In this document: piece after piece, positions 1 to 38,688 of the stretch | Layout of the letters: each line of letters starts with the position of its first letter | Position numbering within the stretch: the stretch's first letter is position 1 | Virus record (IMG/VR): IMGVR_UViG_2703718837_000002 | Source: a virus | Lineage: Duplodnaviria > Heunggongvirae > Uroviricota > Caudoviricetes | Direction: 5' to 3' (one strand) | Length of the DNA: 38,688 nt | Notes under the pieces: generated by a model | What the model saw: only the letters and a program-made list of their open reading frames with translations | Told to the model about the DNA's origin: nothing | Database searches by the model: none | Made by a program: the position numbers and the translations under genes

Positions 1-292
1 AGCAATAAAGTAAAAGTATCCGGAAAGATAATAATCATGTGTTTTTATTTTTTTAGCTTAATTTGTATTTTTCGGAATTTTATTTATTAATGGGTGTTTT
101 TGGTGCAATAAAAAACCGCTCTGAAGGAGCGGTGAAGCGAATAGTCTAAAAATGAGATGCTATATGATTTTTTATCTATGCTACTTGTATCTTTTAGATA
201 ATAAAAGGTTTCTGTTCTTTTTTAAGAGTTTTAATGATTAGAGTGGGGTGGTTGATGTTTCTGTATGCATGAAGGGATAGTGTGTTATGCAT

Positions 293-321
293 AAAAAAAA
301 TCCCGCACTGATTTGGCGGGA
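293..321 (-). terminator. Intrinsic terminator-like hairpin, reads on the minus strand as stem TCCCGC/GCGGGA followed by T8
   Basis: A8 run 293-300 then inverted repeat 301-306/316-321; T-run lies on the minus-strand side. A weaker similar hairpin at 115-133. Confidence 0.35.
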
Positions 322-552
322 GAGCATGTATATAATAGGAGACTTGTACTTACATTATTTTATTAATGATAGAAGAAATATGCTCTGTTGTGAAGTGATA
401 GGGTTTGTTTACAGACTTTTATTCTTTTATTAGATGCCCGCAAGGGAAAATATGAAATTCTGTTCAGGGTATTAAGAGCATGGGAATCAAGGTCGACCGT
501 TTGAGAAGTTACTTTGCATACCATTACCTCCTGACAACGTAGGAGGGAACTT

Positions 553-882
553 GTGCTTGACACACAGGAATTAGCTCCAGTTGCTATTGCGCTCCTGCTT
601 TCAGTAATTGGTGGGATAGGCACGTTCCTGATGGATGTCCGAGATGGTCGCCAGTCTGGCAATTTGTTGGGATTGGTTACGGAGATCTTTGTTGCAGTGA
701 CAGCTGGCGCGGTGGCGTACCTATTGGGGCAACACGAGGGCTGGGAGTTATCAATTACGTACTTAATGGTAACGATAGCCAGCAATAACGGTCATGAGGT
801 GATTTCAGGGATGAAACGAGTGAATATCGATAGCATTCTGAATGTTCTTACAAGTTTGGTGAAAAAGGGAGGCGGGAAATGA
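553..882 (+). CDS. lydA: LydA-like holin (109 aa), first gene of the lyd-dar late operon
   Basis: GTG start preceded by AGGAGG at 541-546; three hydrophobic helices; 4-nt ATGA overlap with the next gene; position and size as in P1. Confidence 0.75.
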   Translation: MLDTQELAPVAIALLLSVIGGIGTFLMDVRDGRQSGNLLGLVTEIFVAVTAGAVAYLLGQHEGWELSITYLMVTIASNNGHEVISGMKRVNIDSILNVLTSLVKKGGGK

Positions 883-1322
883 TTGGCTGGGGTGTATGCG
901 CTCTTGCGTTAGCCTTAGCCGATCGCTATTTGCTAAAACGCAAGGACATCACGCATTTAGAACTTGGTGATGTGGAAATTAAACAGGGCTTCATCCGGGT
1001 GCCGTTCAAATACCGGTCTAAATTCCCGTTTTTGCGCGGCGCAACGGTCAGATATTGGATCCGGGATGTTCAGAAGCCGACGACAGTGATTGAAGGCGAA
1101 CAACGTTGTCTGACGTCGGCTGAACAGGGCGAAAACAGTGAATGGTTGTACATACCCACTGAATATATGGGTAAAGGAGAACGGCTGTGGCATTTCAACG
1201 TCATGGTTACGCATGGTGACTCGTTCATTAACCCGTTGTATCGGATTTTCCCTGTTACTCAGCAAATCCGCAGAAGTTACGTAATAAATCTCGCACAGGA
1301 TGTGTCAGATGACGAAAAATAA
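879..1322 (+). CDS. lydB: LydB-like antiholin (147 aa)
   Basis: Translationally coupled to lydA; size and position match P1 lydB. Confidence 0.7.
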   Translation: MIGWGVCALALALADRYLLKRKDITHLELGDVEIKQGFIRVPFKYRSKFPFLRGATVRYWIRDVQKPTTVIEGEQRCLTSAEQGENSEWLYIPTEYMGKGERLWHFNVMVTHGDSFINPLYRIFPVTQQIRRSYVINLAQDVSDDEK

Positions 1323-1911
1323 GTATGCAACGGTCGATTTTGACCAGGTTAATGAAAAGGGGCTGAAATCCCTTATCGCGGCGATCAATAAAACCGGTGT
1401 TACGGTAATTGAGGTTGACTCCAACAACCGCGCAACAACGAAAGATGGCGTTAAAGTTAAATCCGCAAAGCTGGTTCTTAACGACGGACAAATTCTTGCC
1501 ATACAGGTAAACGATACTGGCGATATATCGTCTGTGAGGCTGAATGGAAAAGCTATTCCTAACGCTCAGTCGCCGGATATCAAGACGCTTGGTACCGTCA
1601 TGGGGCAAGCGGCCCGCAAAAACTCCGCAAAATTCCAGAAATCACTGATCGCCAAAGCGAAGCGTGTTGCCAATCCGGTAGACAAGAAACCGGCAGTAAA
1701 ATCCAACTTTCAGCGCCTGCAAGAAGCAAAACAGCGGAATGCTCAGGTGGTTGCCGCTTATAAGTCCGCGCAGAATTCGGTGTCTTTCAATCAACAGCAG
1801 ATCACAGATTTGCGGGCGAAGTTGGATAAGGAGACGGGCCGACTCAATAACGAAAAGGCACGGAATGGCGAACTCAAACGCCGTCTTAAGCAACTGAAAG
1901 CAGGAAATTAA
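1300..1911 (+). CDS. hdf: Hdf-like protein (homolog of DarA fragment), about 200 aa
   Basis: Shares the KNSAKFQ motif, an LxDGQ-type segment and a following coiled-coil with the middle of the downstream DarA; alternative start at 1309. Confidence 0.6.
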   Translation: MCQMTKNKYATVDFDQVNEKGLKSLIAAINKTGVTVIEVDSNNRATTKDGVKVKSAKLVLNDGQILAIQVNDTGDISSVRLNGKAIPNAQSPDIKTLGTVMGQAARKNSAKFQKSLIAKAKRVANPVDKKPAVKSNFQRLQEAKQRNAQVVAAYKSAQNSVSFNQQQITDLRAKLDKETGRLNNEKARNGELKRRLKQLKAGN

Positions 1912-1912
1912 C

Positions 1913-3832
1913 ATGGAACAGTTCAATATCAATAAAGGGGTGACGATTAAGCCGGGGCTTGACGTGCTTCCCCCGCCGGTGACTGATGATGAATATCGCG
2001 CATTAATGGCTGGTGAGGACCGCTATCTGATGACGGAATCCAACACCCTGGAGGAAATCGAGGCTACGTTCTTCTATGACACGCCGATCCACTGGTGTGC
2101 TACGGATTTACTGGAGGCGATTAGTTCTACTCGTTTGCAGTTACACCGGATCATGCAGGCATTTGTCCGGGCATTGAACCAGAAGCTGAATGGTACCGGA
2201 ATCTCTGCGGGGAGTGATAAAACGGGCGATGTGGCCCAGAGCGGCGCGCGCGCGATCGGCGGCGCTGAAATTGGTCGGGCACGTAACGTTAACGGGCTGC
2301 CGGTCCTGCCAGCCATTATTCCGCTCAGTGATGGTCAGACTATCAGCATTCTGTTTCATAGCCCGACAGCGGAAAACCGGATCACTAATAGCGATACGCT
2401 GGTTGCTTTCCAGTTCTTACTGAATAAAAAAGACGTTACTCACACCGTTGCTCCGATGAGTGGACGTGATATGACGCTGGCGCAGGTCACCATGAAACTT
2501 GCCAACCTTGCAGAGAAAAACTCGGCAAAATTCCAGCGTGCGCAGAAGAAGAAAAAAGCCCTAGTTGATGAAATAACCCAACTACAGGCTGACAGTGACC
2601 AGAAAGAGGATGCCATGAGCGACCTCGCGGATCAGGTGGCAGCGGTAGAAGGCCAGAAGGCAGATCTGGAGCAGAAAATTAACGCGGTTGCTTCGGAAGC
2701 GGATTCTCTTTATCAAGAAAATGAGCGTTTGCAGGCGGAGATTGATCAGCTCAATCGCACTGGTGGGCGCGATACCATTGCTCCAGCGGGGATGACTGGT
2801 GGGCACTCTCGCGCGCTGACGGATCGCCTTGCCAGTATCAAAAATCGTATGCATATGGACGGGGAAACAACGCTCAGTAATGGTGCATCAATGAAGCAAT
2901 TCATTGGGGACGGCGAAGGGTATATCCAGTTAACCGATCCGGATGGCAGCGTGTACATGATCAAGGCTAAATCCATACAGGGTGTGGACATGGCAGATGC
3001 GATCGGCAAGCTGTTTAAAGCCTATAAAGCGGGTAATGTATCGGAATATCTGGTCCTGCCAGAAGAACATAAACCGGAAAACGTCGAACCTGAACCGGCG
3101 GAGGATACCGGTAGCTCTTCGCCTGAACCAGAAGTCTCTGTAGGTGCATATCGATATGCCCTGCAAATGCGTCCGGCGGCCCCTGGCGCGATACCTGAAG
3201 GTAACAAAGCAATTCTGCCGCGCCCTGATGAAGGTGACCCGTATTATGAATATGCACGCTACGGCATTGCTACTTACGATACCCCGCTTTCTGATCAGCA
3301 AATGAGTGAGTACGATCTGAAGTTATTGCCTCGCGAGGATTCTTTCGACTTTCTGGCGAAGACACTTACTAATGGTCCGTTTGGCAAATATGCACAAAAA
3401 GCTCTGGAGCTGGCCACCAGCTCACCAGACGAGTTCCGCGTAATGCTGAAGACTCAGTTTCAAAAAACTTTCCCCAATATTGCGTTTCCGGGTGGCGTTG
3501 GCACCGAGAAAATGGTGCAGAGCATGATCAATGCATTGCAGGCCGAAGTCGGTGAGATTACTCAGCCAGAACCGGCCCCGGCACAGCCTGATGAAACGGT
3601 TAGCGAGGCAGATGCAGAGGCTAATAAAGCCATTGAATATCTCAATAACGTGATGGATATGCAAAGCACTGACATGGCGGAGATCCGTAACGCCCGGGGT
3701 AATGTCCGGGAAGCGATTGCAGCCCTTCAGGCTGCCGGGCGTTTTGAGGAAAACGAAGAGCTGGTTAATGGCGCAGCTCGCCACCTGGCTGATCTGCTGG
3801 TAGCAATCCAGAAAGCGGGGGTAGCGGCATGA
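1913..3832 (+). CDS. darA: DarA, virion-packaged defence-against-restriction protein (639 aa)
   Basis: 639-aa ORF starting 2 nt after the hdf stop; coiled-coil Q/E-rich centre; size and operon context as in P1 darA. Confidence 0.8.
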   Translation: MEQFNINKGVTIKPGLDVLPPPVTDDEYRALMAGEDRYLMTESNTLEEIEATFFYDTPIHWCATDLLEAISSTRLQLHRIMQAFVRALNQKLNGTGISAGSDKTGDVAQSGARAIGGAEIGRARNVNGLPVLPAIIPLSDGQTISILFHSPTAENRITNSDTLVAFQFLLNKKDVTHTVAPMSGRDMTLAQVTMKLANLAEKNSAKFQRAQKKKKALVDEITQLQADSDQKEDAMSDLADQVAAVEGQKADLEQKINAVASEADSLYQENERLQAEIDQLNRTGGRDTIAPAGMTGGHSRALTDRLASIKNRMHMDGETTLSNGASMKQFIGDGEGYIQLTDPDGSVYMIKAKSIQGVDMADAIGKLFKAYKAGNVSEYLVLPEEHKPENVEPEPAEDTGSSSPEPEVSVGAYRYALQMRPAAPGAIPEGNKAILPRPDEGDPYYEYARYGIATYDTPLSDQQMSEYDLKLLPREDSFDFLAKTLTNGPFGKYAQKALELATSSPDEFRVMLKTQFQKTFPNIAFPGGVGTEKMVQSMINALQAEVGEITQPEPAPAQPDETVSEADAEANKAIEYLNNVMDMQSTDMAEIRNARGNVREAIAALQAAGRFEENEELVNGAARHLADLLVAIQKAGVAA

Positions 3833-4194
3833 CACTATCAGCTATTGAGTTAATGGACCTCAGCGATAAGTTGGATGCTCTGATGTCCAAAGCGGCTACC
3901 GCGAGTGGCATGGAGTTGCTGGATATCAGCGATGAAATTGACCAGATCATGCAACAGATGGGGTACGGCGCGTCCGGCGGCAGTAGTGGCGAGGAAAAAC
4001 AACCTTCGGTACATGATGGTGTGCCAAAACTGGTTGCTGATTTCCTAGCTGATAAATTCGTCGATCAGAGCACAGATGCATTTATCGGTACGTTACAGGA
4101 CTTGAGTCAATATGTTGGCACATACATCGACCTGGACCAGGTTAAACAGCACACGGCGGCATGGATAGCCGCCAATATTCAAGAGGCAGCATAA
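3829..4194 (+). CDS. ddrA: DdrA-like small protein (121 aa)
   Basis: ATGA overlap with the darA stop; assigned by size and position in the dar operon. Confidence 0.55.
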   Translation: MTLSAIELMDLSDKLDALMSKAATASGMELLDISDEIDQIMQQMGYGASGGSSGEEKQPSVHDGVPKLVADFLADKFVDQSTDAFIGTLQDLSQYVGTYIDLDQVKQHTAAWIAANIQEAA

Positions 4195-4206
4195 GGCGTA
4201 ACAGGG

Positions 4207-7194
4207 ATGAGCTTAAGCGATCAGGTGGTAATGGCCACCAGCATAGAAACGCTGATCGAGCTGCTAAAAAACCTGCCCGATTTCGGGCGGGTTTCGTATG
4301 TGGTGACAGCGAAGGGTGACGAGGTAAAAACAGCGTTTGATATCGTCGATGCCTCGGCTCTTTTGGTATCCAATACTCTGGACGGGAAAATTAACCCTGA
4401 CTATCCCCAGGAACTTCAGCCGCGCGACCGGACCCGCGCATCCAGCCTTCTTCAGGTTAACCAGATATCCAAGGATTTGCGGCCAGCTCAGCTTACCGAT
4501 TCCGGTTTATCCAGCCATGGCGCGCCGATAATTGGCGAGGACAATGCCGTTGAGTCAGGTAATGGGCGGACCATGGGGATCATTAAAGCCTATCAGGACG
4601 GTAATGCGGATCGGTATCGGGAGTACCTGATTGAACATGCGACCGAATTCGGCATACGGCCTGAAAAGGTTGAATCAATGACGGCTCCGGTACTGGTGCG
4701 CCGCCGGTTAACTAAGGTTGACCGCGTTCAGTTTGCCAAGGACTCAAATATTTCTGATCTTCAGGAAATGGCAGCCAGTGAAAAGGCTTTTGTTGATGCC
4801 GACAGCATAACACCGGCGATGATGGCGTTGTTTAACCCGTCAGAAAGCGGAGATCTGCTTAGCCGCAGTAATGACGCGTTTATTCGCGGATTCATGACGC
4901 AAGTTGGTGCCACACAGGCTGCTGGCCTTGTAACGGAAGATGGGCGACCAACACGGCAACTTGTAGACCGTATACAAAACGCGATCTTTGCCAAGGCATA
5001 TAAGGATGCGCGCCTGGTAAGGATGGTTGCAGAAGAACCTGATCCGGATATGCGTAATGTTCTGACGGCGCTTAATGCGGCGGCCAATGATTTTGTCCAG
5101 ATGCAGGCTTTATCAGGAGAAGCGCACAAGCAGGCTGTGACAACTATCGTTGATGGTATTGAAACAGCGGATAGCCTCGATAAAAAGGCGCTGGCGGCAT
5201 TGAAAGATGCGGTAGACCTGGTAAGGCAATCGAAGGAGTCAGGCCAACATATTACCGATGTTATTGCTCAGGGGGATATGTTCAGCGAAACAGCCCCGGA
5301 AGTGAAAGCTCTCGCGTTGTTCATCGTCGCGAATAACCGTAGCGCGAAGCGTATGGCCACCGCCTTTAAATTGATGGCTCAACGTATCAATGATGAGTTA
5401 CAGCACCAGGGCCAGGCGCTCGGGGATATGTTTGGCGGCGGCGATGTGTCGTTACAGGATATCCTTCGCCAGGTATCTCAGGAACTGGAAAACGAAGGTA
5501 TGCAAGGGATATCTGGCGGTCTTTTCGAGTCAGCTTCCGGCGGTAGTTACAACGGTGTTGCTCCATATACCAGCTTGCTATTACATCGGGCATCCGGCAT
5601 CAAAGACATTATTCATCTGATCAGGCTGCTATCCCGTACAGATCCCCAGGATGAACAGCTTGTTCAAGTGCTTGCGCATTTTGTTCGAATGCCTGTTGCC
5701 GACGTGAAAAAATGGTGCCGATTATTCGGTATCAGCAATTCGTTACTTCGCGGCTTGTTAAATCACGCATCCTCCCTTGGGCGCGATGGCTTTGACGAGA
5801 TAGCGCAGGCTATAAAAAACGGAGATATGCCACCAGCTATTGACTGGTTTTCCATTCGCCCAACCAGGGTGAAAGCATTCCTTAGCGCGGCGCATTCGGC
5901 ATCACCATTGGCAGAAATGGTTCAGAGGTTGTCGCTCATATTCACAGACCATACCGCGTTGGGTGATCTGACTCTGGACGAGATGAAAGAAGCCTCCATT
6001 CAGTGGTCCGATCAACAAAATGAGGTTAACTCTGACTTCTTGCCAGCATTCAGGAAGGCCGTTAGTAAAGCGGATGATGCCCGTGGAATTCTGAAGGCAT
6101 TTAAGGCATTGCAAAGTCGGGTTAATAAACATGTCGGTGATATCGATGGGGTAACGGCGGAAGGCAGGGATATCCTTAAAGAGCACGGCATAACGCCAGA
6201 GTTTATTGATGAGATCAGGACGGATATGCAGCGTGAGGTCGTATCGTCCCTGCAAATTGTAGCCAGAGCGTTGGCGGATGCTAATCCGAAGAGTGCGGCC
6301 ATTGTTAACCGGGTTATTGGTGATATTGAAGCATCGGAGGGCATGGGGGCGCTGAAACTCTTCCTTTCGCGAGCGTTTAATCCTAACGGCAATATTCTCC
6401 CTGGCATTATTGGTGAGGCTAAAAGGTATGTCAGTGAAGAAGAACTTGAGCAGCTTGACCAACTACTTAAGCGATTCTCATATAACCCGCAGACACGCTG
6501 GCAAATGAATCAGCGAAGTATGGGTTCGGTTCACGAGAAAGTGTTATCTGCCATGAACAGTGCGATCGCAAACTCATCCGTATCTGAAGAAAAAGCTCTT
6601 GAGTGGGCCGACTCTTTTATCACGGAAGAAGTGGAAGAAGCCCGCGCTGGACAGAATGGTGGGATAGACCTGCGCAAGGAACTTGCTGATATTTATCGCC
6701 TGACCGGCGGTAAAATTTCGACCTTATCAAAGGTGGTTCACCACCAGGGAAGGGCATATGCAAATCTTAATGGTGTTGTTGCTGTCAATTTGAACGATGA
6801 AAATGCAAGTGCACTGTGGCACGAGCTGGGTCATCATCTTGAGTACAGTAACCCTGGTTTGTTAGAGAAAGCCCGGTCATTCCTGAAGGCCAATGTTGAA
6901 GGGGATAAGCCATCTTTCGTCAATATCGGTGGGCGTGGCAAGCCTGAATGGTGCTTCAGATCTCGATTGAGTAATATTTATATGGCGAAGGTATACCCGC
7001 CAGCCTCAGTAAGTAACACCGGGAAAATTCGGCAGAAATCACCGACTATTTCCAAAACGTCAGCAACGGAAGTATTCTCTATGGCTCTTCAGTTGTATCA
7101 TGACAAAGAGGCCGCTGCCGCATCACTGATGAATGGTGACGGATTGCTGGAACTGTTATTAGGTGTGGCAAAGGAGCTAAATAATGCAGATTAA
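4207..7194 (+). CDS. ddrB: DdrB-like large protein (995 aa); carries a C-terminal HELGH (HExxH) motif
   Basis: Long ORF in the dar operon; HELGH encoded at 6820-6834; assigned by size and position. Confidence 0.6.
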   Translation: MSLSDQVVMATSIETLIELLKNLPDFGRVSYVVTAKGDEVKTAFDIVDASALLVSNTLDGKINPDYPQELQPRDRTRASSLLQVNQISKDLRPAQLTDSGLSSHGAPIIGEDNAVESGNGRTMGIIKAYQDGNADRYREYLIEHATEFGIRPEKVESMTAPVLVRRRLTKVDRVQFAKDSNISDLQEMAASEKAFVDADSITPAMMALFNPSESGDLLSRSNDAFIRGFMTQVGATQAAGLVTEDGRPTRQLVDRIQNAIFAKAYKDARLVRMVAEEPDPDMRNVLTALNAAANDFVQMQALSGEAHKQAVTTIVDGIETADSLDKKALAALKDAVDLVRQSKESGQHITDVIAQGDMFSETAPEVKALALFIVANNRSAKRMATAFKLMAQRINDELQHQGQALGDMFGGGDVSLQDILRQVSQELENEGMQGISGGLFESASGGSYNGVAPYTSLLLHRASGIKDIIHLIRLLSRTDPQDEQLVQVLAHFVRMPVADVKKWCRLFGISNSLLRGLLNHASSLGRDGFDEIAQAIKNGDMPPAIDWFSIRPTRVKAFLSAAHSASPLAEMVQRLSLIFTDHTALGDLTLDEMKEASIQWSDQQNEVNSDFLPAFRKAVSKADDARGILKAFKALQSRVNKHVGDIDGVTAEGRDILKEHGITPEFIDEIRTDMQREVVSSLQIVARALADANPKSAAIVNRVIGDIEASEGMGALKLFLSRAFNPNGNILPGIIGEAKRYVSEEELEQLDQLLKRFSYNPQTRWQMNQRSMGSVHEKVLSAMNSAIANSSVSEEKALEWADSFITEEVEEARAGQNGGIDLRKELADIYRLTGGKISTLSKVVHHQGRAYANLNGVVAVNLNDENASALWHELGHHLEYSNPGLLEKARSFLKANVEGDKPSFVNIGGRGKPEWCFRSRLSNIYMAKVYPPASVSNTGKIRQKSPTISKTSATEVFSMALQLYHDKEAAAASLMNGDGLLELLLGVAKELNNAD

Positions 7195-7492
7195 AATCGC
7201 AGCGCCATTAGGTGGAGATGCCATTATCGAATTTGATGATAATGAAGAAGTTTCCGGGCGTTTAAGCATTATCTCCGGTGACATTACCGAGGACATGATC
7301 GCTGAAGCCATAGCTGGGGCAAATCCCAATAGCTATATGGGATTCGTTAACACCCTTGATGCTCCCGCAAGTGATGTTCTCCGAACGCTGCATCTTTACG
7401 CTGGCTGGTTTGTTGATTGGCCAGCAGTAGATGGTGGCGATGAGGACGACGACGATGATTTTGGTGATCATGTAGACCAGATCGTATATTGA
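7184..7492 (+). CDS. Small acidic protein (102 aa) at the end of the dar operon (P1 hxr position)
   Basis: Overlaps the ddrB end by 11 nt; D/E-rich C-terminus (DGGDEDDDDDFGD); followed directly by a terminator. Confidence 0.5.
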   Translation: MQIKIAAPLGGDAIIEFDDNEEVSGRLSIISGDITEDMIAEAIAGANPNSYMGFVNTLDAPASDVLRTLHLYAGWFVDWPAVDGGDEDDDDDFGDHVDQIVY

Positions 7493-7496
7493 AGAA

Positions 7497-7523
7497 ATCC
7501 CGCCAATCGGCGGGATTTTTTTT
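7497..7523. terminator. Intrinsic terminator between convergent operons
   Basis: Stem ATCCCGCC/GGCGGGAT with 4-nt loop followed by T8 (7516-7523); sits between the + strand dar operon and the minus-strand ssb operon. Confidence 0.7.
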
Positions 7524-8304
7524 AATCGCTTTCCACTTCTTCCGTGGTGTTTTCTTGCAGTTCTGTTAATGCAGCACGACATAGGTTCCGGGCATTGGCT
7601 ATAGCCACACTTTTGACTTCATCCGTCATCGTGCAGGTAATGTACTGATCGAGTTCTTCAGCGCGGATGATGCTTTTGCCAATCAGAAACTGTATTTGCC
7701 ATAGCAGATCGGCATCCATAATCAGAATTTCTGCCGGGCCTTCAGGGCCAGCCGGGAAGGAAACATAAGACTGTTTGCCCAGGCCGACAACTCGACAACT
7801 TGCTTCAAGAATTGCGCGCTTGAGGTCTGACTTTATAACGGAAACAGGTTGATTTTCACCAGTGATTACGCCGTTGACATGGAAAGGCATGTAGCTTGAA
7901 ATACGCTCCACTTTCCACACGCCAGCAAGCGATCCTTCATGCAGCACAATGGGGGTAACCGCGAGTTTCATCTCACCATATAACTGCTGGCAGATAGCTG
8001 GATTGCTGAATACATCTAAAGGCTCACATTCAAACAGCGGCGCAATCTGCATGAGGTCCATCATGGTCATCCCTGGGGTACGAGCAGTAATGAATTTGCG
8101 CATACCAGTATCCATTGCGCTCCAGATTGCTACACCATGCTTTTTGCTCACTTCTTCAGTAAAGCCAAGGTGGCACATGATGGTTTTTTCGATAGCCAGA
8201 GCAGAGATAGAAACCTTTTCGCCAGGTACTCCATCATTATTGATGGTCACTTCGACACTCTGGCCATTACGCAGGCGGTATTGAATTGCTTTAGTATTTT
8301 CCAC
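7522..8304 (-). CDS. Hypothetical protein (260 aa), last gene of the ssb operon
   Basis: Clean ORF, 6-nt gap to the upstream gene; no motif I can assign; acidic C-terminal tail. Confidence 0.55.
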   Translation of the reverse strand: MENTKAIQYRLRNGQSVEVTINNDGVPGEKVSISALAIEKTIMCHLGFTEEVSKKHGVAIWSAMDTGMRKFITARTPGMTMMDLMQIAPLFECEPLDVFSNPAICQQLYGEMKLAVTPIVLHEGSLAGVWKVERISSYMPFHVNGVITGENQPVSVIKSDLKRAILEASCRVVGLGKQSYVSFPAGPEGPAEILIMDADLLWQIQFLIGKSIIRAEELDQYITCTMTDEVKSVAIANARNLCRAALTELQENTTEEVESD

Positions 8305-8310
8305 GTTAAA

Positions 8311-8988
8311 TCACTCCACTACAAACCAGTCACATGCCAGTAAGTCGCCTACAGAAGGAACCCACGGAACAACTACACCTTGTGCATTTTTTAAGGCGAA
8401 ATAAGCACCATACGGAACGAGGTCGCCGGGGAAATATCCCTTAATGGCTTCCATTCGTGCCGGGTACTGTCCTTCAGGAACCAGCCAGCAGAATTGGTTT
8501 TCGCCGTTCCACCCGCGTCGAGCAACTTTCTTGCCATCCTTCAGCCACATCAGCGCGTCAGAAAAGTCGGCTGCTTCAAGGTCGATTTCTTCTTGTAGAG
8601 TAGCGATACCGCCAGCAGAAATAGTTACGTCCCTGGCTGTAATGAATGTCACCCCATTGTGACCTTCAATGCTGAGCGATACCCCATTTTCGAAGAAGTC
8701 GTTAGTCCGACTAAAGCCTTCTTCAAATGTTTTTTCTGGTGAATAGGACAGAGATCCGTCCTCATAAGCGACCAGATATCCGCCAATTTCTGGTCGGTGT
8801 TTTTGCAAAAACATTTTATCAACATGGACTTTTACCCCTTCTGGCTCAACGACTTCGATGTTGCAAAGAAGGACCACATCCATTAGGGCGATAATTTCGA
8901 TATCTTTGATTTTTGAGGCACGAACTGTTTTATGGCTTTTGTATTTTGGAAGTGCCGTCAAAAGCTCTTTCGTTGTCATGTTATTCAT
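8311..8988 (-). CDS. Two-domain protein (225 aa): unknown N-terminal domain plus C-terminal DUF2829/Tad2-like domain
   Basis: C-terminal about 85 aa contains FSDALMWLKDGKKVARRGWNGENQFCWLV ... PWVPSVGDLLACDWFVV, which matches my recollection of the DUF2829 consensus; not verified by HMM. Confidence 0.55.
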   Translation of the reverse strand: MNNMTTKELLTALPKYKSHKTVRASKIKDIEIIALMDVVLLCNIEVVEPEGVKVHVDKMFLQKHRPEIGGYLVAYEDGSLSYSPEKTFEEGFSRTNDFFENGVSLSIEGHNGVTFITARDVTISAGGIATLQEEIDLEAADFSDALMWLKDGKKVARRGWNGENQFCWLVPEGQYPARMEAIKGYFPGDLVPYGAYFALKNAQGVVVPWVPSVGDLLACDWFVVE

Positions 8989-9002
8989 AGTCTTTCCTCT
9001 GC

Positions 9003-9185
9003 TTAAAACCTGATGTATTGCGCCTTCAGGTGGGTCAGGAATGTTTTCCCACCAGCGAAAGCAATATCTCGGGGTGTTCTATTCGTTAAAAGCGCGTGCC
9101 ATTGCCAACTTTGGCGTTTTTTAGCGAGTTCGTGCTTTTGTTGGCGTCTGGACCACCGCTTTTCTTTCAGTCGTTTTTTACTCAT
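9003..9185 (-). CDS. Small basic ORF (60 aa) between ssb and the 225-aa gene
   Basis: Fills the gap between ssb and the 225-aa gene with 5-nt and 14-nt spacers; K/R-rich; coding status uncertain. Confidence 0.3.
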   Translation of the reverse strand: MSKKRLKEKRWSRRQQKHELAKKRQSWQWHALLTNRTPRDIAFAGGKTFLTHLKAQYIRF

Positions 9186-9190
9186 AAACT

Positions 9191-9679
9191 CTAAAACGGA
9201 ATATCGTCGTCAAAGTCCATTGGAGGTTCGTTATTGGCGTTGCTCTGAGGTTTGCCGCCACCGCTGTATTGCTGGTGGTTTTGAGGTTGGTTTGATTGCC
9301 CCCAGCCATTTGAGGACTGTGAATCGTCACGGCGAGCGCCGATCATTTGCATGGTGCCGCCCTGGCTGACGATAATTTCCGTCGTGTAACGTTCTACACC
9401 GGCGTCATCTGTCCACTTACGGGTTTTAAGTTTCCCTTCGATGTAGACCTGAGAACCTTTTCGTAAATACTCACTCGCAATTTCAGCAAGTTTTCCGAAC
9501 AAAACGACTTTATGCCATTCTGTTTGCTCTTTCTGTTGGCCCGTTTGCTTGTCGCGCCATGATTCATTCGTTGCGATGCTGAGTCCTCCGACCGCTCCGC
9601 CATTTGGTATATACCTGATCTCCGGGTCTTGCCCCAGGGTACCAATCAGGATGACTTTGTTTACACCGCGTTGTGCCAC
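9191..9679 (-). CDS. ssb: Single-stranded DNA-binding protein (162 aa)
   Basis: N-terminal OB-fold signature [23 protein letters not shown], Gly/Gln-rich linker and acidic tail DFDDDIPF. Confidence 0.92.
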
Positions 9680-9698
9680 TTATCTTACCTAATAAAAT

Positions 9699-9715
9699 AA
9701 ATTAATTAGAGCAAT
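9699..9715 (-). promoter_or_regulatory. C1 operator-like site upstream of ssb
   Basis: AAATTAATTAGAGCAAT, one mismatch to the reverse complement of ATTGCTCTAATAAATTT. Confidence 0.5.
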
Positions 9716-9848
9716 AATGTATATCTTTGAAACGTGGCTAACAAGTGATTTGCATTATCCTGTGCCTTCTAAAGGGATCGAGTCAGTCGGTATTGGCTGT
9801 GAATGGGTGTTTGTCCTGGAGCGTAAAAAATTCGCTTATGAGGTCTTT

Positions 9849-10406
9849 ATGAAGGGAAAAACAGCCGCAGGAGGCGGTGCAATTTGCGCTATCGCGATGA
9901 TGATTACCATCGTGATGGGTAATGGCAATGTGCGAACCAACCAGGCGGGGCTTGAGCTTATCGGAAACGCTGAAGGTTGCCGACGTGATCCATACAAGTG
10001 CCCGGCGGGTGTATGGACTGACGGGATCGGTAATACACACGGGGTAACGCCGGGTGTGCGAAAAACAGACCAGCAAATCGCCGCTGATTGGGAAAAGAAT
10101 ATCCTGATCGCTGAACGCTGTATTAATCAGCACTTCCGGGGCAAAGACATGCCCGATAATGCCTTCAGTGCAATGACAAGCGCGGCATTCAATATGGGAT
10201 GCAATAGCTTACGGACCTACTACAGCAAAGCGCGAGGCATGCGAGTAGAAACGTCCATCCACAAGTGGGCGCAGAAAGGGGAATGGGTGAATATGTGTAA
10301 CCATCTCCCTGATTTCGTGAACAGTAACGGCGTCCCCCTGCCCGGGTTAAAGATTCGCCGTGAAAAAGAACGCCAGCTTTGCCTGACGGGGCTGATCAAT
10401 GAATAA
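9849..10406 (+). CDS. lyz: SAR endolysin Lyz (185 aa)
   Basis: Starts MKGKTAAGGGAICAIAMMITIVMGNG (signal-arrest-release segment) with a GAGG RBS; near-identical to my memory of P1 Lyz; the ORF track's upstream start at 9717 is rejected. Confidence 0.85.
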   Translation: MKGKTAAGGGAICAIAMMITIVMGNGNVRTNQAGLELIGNAEGCRRDPYKCPAGVWTDGIGNTHGVTPGVRKTDQQIAADWEKNILIAERCINQHFRGKDMPDNAFSAMTSAAFNMGCNSLRTYYSKARGMRVETSIHKWAQKGEWVNMCNHLPDFVNSNGVPLPGLKIRREKERQLCLTGLINE

Positions 10407-10650
10407 ACTCCGGCAGCTCCGCCGACTTTCGACAATGAAGTTATCGCTGGCGGCGATAGTTTTCGACTCGATTTTCATGGCGGTATATGTGCTCAATGAG
10501 ACGTGGCCACTGGAACCGCTATTGTATGCCGGGCTTCGGCTGTGCCTGACATTTTTGAGCATGGCTGCGAGATTGATGCAACAGAAAGAAACCGCTTCAG
10601 ATTGTCCACGCCGCGCGGTGCGCAAATATATGGCACGCAGGCGAAGATGA
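10399..10650 (+). CDS. Small two-helix membrane protein (83 aa) coupled to lyz
   Basis: ATG overlaps the lyz stop region; two hydrophobic segments followed by an Arg-rich tail. Confidence 0.4.
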   Translation: MNKLRQLRRLSTMKLSLAAIVFDSIFMAVYVLNETWPLEPLLYAGLRLCLTFLSMAARLMQQKETASDCPRRAVRKYMARRRR

Positions 10651-10660
10651 TTTAACCATT

Positions 10661-10693
10661 ATTGCTCTAATAAATTTGATTTATTAGAGCAAA
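10661..10693 (+). promoter_or_regulatory. C1 operator, perfect 17-mer with an overlapping inverted partial copy
   Basis: ATTGCTCTAATAAATTT at 10661-10677, then TGATTTATTAGAGCAAA at 10677-10693. Confidence 0.75.
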
Positions 10694-10861
10694 TAACCTA
10701 CCATCGAACACGGCTCTATTGATCTCATCGTCGTTCAGGCTTATAGTTCCACCGTCGTAGCAAATTCTGCGACCAGGTTTGACAGCCTGAATACGAATGC
10801 GGACAACCGCAGATTTCCGATATTGCGGTATTTTTGTGTCCGTAAACCACGTTACGCCCGA

Positions 10862-10944
10862 ATTATGGTGGGGCGTGATGGGGAGGCTTCGGCCTGCTGG
10901 TTTCATTCGTGCCAGTCTGTCAACCCTGTCACGTCCTGCCACCT
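10862..10944 (+). ncRNA. c4-like antisense RNA (module A); boundaries approximate
   Basis: UUCG-capped hairpin at 10883-10896, then CATTCGT (10904-10910) and CTGTCAA (10917-10923), exactly complementary to ACGAATG and TTGACAG at the icd-like RBS (10946-10985) and at an upstream site (10778-10799). Confidence 0.5.
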
Positions 10945-10993
10945 GTTTGACAGCGGGTCGCAGGTTGTTAAACCTACGAATGAGGCCGTAACT

Positions 10994-11215
10994 ATGGTTA
11001 ATGCCAATCCTTGCGCACGCCCTGAATTTATCTGGCGCTTTTACTCCTGCCAGAAACGTCACTATCACTTCGTAATTGCACCGACAGAAGATGAGGCCCG
11101 CTCTCTGCTTCCTGACGCTCCCTGCATTTTCTCTGCCCGCTTTTCCACTGATTCGCGCAACTCTCTCAGTTACTGGTGCCTCCCTGTTAACGCTTCTGCT
11201 CAGGAGGGACTATGA
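10994..11215 (+). CDS. Icd-like small protein (73 aa)
   Basis: ATG at 10994 preceded by GAGG; ATGA overlap with the Ant-like gene; FIWRF...EDEAR..L...C.F.AR pattern resembles Icd-like proteins; the ORF track's longer 10823 start is rejected. Confidence 0.6.
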   Translation: MVNANPCARPEFIWRFYSCQKRHYHFVIAPTEDEARSLLPDAPCIFSARFSTDSRNSLSYWCLPVNASAQEGL

Positions 11216-12303
11216 GAACGTCATTAGTCACCCGTGAAGAAATGATTGAGGCAATTGAACAGCACACATCCTGTATCAGTACCAGGGATATACCGGGTGT
11301 TATTGCCAACTACTTCATGATCACCAAACAACTTTACCGGAGAAAGGACAAGAACGCGGTTCACCGCATTCTGTTGTCTGATATCCGCGAATACCTGCTC
11401 GAACAGGGTCGTCTTGATTATGCAACCGTAACCGCCGAAGCACGCAAGGAGGCACACAGGATGAAAGCAACTAATGTTAAATCAGAAAAAATTACCCTGC
11501 CTTCAGTTCAGGAATCCGAGCTGGTGGTTGTTCAGAATCAGTCTGATGAAATTCCCGTTCTGGAATGGCTGGGAGTGCGTGTCGTAACGACCGAAACTCT
11601 TGCTAGAGGGTATGGTACCGATGAAGCCAATATTCGTAAAAATTTGTCTCGCAACTCCGATCGCTTTGAAGAAGGCAAGCATTACTATCTCTTAACCGGT
11701 TCAAAGTTAAAGGAATTTAAAAGGCTAGTGACTATTAGTCACTTGGTTAGCAAATATACAAGTCAGGTAATTCTCTGGACAGAGCGCGGCGCTGCACGCA
11801 TGTCTAAGATCGTGGACACAAATGAAGCATGGGCATTCTTTGAAAAACTGGAAGACAGCTACTTCCGACAAAAAGAACAGCAACCGGTCTCAATTCCCCA
11901 GACGCTTCCAGAAGCTCTGCGCCTGGCTGCCGAGTTGGCAGAACAGAAAATGCAACTGGAACAACAGCTGGTGGCCGCAGCCCCTAAAGTCGATTTTGCC
12001 GACCGGGTATCAGTGGCTAAGGGGATCCTGATTGGAAATTTTGCAAAGGTTGTTGGACTTAAGCAAAACGCGCTGTTTGCCTGGTTACGGGAGAACGGCA
12101 TCCTGATTGCGTCCGGCGGACGTAAAAATGTACCGTTTCAGCAGTACATAAACGCCGGGTATTTCACGGTGAAAGAAGTGGTGCTGGATGATGAAGATGG
12201 CTACCAGATACGGTTGACGCCCCAGCTAACGGGGAAAGGCCAGCAGTGGCTGACGCGTAAACTGCTCGATGCAGGTTTATTAAAGCCTGTAGCGGCTGAG
12301 TGA
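11212..12303 (+). CDS. Ant-like antirepressor paralog A (363 aa), Bro-N/ORF6N-like centre and KilA-C/Ant-like C-terminus
   Basis: Translationally coupled to the icd-like ORF as in P1 immI; about 90 percent identical to paralogs B and C outside a divergent central patch. Confidence 0.7.
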   Translation: MRTSLVTREEMIEAIEQHTSCISTRDIPGVIANYFMITKQLYRRKDKNAVHRILLSDIREYLLEQGRLDYATVTAEARKEAHRMKATNVKSEKITLPSVQESELVVVQNQSDEIPVLEWLGVRVVTTETLARGYGTDEANIRKNLSRNSDRFEEGKHYYLLTGSKLKEFKRLVTISHLVSKYTSQVILWTERGAARMSKIVDTNEAWAFFEKLEDSYFRQKEQQPVSIPQTLPEALRLAAELAEQKMQLEQQLVAAAPKVDFADRVSVAKGILIGNFAKVVGLKQNALFAWLRENGILIASGGRKNVPFQQYINAGYFTVKEVVLDDEDGYQIRLTPQLTGKGQQWLTRKLLDAGLLKPVAAE

Positions 12304-12315
12304 TTAAATTAAAAA

Positions 12316-12333
12316 GGCGGCCTTTCGGCCGCC
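12316..12333. terminator. Hairpin GGCGGCC-TTTC-GGCCGCC (also present after Ant B at 25815-25832)
   Basis: Perfect 7-bp stem; A-run upstream gives a T-run on the minus strand, so it may terminate the convergent pro transcript. Confidence 0.45.
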
Positions 12334-12347
12334 AGTGATTTCAGATA

Positions 12348-12373
12348 CCCCGGCAGCCGCCGGGGTTATTTTT
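12348..12373 (+). terminator. Intrinsic terminator after Ant A
   Basis: Stem CCCCGGC/GCCGGGG followed by TTATTTTT. Confidence 0.6.
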
Positions 12374-12378
12374 GGTGG

Positions 12379-15109
<2,731 letters not shown>

Positions 15110-15175
15110 TTAATTAGAATAATTCACATCGTGTTTGAACGGAATTTAACACTAGTCACTTGTTAAGGATTACCA

Positions 15176-18100
15176 ATGAACAAGCTATCTATGGGGGTGT
15201 TTCGCTGTTCAAGTGTCAGCGAAATATTGAAATATATTAGGGCAATAACATTTCGCCGAGCGCCGATTAAATACGGCGTGGAAAAGGTGGAAGGCAAAAG
15301 CTATGACCGACTGCGCCGGGAGGCGAATCAGAAGGCGATAGATTTGCTTAATTCGCTGGTGGACGGCGCGACACTGACAGATGAACAGCGCCAGATCCTG
15401 GCTGGGTACACCGGTGAAGGCGGCATTGGCGGGTCCGTCTCCGAATATTACACACCAAAGCCGATCGCTGAAGGTGTCTGGGAGATCATGAAGCTCTACG
15501 GCGCGGACGTAGGTAACACTCTGGAACCATCGGCGGGAACCGGCGTTTTTAATGAGACAAAACCGGTTGGTACGGTGATGACCGCGACTGAGATCAGCAG
15601 TGTTTCCGGTCGTATAAACCAGTTGTTACACCCGGAAGACAGCGTACAGATTTCCCCGTTCGAACAGCTGGCTATAAGCACCCCTAACGATTCATTCGAC
15701 CATGTTGTGGGTAACGTTCCGTTCGGCGGTCGTGATAACACACGCAACATCGATAAGCCTTACGCAGAAGAAACGGACATGGGTTCTTACTTCATGCTCC
15801 GCATGCTGGACAAGATAAAGCCTGGCGGATTCATGTGTGTGATTGTGCCGCCGTCAATTGTTTCAGGTTCAAACATGAAGCGGTTACGCCTGCGCCTATC
15901 CCGTAAAGCTGAATTTCTTGGCGCTCACCGCTTGCCTACCGGTACTTTTGACGCAAACGGGACCAGTACAGTCGTTGATGTGGTGCTGATGCGCAAACAT
16001 CCGGCAGAGATGGCTGAGAAAATCCCCCTGGTGGATGAAAGCACTCTTGAATCGGCAAATGTGCTTTGGCCAACGTTTATTTCTGGCAAGTGGTTTGAAA
16101 AGGACGGCCGCCGGTTTGTTCATGGTACCCAGGAAAAGGGCTTCCAGGGGCGTATTGAGGTTCGTGCCGACGGGCAGATTGATAACCAGGCTCTTAAAGC
16201 GAAGCTGATTCATCGTTTCGAAAGTCGTATCGACTGGTCTTTGCTCGATATGGCTGAACCGTCACCGACCGCAGATGTTGTTGATGAAGGGGAAATGCGC
16301 CTGATTAATGGCGTATGGCAAAAATATGCTGGTGGTCGCTGGATTGAAGCTGATGCTGGTAAGGAGCTTAAGATTGATGCTGCCAGTTATGGCGCGGATA
16401 GCTGGGAGGCTCTTCAGCGTAACCTGACTACAACAGAAGGCCGTCTCGGTATGACATTTACCCAGATGGCAAATGTCCGCGATAAGTACACCACATCAAT
16501 CAGCGACGATATGGTGCAGCTGGTGGACTGGATTAACAGCCAGCCTGAAAAATACCGTGAACGCTTGTATCGCGGGGCGATGATTGGCCGGATGTTAATT
16601 GAATATCAGGATATGAAGGCCGCTGGGCATAGTGCTGAACAAATCGAACAGCAGCGCCTTTCTCTGGTGTCCCGTTTGCAGGCAGAGATTGACCGTTTTG
16701 GTAACCCCGGTCGCGGTCCGATAGCTAAATTATCGGGAAGCGGTGCGCGCGCCTGGTTTGCTTTCCGTGGTGCAATTAAGCTGGATGGCACTATTTCTGA
16801 CGAGCTGACAGGAAAGCTGGTTACGCATGATTCCAGCGCCAGTTATGACTCCACCAGCTATCAGGACACCCTGCGTTATCTCTATAGCGATCTTACCCGC
16901 GATCCAATCCAGCTCGATGATTTCCGCCTTGCGTTTACCGGCGAACTGCCAGCCAGTGATGAAGAGTTGCTTAATTTATTGGCCAGCACCCCTGGTATTG
17001 CGGTTTCACCGTATGGCGGGATTGTTCCGTTCGCCCGCGCCACCAGCGGCGACATTAACGAGATAGTGGCTCCAAAACAGGAATTCCTTGCCACACTCCC
17101 CGACGGTCCAGTAAAGAACAACGTCCTTAATCAGCTGGCAGCGATCGAAGAGAAGCGCATCAAGACGCCAGCAGAGAATATCCGCTTTAAGCTCAATAGC
17201 CGTTGGTTCGACCGCTCCGTCATTCTGGAGTTTTTGCAGGAAAACGGCTATCCGGATCTGCGCTATGTGCAGTCAGTGCAGCTGGAAGGCGACGAAATGG
17301 TTTCTGACACCTATCACGGTGGTGATGGTCTGTTCGTCGGACACCGATACGGTGTCGTCCAGCGCAAGGATAAAGAAACAGGAGAGATCCGCTACGAGTG
17401 GGACCGTAAATCAGGTGAAAACGCGACCGGGTTCCCGGCACAGCTGGAAAAGTATCTCAATGGTGCGCGTATCGGTGGCAAAGATAGCGCGACGGCGAAC
17501 GGCTACCGCGAGCAGATGGCACTGCTTGAGGACCAGTTCAATAAGTGGATCAAGACGCACGATCGCTACGATGAGCTGGTTGCCAAATACAACGATGTGT
17601 TCAATAGCAATATCCCGTATGAACACTCTGGCGATCCGCTTGGGTTGAAGGGATTAAGCGGTAAGCGCCAGCCATTTGATTACCAGAATAGCGAGGTGCG
17701 CCGACTGTCCGAAGATGGGCGCGGCATCCTGGGCTTCGGTACCGGGCTGGGTAAAACCACGACCGCGCTGGCGCTTGAGGCGTTCAACTATGAGAACGGT
17801 CGCTCCACCCGTACTGCTTATGTAGTGCCTAAATCAGTGCTGGAAAACTGGTATTACGAAGCAAAAGAGTTCCTGAGTGAAGAAGCCTTCAGTAACTACT
17901 TGTTCGTTGGACTGGATGTACTAATGGACGGCGATCAGATTCGCCAGGTTCCGGTGCTCGATGAGAACGGTAAACCTGTCCTTGGTGCTGATGGCACTCC
18001 ACTTATGCGCGATGCCCTTAAACTGGCAGATGAAGCCACTATCACGGCGCGTATGAACGCGATCCCGCACTCAAATTACCGTGCAGTCGTGTTTACCAAA

Positions 18101-21100
18101 GAACAATACGCCCGCATTCCGCTACGTGATGACACCGTAGATGAGCATGCACAGGATATGCTTTATGACTTCGTTGCTGCCGGGCGCGTAGCCAGCGCAA
18201 TGGACTCCGACTCCCACCGCAAAGAGGCCGCGCGTCGCCGGGTATTGTCGGAGTATTCAGATACCGGTACCGAAAAAGCAGAGAAGTATCCGTACTTTGA
18301 GGATATGGGCTTCGACAGCGTGATTGCTGACGAAGGCCACAACTACCGCAATAGCTATAAAAATGGTCGCGAAGCGTCACAGCTGGCCTATCTGCCCACC
18401 AGCGCGGTGGCGCAATCGGCGCGAGATATGGCAATCAAAAACGCGTACCTGATGAAAAAGAATGGTGGGCGTGGACCGGTTCTCCTGACTGCAACGCCAG
18501 TCGTTAACACCCCGATCGATGCATACAACATGCTTTCTCATGTTCTGCCGAAGGAATACTGGCAGAAGATGGGGATCTACGGTCCTGATGACTTCGTTAA
18601 ATTCTTCGGCAAGACCAGGCTGGAAACGGTACAGAAAATTAGCGGTGAAGTTGAAGAAAAAATGGCGCTGGTGGGCTTTGAAAACCTTGATGCGCTGCGC
18701 GGTATATTCCATCGCTGGGTAACGCTTAAAACGGCGGAAGACGTTAAGGATACCGTGGAGATCCCGGAGCTGGACGAACACCAGCAGGATGCACCACTTA
18801 CTGAAGAACAACTGGCGGCGTATGAAGAATTGCGTCAGCAGGCGGAAGCGGCGGCCAAAGCCAACAATGGCGTAACGACCTCGGTCAATGAAGACGGCGT
18901 GATTGAGCACGAGAAAGCCCGTCCGATCTTCTCAATAATCAGGGATATGGACCGCGTATGTACTGACATGGACCTGTACTATCGCCGGATCACCTATCGT
19001 TTCCTGCCGGAGTATGCCGATGCGGTGCAGCAGCTGGCGGACAGTTTGCCTAAACAAGCCACCAGCGAAGACGACGACAGTGATGATTCAATCACGCAGC
19101 AATCGCAATACTCCCTGATAGATAAGGGCGAGTTTATTCAGTTGCAGGTTCCGGAAGCGTTCGAGCAGGAAGTGAATAAGCGCCTGGCCAGGTTTGGCAT
19201 TGACGAACAGACCGTAACTCACCCCGTTACGCCCAAATACGCGAAGCTGATTGCCACGCTGAAGGAGTTTTTCCCGGAAGGTAAGCAAATCATCTTCACG
19301 GACGAAAAAACGCAGCACCAGAAGCTCAAGCGCATTATCTGCAATGCTCTTAACCTTGAACCTTCAAAGGTGGGGATCCTGAATGCTCAGACGGTTGCCG
19401 AGGCAGGTAAAACCGGTAAGAAACTGAAAGCGGTTAAACCGCCGAAAGAGTTACCGGATGAACCAACAGATGCACAGATAGCGAAATACAACGAGCAAAT
19501 GGCTCTGTATGACGCCTATATCGCGCAGCAAAATGAAATGTCGTTGGGCGGTCTGGAAAAGATTGCAGCCGACTTCCAGGAGGGCCGGACTCCGATCATC
19601 ATCTGCAACAAAAAGGCAGAGGTGGGTATCAACCTGCATCGAGGAACGACTGACATCCATCATCTGACGTTGCCGTGGACTCCAGCCAGTATCGCACAAC
19701 GTAACGGTCGCGGTGCCCGAGTTGGCTCCAACCGTGCAAGCGTTCGCGTTCACTACTACTGCGGCAAGGGTTCTTTCGATGAATACCGACTGAAGACGCT
19801 GAAGCGTAAAGCAGGCTGGATCTCCGATATCCTCCGTTCAGATAAGTCAGAAATGGAGAACGCCGACGCCAACGATATGATCGAAATGCAGATGTATACC
19901 GCTAAGGATGATGGCGAACGTCTGGCAATGATGCAGGTTCAAATGGATAAGGCGAAAGCCGCGCAACGCGCTCGCCAGAAAGAACAGGCTACTATCGACC
20001 TTCAGAACTACATCAAGGCGCAGCACGCAGCTGGCGAGGATGTGGAGGTACTTACCGCTGAATTAGAGCGAAGCAAAGCGGAACTTGAAAAGACCACCGC
20101 CGACGTCGACAAATTCAAACAAGCAGCAATGGCCAAAGCAGCTGATAACGCAGACTGGAAGGCACGTTGGGGGAGTGTCCATAACGCTGACCGTATGTTG
20201 TTAGCTCGATATCGCGCTTCGTTAAAAAATGCTATTCAACAGAAGGCTAATATCTCTCAAGCCATCTCCCGCTATGAGAAATTATTGAACCGTACCCAGA
20301 AGGCCGCGACGGATATCAAACGCCTGCGCCCGCTGGTGGAGGATGCAATAAATAAAGGCATTCTGGATGTTGATCCTGACCTGGTTAACCATGCGAGTGA
20401 GTTCCTTGTTATCGGCGATCGCTCATGGCGTGTAGGCCAATACTATGATTGTGCCGGTGATATCGTCCGCATTAAGTCTCTGGACTTCGACAGCCAGCGC
20501 GCAGACGTGGAGATCATCTTTACCTTCAAAGGCACAAAATCTGGTAACTGGGATGTGAAGACGCTGGATAAACAGGTGGATGTAACTCCCGATGAAGATG
20601 CTGTTATGCAGAAAATCAGTGGTGGCGTCTCCATCGCCGGGATTAACGACATCATTTCCTGTGACGATTTCTACCGTTTCCAGCAGCGCGGCATGATCAA
20701 AATCACTGACTCGTACGGCGTTCAGACTACAGAGTCAGGCTATAGCATTGATTTTGTTGGTACCTATACGGACCCACTGAAGCATGCGGTTTACCCGGAT
20801 CGCCGTGACGGCGCGCTGAAGTCGTCAATTGCAAAATGGGTGCTTGGTATGATGTCTGAAGGGAATAACCGCCAGGTCCGTTTGGCAGAAGTATTCCTGA
20901 CTGAACTGTTTGGCTCCAATTATGGCGATGTAATCGCGTCATATGGAGATACGCTATCCCCTGAAGCAATTCAGGAGAAAATAGCGGATGCGATCGCCAG
21001 AATGCCGGAGAAAACAAGCCAGGGGGCTACTCGTAACGGGGATTCTGAACTTGAGGTCACCAATGCCATTTTCGGTACCCATGAGTTCCGGGCGTCAGAT

Positions 21101-21943
21101 TATGAGATCACCACAGCACAGTTTGGCACCATTGGCATTTACAGCAATAAAGACGAGATCAAGCAGGCAATGGACGCAGCAAGCGCGCGCATCGCAGCAG
21201 AACGGGAAGCCAATCTGAATCATGCAGTCGCCGCGCTGACTCAATCGTGGGTAACAGCAATCAGGGAGGCCGCCACCACAGGGAAAATCACACCGGCAAT
21301 TGCGGATGTCGTAAACGACGGCTCTAAATTTATGGATGCCTATCAAATGGATGCGGTGCAGTTGCCATCAGCCTATGGCCAACTCAGCTATCGCATGACC
21401 TACAATCTGGTATCAATGTTTTCCGACCTTGCCATCCTTGGGCTGGTGGACCTTAACGAGGTTACGCCGGAATTGCTCAGCATTCGCAATAATCATGTGG
21501 AGATATTGCACAGAATTAACACGGTACTTGCCGGGCGCACCGATGAAGAAAAACAGGCAGACGCTGATCGGATAAACCTGGCCCTAGGCAACATCACGGA
21601 GGAAGAAATTGCCGCCAGAAACGAGAAACAAGAAGAGTTATCATCAATACAGGGTGATGCCACCAGCATAGCTCAGTCTCTTGGTCTGAATTATCGCGTA
21701 TCCACCGCCGACCTGAAGATGATGTACGCACCAAAATTCGCCGCTGGCGAGGTATTTGGGCTTCAGGAGGCGTCCGGCATGAAAGGCATTCTTTTCCGTG
21801 CGAAAGACGCAATCAAGGAAAAATTCGGCGCTCGCTGGCTGCCAGCGAAGGCGAAGAACAGCGATTTCCCAGGCAACTGGTGGATTATCGAGACAAAACA
21901 CAACGTGGCGGACGTTCTGGCCGTCATCCAACAATACGCATAA
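15176..21943 (+). CDS. darB: DarB, giant anti-restriction protein (2255 aa): N6-adenine methyltransferase-like N-terminus plus SF2 helicase core
   Basis: NVPF (NPPF-type motif IV) at 15713-15724; Walker A GTGLGKTT near 17748-17771; DEGH motif II at 18329-18340; length matches P1 DarB. Confidence 0.85.
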   Translation: MNKLSMGVFRCSSVSEILKYIRAITFRRAPIKYGVEKVEGKSYDRLRREANQKAIDLLNSLVDGATLTDEQRQILAGYTGEGGIGGSVSEYYTPKPIAEGVWEIMKLYGADVGNTLEPSAGTGVFNETKPVGTVMTATEISSVSGRINQLLHPEDSVQISPFEQLAISTPNDSFDHVVGNVPFGGRDNTRNIDKPYAEETDMGSYFMLRMLDKIKPGGFMCVIVPPSIVSGSNMKRLRLRLSRKAEFLGAHRLPTGTFDANGTSTVVDVVLMRKHPAEMAEKIPLVDESTLESANVLWPTFISGKWFEKDGRRFVHGTQEKGFQGRIEVRADGQIDNQALKAKLIHRFESRIDWSLLDMAEPSPTADVVDEGEMRLINGVWQKYAGGRWIEADAGKELKIDAASYGADSWEALQRNLTTTEGRLGMTFTQMANVRDKYTTSISDDMVQLVDWINSQPEKYRERLYRGAMIGRMLIEYQDMKAAGHSAEQIEQQRLSLVSRLQAEIDRFGNPGRGPIAKLSGSGARAWFAFRGAIKLDGTISDELTGKLVTHDSSASYDSTSYQDTLRYLYSDLTRDPIQLDDFRLAFTGELPASDEELLNLLASTPGIAVSPYGGIVPFARATSGDINEIVAPKQEFLATLPDGPVKNNVLNQLAAIEEKRIKTPAENIRFKLNSRWFDRSVILEFLQENGYPDLRYVQSVQLEGDEMVSDTYHGGDGLFVGHRYGVVQRKDKETGEIRYEWDRKSGENATGFPAQLEKYLNGARIGGKDSATANGYREQMALLEDQFNKWIKTHDRYDELVAKYNDVFNSNIPYEHSGDPLGLKGLSGKRQPFDYQNSEVRRLSEDGRGILGFGTGLGKTTTALALEAFNYENGRSTRTAYVVPKSVLENWYYEAKEFLSEEAFSNYLFVGLDVLMDGDQIRQVPVLDENGKPVLGADGTPLMRDALKLADEATITARMNAIPHSNYRAVVFTKEQYARIPLRDDTVDEHAQDMLYDFVAAGRVASAMDSDSHRKEAARRRVLSEYSDTGTEKAEKYPYFEDMGFDSVIADEGHNYRNSYKNGREASQLAYLPTSAVAQSARDMAIKNAYLMKKNGGRGPVLLTATPVVNTPIDAYNMLSHVLPKEYWQKMGIYGPDDFVKFFGKTRLETVQKISGEVEEKMALVGFENLDALRGIFHRWVTLKTAEDVKDTVEIPELDEHQQDAPLTEEQLAAYEELRQQAEAAAKANNGVTTSVNEDGVIEHEKARPIFSIIRDMDRVCTDMDLYYRRITYRFLPEYADAVQQLADSLPKQATSEDDDSDDSITQQSQYSLIDKGEFIQLQVPEAFEQEVNKRLARFGIDEQTVTHPVTPKYAKLIATLKEFFPEGKQIIFTDEKTQHQKLKRIICNALNLEPSKVGILNAQTVAEAGKTGKKLKAVKPPKELPDEPTDAQIAKYNEQMALYDAYIAQQNEMSLGGLEKIAADFQEGRTPIIICNKKAEVGINLHRGTTDIHHLTLPWTPASIAQRNGRGARVGSNRASVRVHYYCGKGSFDEYRLKTLKRKAGWISDILRSDKSEMENADANDMIEMQMYTAKDDGERLAMMQVQMDKAKAAQRARQKEQATIDLQNYIKAQHAAGEDVEVLTAELERSKAELEKTTADVDKFKQAAMAKAADNADWKARWGSVHNADRMLLARYRASLKNAIQQKANISQAISRYEKLLNRTQKAATDIKRLRPLVEDAINKGILDVDPDLVNHASEFLVIGDRSWRVGQYYDCAGDIVRIKSLDFDSQRADVEIIFTFKGTKSGNWDVKTLDKQVDVTPDEDAVMQKISGGVSIAGINDIISCDDFYRFQQRGMIKITDSYGVQTTESGYSIDFVGTYTDPLKHAVYPDRRDGALKSSIAKWVLGMMSEGNNRQVRLAEVFLTELFGSNYGDVIASYGDTLSPEAIQEKIADAIARMPEKTSQGATRNGDSELEVTNAIFGTHEFRASDYEITTAQFGTIGIYSNKDEIKQAMDAASARIAAEREANLNHAVAALTQSWVTAIREAATTGKITPAIADVVNDGSKFMDAYQMDAVQLPSAYGQLSYRMTYNLVSMFSDLAILGLVDLNEVTPELLSIRNNHVEILHRINTVLAGRTDEEKQADADRINLALGNITEEEIAARNEKQEELSSIQGDATSIAQSLGLNYRVSTADLKMMYAPKFAAGEVFGLQEASGMKGILFRAKDAIKEKFGARWLPAKAKNSDFPGNWWIIETKHNVADVLAVIQQYA

Positions 21944-21976
21944 CAGGAGCGCCCGGTTCGCCGGGCGTCGCATAAT

Positions 21977-22417
21977 ATGGCCACACTATCTGATACAATA
22001 AAACCGAATAAAACATATCTTGAGGCGGTACTCCGTACAGCGTTGTTAGGAAAGACAGAAGACGAATACGTTGATTTCTTCCTGTCAGGGCTACGCGGGC
22101 GATTACTGAAAAATCCCCGCCTGTACCGCAGCTATGGTCCATACTGGCCGGAAATTAAAAAATTATTACTGGAGCGCGGTTATGGTAATTTCGGTCGTCT
22201 CGTTGACCGTGACGTTCGCAAAATTTATCGTTATGACCGCCCGGCGCTAACACTCATAGCCGCGACGCTCTACAGCCAGGAGCGTTTTGATAATGGTCAG
22301 ATATACTCAGCCTGGCATTTACTGCCAGTGCCTGAAGAAGTTGACGACCAGGACTATGAGTTTGAGTCTTACGATTTGGAAGTTGAAGCCTTGGCACAGG
22401 CTGGAGAGAAAACTTGA
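21977..22417 (+). CDS. ulx: Ulx-like protein (146 aa)
   Basis: Immediately downstream of darB; by position. Confidence 0.5.
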   Translation: MATLSDTIKPNKTYLEAVLRTALLGKTEDEYVDFFLSGLRGRLLKNPRLYRSYGPYWPEIKKLLLERGYGNFGRLVDRDVRKIYRYDRPALTLIAATLYSQERFDNGQIYSAWHLLPVPEEVDDQDYEFESYDLEVEALAQAGEKT

Positions 22418-22662
22418 AAAAGCGATACTACACAGTAAAGCATGGGACGCTACGAGCATTACAAGAGTTTGCTGACAAGCATAACGTTGAGGTGCGCAGG
22501 GAAGGGGGAAGTAAAGCTCTGCGCATGTACCGTCCGGACGGGAAATGGCGTACGGTCGTCGATTTCAAAACTAACAGTGTTCCCCAAGGCGTCCGCGATC
22601 GGGCATTCGAAGAATGGGAGCAGATCATCATAGATAACGCATTGCTCCTTAATGCTGATTAA
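22414..22662 (+). CDS. lxc: Lxc-like small protein (82 aa)
   Basis: ATGA overlap with ulx; by position and size. Confidence 0.45.
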   Translation: MKKRYYTVKHGTLRALQEFADKHNVEVRREGGSKALRMYRPDGKWRTVVDFKTNSVPQGVRDRAFEEWEQIIIDNALLLNAD

Positions 22663-22670
22663 TGGTTTTG

Positions 22671-22710
22671 TTTCCCGGTATCGTATTATACCGGGAAATA
22701 TCTTTTTATA
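22671..22710 (+). terminator. Intrinsic terminator closing darB-ulx-lxc
   Basis: Stem TTTCCCGGTAT/ATACCGGGAAA with 6-nt loop followed by TATCTTTTTATA. Confidence 0.65.
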
Positions 22711-23109
22711 TTAACCCGCGGCTGCAATTAGTGCCGACCCAACCGCCAGTGTGGTGACAAGGCCTATAATGACGACTGTAGCTGTTACCCCACCTGCAAC
22801 AGCTGCTCCAGTCTTTGTTTTGGATAACTCTTTCTTTTCTAGAGAAATGATTTCACCCATAGGAATAGACTGGTTGTTAATACCATTGATATATTGTGGG
22901 GTAACGTTCGATACTGTCATTTCACCTTCGCTACCTGATTTTAACTTGTATTTAATTAGGTCACCAGCATATATCGGTGGCTCTGTTAAATAATAGGTAC
23001 TTCTTTCAAGGTTTTTTTGCTTTATGTTAACTCCTTGATAAGACTGACATCCACATAACACAAGTGATAAAATTAGCGTCATCAGTAAATTTCTTTTATT
23101 TTTTATCAT
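22711..23109 (-). CDS. Small envelope protein (about 132 aa): signal peptide with LCGC lipobox-like motif, C-terminal Gly/Ala-rich membrane anchor
   Basis: Strong AAGGAGAAGGAG RBS 8 nt before ATG at 23109 (the track's GTG start at 23118 is less likely); low GC; ends on the lxc terminator. A TTGACA with an imperfect -10 lies upstream. Confidence 0.6.
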   Translation of the reverse strand: MIKNKRNLLMTLILSLVLCGCQSYQGVNIKQKNLERSTYYLTEPPIYAGDLIKYKLKSGSEGEMTVSNVTPQYINGINNQSIPMGEIISLEKKELSKTKTGAAVAGGVTATVVIIGLVTTLAVGSALIAAAG

Positions 23110-23243
23110 TGTCTGCACTCCTTCTCCTTTTCTTTGTATAGCTAAAACAAATCATTTATTCTTGTCAAATAGTTTTTAGTTTGAGAGTGAGGTTTACGTG
23201 ACGATGCTCTAAAAGTTGCAGATAGCGGTAAAGATAATTTTAT

Positions 23244-23912
23244 TTACAATATGTTACCTTTTCCGGTAAGTATACCTTGCGGTACTTTTCTTTCCCCCAT
23301 AAGTTGAGTGGCATGAATGATATTAATAAATGACATTAGTTGTGATGAACTCTGATTCACATTTATCTTTCCAGCCATTGCCCTGATGTAGTCAGCGCTG
23401 GCAACGTTGTTGTATTCCGTTGCGAAGCAGCATAACAACGTCAGAACGTGCTCTGTCGTTATTTCACTCCAGTTGATGTTGAAAAATTCATCGCCTTTTT
23501 TGTCGTGTTCGGAATCGAAGATGCTTTGGTGGAGGATATATTTGCCGGATTCCTTGCGCGGTAACTTTATCGCTTTCTGGCGTTCCAATTCCTTGTAAAT
23601 CTGCATTGCTTCAATCAGTACCGGTCTGCCGTTCATGAAGGGATCACGCAACCTTACACGCTGGCCAACTCGACCGGTAATAAAGCTGTTTTCCTCTTCC
23701 ACCAGCACGATAAAACCCTTTTCCTCTTTTTCTCGCAATTCGCGCAGCAGCTGGAGTTCCATATCGCGGCGGCGCTCAGGGTAGCTGGTCCGCTCAGCCA
23801 TTATCAGCTCATTGTTGATCCATGCAGCAGTCATTGACGCCGGTTTGCCGACGCTCATTGAAACAACGCATATTTTCTTATCCATAGCGCCCCTACAAAA
23901 AAGAAAAGCCAC
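23244..23912 (-). CDS. Hypothetical protein (213-222 aa) with a charged coiled-coil-like segment
   Basis: Maximal ORF; more likely start is MDKKICVV at 23885; no assignable domain; low GC. Confidence 0.5.
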   Translation of the reverse strand: MAFLFCRGAMDKKICVVSMSVGKPASMTAAWINNELIMAERTSYPERRRDMELQLLRELREKEEKGFIVLVEEENSFITGRVGQRVRLRDPFMNGRPVLIEAMQIYKELERQKAIKLPRKESGKYILHQSIFDSEHDKKGDEFFNINWSEITTEHVLTLLCCFATEYNNVASADYIRAMAGKINVNQSSSQLMSFINIIHATQLMGERKVPQGILTGKGNIL

Positions 23913-24144
23913 CAGCGGCGGCTTAGCAAAACAACTGAAGGTAGCGCCCGGTACTCAGACTGTGCCGTCCATGGAATATTTGAAAAGGGATCCATCCGTA
24001 CCGGGCGTGTGATGATTCTGACTCAAGTCACTTGTCAGTTGTCAATTATTTCAGATTAAAAATAATATATTTATTAGTGCATACAATTAAAACAATAAGT
24101 GTGCACATTGCAACCTCGGAGAGGAAACATTCAACCAGATTGTT

Positions 24145-24161
24145 ATTGCTCTAATAAATTT
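24145..24161 (+). promoter_or_regulatory. C1 operator (perfect 17-mer)
   Basis: ATTGCTCTAATAAATTT. Confidence 0.75.
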
Positions 24162-24346
24162 GATTTATTGAAACAAATAAACTACTATTGGACGCCAGAC
24201 TATTGATCTTCCTGTTGTTCAGGCTTATAGTTCCTACGTCATAGCAAATTCTGCGACCGGGTTTAGCAGCCTGAATGTACATGCGGACAACCGCAGATTT
24301 CCGATATTGCGGTATTTTTATGTCCGTAAAACCGCGTTACGCCCGA

Positions 24347-24429
24347 ATTATGGTGGGGCGTGATGGGGAGGCTTCGGCCTGCTGGTTTCATGTACGCCAG
24401 TCTGCTAACCCCGTCACGTCCTGCCACCT
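24347..24429 (+). ncRNA. c4-like antisense RNA (module B); boundaries approximate
   Basis: Same scaffold as A, but core elements CATGTAC (24389-24395) and CTGCTAA (24403-24409) complement GTACATG and TTAGCAG at the B target sites (24262-24283 and 24431-24470). Confidence 0.5.
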
Positions 24430-24478
24430 GTTTAGCAGCGGGTAGCAGGTTGTTAAACCTGTACATGAGGCCGTAACT

Positions 24479-24700
24479 ATGGTTAATGCCAATCCTTGCG
24501 CACGCCCTGAATTTATCTGGCGCTTCTATTCTTGTCAAAAACGTCACTATCACTTCGTTATCGCACCAACAGAAGATGAGGCACGTTCTCAGCTTCCGGA
24601 TGCTCCCTGCATTTTCTCCGCCCGCTTTTCTACCGATTCGCGCAATTCTCTCAGTTACTGGTGCCTCCCTGTTAACGCTTCGGCTCAGGAGGGGCTATGA
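24479..24700 (+). CDS. Icd-like small protein (73 aa)
   Basis: Paralog of the module A icd-like ORF; GAGG RBS overlapped by the antisense target. Confidence 0.6.
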   Translation: MVNANPCARPEFIWRFYSCQKRHYHFVIAPTEDEARSQLPDAPCIFSARFSTDSRNSLSYWCLPVNASAQEGL

Positions 24701-25809
24701 GAACGTCATTAGTCACCCGTGAAGAGATGATCGAGGCAATTGAACAGCACACTGCCTGTATCAGTACCAGGGATATACCAGGTGTTATTGCCAACTACTT
24801 CATGATCACCAAACAACTTTACCGGAGAAAGGACAAGAACGCGGTTCACCGCATTCTGCTAACCGATATCCGTGAATACCTGCTCGAACAGGGTCATCTG
24901 AATTATGCAACCGTCGCAGCCGAAGCACGCAAGGAGGCACACAGAATGAAAGCAACTAACGTTAAATCAGAAAAAATTCATGCACCTTCAGTTCAGGAAT
25001 CAGAGCTGGTGGTTGTTCAGAATCAGCCTGATGAAATTCCCGTTCTGGAATGGCAGGGAGTACGTGTCGTGACAACCGAAACTCTTGCTAGAGGGTATGG
25101 GACCGAAACTAATAACATCAAAGTTAACTATACGCGTAATGCTGATCGCTTTGAGGAAGGTAAACATTACTTTCTACTAACTGGTTCAAAATTAAAAGAA
25201 TTGAAGGACAAGGTTACTCAAAGTAACTTAGTCGCACCGCGAGCAAAGCACCTCACTCTCTGGACGGAACGCGGCGCAGCCCGCCACGCTAAAATGATCG
25301 AAACCGATCAGGCATGGGCATTCTTTGAAAAACTGGAAGACAGCTACTTCCGACAAAAAGAACAGCAACCGGTTGCAATCCCCCAGACGCTTCCAGAAGC
25401 CCTGCGCCTGGCTGCCGAACTGGCTGAACAAAAGCAACTTCTGGAACAGAAAGCCCACCAGCTAAATCAGCAGCTGGTGGCCGCAGCCCCCAAAGTCGAT
25501 TTTGCCGACCGGGTATCAGTGGCCAAGGGGATCCTGATTGGGAATTTTGCAAAGGTTGTTGGACTTAAGCAAAACGCGCTGTTTGCCTGGTTACGGGAGA
25601 ACGGCATCCTGATAGCGTCCGGCGGACGTAAAAATGTGCCGTTCCAGCAATACATCAACGCCGGGTATTTTTCTGTGAAAGAAGTGGTGCTGGATGATGA
25701 AGATGGCTATCAGATACGACTGACGCCCCAGTTAACGGGGAAAGGCCAGCAGTGGTTGACGCGTAAACTGCTCGATGCTGGCTTGTTAAAACCGGTGGCG
25801 GCTGAGTGA
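24697..25809 (+). CDS. Ant-like antirepressor paralog B (370 aa)
   Basis: ATGA-coupled to the icd-like ORF; Bro-N/KilA-C-like architecture. Confidence 0.7.
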   Translation: MRTSLVTREEMIEAIEQHTACISTRDIPGVIANYFMITKQLYRRKDKNAVHRILLTDIREYLLEQGHLNYATVAAEARKEAHRMKATNVKSEKIHAPSVQESELVVVQNQPDEIPVLEWQGVRVVTTETLARGYGTETNNIKVNYTRNADRFEEGKHYFLLTGSKLKELKDKVTQSNLVAPRAKHLTLWTERGAARHAKMIETDQAWAFFEKLEDSYFRQKEQQPVAIPQTLPEALRLAAELAEQKQLLEQKAHQLNQQLVAAAPKVDFADRVSVAKGILIGNFAKVVGLKQNALFAWLRENGILIASGGRKNVPFQQYINAGYFSVKEVVLDDEDGYQIRLTPQLTGKGQQWLTRKLLDAGLLKPVAAE

Positions 25810-25956
25810 TTAAAAAAGGCGGCCTTTCGGCCGCCAATGATGTCACGGAGTCTGTAATAGCAATGTCTTTGTAGTTGACTAATTATATAAATAAATTATA
25901 GCAATTATATGTGGTTTGCTTATCGGGAATCACATTTCCTCACTTCAGTACCTATG

Positions 25957-26043
25957 TGCTATACTCCTTTTTGATTGATTGATTGGATGCGGAACACAAA
26001 CCCGCTCTTTTGTGCAGCCTGGCTCCTTGCCAGGCTTTTTTTA
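25957..26043 (+). ncRNA. Candidate small RNA: extended -10 promoter to intrinsic terminator, about 70 nt
   Basis: TGcTATACT at 25957-25965; terminator stem GCCTGGC/GCCAGGC (26017-26035) plus T7; contains a TTGA x3 tract; 3' end overlaps the convergent 103-aa ORF stop. Confidence 0.3.
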
Positions 26044-26352
26044 TTTCATCATGGAAGCTGTTAACGCTTTGGACCTTGCTGAACTGATTGAAAGGACATT
26101 GTTAACCTTACCCAAGAGTTCGCCAAACTCAGACATCACTTTAGCAAAACCACGCCGTGCTTCTTCCTCGGTGGCATTCATCACGAAATGTTCAGCACTA
26201 CGCATACTTTTGACAGGGAACGCAACGGATATTGAGTCAATATCAGGCATTCTATCGCTCAGCTTTACAGTGACAATGACGGCTGGCGACTGAATATTAG
26301 TGCTTACAGACAGCACTACATATTTTACGTCGATGTTGAAATCCTTTCTCAT
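26041..26352 (-). CDS. Small protein (103 aa) downstream of cre
   Basis: ORF preceded by a C1 operator-like site; function unknown. Confidence 0.45.
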   Translation of the reverse strand: MRKDFNIDVKYVVLSVSTNIQSPAVIVTVKLSDRMPDIDSISVAFPVKSMRSAEHFVMNATEEEARRGFAKVMSEFGELLGKVNNVLSISSARSKALTASMMK

Positions 26353-26368
26353 ATGTCACCATAAATAT

Positions 26369-26385
26369 CAAATAATTAGAGCAAT
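26369..26385 (-). promoter_or_regulatory. C1 operator-like site (3 mismatches)
   Basis: CAAATAATTAGAGCAAT between the cre stop and the 103-aa ORF start. Confidence 0.35.
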
Positions 26386-26402
26386 CATTTGCACGTTAAA
26401 GG

Positions 26403-27434
26403 CTAATCGCCATCTTCCAGCAGGCGCACCATTGCCCCTGTTTCACTATCCAGGTTACGGATATAGTTCATGACAATATTTACGTTGGTCCAGCCACCAG
26501 CTTGCATGATCTCCGGTATTGAAACTCCGGCGCGGGCCATATCTCGCGCGGCTCCGACACGGGCACTGTGTCCAGACCAGGCCAGGTACCTCTGGCCAGA
26601 GTCATCCTTAGCCCCGTAAATCAATCGGTGAATTGCTTCAAAAATCCCTTCCAGGGCGCGAGTTGATAGCTGGCTGGTGGATGATGGCGCGGCAACACCA
26701 TTTTTTCTGACCCGGCAAAACAGGTAGTTATTCGGATCATCAGCTACACCAGAGACAGAAATCCATCGCTCGACCAGTTTAGTTACCCCCAGGCTAAGTG
26801 CCTTCTCTACACCTGCGGTGCTAACCAGCGTTTTCGTTCTGCCAATATGGATTAACATTCTCCCACCGTCAGTACGTGAGATATCTTTAACCCTGATCCT
26901 GGAAATTTCGGCTATACGTAACAGGGTGTTATAAGCAATCCCCAGAAATGCCAGATTACGTATATCCTGGCAGCGATCGCTATTTTCCATGAGTGAACGA
27001 ACCTGGTCGAAATCAGTGCGTTCGAACGCTAGTGCCTGTTTTGCACGTTCACCGGCATCAACGTTTTCTTTTCGGATCCGCCGCATGACCAGTGAAACAG
27101 CATTGCTGTCACTTGGTCGTGGCAGCCCGGACCGACGATGAAGCATGTTTAGCTGGCCCAAATGTTGCTGGATAGTTTTCACAGCCAGACCACGCGCCTG
27201 AAGATATAGAAGGTAATCGCGAACATCTTCAGGTTCTGCGGGAAACCATTTCCGGTTATTCAACTTGCACCATGCCGCCCACGACCGGCAAACGGACAGA
27301 AGCATTTTCCAGGTATGCTCAGAAAACGCCTGGCGATCCCTGAACATGTCCATCAGATTCTTGCGAGCCTCATCACTCGTTGCATCGACCGGTAATGCAG
27401 GCAAATTTTGGTGTACGGTCAGTAAATTGGACAT
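26403..27434 (-). CDS. cre: Cre site-specific tyrosine recombinase (343 aa)
   Basis: Near-identical over full length to Cre as I recall it, with about four substitutions; catalytic region ...RYLAWSGHSARVGAARDMARAG...; loxP 415 bp upstream. Confidence 0.97.
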   Translation of the reverse strand: MSNLLTVHQNLPALPVDATSDEARKNLMDMFRDRQAFSEHTWKMLLSVCRSWAAWCKLNNRKWFPAEPEDVRDYLLYLQARGLAVKTIQQHLGQLNMLHRRSGLPRPSDSNAVSLVMRRIRKENVDAGERAKQALAFERTDFDQVRSLMENSDRCQDIRNLAFLGIAYNTLLRIAEISRIRVKDISRTDGGRMLIHIGRTKTLVSTAGVEKALSLGVTKLVERWISVSGVADDPNNYLFCRVRKNGVAAPSSTSQLSTRALEGIFEAIHRLIYGAKDDSGQRYLAWSGHSARVGAARDMARAGVSIPEIMQAGGWTNVNIVMNYIRNLDSETGAMVRLLEDGD

Positions 27435-27441
27435 TTAACAC

Positions 27442-27663
27442 TCAGATAATGGTTTTAAGTAAAGTGTACAGGATCGGCTCTGCCTTTACCTGTTTATGGT
27501 TCTCGTCATAGAAACGCCAGCGACCGCGCGTGCGTTCTATTTTCTCTTCACCGCGCGATAATGACAGTTGACAACTATCACGATCAAACCCTTTTGCCCG
27601 CCAGTAACCACGGTTTTTCTCAAGCTCAATATGAGTGGACACTTTAGCAGCTGAATATCCCAT
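27442..27663 (-). CDS. Small ORF (73 aa) between loxP and cre; coding status uncertain
   Basis: Same strand as cre and immediately upstream; no recognisable motif. Confidence 0.25.
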   Translation of the reverse strand: MGYSAAKVSTHIELEKNRGYWRAKGFDRDSCQLSLSRGEEKIERTRGRWRFYDENHKQVKAEPILYTLLKTII

Positions 27664-27852
27664 TTTTCACCTCTGATTGATTGGTGGTGCTAAGTGCGCT
27701 ACGCGAAATCTGGAGCACTAACACTGCCAACATTTCGCAGATTTTACGTAGCGCAACCTTGATCAAATGATCAAGTGATCACTATTTGAGCTGATAAGGT
27801 ATTGAACTGTATGGATTTACAGGTAAATTAATTATGTTCAATAACCCTTAAT

Positions 27853-27886
27853 ATAACTTCGTATAATGTATGCTATACGAAGTTAT
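27853..27886. other. loxP: loxP recombination site
   Basis: Exact ATAACTTCGTATA-ATGTATGC-TATACGAAGTTAT. Confidence 0.98.
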
Positions 27887-27929
27887 TAGGTCTGAAGAGG
27901 AGTTTACGTCCAGCTGCGCATAAAAATCA

Positions 27930-27946
27930 AGAATTATTAGAGCAAT
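27930..27946 (-). promoter_or_regulatory. C1 operator-like site (2 mismatches)
   Basis: AGAATTATTAGAGCAAT. Confidence 0.45.
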
Positions 27947-28005
27947 AAATTTTGAGAGAAAAATCCCACTCCACCAGCCAAAAACTGGATTGTTTTTCAT
28001 AGTTG

Positions 28006-28034
28006 TTTGACAATTGCTCTAATAAATTATAGTT
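28006..28034 (+). promoter_or_regulatory. Sigma70-type promoter with embedded C1 operator (P99-like), reading toward coi-c1
   Basis: TTGACA (28006-28011), 17-nt spacer containing ATTGCTCTAATAAATTA (28013-28029), then TATAGT (28029-28034). Confidence 0.65.
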
Positions 28035-28267
28035 TTGCCGCCGTTTCGTAATACGACTTTGGATTCACTATTTAATGTGTCTTCAGCGTTGTAGAGCGGC
28101 TCAGAAGGAAATGAGCAAACAGGGAAACCTTATACAACGGCATTACAGCTATGCATTGCTCATCTTACACACAGCGCAATGTTGTTAGATTACCCCAGCA
28201 TGGATCATGGGTGAAACAGTAGGTCAGAGCTTCAGGCTCTGTGTTGTCAATACAGTGAGGCATAATT

Positions 28268-28477
28268 ATGGCTTTCATTCCACCAACCATCGACGACGTT
28301 AGACATTGCTCTAACGCTTTATCTGTAGACCCCGCCGAAACCGACGCTGCCCGCGCCATTGCTGAACACTACTCAAAGATATCCAATCAGGAGTACCGCA
28401 TCACCCAAGACGACCTGGATGATCTCACTGACACAATCGAATATCTCATGGCCACTAACCAGCCAGACTCACAATAA
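28268..28477 (+). CDS. coi: Coi-like C1 inactivator (69 aa)
   Basis: 69-aa ORF immediately upstream of c1 on the same strand, as in P1 immC. Confidence 0.65.
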   Translation: MAFIPPTIDDVRHCSNALSVDPAETDAARAIAEHYSKISNQEYRITQDDLDDLTDTIEYLMATNQPDSQ

Positions 28478-28523
28478 ATGCACTAATAAATCTATTATTT
28501 TCGTTGGATCCTTCTATAATGGT

Positions 28524-28564
28524 GGCCAACAACTCCCAGTGTAATCCGCTGTGAGTTGTTGGCC
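28524..28564 (+). promoter_or_regulatory. Perfect 12-bp inverted repeat in the coi-c1 spacer
   Basis: GGCCAACAACTC-N17-GAGTTGTTGGCC; TATAAT at 28515-28520 just upstream; GGAGGAGG RBS of c1 just downstream. Confidence 0.4.
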
Positions 28565-28587
28565 ATGTCAATTCTGGAGGAGGATCA

Positions 28588-29439
28588 ATGATAAATTATG
28601 TCTACGGCGAACAACTGTACCAGGAGTTCGTCAGCTTCAGGGATCTCTTTCTAAAAAAAGCTGTTGCACGCGCCCAACACGTTGATGCCGCCAGCGACGG
28701 TCGTCCTGTTCGCCCGGTTGTCGTTCTGCCGTTCAAAGAAACGGACAGCATTCAGGCTGAAATTGATAAATGGACTTTAATGGCGCGGGAACTGGAACAG
28801 TACCCAGACCTCAATATCCCAAAGACTATTTTATATCCAGTGCCTAACATCCTTCGCGGTGTGCGTAAGGTTACAACTTATCAGACAGAAGCTGTGAACA
28901 GCGTCAACATGACCGCTGGCCGCATTATTCATCTGATTGATAAGGACATTCGCATCCAGAAAAGCGCGGGGATCAATGAGCACAGTGCGAAATACATAGA
29001 GAACCTGGAAGCAACAAAAGAGCTAATGAAGCAGTACCCGGAGGATGAAAAATTCCGTATGCGTGTACACGGCTTTAGCGAAACAATGCTGCGCGTCCAT
29101 TACATTTCCAGTAGCCCTAACTACAATGATGGTAAATCAGTTAGTTACCATGTGCCGCTGTGTGGTGTGTTTATCTGCGATGAAACTCTCCGTGATGGAA
29201 TCATCATCAACGGTGAATTCGAGAAAGCAAAATTTAGCCTTTATGACTCTATAGAACCGATCATCTGCGACCGCTGGCCGCAGGCAAAAATATATCGCCT
29301 GGCAGATATTGAAAATGTAAAAAAACAAATTGCCATCACTCGCGAAGAGAAAAAGGTCAAATCAGCCGCATCAGTTACGCGCAGCCGTAAAACCAAGAAG
29401 GGGCAGCCAGTAAACGACAACCCCGAAAGCGCGCAATAA
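28588..29439 (+). CDS. c1: C1 repressor of lytic functions (283 aa)
   Basis: Starts MINYVYGEQLYQEFVSFRDLF, 283 aa, matching P1 C1; its operators are scattered across the window. Confidence 0.93.
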   Translation: MINYVYGEQLYQEFVSFRDLFLKKAVARAQHVDAASDGRPVRPVVVLPFKETDSIQAEIDKWTLMARELEQYPDLNIPKTILYPVPNILRGVRKVTTYQTEAVNSVNMTAGRIIHLIDKDIRIQKSAGINEHSAKYIENLEATKELMKQYPEDEKFRMRVHGFSETMLRVHYISSSPNYNDGKSVSYHVPLCGVFICDETLRDGIIINGEFEKAKFSLYDSIEPIICDRWPQAKIYRLADIENVKKQIAITREEKKVKSAASVTRSRKTKKGQPVNDNPESAQ

Positions 29440-29443
29440 ATTA

Positions 29444-29470
29444 TGCCCGGCATCAACCGGGCATTCTTCC
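29444..29470 (+). terminator. Intrinsic terminator after c1
   Basis: Stem TGCCCGG/CCGGGCA with 6-nt loop followed by a T-rich tract. Confidence 0.5.
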
Positions 29471-29471
29471 A

Positions 29472-30584
29472 TTATTCAGCCGCCACCGGTTTTAACAAGC
29501 CAGCATCGAGCAGTTTACGCGTCAACCACTGCTGGCCTTTACCCGTTAATTGGGGCGTCAGCCGTATCTGGTAGCCATTTTCATCATCCAGCACCACTTC
29601 TTTCACCGTGAAATACCCCGCGTTGATGTACTGCTGGAACGGCACATTTTTACGTCCACCGGACGCTATCAGGATGCCGTTCTCCCGTAACCAGACAAAC
29701 AGCGCGTTTTGCTTAAGTCCAACAACCTTTGCAAAATTCCCAATCAGGATCCCTTTAGCTACTGATACCCGGTCGGCAAAATCGACTTTAGGAGCGGCGG
29801 CCACCAGCTGCTGATTTAGCTGGTGGGCTTTCTGTTCCAGAAGTTGCTTTTGTTCAGCCAGCTCGGCAGCCAGACGCAGGGCTTCTGGAAGCGTCTGGGG
29901 GATTGCGATCGGTTGCTGTTCTTTTTGTCGGAAGTAGTTGTCTTCCAGTTTTTCAAAGAATGCCCATGCTTCATTTGTGTCCACGATCTTAGACATGCGT
30001 GCAGCGCCGCGCTCTGTCCAGAGTGTAAGGCTTCTGGCGTTCTTACCAACAGAGTAACTTCCGGTTACTCTGTTCTTAAATTCTCTTAATTTTAAACCAG
30101 TTAGAAGAAAGTAATGCTTACCTTCTTCAAAGCGGTCAAGGTTGCGAGACAAATTGTTGCGAATATTGGCTTCATCGACCCCATACCCTCTAGCAAGAGT
30201 TTCGGTTGTCACGACACGTACTCCCTGCCATTCCAGAACGGGAATTTCATCCGGCTGATTCTGAACAACCACCAGCTCTGATTCCTGAACTGAAGGTGCA
30301 TAAATTTTTTCTGATTTAACGTTAGTTGCTTTCATTCTGTGTGCCTCCTTGCGTGCTTCGGCTGCGACGGTTGCGTAATTCAGATGACCCTGTTCGAGCA
30401 GGTATTCACGGATATCGGTTAGCAGAATGCGGTGAACCGCGTGTTTGTCCTTTCTCCGGTAAAGTTGTTTGGTGATCATGAAGTAGTTGGCAATAACGCC
30501 CGGTATATCCTTGGTACTGATACAGGCAGTGTGCTGTTCAATTGCCTCGATCATCTCTTCACGGGTGACTAATGACGTTCTCAT
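29472..30584 (-). CDS. Ant-like antirepressor paralog C (370 aa)
   Basis: ATGA-coupled to the icd-like ORF; full-length paralog of A and B. Confidence 0.7.
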   Translation of the reverse strand: MRTSLVTREEMIEAIEQHTACISTKDIPGVIANYFMITKQLYRRKDKHAVHRILLTDIREYLLEQGHLNYATVAAEARKEAHRMKATNVKSEKIYAPSVQESELVVVQNQPDEIPVLEWQGVRVVTTETLARGYGVDEANIRNNLSRNLDRFEEGKHYFLLTGLKLREFKNRVTGSYSVGKNARSLTLWTERGAARMSKIVDTNEAWAFFEKLEDNYFRQKEQQPIAIPQTLPEALRLAAELAEQKQLLEQKAHQLNQQLVAAAPKVDFADRVSVAKGILIGNFAKVVGLKQNALFVWLRENGILIASGGRKNVPFQQYINAGYFTVKEVVLDDENGYQIRLTPQLTGKGQQWLTRKLLDAGLLKPVAAE

Positions 30585-30802
30585 AGTCCCTCCTGAGCAG
30601 AAGCGTTAACAGGGAGGCACCAGTAACTGAGAGAGTTGCGCGAATCAGTGGAAAAGCGGGCAGAGAAAATGCAGGGAGCGTCAGGAAGCTGAGAACGGGC
30701 CTCATCTTCTGTCGGTGCAATAACGAAGTGATAGTGACGTTTCTGGCAGGAATAGAAGCGCCAGATGAATTCAGGATGAGTTGGGGTAGGGACAGTAGCC
30801 AT
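30581..30802 (-). CDS. Icd-like small protein (73 aa) with a distinct N-terminus (MATVPTPTHPEFIW...)
   Basis: AAAGGAGG RBS; first nine residues differ from A and B, the rest is conserved. Confidence 0.6.
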   Translation of the reverse strand: MATVPTPTHPEFIWRFYSCQKRHYHFVIAPTEDEARSQLPDAPCIFSARFSTDSRNSLSYWCLPVNASAQEGL

Positions 30803-30857
30803 AATGGCAGCCTCCTTTGACTAAGTTAAGGAGCTACCGCGTGAGGTCTCAATCTCA

Positions 30858-30930
30858 ATGGCGGTAGCACTGACTGGGTTGAGACTACCGGCGTCAAAGG
30901 GAACCGGCCTGCCTTTCGGCAGCCCAGCCA
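30858..30930 (-). ncRNA. c4-like antisense RNA (module C); boundaries approximate
   Basis: Minus-strand GAAA-capped hairpin (30908-30925), then CCCTTTGAC (30893-30901) and GTCTCAA (30879-30885), complementary to GTCAAAGG(AGG) at the RBS (30811-30821) and TTGAGAC (within 30845-30859); the same two target motifs recur upstream at 31018-31044. Confidence 0.4.
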
Positions 30931-31142
30931 GCACTACCATTGATTTCGGAGCTAAACGCTACGTATGGCTGTGCGATGGCATGACACAAAAAAAAGACGC
31001 TTTCGGCGTCTGTGTCGCCTTTGACATTATTCGGGGTCTCAATCCCGGCACCCGTTTTAATGAGGTGCCTGATAAGCATAAACCGAAAATGCCTCAAGGC
31101 GCAAGAGGTCAGGTTCAATGTAACATCGGCAGTTAAAAAACA

Positions 31143-31160
31143 CAATTTATTAGAGCAAAT
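31143..31160 (-). promoter_or_regulatory. C1 operator-like site at the 5' edge of module C
   Basis: Minus strand reads ATTTGCTCTAATAAATTG. Confidence 0.55.
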
Positions 31161-31162
31161 AT

Positions 31163-32647
31163 TCATTCATTAAGCCATGCCAGAGCTTCATCAACCTGCG
31201 CTTCGTCTTCGACGCTAAGCACTTCATCCTGGGGAACATAATCCGCCAGCATAGCGAAACAATATGTATCCCAATGGTCTGGTGAGTGCAGGTTGAGTTT
31301 TTTCTTCATATCCTCCTTACTCATCACCTTCCATTGACCTGCGGAGTTAATCCCTACAGGGATTTTCGACGCTTCCTCAATAGTTTCATTACCCTTATCC
31401 AGTCTCATACGACCAGATTTTACGGCCTCTGCGGCTTGAACGTTGGCATAAGCACGTTTATCAAAGTACAGGCTCTTATCTTCACGGCTATGCATCTTTT
31501 TACCCCAGCGTATGCGCTGTACGGTAATACCATAATACTCGTACATCAGATCCGCCGTTGCTTTACCCAGGCCATCGCCGTCTATCGCTATGGTGATATT
31601 TGGGAATCGCTCAGGATTACATTCTGCGAAAATTTTGGCGGCAAGCTGCGTTTCTGTAACGTCTGTGTATTCCAGCATTCGATAGTTGATTACACGGCGT
31701 TTATTTCGCTGGCCGGACACCATCATGATATTGATAACGGACTTATCCCGTCCCGTACCACCAGCAACGTCCACACATGCAAGCCAGCCCCATCCTTTTG
31801 CAATCTTGACTTTCCGCCGCGTTGCACGTTCAACCTCATCACGTCCAAGAAGGAAGCCATCCTGTGATTTAGGGAATAGGCCGCGTACCTTAATCATGTA
31901 CATAGGGTTATCACGCCCGCCGTACTCCGCCAGCTTCATTTTGATAAATGCTGGCGTTACCAACGGTGATTCCTCACTGTTAAGCGTGATCGCCGTATAA
32001 ACGCCATCAGGGTTACCAGGACGCTTGGCCAGTTTATGGTGTGTATCGTAGAAATAGCCGCTTGGGCGTGTAGGCTGTGACAGCAATAAGATGCGGTTAT
32101 CCTGTCCGGTAAGAGCACCGGTGATGATACCGAAAGCTCTATCACTGACACCGGAGGCTTCATCGATAATATACAGAAGATGATCTGCGTGTTCACCGGC
32201 GAGAGCTTCTTCACTTCCCAGACGAAAGCCCTTCGGTACTACAGTCCATACACCTTTACCAGTAACCTCATAGAAAGCGGTTTCTGTCAGAACAAAATAA
32301 TCAGCAAGCCATGGAAAACGGCTGGTGGCAGTAGCCCAGTTTATCTTGATGTACTTGAATATACCGGTCATTACCTGCTGAATTTTGTTCGCAACGATAA
32401 TGGCGCGGGCACCGGGATACATGATTATGAACAACATGATCATGATAGAAGTCATGTCTGATTTCCCGGTACCGTGACCAGACGAAACAGATGTCTTGCT
32501 ACCCTGTTCCTGCACAGACTCAATAATCAGATCCTGCTGCCAGGTAGGTGTTTTGCCGAACAAAACATCAGCGGCCGCAATCCAGTCATAACGATATAGC
32601 GCCACCAGCTCGCGCCAACGTGGGTCCGTTACGCAACTTCTGGCCAT
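31163..32647 (-). CDS. pacB: PacB, terminase large subunit (494 aa)
   Basis: 494-aa ORF overlapping the pacA stop; size and position as in P1. Confidence 0.75.
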
Positions 32648-33840
32648 TAATCATCATCCCCGTACAGTTTGCGGGTAACTTCTTCGTCTTCCTCCTCGTC
32701 TTCGTCCAGATCCTGTTCAAGCCATGCTTCGTTTGATATGCCTTCCGCATCGACATCACCATAACCACCTGTATCGACGATATCGGCAATTTCTTCTCTA
32801 CGATGCTCAATCCACAATGCGGCATCAGCGCGGCGGCTGGCGGCCCGTTCTCGCGCGATTTTATCCAGATCTTCAAGTGATGGAGCGCCAGATGCTGTTT
32901 GGTTTTCCTCATCATCGGTATTGGTCTTAGGAGCACGCAGATCGGCTTTGATTTGCTCCAGCATCAGGGGCGGCACTTTCCCTCCATGCGCCTCGATGAA
33001 TTCAGCCGCTTCCAGAACTGACCAGTTATTTTCACGCTTTCGTTCGTATGCCAACTTAACAATGCCAGCTTGCCCCATAGATAAAGCGTGCTTTTCCGCC
33101 TCCCGGCTTTCTTTTCGATAGTTATTCCGGATGCTGTAAATGGTGTTGATCAGGCTGCTTATCTGCGCGGAACAGCTGTTTAGCATGCTCGCGATACGGT
33201 ATTCAGGCGGAGTACCTTCATCATCGTCTTTTTTCTGATCGCGCATTTCCTGCACCAGGCGAATACACGTATCCCTGGCGTTCTCCAGCATAAGGAGATG
33301 AGAAAGAGACTTTTCAAGAAGAGTTGTTTCCAGAACATCGGCCCCGGACCGACGCAACATAGCGCGCGCGGCCTTCCGCGCTTCAACGTTATCTATCAGG
33401 TAATCGCCAGCTTCGAATTCAAAGCGTTCACCATCATCATCCAGGGTGTCGCGTTCCAGGCGATCACGTAAGGTCCGGTGGGCGCGGGTGATCACGTCAT
33501 GATCATCAGAACGATCATTTATGCGCTTATTTTGGCGCTTCGCATTCTCGACTGCGGCACTGACAACGGCATTAACTCTCTGTTTTTCCGCTATTTCAGC
33601 CGCAATATGATCACCTGCATGTTGATCATTAGAGTGATCAATGATCATGCTTTTTAGTGGCTTCCTGACTGGCTTATTTGGCTTGCGGCTGTCCGCAGTC
33701 CTGGTGTCTTCTTTGAAGGCACGGAGATAACGACGTGCGGTATTAGGGTTAAGATTAAACTCGGCGGCATACTGTGCGATGGTGTAACCACCATCTCGCG
33801 CCAGGCGAGCAAAATTCTTCTTGTGATCGTCCCAGGTCAC
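32647..33840 (-). CDS. pacA: PacA, terminase small subunit / pac-recognition protein (397 aa)
   Basis: 397-aa ORF containing the pac hexamer clusters near its 5' end. Confidence 0.8.
33490..33646. other. pac: pac packaging site: two clusters of GATC-containing hexamers inside pacA
   Basis: TGATCA/TGATCG-type elements at 33490, 33501, 33513 (three) and 33609, 33624, 33636, 33643 (four), i.e. the 3 + 4 arrangement of P1 pac. Confidence 0.75.
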
Positions 33841-33926
33841 TTATGCTTCCTTTCGTATAAAACTCTTTTTGACGCGAGGGTAACGAAAGTCACATGTCAA
33901 AAGGCCCGGAACGGGCAAGCAATCAA

Positions 33927-34379
33927 TCAGATACGTGCGGATGTGGCATTACCGTAATGACGGTGCTGACGGGCCACCTTATTGAAAAGTTGACGCGCCA
34001 TTACCCAAGGCTGATGCTCCCGGCGTTCCTTTTCGTCCTGCGTCATATAGAGTTCGTTCTGGAGTTTTTCATCAAACCGGCGCGGCGCGCGGCTGCGGCG
34101 AAAGAATTCAGGATTCAGAGAGTGGATCTGAAATCTACGTGGGCGTGTACTGTCATCAATCAAAACAGACGAATACTTAGACACAGCGATAGCCTTTAAG
34201 CGCAGATAAACGTCGCGCTTATCGACATCCAGATGCGGGTATTCCTTTTCAAGGATTGCTGCGAGTTCTTTCGCTGATAGAAGAGACTTAGTGCGGATCA
34301 TGTAATCCGCAATCTCATACGATGTTATTCGTGAGTGATTTATTTCCATGAAGTGGCGTCCCTGCCAGTTAAGTAACAT
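33927..34379 (-). CDS. lpa: Lpa-like late promoter activator (about 140-150 aa)
   Basis: Position between pdcB and pacA with a C1 operator-like site upstream; true start may be the internal MEINHS. Confidence 0.55.
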   Translation of the reverse strand: MLLNWQGRHFMEINHSRITSYEIADYMIRTKSLLSAKELAAILEKEYPHLDVDKRDVYLRLKAIAVSKYSSVLIDDSTRPRRFQIHSLNPEFFRRSRAPRRFDEKLQNELYMTQDEKERREHQPWVMARQLFNKVARQHRHYGNATSARI

Positions 34380-34449
34380 CCTGTCACCTACTGATTAGCC
34401 CATGTCAACTAATCAACGTGGAATATAATACCATCGATTAAAGAAATAG

Positions 34450-34466
34450 CAATACATTAGAGCAAT
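34450..34466 (-). promoter_or_regulatory. C1 operator-like site upstream of lpa
   Basis: CAATACATTAGAGCAAT, 3 mismatches; P1 lpa is C1-controlled. Confidence 0.4.
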
Positions 34467-34467
34467 T

Positions 34468-35511
34468 TTATCTAACGCTCGACGAGCGACTTGTGATAGC
34501 GCCGACTCCAAGCGCGTAATCAAAGAACAATCGTTGATGCATCGCCAGCCTACCGTGCGTCTTCTCCCAATTATCGCGGTCACGCTCAATATCACGCTGG
34601 CATGACTGGCACAGAGGAATTGCGTAAATGTCATGCGCGCATAATCGACTATGACGAACGATATAAGGCGTAATGTGAGCGCCAGCTCCCGCAGCTCCAC
34701 ACCCACAGCATGGACGGGAAGCAACAAAGTCCATGTACTCAGGCAATTTTAGCGATTGCAGTTTTGGTATTTTGAAATGCGCCATGCCAGGGTCGGAGTC
34801 AACATCCACAGGGCATACTTTTGCACGCATCGGCGCGGCGCGTTCTTCCATCATCTGAACATATGCTGTAGCGCGATCGTCATACGGGCGAATATCCGCC
34901 TCTTTCAGAGGTCCGCTATCCTGCGTTGCGGCTTTCATCTTATTTATTGATATACGGCAAACTTCTTCCGGCATCAGGTGCATCATGTTGCGCATGAAAG
35001 CCCACCAGCACAGTTCCTGAATACTTAAATCATGGCCATCTGAAAGCCCCATTTCCTGACGGGCGACATCCAGTATCCAGTTAACGCGATTATTATGCAG
35101 CGTTTCTTTCAGCTCATTAAAACCACGCATCCGGTAATGGTTATCGTGATGCCAGCACAACAACACCGCGCTATTGTCTCGTTCAGCGTGGACAATATGG
35201 TTGTCACACCAACTACGATCTGCGGCCTGGCATTGCCCCTCTTTCCTGCGCAACCACGCCACCAGCGAGTCAATTCCACCAATACGGCGAAACAGTTCAT
35301 CGCTGTTAAAAAACGGCTGCAACGCCTCATTTGTTGCCATGGTTTGCTCGGTAACAACGAGGCCGTCTTCCATGTGCTCGATTAACTCACGCGGCACCGG
35401 CTCCATAATAAATTTACGGCCAGCCTCCACCAGCTTTCTGACCTCCTGATCCACTTTGAACGTGGCGAGGCCAAGCTCTTTCTGTACAAAGGGAGTAATT
35501 ACGGCTTTCAC
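34468..35511 (-). CDS. pdcB: PdcB-like protein (347 aa), Cys/His-rich
   Basis: Several Cys/His clusters ([18 protein letters not shown]); by position downstream of doc. Confidence 0.5.
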
Positions 35512-35538
35512 ATCACACCTTTCATCACTGATTGGGCT

Positions 35539-35739
35539 TTATCTGCTGCCCGGCATTCTCTGTTTAAGCACAACCATTTCCTGACGGCATAACACAGCAA
35601 TAGCGGTCCTGGCACCAATTTGCTTACCAACCAGGTATTGCTTTACCTCGCGGCGACTCACGCCATCAAGAAGCATCTTTAACGCTTCACGGGACAATTT
35701 GTTGTATTTGCGTGCCATTAATCTACTCCGCAGAACCAT
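35539..35739 (-). CDS. pdcA: PdcA-like small protein (66 aa)
   Basis: Small ORF overlapping the doc 3' end; by position. Confidence 0.4.
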
Positions 35740-36103
35740 ACAATCTACGTAACGTGTCGGCGACAGAAGATACAGATATCTCGCCAGTCGCAGCGCCTAC
35801 AGTAAGGTCTGCCAGTTCAGGTGAATCAAATACCTGCACCCCGTTACGGCGTAGAAATAACAGCGCACTGTTTAGCGCGGTACGCTTATTGGCATCATTG
35901 AATATATGCCCTCTCGCTGTAGCCACCAGGTAGGTGGCAGAGACTTCGAAAAGGTCGGTGATCTCTTCGTAGGCAACTCTGGCCTGAACTCTCCCGATAA
36001 TGGCCTCTGCCCTACCCTGATCTGACATTCCCGGCAGGCCGCCGTAGCGGTTTATATTCGCATCATGAAGCGCAATAAGTTCTTCCGGTGATATATGCCT
36101 CAT
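35723..36103 (-). CDS. doc: Doc toxin (Fic-fold kinase) of the Phd-Doc addiction module (126 aa)
   Basis: [25 protein letters not shown]...[14 protein letters not shown]; overlaps the phd stop. Confidence 0.93.
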
Positions 36104-36324
36104 TATCGGTTAACCAGTTCCTTGTTGGTGGAGTCCAGGGTGTCAAACAGGGATGCAAATTCAGCATCCAGCGCCGCTTTTTTGTAGGCTTCAAAAGTAG
36201 CCTTGCTGACAATTACTGCTGGCTCACGGCCTCTGCGGGTGATTTCAACCTCTTCCCCAGCTTCAACATTGTTGAGCACTTCAGAAAGGTTGCCACGCGC
36301 GGTACGGAAGTTAATGGATTGCAT
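36103..36324 (-). CDS. phd: Phd antitoxin (73 aa)
   Basis: [49 protein letters not shown]..., matching P1 Phd; the track's 2-codon upstream extension is rejected. Confidence 0.92.
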
Positions 36325-36396
36325 AAACATCTCGTGTACTCGTTATGTGTACACAATTATAAACTTCACAGGCATAAAGCACCAGCACTTTGTAGC

Positions 36397-36696
36397 TTAA
36401 ATCACCGGACAATCATCAAATTCCCCACTTCGGGCATCATTGATGACATGAGTGATCACACCCAAAACAGCATTACTACCCGTGTAACCATCGTCATCTA
36501 CTGGTAACGCCTCTTTCTTCCCGGTGCTTAAATCCTCCAGGTGCTGGCGCGGATACTTTCGGTATCTCTTTATGCGATATTCACCCTCCATAGCGCAGAC
36601 AAGCAGCGAACCATCAACCGGAGTAAGCGAGGAATCAACCACCAGCAAAGCACCCTGCAATATTCCCTCACGGTGATGGCTGTCTGCCACCCGCAT
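36397..36696 (-). CDS. humD: HumD, UmuD'-like protein (99 aa)
   Basis: UmuD-like C-terminal fold sequence; LexA box upstream. Confidence 0.7.
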   Translation of the reverse strand: MRVADSHHREGILQGALLVVDSSLTPVDGSLLVCAMEGEYRIKRYRKYPRQHLEDLSTGKKEALPVDDDGYTGSNAVLGVITHVINDARSGEFDDCPVI

Positions 36697-36804
36697 GAAG
36701 TAGGTCGCTGATGGATGCCTGATTAGTTGCTGATCAAGAGAAATTCTGCTTTCAACATAATCCGCCGCAGGAGAAGGGAAGCCATAGCGTTTTCACCTCA
36801 ACAA

Positions 36805-36824
36805 TACTGTTCATTTATACAGTA
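36805..36824. promoter_or_regulatory. LexA (SOS) box
   Basis: TACTGTTCATTTATACAGTA, perfect CTGT-N8-ACAG; lies between divergent humD and the 190-aa gene. Confidence 0.75.
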
Positions 36825-36959
36825 TACATTAAAGAGACACCTTTGGTGCAAACGCGTTATGTACATCAACCACCGCAGATGATTTTGTGCGCTTTGCTAC
36901 TATTCATCACCAACGGATCAGCGTAACCTCGTTGCCAATCAGTTAATAAGGAATTAGCT

Positions 36960-37532
36960 ATGCCTAATCGCATTCCTCTCGATCCTGTATTGCCCAAAAA
37001 TTTTGACTGCACTCCTAACGAGAAACGCTCTAAAGCTCAGCTGGACGCCTGGTGGGACCATCCCTATGGGGTTACAGAACATGACGGGAAAATTGTTGTT
37101 TATTGTCTGAATGGTGGCGCGTGGGACCGTCCATCCGTGCTTGGTTTGGCAAATAACTATGATGAAGCCTGTGAACTTGCCGAAAGACAGCAGGCTAGAT
37201 GGGTGAAAACACGTTCTGAACCGACATTCATGTTTTCAAAAGAACCGCCATTTATACTGGCGAGGATGCCGCAGCGACCGGATCATCAACAAGAAATTGT
37301 TGCTGAATTTTCCTCAAGGGATGAGATGAATATCTTCTCATTAAAGCAGGAAGAAAGGGATCGCGTCGAAGTGTCTCCAACTCTCGACCACAACCGGATG
37401 AACCTGGCCCAACTCGCCTGGTACAGCAAAGAATTAGAGATGTCTATTGCCCGGCTTGAGAACGAAAAAGCCGCTATCCAGGCCCAGCATGACGTAGTTC
37501 TGAACCGGATTAGAGAAATGCAAAACCGATAA
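36960..37532 (+). CDS. Hypothetical protein (190 aa) with a C-terminal coiled-coil
   Basis: AAGGAA RBS; no assignable domain; about 135 nt downstream of the LexA box. Confidence 0.5.
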   Translation: MPNRIPLDPVLPKNFDCTPNEKRSKAQLDAWWDHPYGVTEHDGKIVVYCLNGGAWDRPSVLGLANNYDEACELAERQQARWVKTRSEPTFMFSKEPPFILARMPQRPDHQQEIVAEFSSRDEMNIFSLKQEERDRVEVSPTLDHNRMNLAQLAWYSKELEMSIARLENEKAAIQAQHDVVLNRIREMQNR

Positions 37533-37580
37533 TAGGAAATAGGTGATAGGATGTTTTTATAAAAAACTATAAATATAAAG

Positions 37581-37610
37581 TACCTAGTGATCATATAAAA
37601 CCACTAGGTA
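37581..37610. promoter_or_regulatory. 9-bp inverted repeat TACCTAGTG-N12-CACTAGGTA between convergent genes
   Basis: Perfect arms in an AT-rich spacer; no flanking T-run on either strand. Confidence 0.3.
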
Positions 37611-37639
37611 CAAGTTATTAACAACCAGTATTCAGTACA

Positions 37640-38688
37640 TTATCTCCATGCAGCACAGAATACAGGGAAAAGAAATTGAGCATGAACGGCACTAGTATCA
37701 GTTGATGGTCCCTGATACTTATCTGGTTTCACACTCGTTCCATTAGGCCAATTGAAGTTTCTATATGCCTCTATAGCATAATTGTAGACGATATTTCTGC
37801 CGTTATAAGCTGTCCCAAGCAAACCATCAACTAACTGTCCTCCATATTTACCAGCATTCGTACCCACTCCATGTTTATCCTTTTTACATTGCACCCTTGA
37901 GAGGCCCACTGCAAAATTTGCAGTACCCCCTGTTGTATTATCATCACTATGCCACCAAATATCTGAACAGCCACCTCCTGATGCAGAGTTCCATACTCGA
38001 TTAACAACCCAGTTAGTACTTGAAGTCTTCTCAGTTAACCAGCCAGTTGAATCAATAGAAAAAATACGTCCACTCCCCCCATCATAACGTGATGACGACG
38101 GGTTTGGACCAGCAGAGTCTGCATGCGCATATATCCAACCAGGGCCTACCCAAGCCGCAGATGTGATTGTTGCTGCGTTTGAAGAAAAAGCATTAGCCCA
38201 TACAGCAGTTCCGAGACTTCTCGCATTACCTTTAGTTCCACTTATCAGGACAATTCCTGTTCCGGAAACACTTCCCATATTGTTTCCTGCTGTCAGGATC
38301 CGCGAATTATAAGATGCGGCGGTAACAGGCGACATCAATCCATCTGCAAGATTCGTTAAACTGACGCCTCGTGCCGCAGCCTGCTTCAGCGCAGAGGTTG
38401 CCCACTGAACGTCCTGCATATTGCCAGCATTACAGCTCATTCCGCTAACCATTGGCGCTGTAAACGTTGTCTCTCCTTTGACATTATTGATGCTGTTTTC
38501 CTTAAATGACGTCAAGCCCCGAGGAGTAGTTACGGTCAGCGTTTTTCCTGTGCTCTGGTTGGTGAATGTAAATGTTTTTGGCCACTCTTTATTGATGCGA
38601 GGCGTAGCAGCCCAGGTTGTGGTGGTACTCCATGTTTTTAAATCGCCACTTACACCATTATCCTTATAGTTCGAAATATTAGAATTAT
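37640..38688 (-). CDS. Tail-fibre-like protein, C-terminal part (5' end lies beyond the window)
   Basis: Reading frame is open to the window edge upstream of the track's TTG start; G/S/T/N/W-rich composition typical of receptor-binding tips; AT-rich. Confidence 0.4.
   Translation of the reverse strand, partial: NSNISNYKDNGVSGDLKTWSTTTTWAATPRINKEWPKTFTFTNQSTGKTLTVTTPRGLTSFKENSINNVKGETTFTAPMVSGMSCNAGNMQDVQWATSALKQAAARGVSLTNLADGLMSPVTAASYNSRILTAGNNMGSVSGTGIVLISGTKGNARSLGTAVWANAFSSNAATITSAAWVGPGWIYAHADSAGPNPSSSRYDGGSGRIFSIDSTGWLTEKTSSTNWVVNRVWNSASGGGCSDIWWHSDDNTTGGTANFAVGLSRVQCKKDKHGVGTNAGKYGGQLVDGLLGTAYNGRNIVYNYAIEAYRNFNWPNGTSVKPDKYQGPSTDTSAVHAQFLFPVFCAAWR

What the first reader, a model, noticed from the sequence alone, without database searches (positions are those of the whole stretch)
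25957..26043. Compact promoter-to-terminator unit suggesting an unannotated small RNA
An extended -10 (TGcTATACT) lies about 60 nt upstream of a strong intrinsic terminator (7-bp GC stem plus T7). No ORF fits the interval, which contains a TTGATTGATTGATTGG tract. The 3' end overlaps the stop of the convergent 103-aa gene next to cre.
Basis: seen in the sequence. Interest (0 to 1): 0.45.

Follow-up and report, generated by a model that had tools for sequence, protein, structure and literature searches.

The report
Unannotated small RNA gene, P1 family
Between the c8 gene (next to cre) and the old ref promoter of this P1-like phage-plasmid lies a compact, highly conserved promoter-to-terminator unit that most likely makes a ~70-nt regulatory RNA; no database or paper searched describes it, and no transcript data could be checked.

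Summary
At 25957-26042 (+) an extended -10 (TGcTATACT) is followed 51 nt later by an 8-bp hairpin plus T7. No plausible ORF fits the interval.

- **Context:** the window is a P1-like phage-plasmid, and the unit sits between c8 and the ref promoter/operator.
- **Not annotated:** it is absent from the P1 GenBank records, from Rfam, and from every paper searched.
- **Prevalence:** it occurs in 695 of 5,426 complete E. coli genomes and in about 230 fetched P1-like loci. It is always next to c8, whether the other neighbour is ref or, as here, a c4-icd-ant cassette.
- **Conservation:** it is the least variable part of a variable intergenic region. The -10 block and both stems are essentially invariant. 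Changes fall in the spacer, the loops and the T-run length.
- **Orientation:** the terminator works on the + strand only, and in P1 no + strand gene lies upstream of it.

Best reading: a σ70-transcribed, intrinsically terminated sRNA.

Its first 10 nt (GAUUGAUUGG) are complementary to CCAAUCAAUC. That word occurs 5 times in P1 against 0.35 expected. It abuts the Shine-Dalgarno of cra (in the window) and of a conserved 28-aa membrane-peptide ORF upstream of pmgT.

The RNA would also be antisense to any c8 read-through, as λ OOP is to cII. Expression and targets are untested, and no covariation was found.

The parts
25937..25942 (+). Weak -35-like hexamer. It reads TCCTCA in the window and TTTTCA in most relatives, 17 bp upstream of the -10.
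   Evidence: Column counts. In P1 the scan reports TTTTCA-17-TATACT with TG.
25957..25965 (+). Extended -10 element TGcTATACT.
   Evidence: Sequence. The block 25955-25966 is invariant in 67 distinct relatives. TGnTATACT is kept in 124 of 128 loci.
25973..26042 (+). Predicted transcript of about 70 nt. The +1 at G25973 is inferred from its position 7 nt after the -10. The 3' end is placed in the T-run.
   Evidence: Inference from promoter geometry. Fold -23.2 kcal/mol, z = -3.1. Nucleotide diversity 0.014-0.06 against 0.09-0.21 in the adjacent intergenic DNA.
25973..25989 (+). Predicted single-stranded 5' seed GAUUGAUUGAUUGGAUG. The window has three UUGA units; nearly all relatives have two.
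   Evidence: Unpaired in the MFE and consensus folds. GATTGATTG is invariant and the second G of GG is variable (G/U/A).
25989..26005 (+). Hairpin 1: stem GCGG/CCGC with a 9-10 nt loop.
   Evidence: RNAalifold consensus. Loop changes and a 1-nt loop insertion are tolerated. One G-C to G·U change is accompanied by an added G-C pair (L254).
26006..26015 (+). U-rich linker UCUUUUGUGC between the two hairpins. It is a possible Hfq-binding module.
   Evidence: Sequence. The Hfq role is inferred from published features of Hfq-dependent sRNAs and was not tested.
26016..26042 (+). Intrinsic terminator: 8-bp stem, 5-nt loop, T7 run.
   Evidence: Terminator scan, + strand only. The stem never varies in 16 variants. 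The loop varies in 3 lineages and the T-run is 5-9 long.
26041..26352 (-). c8 ('lysogeny establishment protein', 103 aa), convergent with the unit. Its stop codon lies under the T-run.
   Evidence: ORF list. P1 annotation. Homologues occur only in P1-like elements.
27674..27684 (-). Candidate target site CCAAUCAAUCA. It abuts the cra Shine-Dalgarno (GAGG 27673-27670); the cra ATG is at 27663-27661.
   Evidence: The site is identical in P1 and in more than 60 relatives. Net cofold gain is -10.5 kcal/mol.
25881..25909 (-). Divergent ref-type promoter P2ref (-10 TATAAT at 25886..25881) with a C1-operator-like sequence ATTGCTATAATTTATTT (25909..25893). In this window the operator also reads as TGCTATAAT.
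   Evidence: Alignment to the annotated P1 features. Motif search.
25812..25835 (-). Homologue of the ref leader 'attenuator': GGCGGCC-GAAA-GGCCGCC plus T6. It is the only good terminator on the c8-sense strand downstream of c8, and it is retained although ref is absent.
   Evidence: Terminator scans. Alignments. Fold of the 232-nt c8-sense stretch.

Best explanation
The unit is an independent gene for a small non-coding RNA of about 70 nt (about 66 nt in P1 itself), conserved throughout the P1 family of phage-plasmids.

The inferred steps are as follows.

1. σ70 RNA polymerase starts at the extended -10 promoter, at about G25973.
2. Transcription stops at the hairpin plus U-run, whose end lies over the c8 stop codon.
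3. The RNA has the layout of a classical enterobacterial base-pairing sRNA: an unstructured 5' end, a small hairpin, a U-rich linker, and a terminator hairpin with a poly-U tail.
4. I propose that the 5' end (GAUUGAUUGG...) pairs with CCAAUCAAUC(A) sites lying directly 5' of Shine-Dalgarno sequences and lowers their translation.

The candidate sites are cra, the first gene of the cra-cre transcript (inside this window), and a conserved C1-controlled 28-aa membrane-peptide ORF upstream of pmgT (in P1 relatives, outside this window).

Because c8 lacks a terminator of its own, the RNA is also fully complementary to any c8 transcript that reads on. Some cis-antisense effect on c8 would then come in addition.

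Shown by sequence: the elements, their conservation and the complementarity. Inferred: transcription, the +1 position, Hfq involvement and regulation of the targets.
For: **Anatomy.** The elements are present and the RNA folds well. In P1 the promoter passes the generic scan: TTTTCA-17-TGcTATACT.

**No competing annotation or coding.**

**Distribution.**
- 697 plasmids.
- 695 of 5,426 complete E. coli genomes.
- 18 phage records.
- 45 metagenome contigs.

**Gene-like conservation.**
- TGTGCTATACTC is invariant. The spacer and discriminator vary. The body is fixed from about +1.
- Substitutions are confined to the loops and the T-run length.
- Diversity is 0.014-0.03 with the c8-anchored set and 0.04-0.06 with the unbiased cre-anchored set.
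- This compares with 0.09-0.21 for the neighbouring ref promoter region and up to 0.17 within c8.

**Independence from ref.** The unit stays next to c8 when ref is replaced by a c4-icd-ant cassette, in 16 loci including the window and two E. albertii plasmids.

**Terminator orientation.** It is unidirectional for the + strand. In P1 the 1.7 kb upstream on that strand holds no gene, since ref and mat are on the other strand.

**Targets.**
- CCAATCAATC occurs 5 times in P1 against 0.35 expected.
- It lies 0-1 nt 5' of the SD at both cra and the 28-aa ORF. Only 5 of 3,000 shuffled words have any SD-adjacent occurrence.
- In most relatives the 28-aa ORF site extends to 13 perfect pairs, or 16 with G·U.
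- That ORF varies mostly by synonymous changes. It survives as a stand-alone operator-hairpin-site-SD-ORF-terminator unit when pmgT is replaced. SJ46 annotates it as 'membrane protein'.
- Net cofold gain is -10 to -18 kcal/mol.
Against: - No transcript evidence of any kind was available.
- There is no compensatory covariation in the stems. The RNAalifold covariation term is 0 and no pair changes on both sides.
- There is no covariation between seed and targets. In E. albertii plasmids and a few other lineages the seed GG is GU or GA while the cra, 28-aa ORF and pmgS sites are unchanged.
- By duplex energy alone the cra site is unremarkable. It ranks about 7th in the window and 2nd-3rd in P1 for a 13-nt seed.
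- The window's -35 is poor, and four relatives have lost the TG of the extended -10.
- The shared motif CCAATCAATCA...GAAAA(T)ATG could instead be a protein-binding or translation-enhancing element.
- The family is narrow (88-100% identity), so conservation partly reflects recent common ancestry.
Confidence: 0.45

Rival explanations
1. The RNA is real but works mainly in cis, as λ OOP does. It is convergent with c8, so it acts as antisense RNA and/or by transcriptional interference on c8 transcripts that read past the c8 stop. That would destabilise c8 mRNA through RNase III cleavage of the duplex. In P1 it would also insulate the toxic, C1-repressed ref gene from constitutive cre/c8 read-through. 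On this view the seed matches elsewhere are incidental.
For: - On the c8-sense strand the hairpin is preceded by an A-run and followed by UGCACAAAAG. It is not called as a terminator there.
- The next good terminator on that strand is the ref attenuator about 210 nt further on. A c8 3'UTR would therefore contain a perfect ~70-nt complement of the RNA.
- The unit is always linked to c8, never found apart from it.
- c8 is annotated as 'establishment of lysogeny, putative'. This parallels λ cII and OOP (established knowledge).
Against: - The overlap with the c8 coding sequence is only 2-3 nt, against about 50 nt for OOP and cII.
- c8 read-through is inferred, not shown.
- Pure antisense or interference function does not require the near-invariance of the 5' single-stranded sequence. 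It also does not explain the enrichment of its complement next to two Shine-Dalgarno sites.
Confidence: 0.25
2. There is no functional RNA. The hairpin plus T-run is only a terminator or insulator protecting c8 and cre from antisense transcription. In this window it would also terminate the ant cassette. The TGcTATACT is a fortuitous or vestigial -10. Conservation then reflects DNA-level constraints or recent common descent.
For: - In the window the 370-aa ant gene (24697-25809, +) has no + strand terminator before 26016, so the hairpin probably does terminate it.
- TGNTATAMT is not over-represented in the window.
- No covariation was found.
- The family is shallow, at 88-100% identity.
Against: - In P1 and about 97 other loci the upstream neighbour is ref on the opposite strand. 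There is then nothing for the terminator to terminate except the short unit.
- A terminator alone does not explain the invariance of the -10 block and of the 45 nt between it and the hairpin, given that DNA 20-120 nt further upstream is 3-10 times more variable.
Confidence: 0.2
3. The conserved block is part of ref regulation. It would be an upstream element of the divergent P2ref promoter, or the 'antiterminator' component implied by the title of Windle, Laufer & Hays 1988. It would act on the ref leader attenuator.
For: - The unit lies inside the 256-bp fragment (P1 1808-2063, M23246) sequenced in that ref study. The paper's title speaks of 'attenuator-antiterminator control' (reference list seen).
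- The two promoters are back-to-back, about 55 bp apart.
Against: - The unit is equally conserved where ref has been replaced by an ant cassette.
- No convincing seed-type pairing with the ref leader was found. The cofold gain is -7.2 kcal/mol, the weakest of the RNAs tested, and it does not engage the attenuator stem.
- The 1988 paper could not be read, so what it showed for this stretch is unknown to me.
Confidence: 0.07
4. The interval encodes a small protein.
For: TTG-initiated ORFs of 29 and 34 aa start at 25975 and 25983.
Against: - They have no Shine-Dalgarno and no ATG or GTG start.
- Both frames run through the terminator and into c8 antisense.
- The 4-nt (TTGA) copy-number difference and the 5-9 T-run polymorphism shift or alter the frames among relatives.
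Confidence: 0.02

Closest known systems
λ OOP RNA (antisense to the 3' end of cII)
   Same: It is a short (77 nt) phage RNA with its own σ70 promoter and an intrinsic terminator. It is convergent with, and overlaps the end of, a lysogeny-establishment gene. It sits in the immunity-adjacent part of a temperate phage genome.
   Different: OOP overlaps about 50 nt of cII coding sequence, whereas here only the stop codon is covered. Overlap with c8 mRNA depends on unproven read-through. There is no sequence or Rfam relationship. RNase III dependence was not tested.
P1 C4 RNA, P22 Sar and IsrK (phage immunity RNAs controlling antirepressor operons)
   Same: They are small phage-encoded RNAs that repress translation by pairing next to ribosome-binding sites. 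C4 is found in the same genome, with three copies in this window.
   Different: C4 is processed from the very operon it controls and pairs through two loop sequences (a'/b') with a2/b2. This unit has its own promoter and terminator and a linear 5' seed. It has no similarity to RF01695, RF03163 or RF01394.
Hfq-dependent enterobacterial sRNAs with 5'-terminal seeds (e.g. RybB, OmrA/B)
   Same: The layout matches: a single-stranded 5' seed starting at +1, an internal hairpin, a U-rich stretch directly before a GC-rich terminator hairpin, and a tail of 7 or more U. The predicted target sites lie at or just 5' of the SD.
   Different: There is no homology to any Rfam family. The best sub-threshold hits (SorX 21 bits against a gathering score of 46.6, Hrs12, GadY) reflect only the generic terminator shape. 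Hfq binding is untested. The RNA is phage-plasmid-borne, not a core-genome gene.
Trans-encoded type I antitoxin RNAs (IstR-1/tisB, OhsC/shoB)
   Same: In both cases a small RNA is predicted to pair in the 5' leader of an mRNA for a roughly 28-aa hydrophobic peptide. That mRNA is also under repressor control: C1 here, LexA for tisB.
   Different: The candidate peptide gene is about 12 kb from the RNA gene, not adjacent or overlapping, and its toxicity is unknown. The pairing is 13-16 nt next to the SD rather than at a standby site. The peptide gene is not in this window.

Membership tests
Stand-alone intrinsically terminated bacterial sRNA gene | σ70-type promoter upstream of a short non-coding interval | tested here: met
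   TGcTATACT at 25957-65. In P1 the scan reports TTTTCA-17-TATACT with TG, 9/12. The -10 block is invariant. Activity was not measured.
Stand-alone intrinsically terminated bacterial sRNA gene | Rho-independent terminator on the same strand, 50-300 nt downstream | tested here: met
   Hairpin 26016-26036 plus T7, called on the + strand only. The same holds in P1.
Stand-alone intrinsically terminated bacterial sRNA gene | No conserved ORF in the interval | tested here: met
   Frame-shifting indels occur among relatives.
Stand-alone intrinsically terminated bacterial sRNA gene | A discrete transcript of the predicted size | not testable with these tools
   No expression data are accessible. Literature searches found none.
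Any Rfam family (release 15) | Score at or above the family's gathering threshold | tested here: not met
   No hit at 25957-26043 at gathering thresholds. The best permissive hits are 15-21 bits against thresholds of 45-90.
Structured RNA supported by covariation | Compensatory base changes in the predicted helices | tested here: inconclusive
   There are 12 pairs and none changes on both sides. The covariation score equals that of the shuffles. The stems simply do not vary, and the variation lies in the loops.
Hfq-dependent base-pairing sRNA | 3' poly-U tail of at least 6 U after a terminator hairpin, preceded by a U-rich single-stranded stretch | tested here: met
   T7 here, 5-9 in relatives, and UCUUUUGUGC directly 5' of the hairpin.
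Hfq-dependent base-pairing sRNA | Hfq binding and Hfq-dependent stability or regulation | not testable with these tools
   The only P1/Δhfq transcriptome found works at annotated-gene level and does not mention this RNA.
Hfq-dependent base-pairing sRNA | Conserved seed complementary to target translation-initiation regions | tested here: inconclusive
   The seed complement is enriched (5 against 0.35) and abuts two SDs. However, there is no seed/target covariation, and the second G of the seed varies without a change in the targets.
OOP-like cis-antisense RNA | Convergent overlap with the 3' part of the target gene's mRNA | tested here: inconclusive
   The overlap with the c8 ORF is 2-3 nt only. 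Full overlap requires c8 read-through. That is suggested by the lack of a c8-sense terminator before 25835 but is not shown.
Type I toxin-antitoxin (RNA antitoxin) | Small hydrophobic toxin ORF adjacent to or overlapping the RNA gene | tested here: not met
   No such ORF lies next to the unit. The candidate 28-aa ORF is about 12 kb away in P1 and is absent from the window.

The most novel reading that the evidence does not exclude
P1-family phage-plasmids carry a previously unrecognised trans-acting sRNA next to c8. Through its 5' end it would repress translation of cra (and so of cra-cre transcripts) and of a C1-controlled 28-aa membrane peptide. That would be a second, post-transcriptional layer of lysogenic control acting on a possible toxin- or lysis-type peptide. 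The classical c8 'establishment of lysogeny' phenotype, assigned to the 103-aa ORF only putatively, could then owe something to this RNA or to its antisense action on c8.
Probability: 0.25. Interest if true: 0.65.

Novelty: new member of a known kind. Interest (0 to 1): 0.5.

Why it matters
P1 is a founding model of temperate-phage biology and the source of Cre-lox. P1-like phage-plasmids are carried by about one in eight completely sequenced E. coli and often carry resistance genes.

Its known regulatory RNAs are C4 and the kilA antisense RNA. A further conserved sRNA beside cre/c8 would add a regulator to the immC-proximal region. It would give testable targets (cra-cre, a small C1-controlled membrane peptide, c8 itself).

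It would also explain why this stretch is more conserved than the protein gene next to it. In practical terms, constructs and deletions made around cre, c8 and ref may have been removing or carrying an active RNA gene without anyone knowing.

It is not a new kind of mechanism, so without expression data the finding is of moderate interest.

Tried and rejected
- **Rfam.** The whole window at gathering thresholds and the locus at E ≤ 10 gave only sub-threshold, terminator-shaped hits.
- **tRNA/tmRNA.** None found.
- **Distant relatives through C8.** The protein has only relatives of 77% identity or more and no Pfam or NCBIfam family. The genome-contig scan gave 3 close loci. Deep comparative analysis was therefore impossible.
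- **Covariation.** None was found in the stems or between seed and targets.
- **Energy-only target ranking.** With a 24-nt query the scan was dominated by chance GC-rich hits. With a 13-17-nt seed the cra site is not exceptional by energy. The argument therefore rests on exact-word enrichment and SD adjacency.
- **Low-complexity check.** Period-4 9-mers as a class are not enriched in P1 (166 observed against 190 simulated). CAATCAATC, however, is the most frequent one.
- **Pairing with the ref leader.** This antiterminator idea gave the weakest interaction.
- **Anchor bias.** The first diversity profile used an anchor adjacent to the unit. Repeating it with a cre anchor 400 nt away gave a shallower but still clear minimum. 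An intermediate attempt found no usable loci.
- **Literature.** Four full-text searches found no description of an RNA here. Łobocka 2004, Windle 1988 and Lu 1989 are not held.
- **Homologues of the 28-aa ORF.** The peptide is too short for the large protein search. tblastn found it only in P1-like phages.
- **Host targets.** These could not be scanned with the tools available.

Full report
**Context**

The window is a P1-like phage-plasmid, read in the opposite orientation to the P1 map. Positions 25812-27869 match P1 2069-1 at 96%.
- cre is at 26403-27434 (-).
- The 103-aa ORF next to it (26041-26352, -) is c8, annotated 'establishment of lysogeny, putative'.

In P1 the 250 bp after c8 carry, on the c8-sense strand, the ref promoters, the C1 operator Oref and then ref. 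In this window the ref coding sequence has been replaced by a c4-icd-ant cassette on the + strand (24201-25799). The ref promoter/operator and the terminator-like ref leader hairpin (25835..25818 plus T6, - strand) are still there.

**The observation**

All the elements are as described:
- TGcTATACT at 25957-25965.
- TTGATTGATTGATTGG at 25971-25986.
- A hairpin at 26016-26036 (8 pairs, 6 G-C, loop of 5), followed by T7 at 26036-42.

The scan calls the terminator on the + strand only. On the c8-sense strand the same hairpin is preceded by the A-run and followed by UGCACAAAAG, which is not a terminator. The c8 stop codon (26041-26043) lies under the T-run.

The only + strand ORFs are TTG-initiated, lack an SD and run through the terminator. 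There is no tRNA.

The -10 motif by itself is not statistically remarkable: 2 occurrences in the window against 1.96 expected. Both copies, however, lie in this one intergenic region and point away from each other. The window's -35 is poor (TCCTCA). Most relatives have TTTTCA at 17 bp, and in P1 the generic promoter scan picks the site up with the TG flag. The predicted RNA (25972-26043) folds at -23.2 kcal/mol, z = -3.1.

**Is it known?**

I found no record of it.
- No Rfam family reaches threshold here, although the same search finds three C4 RNAs, two a1b1 elements and an IsrK-like RNA elsewhere in the window.
- At E ≤ 10 only generic terminator-shaped hits of 15-21 bits appear.
- The densely annotated P1 records (535 features, including promoters, operators, C4 and the kilA antisense start) have nothing on this strand between c8 and P2ref.
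- RefSeq genomes annotate only the c8 CDS under the match.
- Four full-text literature searches found no P1 RNA at this place.
- A recent P1vir/Δhfq transcriptome analyses annotated genes only.
- The classical ref papers and the P1 genome paper are not held. I know only the title of Windle et al. [quoted passage not shown]

**Distribution and conservation**

The 111-bp unit is present at 88-96% identity in:
- 697 plasmids.
- 18 phage records.
- 695 of 5,426 complete E. coli genomes, of which 692 places are on plasmids.
- 45 metagenome contigs.

In 128 loci with enough flank it is always next to c8. The other neighbour is ref in about 97 loci and the end of an ant gene in 16, including two E. 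albertii plasmids organised like the window. The unit therefore does not depend on ref.

Among 67 distinct IMG/VR sequences, TGTGCTATACTC is invariant. The region 10-50 nt upstream of it and the discriminator are polymorphic. The body from about +1 is fixed apart from the hairpin-1 loop, the terminator loop, one linker position and the T-run length of 5-9.

| Region | Nucleotide diversity, c8-anchored set | Nucleotide diversity, cre-anchored set |
|---|---|---|
| The unit | 0.014-0.03 | 0.04-0.06 |
| ref promoter/attenuator region | 0.08-0.18 | 0.09-0.21 |
| c8 | 0.04-0.16 | 0.03-0.17 |

The first profile's anchor abutted the unit. I therefore repeated it with an anchor in cre, 400 nt away. 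The minimum persists but is shallower, and the figures for the unit include one locus that lacks it.

The consensus fold has two helices: GCGG/CCGC, and the 8-bp terminator stem. The terminator stem never varies, although its loop does in three lineages. Hairpin 1 tolerates loop substitutions and a loop insertion. One lineage turns a G-C pair into G·U while gaining an extra G-C pair. There is not a single double-sided change, so covariation is uninformative.

**Why a gene rather than a bare terminator**

- In P1 and most relatives the + strand (P1 minus strand) has no gene for 1.7 kb upstream of this strong unidirectional terminator. ref and mat lie on the other strand. The only transcript it could stop is one that starts at the adjacent -10.
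- The 45 nt between the -10 and the hairpin are as conserved as the hairpin itself. The DNA just upstream of the promoter is several-fold more variable.
- In the window the terminator probably also serves the ant cassette, which has no + strand terminator of its own. That is a secondary use, specific to this arrangement.

**How it might act: the trans model**

With +1 at the G seven nucleotides after the -10, the P1 RNA begins GAUUGAUUGGAUG. The window's copy has one more UUGA. This end is unpaired in all folds.

Its complement CCAATCAATC occurs five times in P1 against 0.35 expected from shuffles:
- Once as the antisense of the gene itself.
- At 186-195, ending one base before the cra Shine-Dalgarno (CCAATCAATCAGAGGTGAAAAATG).
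- At 84367-84376, one base before the SD of an ORF not annotated in P1 (CCAATCAATCACAGGAGCTGAAAATATG).
- In codons 7-10 of pmgS.
- Once antisense within dbn.

Only 211 strict SD-spacer-ATG motifs exist in P1 on both strands. Of 3,000 shuffles of the word, 5 have any occurrence next to one of them. The real word has two independent ones.

The cra site is in the window (27684..27674, -) and is identical in P1 and in more than 60 relatives.

The unannotated ORF encodes 28 hydrophobic residues, MNTAFKIIMAAIYFWLFSITFGGIVAHG.
- It lies downstream of the C1 operator OpmgT and a strong 5' hairpin.
- Its variation among relatives is mostly synonymous.
- It is retained as a self-contained operator-hairpin-site-SD-ORF-terminator unit where pmgT has been replaced by an hsd cluster.
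- It is called 'membrane protein' in phage SJ46.
- In most relatives its site reads AUCCAAUCAAUCA: 13 perfect pairs with the RNA, or 16 with two G·U pairs.

Co-folding gives net gains of -10 to -18 kcal/mol for these RNAs.

The layout (5' seed, hairpin, U-rich linker, terminator hairpin, poly-U tail) is that of Hfq-dependent sRNAs. That comparison rests on established knowledge and was not tested.

**How it might act: the cis model**

The first good terminator after c8 on its own strand is the ref attenuator. c8 transcripts may therefore run through the whole unit, and the RNA would be perfectly complementary to their 3' UTR.

This is the λ OOP/cII arrangement, and c8, like cII, is a lysogeny-establishment gene. 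The overlap with the coding sequence, however, is only the stop codon. In P1 this would also help to keep constitutive cre/c8 transcription out of the C1-repressed, toxic ref gene (Ref toxicity: PMC4713147).

**Weaknesses**

- There are no expression data.
- There is no covariation in the structure or between seed and targets.
  - The second G of the seed is U or A in six loci, including the E. albertii plasmids.
  - The cra, pmgS and 28-aa-ORF sites were checked in the E. albertii plasmids and are unchanged there.
- By energy alone the cra site is not outstanding.
- The motif shared by the sites could serve something other than RNA pairing.
- The family is shallow, so part of the conservation is simply recent ancestry.
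- Four loci have lost the TG of the extended -10.

**Verdict**

| Claim | My estimate |
|---|---|
| A discrete RNA is made from this unit | about 0.75 |
| Full best explanation (RNA made and its main action is seed pairing at the cra and 28-aa-ORF ribosome-binding sites) | 0.45 |
| The RNA acts chiefly as a c8 antisense/insulator | 0.25 |
| No functional RNA | 0.2 |

It is a new member of a known kind (phage-encoded regulatory sRNA). Its interest is moderate because it sits in a classic model phage and makes specific, cheap experiments possible.

Noticed in passing
window 10650-12293 (+), 24201-25799 (+), 29482-31068 (-): There are three separate immI-like cassettes (C4 antisense RNA with or without a1b1 targets, icd-like ORF, ant antirepressor) within 38.7 kb. 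One replaces ref. One sits beside c1 and is accompanied by an IsrK-like RNA (30990-31068). P1 has a single immI. E. albertii plasmids share the ref-replacing and c1-adjacent copies.
   Followed up: partly
window 25812-25909 (-): The ref promoter P2ref, a C1-operator-like sequence and the ref leader 'attenuator' hairpin plus T6 are retained although ref itself is gone. This leaves a second, C1-controlled promoter-to-terminator mini-unit of about 60 nt on the minus strand, divergent from the finding. There is a sub-threshold isrD hit (24 bits against 37). In the window the operator variant ATTGCTATAAT also reads as an extended -10.
   Followed up: partly
P1 84392-84478 (L088 34392-34478); L235 15122..15036 (-); not in the window: A conserved 28-aa hydrophobic ORF (MNTAFKIIMAAIYFWLFSITFGGIVAHG) lies downstream of the C1 operator OpmgT and a strong 5' hairpin. 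It is unannotated in the P1 reference and by PGAP but is called 'membrane protein' in SJ46. An 84-bp fragment of it also occurs next to hsdR/IS1 in F-type conjugative plasmids.
   Followed up: partly
window 27690-27753 (-): The cra 5' leader contains a long imperfect inverted repeat (GCGCTACGTAAAATCTG ... CAGATTTCGCGTAGCGC) directly upstream of the CCAATCAATCA site. The 28-aa ORF leader has the same hairpin-then-site-then-SD layout.
   Followed up: no
window 22662-23370: The type III restriction-modification genes res/mod of P1 (P1 3.5-9.7 kb) are absent. The window passes from the lxc side (P1 9750) to mat (P1 3342) through about 700 bp with no match to P1.
   Followed up: no
L069 and L259 (IMG/VR contigs), immediately 5' of TGTGCTATACT: Two relatives have foreign DNA joined 0-8 nt upstream of the extended -10. 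In one case the junction is a Tn21/Tn1721-type terminal inverted repeat. This replaces the -35 region but leaves the -10 and the RNA body intact. One other contig is a cloning-vector chimera that truncates the unit.
   Followed up: no
window 26081-26106 (-), inside c8: The c8 mRNA itself contains a second, imperfect match to the RNA's 5' end (UCCUUUCAAUCAG; -17 kcal/mol in the window, -13.8 in P1), about 40-60 nt before its stop codon.
   Followed up: no

What the first reader, a model, noticed from the sequence alone, without database searches (positions are those of the whole stretch)
30803..31160. Module C uses a third, unrelated antisense specificity on the same architectural plan
Upstream of the module C icd-like gene the sequence is unrelated to A and B, yet the layout recurs. 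The operator is at 31143-31160. A sense site carries GATTGAGACC and GTCAAAGG (31018-31044). A GAAA-capped hairpin precedes CCCTTTGAC and GTCTCAA (30879-30901). The RBS-proximal site carries TTGAGAC and GTCAAAGGAGG (30811-30859), complementary to that core. Module C also has a terminator-like hairpin with U8 (minus strand, 30988-31010) between the first sense site and the antisense core. The icd-like N-terminus is correspondingly different.
Basis: partly seen in the sequence, partly recalled or inferred. Interest (0 to 1): 0.75.

Follow-up and report, generated by a model that had tools for sequence, protein, structure and literature searches.

The report
Third antisense-RNA antirepressor switch, own specificity
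This stretch of a P1-like phage-plasmid is a third copy of the well-known C4 antisense-RNA switch that keeps an antirepressor gene silent; it has its own recognition sequences and the IsrK/P4 style of leader, so it is a real but ordinary member of a known family.

Summary
Rfam finds a full-length C4 antisense RNA at 30944-30857 (75.4 bits, cut-off 45). It also finds an isrK-type leader at 31068-30990 (59.8 bits, cut-off 50) that carries the upstream sense sites and the U8 terminator.

- **Complementarity.** The C4 loop b' (CCCUUUGAC) and junction a' (GUCUCAA) are exactly complementary to a1/b1 in the leader and to a2/b2. Site b2 (GUCAAAGGAGG) overlaps the Shine-Dalgarno sequence of icd. icd overlaps ant in ATGA.
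- **Conservation in homologues.** Among 87 distinct homologous modules there are 34 a/b combinations, and almost all keep all three copies complementary. On 27 representatives, 98.5-100% of cells pair and 12 of 15 pairs show compensatory change; slid controls pair at 28-48%.
- **Alleles.** P1-like plasmids and phages D6 and JL22 with the same scaffold carry all four combinations of two a and two b alleles. Each change appears in all three copies.
- **Relation to modules A and B.** The leader is about 45% identical to A and B. Identity jumps to 92-100% from about codon 10 of icd onward.

The architecture matches P1/P7 immI, P4 seqA-CI-seqC and Gifsy-1 IsrK-STnc1160. Near-identical modules exist in RCS47 and in hundreds of plasmids. 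Verdict: observation confirmed and interpretation supported, though "unrelated" overstates it. This is a new member of a known kind.

The parts
31143..31159 (-). C1-operator-like site, TTTGCTCTAATAAATTG, immediately after the pacB stop codon
   Evidence: It has 2 mismatches to the consensus ATTGCTCTAATAAATTT. The window holds 12 such sites against 0.22 expected. The site is conserved in plasmid homologues even where the flanks differ. A c1 gene is present at 28588-29439 (NF041318, 610.9 bits). Binding by C1 is inferred.
31075..31104 (-). Putative leader promoter: TTGCGC, 18-nt spacer, TATGCT. It would start transcription near 31068.
   Evidence: This is inferred only. The strict sigma-70 scan found nothing here. 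In alignment A1 the TATGCT hexamer falls in the same columns as TACACT and TATAGT of lambdoid and P4-like homologues, just upstream of the isrK 5' end. A second weak candidate overlaps the operator: TTGTGT, 17-nt spacer, TACATT at 31145-31117.
30990..31068 (-). IsrK/seqA-type leader RNA with two 5' hairpins, site a1 in the loop of hairpin 2, site b1 single-stranded, and a 3' terminator
   Evidence: Rfam isrK RF01394 scores 59.8 bits against a cut-off of 50. The c4-a1b1 model reaches only 22.5 bits here.
31036..31042 (-). Sense site a1, UUGAGAC, in the loop of CGGG-AUUGAGAC-CCCG
   Evidence: It is exactly complementary to a'. Pairing between a1 and a' covaries across homologues.
31018..31025 (-). 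Sense site b1, GUCAAAGG
   Evidence: It is exactly complementary to b'. It covaries with b' across homologues.
30988..31011 (-). Intrinsic terminator, AGACGCCGAAAGCGUCU followed by U8
   Evidence: The terminator scan reports it. The stem and U-run columns are invariant in 27 homologues. The homologous IsrK terminator is partly read through in Gifsy-1 (PMC4825925).
30857..30944 (-). C4 antisense RNA gene. It has a 16-bp closing stem, a GAAA-capped hairpin 1 at 30922-30909, and hairpin 2 carrying b'. Site a' lies in the 3' junction.
   Evidence: Rfam C4 RF01695 scores 75.4 bits against a cut-off of 45, matching the full model. The minimum free energy is -46.5 kcal/mol, z = -5.3. 100% of cells in the three C4 helices are paired, and 15 of its 26 pairs have compensatory changes.
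30893..30901 (-). Recognition loop b', CCCUUUGAC
   Evidence: It sits in the loop of hairpin 2 and is complementary to b1 and b2.
30879..30885 (-). Recognition segment a', GUCUCAA, in the single-stranded junction
   Evidence: It is complementary to a1 and a2.
30846..30852 (-). Target site a2, UUGAGAC
   Evidence: Exact complement of a'. 100% of cells are paired across 27 homologues.
30811..30821 (-). Target site b2 merged with the Shine-Dalgarno sequence, GUCAAAGGAGG, 8 nt before the icd AUG
   Evidence: Shown directly by the sequence.
30581..30802 (-). icd-like gene, 73 aa. The first 9 codons are of the D6/IsrK type and the rest is of the P1 type.
   Evidence: NF033153 phage_ICD_like scores 49.8 bits. 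The identity profile places the mosaic junction within the first ~10 codons of icd, about 30775-30790.
29472..30584 (-). Antirepressor gene (ant), 370 aa. Its start codon overlaps the icd stop in ATGA.
   Evidence: Pfam ORF6N plus ANT (KilAC domain), E 1e-30. The nucleotide sequence is roughly 84-100% identical in most 50-column windows to the ant genes of modules A and B, with short divergent patches. The ATGA overlap is read.

Best explanation
Module C is a complete C4-type antisense-RNA immunity cassette of the IsrK/P4/D6 sub-type. It controls an icd-ant (antirepressor) operon in a P1-like phage-plasmid.

Proposed sequence of events:

1. Transcription starts just downstream of pacB, next to a C1-operator-like site (inferred).
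2. The first ~80 nt form an IsrK-like leader. It displays a1 (UUGAGAC) in a hairpin loop and b1 (GUCAAAGG) in a single-stranded stretch, and it ends in an intrinsic terminator. Most transcripts should stop there as a short RNA, and a fraction read through (by homology with Gifsy-1 IsrK).
3. Read-through transcripts contain the 88-nt C4 RNA. It is presumably excised as in P1, where RNase P makes the 5' cut (my knowledge of the P1 literature).
4. C4 pairs through loop b' and junction a' with a2 and b2 on the same or another transcript.
5. Because b2 runs into the Shine-Dalgarno sequence, icd translation is blocked.
6. Because ant overlaps icd in ATGA, ant is silenced with it. In P1 and P4 this works through loss of translational coupling and Rho-dependent polarity (my knowledge of that literature).

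Specificity lies entirely in the 7 + 8 nt of a and b. These differ from modules A and B, so the three cassettes should not cross-regulate.

The short leader RNA carrying a1/b1 most likely acts as a competitor that titrates C4 and thereby activates icd-ant, as shown for IsrK.

What is shown: the sequence elements, the structures, the complementarity and their co-evolution. What is inferred: the promoters, processing, read-through, C1 control and the direction of the leader's effect.
For: - **Family matches.** C4 and isrK match at full length above Rfam's curated cut-offs.
- **Structure.** The C4 fold is exceptionally stable. The stems of the leader and of C4 covary: 99% of cells paired and 21 of 42 pairs with changes on both sides.
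- **Intermolecular pairing.** For a1/b1 with C4, 98.5% of cells pair and 12 of 15 pairs are compensatory. For C4 with a2/b2 the figures are 100% and 12 of 15. Slid controls pair at 28-48%.
- **Diversity.** 87 distinct modules gave 34 a/b combinations. Among the 29 that aligned without indels there are 10 a' alleles and 18 b' alleles. Cognate sites pair at a mean of 14.7 of 15 positions against 9.8 of 15 for non-cognate sites.
- **Microevolution.** On the same scaffold, P1-like plasmids and phages D6 and JL22 show all four combinations of a {UUGAGAC, UUGGAAC} and b {GUCAAAGG, GCAAAAGG}. Each change is present in all three copies.
- **Experimental support in a homologue.** Gifsy-1 has isrK followed by a C4 match of 69 bits. 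The published compensatory mutants G28A/C162U and G31A/C159U (PMC4825925) map exactly onto a1:a' pairs. The same paper shows terminator read-through, a processed ~80-nt RNA (STnc1160), and trans-activation of orf45-anrP translation by short IsrK.
- **Reference architecture.** The P1 record annotates Oc4, a1, b1, c4, a2 and b2 in the same order.
- **Coding parts.** Icd, Ant and C1 are identified by profile matches.
Against: - There are no transcript, processing or reporter data for this element.
- The strict sigma-70 scan finds no promoter in 30700-31300.
- The operator has 2 mismatches, and it is single rather than paired as in module A.
- The role of a1/b1 is labelled only 'putative' in the P1 record. 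The IsrK authors explained activation by refolding of the mRNA, not by titration of a C4-like RNA.
- One non-cognate duplex, C4-C on the module A target, is predicted at -17.1 kcal/mol. That calculation includes stem bases that are not free to pair.
Confidence: 0.87

Rival explanations
1. The primary output is the P4/SfV type. Pairing of the C4/CI-like RNA with the upstream (seqA-like) and downstream (seqC-like) sites mainly causes premature transcription termination, including at the leader terminator. The leader sites would then serve negative autoregulation rather than acting as an activating decoy.
For: - The module C scaffold is closer to P4 CI than to P1 c4: 75% identity to P4 over 161 nt.
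- P4 seqA is hit by the isrK model and P4 CI by the C4 model.
- P4 has the same GGAGGCUGCCAUCAUG junction.
- The IsrK authors raise this possibility for STnc1160.
- SfV and phage Ayreon records label the homologous stretch 'immunity region'.
Against: - In Gifsy-1, constitutive STnc1160 did not reduce IsrK-mediated growth arrest; the effect was even more pronounced.
- Site b2 sits on the Shine-Dalgarno sequence. To my knowledge, termination in P1 and P4 is itself a consequence of blocked translation followed by Rho action. If so, this is a downstream consequence rather than a truly different mechanism.
Confidence: 0.3
2. Module C is an inert duplicate. It would be a recombination by-product between pacB and c1, with no regulatory role in this element because modules A and B already supply Icd-Ant control.
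For: - The icd-ant body is 92-100% identical to modules A and B over icd and mostly 84-100% over ant, so the protein output looks redundant.
- No consensus promoter was found.
Against: - All ORFs are intact.
- All three copies of both sites are perfectly complementary.
- Allelic variants at this very locus always change all three copies together, which requires selection on pairing.
- The module occurs in 433 plasmid records.
- The operator is conserved.
Confidence: 0.05
3. The stretch encodes small proteins rather than RNAs. The candidates are the 39-aa 'ash family protein' ORF (30821-30940, minus strand) that RefSeq annotates in homologues, and the 92-aa plus-strand ORF at 30858-31136.
For: RefSeq (PGAP) annotates an 'ash family protein' CDS over the homologous stretch in many plasmids. 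The ORF is open in the window.
Against: - Neither the RefSeq 'ash' ORF of homologue L141 (NCBIfam) nor the window's 92-aa ORF (Pfam) matches any family.
- The region evolves by paired compensatory changes in RNA stems and loops. That pattern fits an RNA and does not fit a conserved peptide.
- A full-length C4 covariance-model match covers the stretch.
Confidence: 0.03

Closest known systems
P1/P7 immI operon (Oc4 operator, a1/b1, c4 antisense RNA, a2/b2, icd, ant1/2)
   Same: - The order of parts is the same: C1 operator, a1/b1, C4, a2/b2 with b2 at the icd ribosome-binding site, and icd-ant overlap (P1 record).
- The same Rfam C4 family is matched.
- From about codon 10 of icd onward, module C is mostly 84-100% identical (92-100% over icd) to the P1-type modules A and B.
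- Heteroimmunity arises from a few base changes in a and b, as between P1 and P7.
   Different: - The leader and C4 scaffold are only about 45% identical to the P1 type.
- The recognition sequences differ. Module C has UUGAGAC and GUCAAAGG. P1 has UUGACAG and GUUAGUG. P7 has UUAGCAG and GAUUGUG.
- The leader matches isrK at 59.8 bits but c4-a1b1 at only 22.5 bits, and it ends in a strong GC hairpin plus U8 terminator.
- It lies between pacB and c1, not next to sim/kilA/repL.
Gifsy-1 IsrK - STnc1160 - orf45 - anrP locus (Hershko-Shalev et al. 2016, PMC4825925)
   Same: - The arrangement is the same: an isrK-type leader with terminator, then a C4-family RNA, then a Shine-Dalgarno-overlapping target, a small ORF and a coupled antirepressor.
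- The published compensatory mutations fall on a1:a'.
- This is the only member of the leader sub-type with direct experimental data on read-through, processing and trans-activation.
   Different: - The a/b alleles differ. Gifsy-1 has UUGGCGU and UCACCG.
- Gifsy-1 is a lambdoid prophage with no C1 operator.
- Its downstream small ORF is orf45, not an Icd homologue.
- Hfq binding is reported for IsrK and is untested here.
- The paper does not name the downstream RNA as C4.
Satellite phage P4 immunity (seqA - CI RNA/seqB - seqC), and the homologous stretches labelled 'immunity region' in the SfV and phage Ayreon records
   Same: - P4 seqA is matched by isrK and CI by C4.
- P4 shares 75% identity with module C over C4 plus the target.
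- The GGAGGCUGCCAU(C/U)AUGGCUAC junction is identical.
   Different: - The output of P4 is described as immunity through premature transcription termination of the replication operon, not control of an antirepressor (and my own knowledge).
- There is no C1 operator.
- The spacer between leader and CI is 107 nt, against 45 nt here.
Phage D6 immI-like region and the pacB-adjacent module of RCS47, JL22 and 673R5
   Same: - RCS47 is 99% identical over the whole leader.
- JL22 is 97% identical over 29400-31300 and sits in the same position between pacB and c1.
- D6 is 90-93% identical from the leader promoter to icd.
   Different: - D6 and JL22 carry b = GCAAAAGG instead of GUCAAAGG, changed in b1, b' and b2 alike.
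- 673R5 has a different scaffold and different alleles at the same locus.
- D6 has a Rha/KilA-type antirepressor body rather than the P1-type Ant.

Membership tests
Rfam RF01695 C4 antisense RNA | Covariance-model score at or above the curated gathering score, over the full model | tested here: met
   75.4 bits against 45, model positions 1-87 of 87, at 30944-30857 on the minus strand.
Rfam RF01695 C4 antisense RNA | Long closing stem enclosing two hairpins, with b' in the loop of hairpin 2 and a' in the 3' single-stranded junction | tested here: met
   The minimum-free-energy structure reproduces this: -46.5 kcal/mol, z = -5.3. The three helices are 100% paired across 27 homologues, and 15 of 26 pairs have changes on both sides.
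Rfam RF01695 C4 antisense RNA | Complementary target sites a2/b2 downstream on the same strand, with b2 at the ribosome-binding site of the next gene | tested here: met
   UUGAGAC at 30852-30846 and GUCAAAGGAGG at 30821-30811, 8 nt before the icd AUG. 100% of cells pair across homologues and 12 of 15 pairs are compensatory.
Rfam RF01695 C4 antisense RNA | Excised from a longer precursor (RNase P at the 5' end in P1) and accumulating as a stable RNA of about 77-88 nt | not testable with these tools
   No expression data exist for this element. A homologous ~80-nt processed RNA, STnc1160, is reported in Gifsy-1.
Rfam RF01394 isrK | Covariance-model score at or above the gathering score; two 5' hairpins plus a Rho-independent terminator | tested here: met
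   59.8 bits against 50, model positions 1-77 of 77, at 31068-30990. The terminator scan reports the hairpin plus T8. The stems covary.
Rfam RF01394 isrK | Hfq binding, partial terminator read-through, and trans-activation of the downstream ORF | not testable with these tools
   Shown only for Gifsy-1 IsrK (PMC4825925).
Rfam RF03163 c4-a1b1 (P1-type leader) | Covariance-model score at or above the gathering score | tested here: not met
   22.5 bits against 46.7 at 31081-31028. Modules A and B reach 57.1 and 47.5 bits. The model does overlap isrK hits in Gifsy-1, P4, APSE-1 and Kp4865, so the two leader models describe related elements.
P1-type immI operon | C1-controlled operator at the promoter of the c4-icd-ant transcript | tested here: inconclusive
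   A site with 2 mismatches to the 17-bp consensus lies at 31143-31159. The window is strongly enriched for such sites, with 12 against 0.22 expected. A c1 gene is present. No promoter passes the scan, and binding was not tested.
P1-type immI operon | An icd gene followed by a translationally coupled antirepressor gene | tested here: met
   Icd-like NF033153 scores 49.8 bits. Ant carries ORF6N plus ANT/KilAC. The ATGA overlap lies at 30584-30581.

The most novel reading that the evidence does not exclude
The a and b sites may act as a two-part combinatorial code that is reshuffled among phages. I saw 10 a' alleles and 18 b' alleles, and all four combinations of two alleles each on one scaffold.

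P1-like phage-plasmids would then deliberately stack up to three mutually orthogonal C4 cassettes on near-identical, gene-converting icd-ant bodies. A resident prophage would silence the antirepressors of several immunity types of superinfecting relatives at once. Each cassette's terminated IsrK-like leader would serve as an anti-antisense sponge that sets its induction threshold.

Under this reading, IsrK and the P1 a1/b1 sites are the same device, and IsrK's published 'sRNA acting on its own mRNA' is in fact titration of a C4 RNA.
Probability: 0.3. Interest if true: 0.6.

Novelty: new member of a known kind. Interest (0 to 1): 0.33.

Why it matters
The mechanism is a textbook one for P1/P7, P4 and Gifsy-1, so module C does not change how we think antisense immunity works. 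It is useful in three ways.

1. It shows that one phage-plasmid can carry three orthogonal C4 switches. Their alleles (A, B and C) match none of P1, P7 or D6, which bears on heteroimmunity and prophage cross-induction among the many P1-like resistance plasmids.
2. The family-wide triple covariation gives a ready-made set of orthogonal antisense/target pairs.
3. It links Rfam isrK to the C4 clan and re-reads the IsrK mutational data as a1:a' pairing.

It also flags a recurrent annotation error: the C4 gene is called a protein, 'ash family protein', in RefSeq.

Tried and rejected
- **Promoter scan.** The strict sigma-70 scan of 30700-31300 found no promoter. The promoters in the report are therefore only positional inferences from alignment A1.
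- **D6-scaffold pattern.** A scan of viral contigs with N-masked loops on the D6 scaffold returned nothing. The allele series on that scaffold came from six plasmid loci instead.
- **Protein families.** Pfam gave nothing for Icd, the 92-aa plus-strand ORF or C1, and NCBIfam gave nothing for the 'ash' ORF of homologue L141. NCBIfam then identified Icd and C1.
- **Papers not held.** The D6 genome paper (PMC5800970) and the P1 genome paper (PMC523184) are not in the library. What the D6 authors said about c4 could not be checked.
- **JL22 paper.** It does not discuss immunity, icd or ant.
- **Rejected reading: inert duplicate.** Rejected because of three-way compensatory allele changes at this very locus.
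- **Rejected reading: protein-coding.** Rejected because of the RNA-type covariation.
Full report
**What the window is.** The window is part of a P1-like (Punavirus) phage-plasmid.
- pacA lies at 32647-33840 and pacB at 31163-32647, both on the minus strand. They are followed by the finding's region.
- Next come a 73-aa icd-like gene (30581-30802, minus) and a 370-aa antirepressor gene (29472-30584, minus).
- A c1 repressor gene lies convergent to them at 28588-29439 (plus).
- Megablast places the whole 29400-31300 stretch in phages JL22 (97%), RCS47 (96%) and 673R5 (89%). The core 30740-31069 is 93% identical to the immI-like region of phage D6.
- 89 plasmid records, mostly Escherichia coli and E. 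albertii, cover at least 80% of window 8001-33000.

**Check of the observation.**
- An Rfam scan of the whole window at curated thresholds gives three full-length C4 antisense RNAs: 10861-10946 (plus), 24346-24431 (plus) and 30944-30857 (minus). The last is module C, at 75.4 bits against a cut-off of 45.
- The P1-type leader model c4-a1b1 hits only modules A and B.
- In module C the upstream sense sites and the U8 hairpin are instead covered by isrK (31068-30990, 59.8 bits against 50). With relaxed thresholds c4-a1b1 reaches only 22.5 bits there.
- The terminator scan independently reports the hairpin at 31011-30995 plus T8.
- The C4 sequence folds to -46.5 kcal/mol (z = -5.3) into the family's structure: a closing stem, a GAAA-capped hairpin, and a second hairpin with CCCUUUGAC in its loop. 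GUCUCAA lies in the 3' junction.
- The C1-operator consensus ATTGCTCTAATAAATTT has 12 matches with at most 3 mismatches in the window, against 0.22 expected. The site at 31143-31159 has two mismatches.

**Anatomy on the minus strand.**
- Operator-like site: 31159-31143.
- Leader hairpins: from 31068.
- Site a1, UUGAGAC: 31042-31036, in the loop of CGGG...CCCG.
- Site b1, GUCAAAGG: 31025-31018.
- Terminator: 31011-30988.
- C4: 30944-30857, with b' at 30901-30893 and a' at 30885-30879.
- Site a2, UUGAGAC: 30852-30846.
- Site b2, GUCAAAGGAGG: 30821-30811, running into the Shine-Dalgarno sequence.
- icd AUG: 30802.
- The icd stop and the ant start overlap in ATGA at 30584-30581.

The P1 record annotates exactly the same order: Oc4, a1, b1, c4, a2, b2, icd, ant1/2.

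- A sensitive blastn of the leader against phages found 142 records: Stx phages, phiP27, APSE-1, P4 and a Klebsiella phage.
- All 16 loci fetched have isrK followed by C4. The a and b sites differ among them but always match within a module.
- A scan of viral contigs with the conserved junction GGAGGCTGCCATNATGGCTAC returned 120 stretches.
- Together these gave 87 distinct modules with 34 a/b combinations. Among the 29 that aligned without indels there are 10 a' alleles and 18 b' alleles. Nearly all are perfectly complementary at a1:a', b1:b', a2:a' and b2:b'. The few exceptions coincide with loop-length differences that shift the alignment.
- Cognate sites pair at a mean of 14.7 of 15 positions, against 9.8 of 15 for non-cognate sites.
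- On a 27-sequence alignment (A1), leader sites against C4 give 98.5% paired cells, with 12 of 15 pairs changed on both sides. Slid controls pair at 34-48%.
- C4 against a2/b2 gives 100% paired cells and 12 of 15 pairs. Slid controls pair at 28-43%.
- The intramolecular stems of leader and C4 are 99% paired, with 21 of 42 pairs compensatory.

**Microevolution on the module C scaffold.** Six plasmid loci were fetched. Five carry the same C4 scaffold as module C; four of those lie directly after the terminase (pacB) gene, and L145 lies elsewhere. Together with D6 and JL22 they show all four combinations of a {UUGAGAC, UUGGAAC} and b {GUCAAAGG, GCAAAAGG}.
- The window and L141 have UUGAGAC with GUCAAAGG.
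- L142 has UUGGAAC with GUCAAAGG.
- L143, L144 and L145 have UUGGAAC with GCAAAAGG.
- D6 and JL22 have UUGAGAC with GCAAAAGG.

In each case the change is present in the leader site, the C4 loop and the ribosome-binding-site-proximal site. The sixth locus (L146) and phage 673R5, both at the pacB locus, carry a different scaffold with a third allele pair. The window's allele is therefore not identical to D6's. It is one of a recombining set.

**Relation to modules A and B.**
- Aligned from operator to ant stop, module C is 36-58% identical to A and B until about 30790. From there it is 92-100% identical through the rest of icd and mostly 84-100% through ant, with short divergent patches. One stretch (about 30571-30671) is 100% identical to A.
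- The first nine Icd residues follow the leader type: MATVPTPTH, as in the MAT(I/V)P N-termini of the lambdoid homologues.
- Module C is therefore a D6/IsrK-type leader joined within the first ~10 codons to a P1-type icd-ant body.
- 'Unrelated' is right for specificity and for nucleotide identity. It is wrong for ancestry, since all three RNAs match one Rfam family.
- Modules A and B are themselves new alleles. A combines the P1 a-site (UUGACAG) with b = ACGAAUG. B combines the P7 a-site (UUAGCAG) with b = GUACAUG. P1 has b = GUUAGUG and P7 has GAUUGUG.
- Predicted cognate duplexes among A, B and C are -20.5 to -24.6 kcal/mol. Non-cognate duplexes are about -9 to -17 kcal/mol.

**Link to experiments.** The isrK family was defined on Gifsy-1.
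- Gifsy-1 has isrK at 34316-34240, a C4 match of 69 bits at 34214-34131, and a c4-a1b1 match overlapping isrK.
- Hershko-Shalev et al. (PMC4825925) showed four things. IsrK's terminator is partly read through. A ~80-nt RNA, STnc1160, is processed from the read-through transcript and is complementary to IsrK. The long mRNA is translationally inactive. Short IsrK in trans activates orf45-anrP (antirepressor) translation.
- Their compensatory mutants are G28A/C162U and G31A/C159U. Numbering from 34316, G28 and G31 lie in a1 (UUGGCGU, nt 26-32). C159 and C162 are the second and fifth bases of a' (ACGCCAA). These mutants therefore test a1:a' pairing directly.
- The paper compares IsrK with P4 SeqA but not with P1 c4. 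Rfam lists isrK outside the C4 clan.

**Mechanism.** I take module C to work as P1 immI does. C4 occludes the icd ribosome-binding site through a'/b' pairing with a2/b2. ant is silenced with icd through loss of translational coupling and, as I recall from the P1 and P4 literature, Rho-dependent polarity. Specificity is set by 15 nucleotides.
- The terminated leader RNA, by homology with IsrK, most likely titrates C4 and so activates the operon.
- The P4-style alternative, in which C4 pairing at the leader promotes termination as autoregulation, cannot be excluded.
- Promoters are not established. The strict scan finds none. TATGCT at 31080-31075 aligns with the -10 hexamers of homologues.
- C1 control is inferred from the operator-like site and the presence of c1.

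**Novelty.**
- The kind is fully known: P1/P7 c4, P4 CI, Gifsy-1 IsrK.
- One phage record even annotates 'isrK' and 'C4 antisense RNA' side by side.
- The same module, 99% identical, is in RCS47, and 433 plasmid records match the leader.
- Extra icd-ant copies in P1-like plasmids and a second c4/icd region in a D6-like plasmid have been noted in passing (PMC6906374; PMC6799933).
- I did not find in the searchable literature a description of this a/b allele, of three orthogonal cassettes in one genome, or of the combinatorial allele exchange.

Hence: a new member of a known kind, of modest interest.

Noticed in passing
window 10661-12303 (module A) and 24145-25809 (module B): Both P1-type C4 cassettes carry recognition alleles that match neither P1 nor P7. 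Module A combines the P1 a-site UUGACAG with a new b-site ACGAAUG. Module B combines the P7 a-site UUAGCAG with a new b-site GUACAUG. In each module the change appears in all three copies.
   Followed up: partly
window about 30571-30790 compared with 11000-11220 and 24490-24700: The icd and 5' ant sequence of module C is 92-100% identical to modules A and B, including a stretch 100% identical to A. The leaders are only about 45% identical. The junction lies within the first ~10 codons of icd. This suggests gene conversion between paralogous bodies while the leaders stay orthogonal.
   Followed up: partly
window 30821-30940 (-): A 39-aa ORF lies wholly inside the C4 RNA gene. RefSeq annotates it as 'ash family protein' in many homologous plasmids. 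The homologous L141 ORF matches no NCBIfam family, and the region evolves like an RNA, so this is probably a recurrent annotation artefact.
   Followed up: partly
L147 (Gifsy-1) 34131-34329; also L013, L014 and L016: The isrK model (no Rfam clan) and the c4-a1b1 model (clan CL00128) hit overlapping coordinates in Gifsy-1, P4, APSE-1 and Kp4865, always just upstream of a C4 match. The published IsrK compensatory mutants G28A/C162U and G31A/C159U map onto a1:a' pairs. isrK appears to belong with the C4 clan.
   Followed up: yes
L042 (7127 and 7783), L079 (7605 and 8261), L082 (10226 and 10882): Three lambdoid viral contigs carry two isrK-C4 modules 656 bp apart. The two modules of L042 and of L082 have different a' or b' alleles; L079's were not seen. 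Stacking of cassettes with different specificities is therefore not confined to P1-like elements.
   Followed up: no
window 30806-30838 (-): The target leader can fold so that CUCCUU pairs with the Shine-Dalgarno AAGGAG. The predicted energy is -17.6 kcal/mol but z is only -1.6. This recalls the ribosome-binding-site hairpin 'd-I' of the IsrK paper. The significance is weak.
   Followed up: no
window 9699, 10661, 10677, 15230, 24145, 25889, 26369, 27930, 28013, 28477, 31143, 34450: Twelve C1-operator-like sites with at most 3 mismatches occur, against 0.22 expected. Modules A and B have perfect consensus sites. Module A has a second, inverted site 16 bp away. Module C has a single site with 2 mismatches.
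   Followed up: partly
L002 (phage D6) 3676-3755 (-): A second, sub-threshold C4-like match (40.2 bits against 45) lies about 470 bp upstream of D6's main C4. This fits the report of a second c4/icd-like region in a D6-like plasmid.
   Followed up: no

Follow-up and report, generated by a model that had tools for sequence, protein, structure and literature searches.

An inverse-autotransporter adhesin gene adjoins lxr at the edge of a P1-like element in Escherichia coli

What follows humD at the edge of this P1-like sequence, and does it indicate that the element has been rearranged? The window, which is the whole stretch of DNA analysed here, is the entire 38,688-bp contig LONZ01000062.1 of an E. 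coli draft genome, and the original prediction saw at its right end a synteny break beside humD, an unknown gene and a tail-fibre-like gene in the place of ban, and an element that is mosaic or rearranged relative to P1. Between its edges, positions 495–37536 are colinear with P1 from 31241 to 1 and then from 94800 to 86877, in a single order and orientation and with 94–98% identity, in a local comparison from which the stretch 27869–33870 was left out. This part runs from lydA through lox and onward to lxr, and the colinearity of its late, immunity and addiction genes identifies a Punavirus backbone. The lxr gene, the LexA box, humD, phd, doc, pdcA/B, lpa, pacAB and c1 match both P1 and P7 in order and orientation, with 96–98% identity. 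The phd (36103–36330, minus strand) and doc (35723–36103, minus strand) genes form an addiction module (35723–36330) in P1 order, and the identical sister-contig genes match PhdYeFM_antitox and Pfam Fic respectively. Judging from gene content and order, the element is very probably a P1-like phage-plasmid of about 96–98 kb, an IncY/p0111-type Punavirus that has kept the P1 gene order and carries a 9.4-kb adhesin cassette after lxr. The window contains most of one arm of this P1-like element, and at its right end it passes into an accessory block.

The humD gene (36397–36785, minus strand) is UmuD'-like (phrog_811, UmuD-like, E 1e-33, with a weak Peptidase_S24 match), and has a 1-nt deletion right after its ATG, within the G run at about 36781–36782 (ATGGC, versus ATGGGC in P1 and P7); internal starts leave just 99–115 aa readable. 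The divergent 190-aa reading frame (36960–37532, plus strand) had been described as unknown, but corresponds to lxr (P1 gp102, 'LexA regulated function'; Upf94.2 in P7), with a match to phrog_6164 at E 1e-130 and nucleotide identities of 96–98% with P1, P7, SJ46 and over 1,400 plasmids, many IncY plasmids among them. The product is the same length as P1 gp102, and lxr and humD have in common a LexA box, TACTGTTCATTTATACAGTA (36805–36824), which is conserved in P1 and P7 and is the counterpart of a LexA binding site in the P1 annotation (87545–87564). By length, divergent orientation and the common LexA box, the 190-aa product is Lxr, the usual divergent neighbour of humD. The premise that humD is followed by ban in P1 does not hold, as the P1 record gives the order hot > | < lxr | humD > phd > doc, with lxr adjoining humD, and ban (71295–72659) lies about 15 kb from humD (87584). 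In its last codons the window lxr has a 1-nt insertion relative to P7, which changes the protein end to ...MQNR.

The synteny break is real, but it is displaced from humD and lies 5–9 bp past the lxr stop codon. In the alignment with P1, P7 and pB16EC0268-4 all P1-family identity ends at about 37537–37541, megablast matches to the P1 family stop at 37536, and the corresponding site in P1 is occupied by hot. The right flank (37537–38688) has a GC content of 43%, compared with 49% in the P1-like part, in keeping with its earlier description as AT-rich, and it contains, as also described, a reading frame that is convergent with lxr and runs off the window edge (37640–38688, minus strand; 348 codons, with a stop at 37640). 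An intrinsic-terminator-like hairpin (37580–37611, minus strand) with a 13-bp stem and a T-rich tail lies 29 nt past this stop as part of the cargo; it was found by a terminator scan and has an RNA fold of -24.9 kcal/mol (z = -3.3). The 100 bp that separate lxr from this terminator show no apparent IS elements or direct repeats, and no IS element was seen at the far junction of the cassette, inspected by eye only.

The cut-off reading frame is identical to the C-terminus (residues 1379–1726) of a complete 1,726-aa gene in two sister contigs (L032 and L034), and is 69% identical to residues 1379–1718 of a 1,718-aa annotated inverse autotransporter of E. coli no107. Beyond the window, the full-length L032 protein has an N-terminal barrel with a LysM domain (IAT_beta, E 1.5e-95; LysM, E 1e-5) and Ig-like passenger repeats (Invasin_D3, and Big_1 in three stretches), and the barrel matches those of intimin (4E1S, 2e-70) and invasin (4E1T); Big_1 is also found in two partial homologues (P0002 and P0004). 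The cut-off portion spans the last Ig-like strands and, beyond them, roughly 290 aa of orphan tip. On this domain evidence the reading frame is the C-terminus of an inverse autotransporter (type Ve) of the intimin/invasin family, and its tip is presumably the ligand-binding end. The last 348 aa gave no Pfam, NCBIfam, PHROG, phage or PDB sequence matches and no detectable C-type lectin domain, and AlphaFold modelling of the tip, from just four available homologues, returned an unusable model with a pLDDT of 30.

The LysM domain, inverse-autotransporter barrel, Big_1/Invasin_D3 chain and distinct C-terminal tip are shared with intimin, invasin, YeeJ, IatC and IatD (PMC6714894), and the length is near that of IatD (1,747 aa; Goh et al. 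2019, PMC6714894). Those proteins have a C-type lectin-like tip, of which none is detectable here by sequence, and they are encoded on the chromosome (intimin in the LEE island), whereas the present gene is plasmid- or phage-borne. Membership of the IatC, IatD, intimin and SinH families was rejected: NCBIfam scores for IatC, intimin and SinH are far under the cut-offs, and the adhesin gene has no megablast match (roughly at least 85% identity) in complete E. coli genomes other than no107. By analogy with the family, the adhesin, if expressed, would be exported via Sec, its LysM domain would tether it to peptidoglycan, and its intimin-like beta-barrel would insert into the outer membrane; the Ig-like chain would then be threaded out so as to display the variable C-terminal tip tens of nanometres off the surface. 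The prophage-plasmid would in this way alter the adhesion or biofilm properties of the lysogen, as a form of lysogenic conversion.

The window covers just 1,049 bp of the cassette. The remainder is described from sister contigs in this lineage, which match the window exactly over the 1.29 kb they have in common with it. In these contigs about 3.0 kb of P1 sequence (pap-pmgT-pmgU-pmgV-upfM/N/O-hot) is swapped for a 9.4-kb cassette, and P1 identity returns at about P1 83830, adjoining pmgS; three contigs span the entire cassette and re-enter P1 at that point. Reading from the pmgS side, the cassette encodes a 187-aa tyrosine invertase, an 801-aa classical autotransporter (PF03797) that is divergent from the invertase, and the inverse autotransporter of 1,726 aa, which has a terminator of its own. 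The pmgS–lxr stretch is variable across the family, with pap, pmgTUV, upfMNO and hot in P1, upf93.6, IS903 and upf89-91 in P7, and different content again in IncY plasmids; the window lineage fills it with the adhesin cassette, and hot, pap and pmgT/U/V are absent. The lxr–adhesin junction is identical in all 10 of the places listed, which derive from the assembly of the window (GCA_001575355.1), a Logan run and nine further NCBI assemblies. The junction-bearing contigs listed include DABCAO010000018.1 (96,486 bp, GCA_012673535.1) and ABUWAQ020000002.1 (97,988 bp, GCA_042176185.2) and none greater than 200 kb; a further sister contig, CAUYGU010000020.1, has 104,828 bp.

A relative of the cassette was found in just one of 5,426 complete E. 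coli genomes (no107) and in none of the PLSDB plasmids, and the tip has no match among phages. The no107 locus (NZ_CP075374, 69.7–79.2 kb) is a chromosomal invertase-autotransporter-inverse-autotransporter array with 94.9% nucleotide identity to the cassette over 7.3 kb. The gene pair is in the same order, the autotransporters are 96% identical at the protein level, and the adhesins are approximately 100% identical over residues 1–900 but only about 50–70% identical in the tip; by this comparison, divergence since exchange with a no107-like copy has probably been confined to the end of the adhesin. A related recombinase, with 74.7% nucleotide identity to the cassette invertase, is shared as well. 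The no107 locus differs in being situated in a genomic island with two recombinase genes, another upstream region and a Wzz-like gene after the pair. An almost identical gene pair thus sits in this island, and the cassette was most likely acquired by exchange with a chromosomal copy.

The left edge of the window is also non-P1. Positions 1–494 are an AT-rich spacer (32% GC) with no credible reading frame, and the P1 alignment begins at 495 (P1 31241) with the LPdar late promoter region and lydA (495–882, plus strand; lydA itself at 553–882), which are annotated in P1 at 31212–31230 and 30854–31183 respectively. The earlier observation that cin is missing here is confirmed, and there is neither cin nor lydC to the left of lydA, where P1 identity ends. 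The spacer has no match in P1, any phage or PLSDB plasmids, and shows 72.6% similarity to a stretch between genes on the no107 chromosome. Positions 1–560 are 100% identical to positions 8089–8648 of sister contigs L022–L026, in which the P1 tail operon genes gp16 and R, a 925-aa variant of S and a 189-aa DUF4376 gene are located ahead of the spacer. As read from these contigs, a fixed tail-fibre tip, the DUF4376 gene and the spacer, which is the end of this module, take the place of lydC, cin and the invertible C segment. The prediction of mosaicism is thereby borne out at both window edges, with a tip module in place of lydC, cin and the C segment on the left and the adhesin cassette in place of pap-hot on the right. 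On the same sequence comparisons the element is not rearranged, as the window is colinear with P1 and sister contigs lead on leftward into the P1 tail-fibre operon and rightward into pmgS; nor is it chimeric, the junction recurring in at least 10 independent assemblies.

Could the cut-off reading frame nonetheless be a tail-fibre or receptor-binding gene that has moved beside humD and lxr, as the original prediction had it? Gly, Ser, Asn and Thr are abundant in its product, the GC content of the locus is lower, and tail-fibre tips are known to be swapped in the P1 family; the window lineage did indeed swap its tail-fibre tip, yet at the normal place past the left edge. No PHROG family matches the reading frame at E ≤ 0.1, tblastn against 50,697 phage records gave no matches, and a HMMER search of 1.84 billion representatives returned five relatives only, none of them phage-like, the long matches being a 1,716-aa protein (residues 1379–1716) and the partial P0004, and the other two 75–79-aa fragments. 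Upstream in the sister contigs the same frame enters the Big_1 repeats, the intimin-type barrel and the LysM domain, and it is followed not by a chaperone or assembly gene but by the terminator and then lxr; the neighbours of the complete gene are lxr and the autotransporter. With Pfam, PHROGs, phage tblastn, HMMER and PDB sequences all lacking a phage relative, a tail-fibre identity was rejected as hardly credible, in favour of an inverse autotransporter.

Two further explanations concern the junction rather than the gene. Many assemblies have contigs that stop within the adhesin gene, at 340 to 1,067 aa, and therefore a repeat is present there, and some E. coli carry a chromosomal paralogue of the adhesin; a P1 plasmid contig might thus have been misjoined to a chromosomal adhesin gene. 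Such a chimera, which the original prediction had allowed for in the form of a standard P1 order outside a chimeric window, is almost certainly not the explanation, as the identical junction recurs in NCBI and Logan assemblies from different projects, contigs traverse the entire cassette back into P1, and the 1-nt change at the Lxr C-terminus is specific to the junction and found only with the adhesin arrangement. Alternatively, the window could be a P1 remnant in a chromosome beside a resident adhesin island rather than a plasmid. The sole relative of both non-P1 flanks among complete E. coli genomes is one region of the no107 chromosome, and P1-like segments do occur in chromosome-sized contigs of other strains. 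Against this, the sister contigs regain P1 genes past both flanks, the two flanks are oriented to each other the opposite way from their no107 counterparts, and no contig above 200 kb carries the junction-specific Lxr, the longest listed (96–98 kb) being of P1-plasmid size. Chromosomal integration is very unlikely, if a little less so than a misjoin, and both were rejected on the sister-contig context in favour of a phage-plasmid carrying the adhesin cassette.

The invertase suggests an extension of this phage-plasmid reading, which we regard as possible rather than probable, in which the cassette is a phase-variable module and a putative promoter segment ahead of the adhesin pair would be inverted by the invertase, like fimS and ipuS. 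In the sister contigs the recombinase is in the FimB/FimE subfamily (54% identity to FimB; PRK09870 at 209 bits, cut-off 221) and lies beside its presumed target operon, 350 bp from where the autotransporter begins, a gap located at L032 18348–18696. This gap is spanned by an imperfect inverted repeat of 19 nt (79% complementary, with 228 nt between the arms), whose proximal arm coincides with the end of identity to the no107 chromosome, and after the invertase in no107 there is an inverted repeat of 29 nt whose perfect core measures 12 nt. Weighing against a switch, the segment has the same orientation in all four assemblies that cover it (L032, L033, L034 and L044), although four are too few to exclude switching, and promoter-flanking repeats with both orientations were not found; a search for inverted repeats gave weak candidates only. 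The 19-nt repeat could have arisen by chance in AT-rich DNA, and its proximal arm overlaps the ribosome-binding site. The ipuS-UpaE system is a precedent and, as at fimS, a FimB/E-family recombinase adjoins an autotransporter operon across an AT-rich spacer of 300–350 bp (Battaglioli et al. 2018, PMC6083910), as here; the cassette differs from both in its weak repeat, the absence of an observed inversion, the lack of a LuxR-type regulator, and a recombinase that is divergent from its targets.

A P1 backbone with an accessory block in a variable region, and the prospect of lysogenic conversion, are also features of the cnf3 clade (bioRxiv 10.1101/2025.09.12.675607) and of phage-plasmids carrying antibiotic resistance genes (PMC9600943), but here the cargo is a type V adhesin pair with a tyrosine invertase, and no IS elements are seen at the junctions. 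The literature searched on P1-like phage-plasmids with autotransporter or adhesin cargo contains no description of this cassette. Contigs of the lineage break systematically within the adhesin gene and at the tail-fibre tip, and the cargo is therefore hidden from plasmid and phage databases. For annotation, a G/S/N-rich reading frame of lower GC content at the edge of a phage contig need not be a tail fibre. As pmgT/U/V, hot, lydC and cin are lost from the lineage and humD is frameshifted, the prophage-plasmid might be defective.

Phage-plasmids are now known vehicles of resistance genes and some toxins, and large adhesin cargo is absent from the literature searched. The near-identity to a chromosomal island copy points to traffic between the chromosome and the phage-plasmid. 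More tentatively still than for the switch, we suggest that a P1-like lineage, so far found only in draft E. coli assemblies, spreads a self-contained and possibly phase-variable type V adhesin pair by infection, with the tip as a fast-diversifying orphan receptor-binding domain. If the element is infectious, an intimin/invasin-class adhesin and a second autotransporter would be moved between E. coli strains in one step, and a transducing phage-plasmid of this kind would directly reprogramme host adhesion or tissue tropism.

All of the features described for the right end of the window are present: a humD homologue (36397-36785, minus strand, with phd and doc to its left), a 190-aa ORF (36960-37532, plus strand), a convergent ORF at the edge, and a lower GC content (43% in the right-hand 1.15 kb versus 49% for the rest). 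The original prediction read these as a synteny break beside humD, with an unknown gene where P1 has ban, and the annotated P1 record does not bear this out. There, the local order is pmgT, pmgU, pmgV, upfM, upfN, upfO, hot, lxr, humD, phd, doc, pdcA, pdcB, lpa, with hot and lxr convergent, a LexA box between the divergent lxr and humD, and ban (71295-72659) about 15 kb away from humD. The LexA box is conserved in the window (TACTGTTCATTTATACAGTA, 36805-36824), the 190-aa ORF is equal in length to P1 gp102 and matches phrog_6164 (E 1e-130), and from phd to the end of this ORF the sequence shares 96-98% identity with P1, P7 and SJ46, as well as with over 1,400 plasmids, most of them non-mobilizable. 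By these matches the ORF is lxr, the normal P1 neighbour of humD, and the humD side is therefore without a break. Within humD itself, the G run directly following the ATG is one nucleotide short (36781-36785; ATGGC versus ATGGGC in P1 and P7), so that translation can yield no more than 99-115 aa, shortened at the N-terminus; in sister contigs of the same lineage humD is called at 99-115 aa only, or is uncalled.

The departure from P1 lies further right. The last window base with any P1-family match is 37536. Aligned base by base to P1, P7 and the IncY plasmid pB16EC0268-4, the window diverges at about 37537-37541, a few bases past the lxr stop, near which a 1-nt insertion generates a private Lxr C-terminus ending in MQNR. 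At this breakpoint P1 has hot, and P7 and pB16EC0268-4 have other small genes; the stretch beyond lxr is already variable within the P1 family. An exact-sequence look-up with this Lxr finds this lineage only, because its C-terminus is junction-specific; the sequence occurs in 31 index blocks, in no case on a contig above 200 kb.

The edge ORF (37640-38688, minus strand, 348 codons) is convergent with lxr, has its end at 37640 and stays open up to the window's final base. The window corresponds to all of contig LONZ01000062.1 (assembly GCA_001575355.1). It had been proposed to be tail-fibre-like, with a homology search as the check. No Pfam or PHROG family was matched, and tblastn against 50,697 phage records gave zero matches. 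At the DNA level, 5,426 complete E. coli genomes gave a single matching record, the no107 chromosome (NZ_CP075374), where the match covers the 3' end of a gene whose product is annotated as 'inverse autotransporter beta domain-containing protein'. The predicted protein can be aligned over its full length to residues 1379-1718 of this 1,718-aa product (69% identity, E 2e-149), which has LysM, IAT_beta, Invasin_D3 and Big_1 domains. Only four relatives were found by a word-indexed search of 5.8 billion proteins, all named E. coli proteins and none phage-like, and five when 1.84 billion representatives were searched exhaustively with HMMER. With no phage-like relatives and an inverse-autotransporter match, the tail-fibre assignment is unsupported, and we discarded it. 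Sister contigs contain a full-length, 1,726-aa inverse autotransporter whose residues 1379-1726 are identical to the product of the edge ORF and whose barrel matches the solved intimin and invasin barrels (E 2e-70 and 5e-67).

Three sister contigs span the whole insert, L032 (96,486 bp), L033 (97,988 bp) and L034 (51.7 kb), and in L032 it occupies 9.4 kb (10578-19962). The inverse autotransporter is preceded on its own strand by an 801-aa classical autotransporter (PF03797), which is in turn divergent from a 187-aa FimB/FimE-type tyrosine invertase further out. The cargo also includes a terminator-like hairpin, 29 nt past the adhesin stop codon. P1 identity returns at about P1 83830, in the first bases of pap and just past pmgS, and the insert stands in for about 3.0 kb of P1 (pap, pmgT, pmgU, pmgV, upfM, upfN, upfO and hot).

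Among complete E. coli genomes the no107 chromosome is the sole match to the autotransporter/inverse-autotransporter pair, with 94.9% identity across 7.3 kb, and the plasmids in PLSDB give none. Residues 1-900 of the no107 adhesin are essentially identical to the plasmid copy, whereas identity drops stepwise to about 50% over the last 130 residues, a pattern that would be expected for recombination or diversification of the binding tip. The two loci cease to be identical 20 bp before the autotransporter start codon, and the no107 upstream region is unlike that of the cassette: there, an invertase precedes a 29-nt inverted repeat whose core is perfect over 12 nt. This repeat (chromosome 70992-71262; 30993-31263 in the extracted locus L004; core GAACCAAAGTGT; arms 213 nt apart) lies upstream of the chromosomal pair and begins inside the 3' end of the tyrosine-type DNA invertase gene. 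The layout resembles that of ipuS, in which the distal repeat is located within ipuA (PMC6083910).

At the left edge, P1 identity starts at window 495, which corresponds to P1 31241 and lies a little past LPdar, the lydA promoter; according to the P1 annotation, similarity to p15B ends here. Sister contigs with the same DarA protein match window 1-560 at 100% identity, and in them this stretch comes after the genes of the P1 tail operon, in the order sit, gp16, R, a 925-aa S and a 189-aa DUF4376 gene. Neither lydC, cin nor the C segment is found at this module in the sister contigs. The original prediction had placed tail fibres beyond the left edge and noted the lack of a cin ORF within 550 bp of lydA, and the sister contigs, with a tail operon and no cin, agree on both points. 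P1 identity of the lineage S gene stops at about P1 37120, and the fibre tip is a fixed, non-invertible variant. In sister contig L023 (4659-8016, left of the window) S keeps the P1 N-terminus to that point, followed by about 685 unrelated residues; the DUF4376 protein takes the place of U/U', and cin and cix are absent. The trailing spacer (window 1-520) has no PLSDB match. This AT-rich spacer (window 3-431) shows 72.6% similarity to a no107 intergenic stretch (49613-50052) that shares a region with the chromosomal adhesin locus, at a distance of about 28 kb and in opposite relative orientation.

Was the element then mosaic or rearranged, as had been proposed, or an assembly chimera? Gene order within the window is strictly that of P1 with small replacements: ref is replaced, a few genes are inserted, and IS1, IS5 and EcoP1 res/mod are absent from the window. 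Both edges are replaced modules, so that the mosaic part of the proposal holds and the rearranged part does not. A chimera is contradicted by recurrence of the junction, the adhesin ORF being next after lxr in 10 of the 10 places listed (NCBI and Logan assemblies from different projects), and by the return of both flanks to P1 genes in sister contigs. Contig sizes are consistent with a replicon of about 97 kb. On this comparison the element is mosaic, neither rearranged nor chimeric, and probably not chromosomal. In draft assemblies of the lineage, contig ends recur at two places: in the adhesin gene, where the cut-off products measure 340 to 1,067 aa, and no more than about 250 bp from window position 1. 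The pattern is suggestive of repeats, or of paralogues on the chromosome, at both of the replaced modules.

Smaller differences from P1 were also observed. About 0.7 kb stands in place of the P1 type III res/mod genes and IS5 (P1 3346-9750) at window 22662-25812, with an ANT-like gene in place of ref, and a 225-aa Tad2-like gene (PF11195; 8311-8988, minus strand) is inserted between the isaA and ssb homologues, where isaB and IS1 of P1 are both absent. Three C4 antisense RNA genes (Rfam RF01695; within 10741-12303, 24225-25809 and 29472-31068) each lie just upstream of an ORF6N/ANT antirepressor-like ORF, two with an a1b1 target element and one with an adjoining isrK-like RNA; at these sites P1 has nothing, ref, or the c1-pacB spacer, and its single c4-icd-ant module is at another place.

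Variable-region cargo is known in P1-like phage-plasmids, including resistance genes, cnf3 and enterotoxins (PMC9600943; bioRxiv 10.1101/2025.09.12.675607). The literature searched makes no mention of a cassette that combines an autotransporter and an inverse autotransporter with a Fim-type invertase. PLSDB lacks the cassette, and the phage collection gave no match to the adhesin tip, the one portion compared with phages. With fimS and ipuS-UpaE as models (PMC6083910), invertase control of the cassette is plausible but unsupported: it contains only a weak 19-nt inverted repeat, and no alternative orientation was seen, all four assemblies having the segment in one orientation. The window holds just the last 1 kb of the cargo, and the adhesin function is putative. 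Intimin, invasin and IatB-D belong to the type Ve secretion family (PMC6714894), and by analogy the inverse autotransporter would first be exported by Sec, its LysM domain would bind peptidoglycan, the barrel would insert into the outer membrane, and the Ig-like chain would be exported as a hairpin with the tip exposed. The prophage-plasmid may in this way confer new adhesion or biofilm traits on its host.
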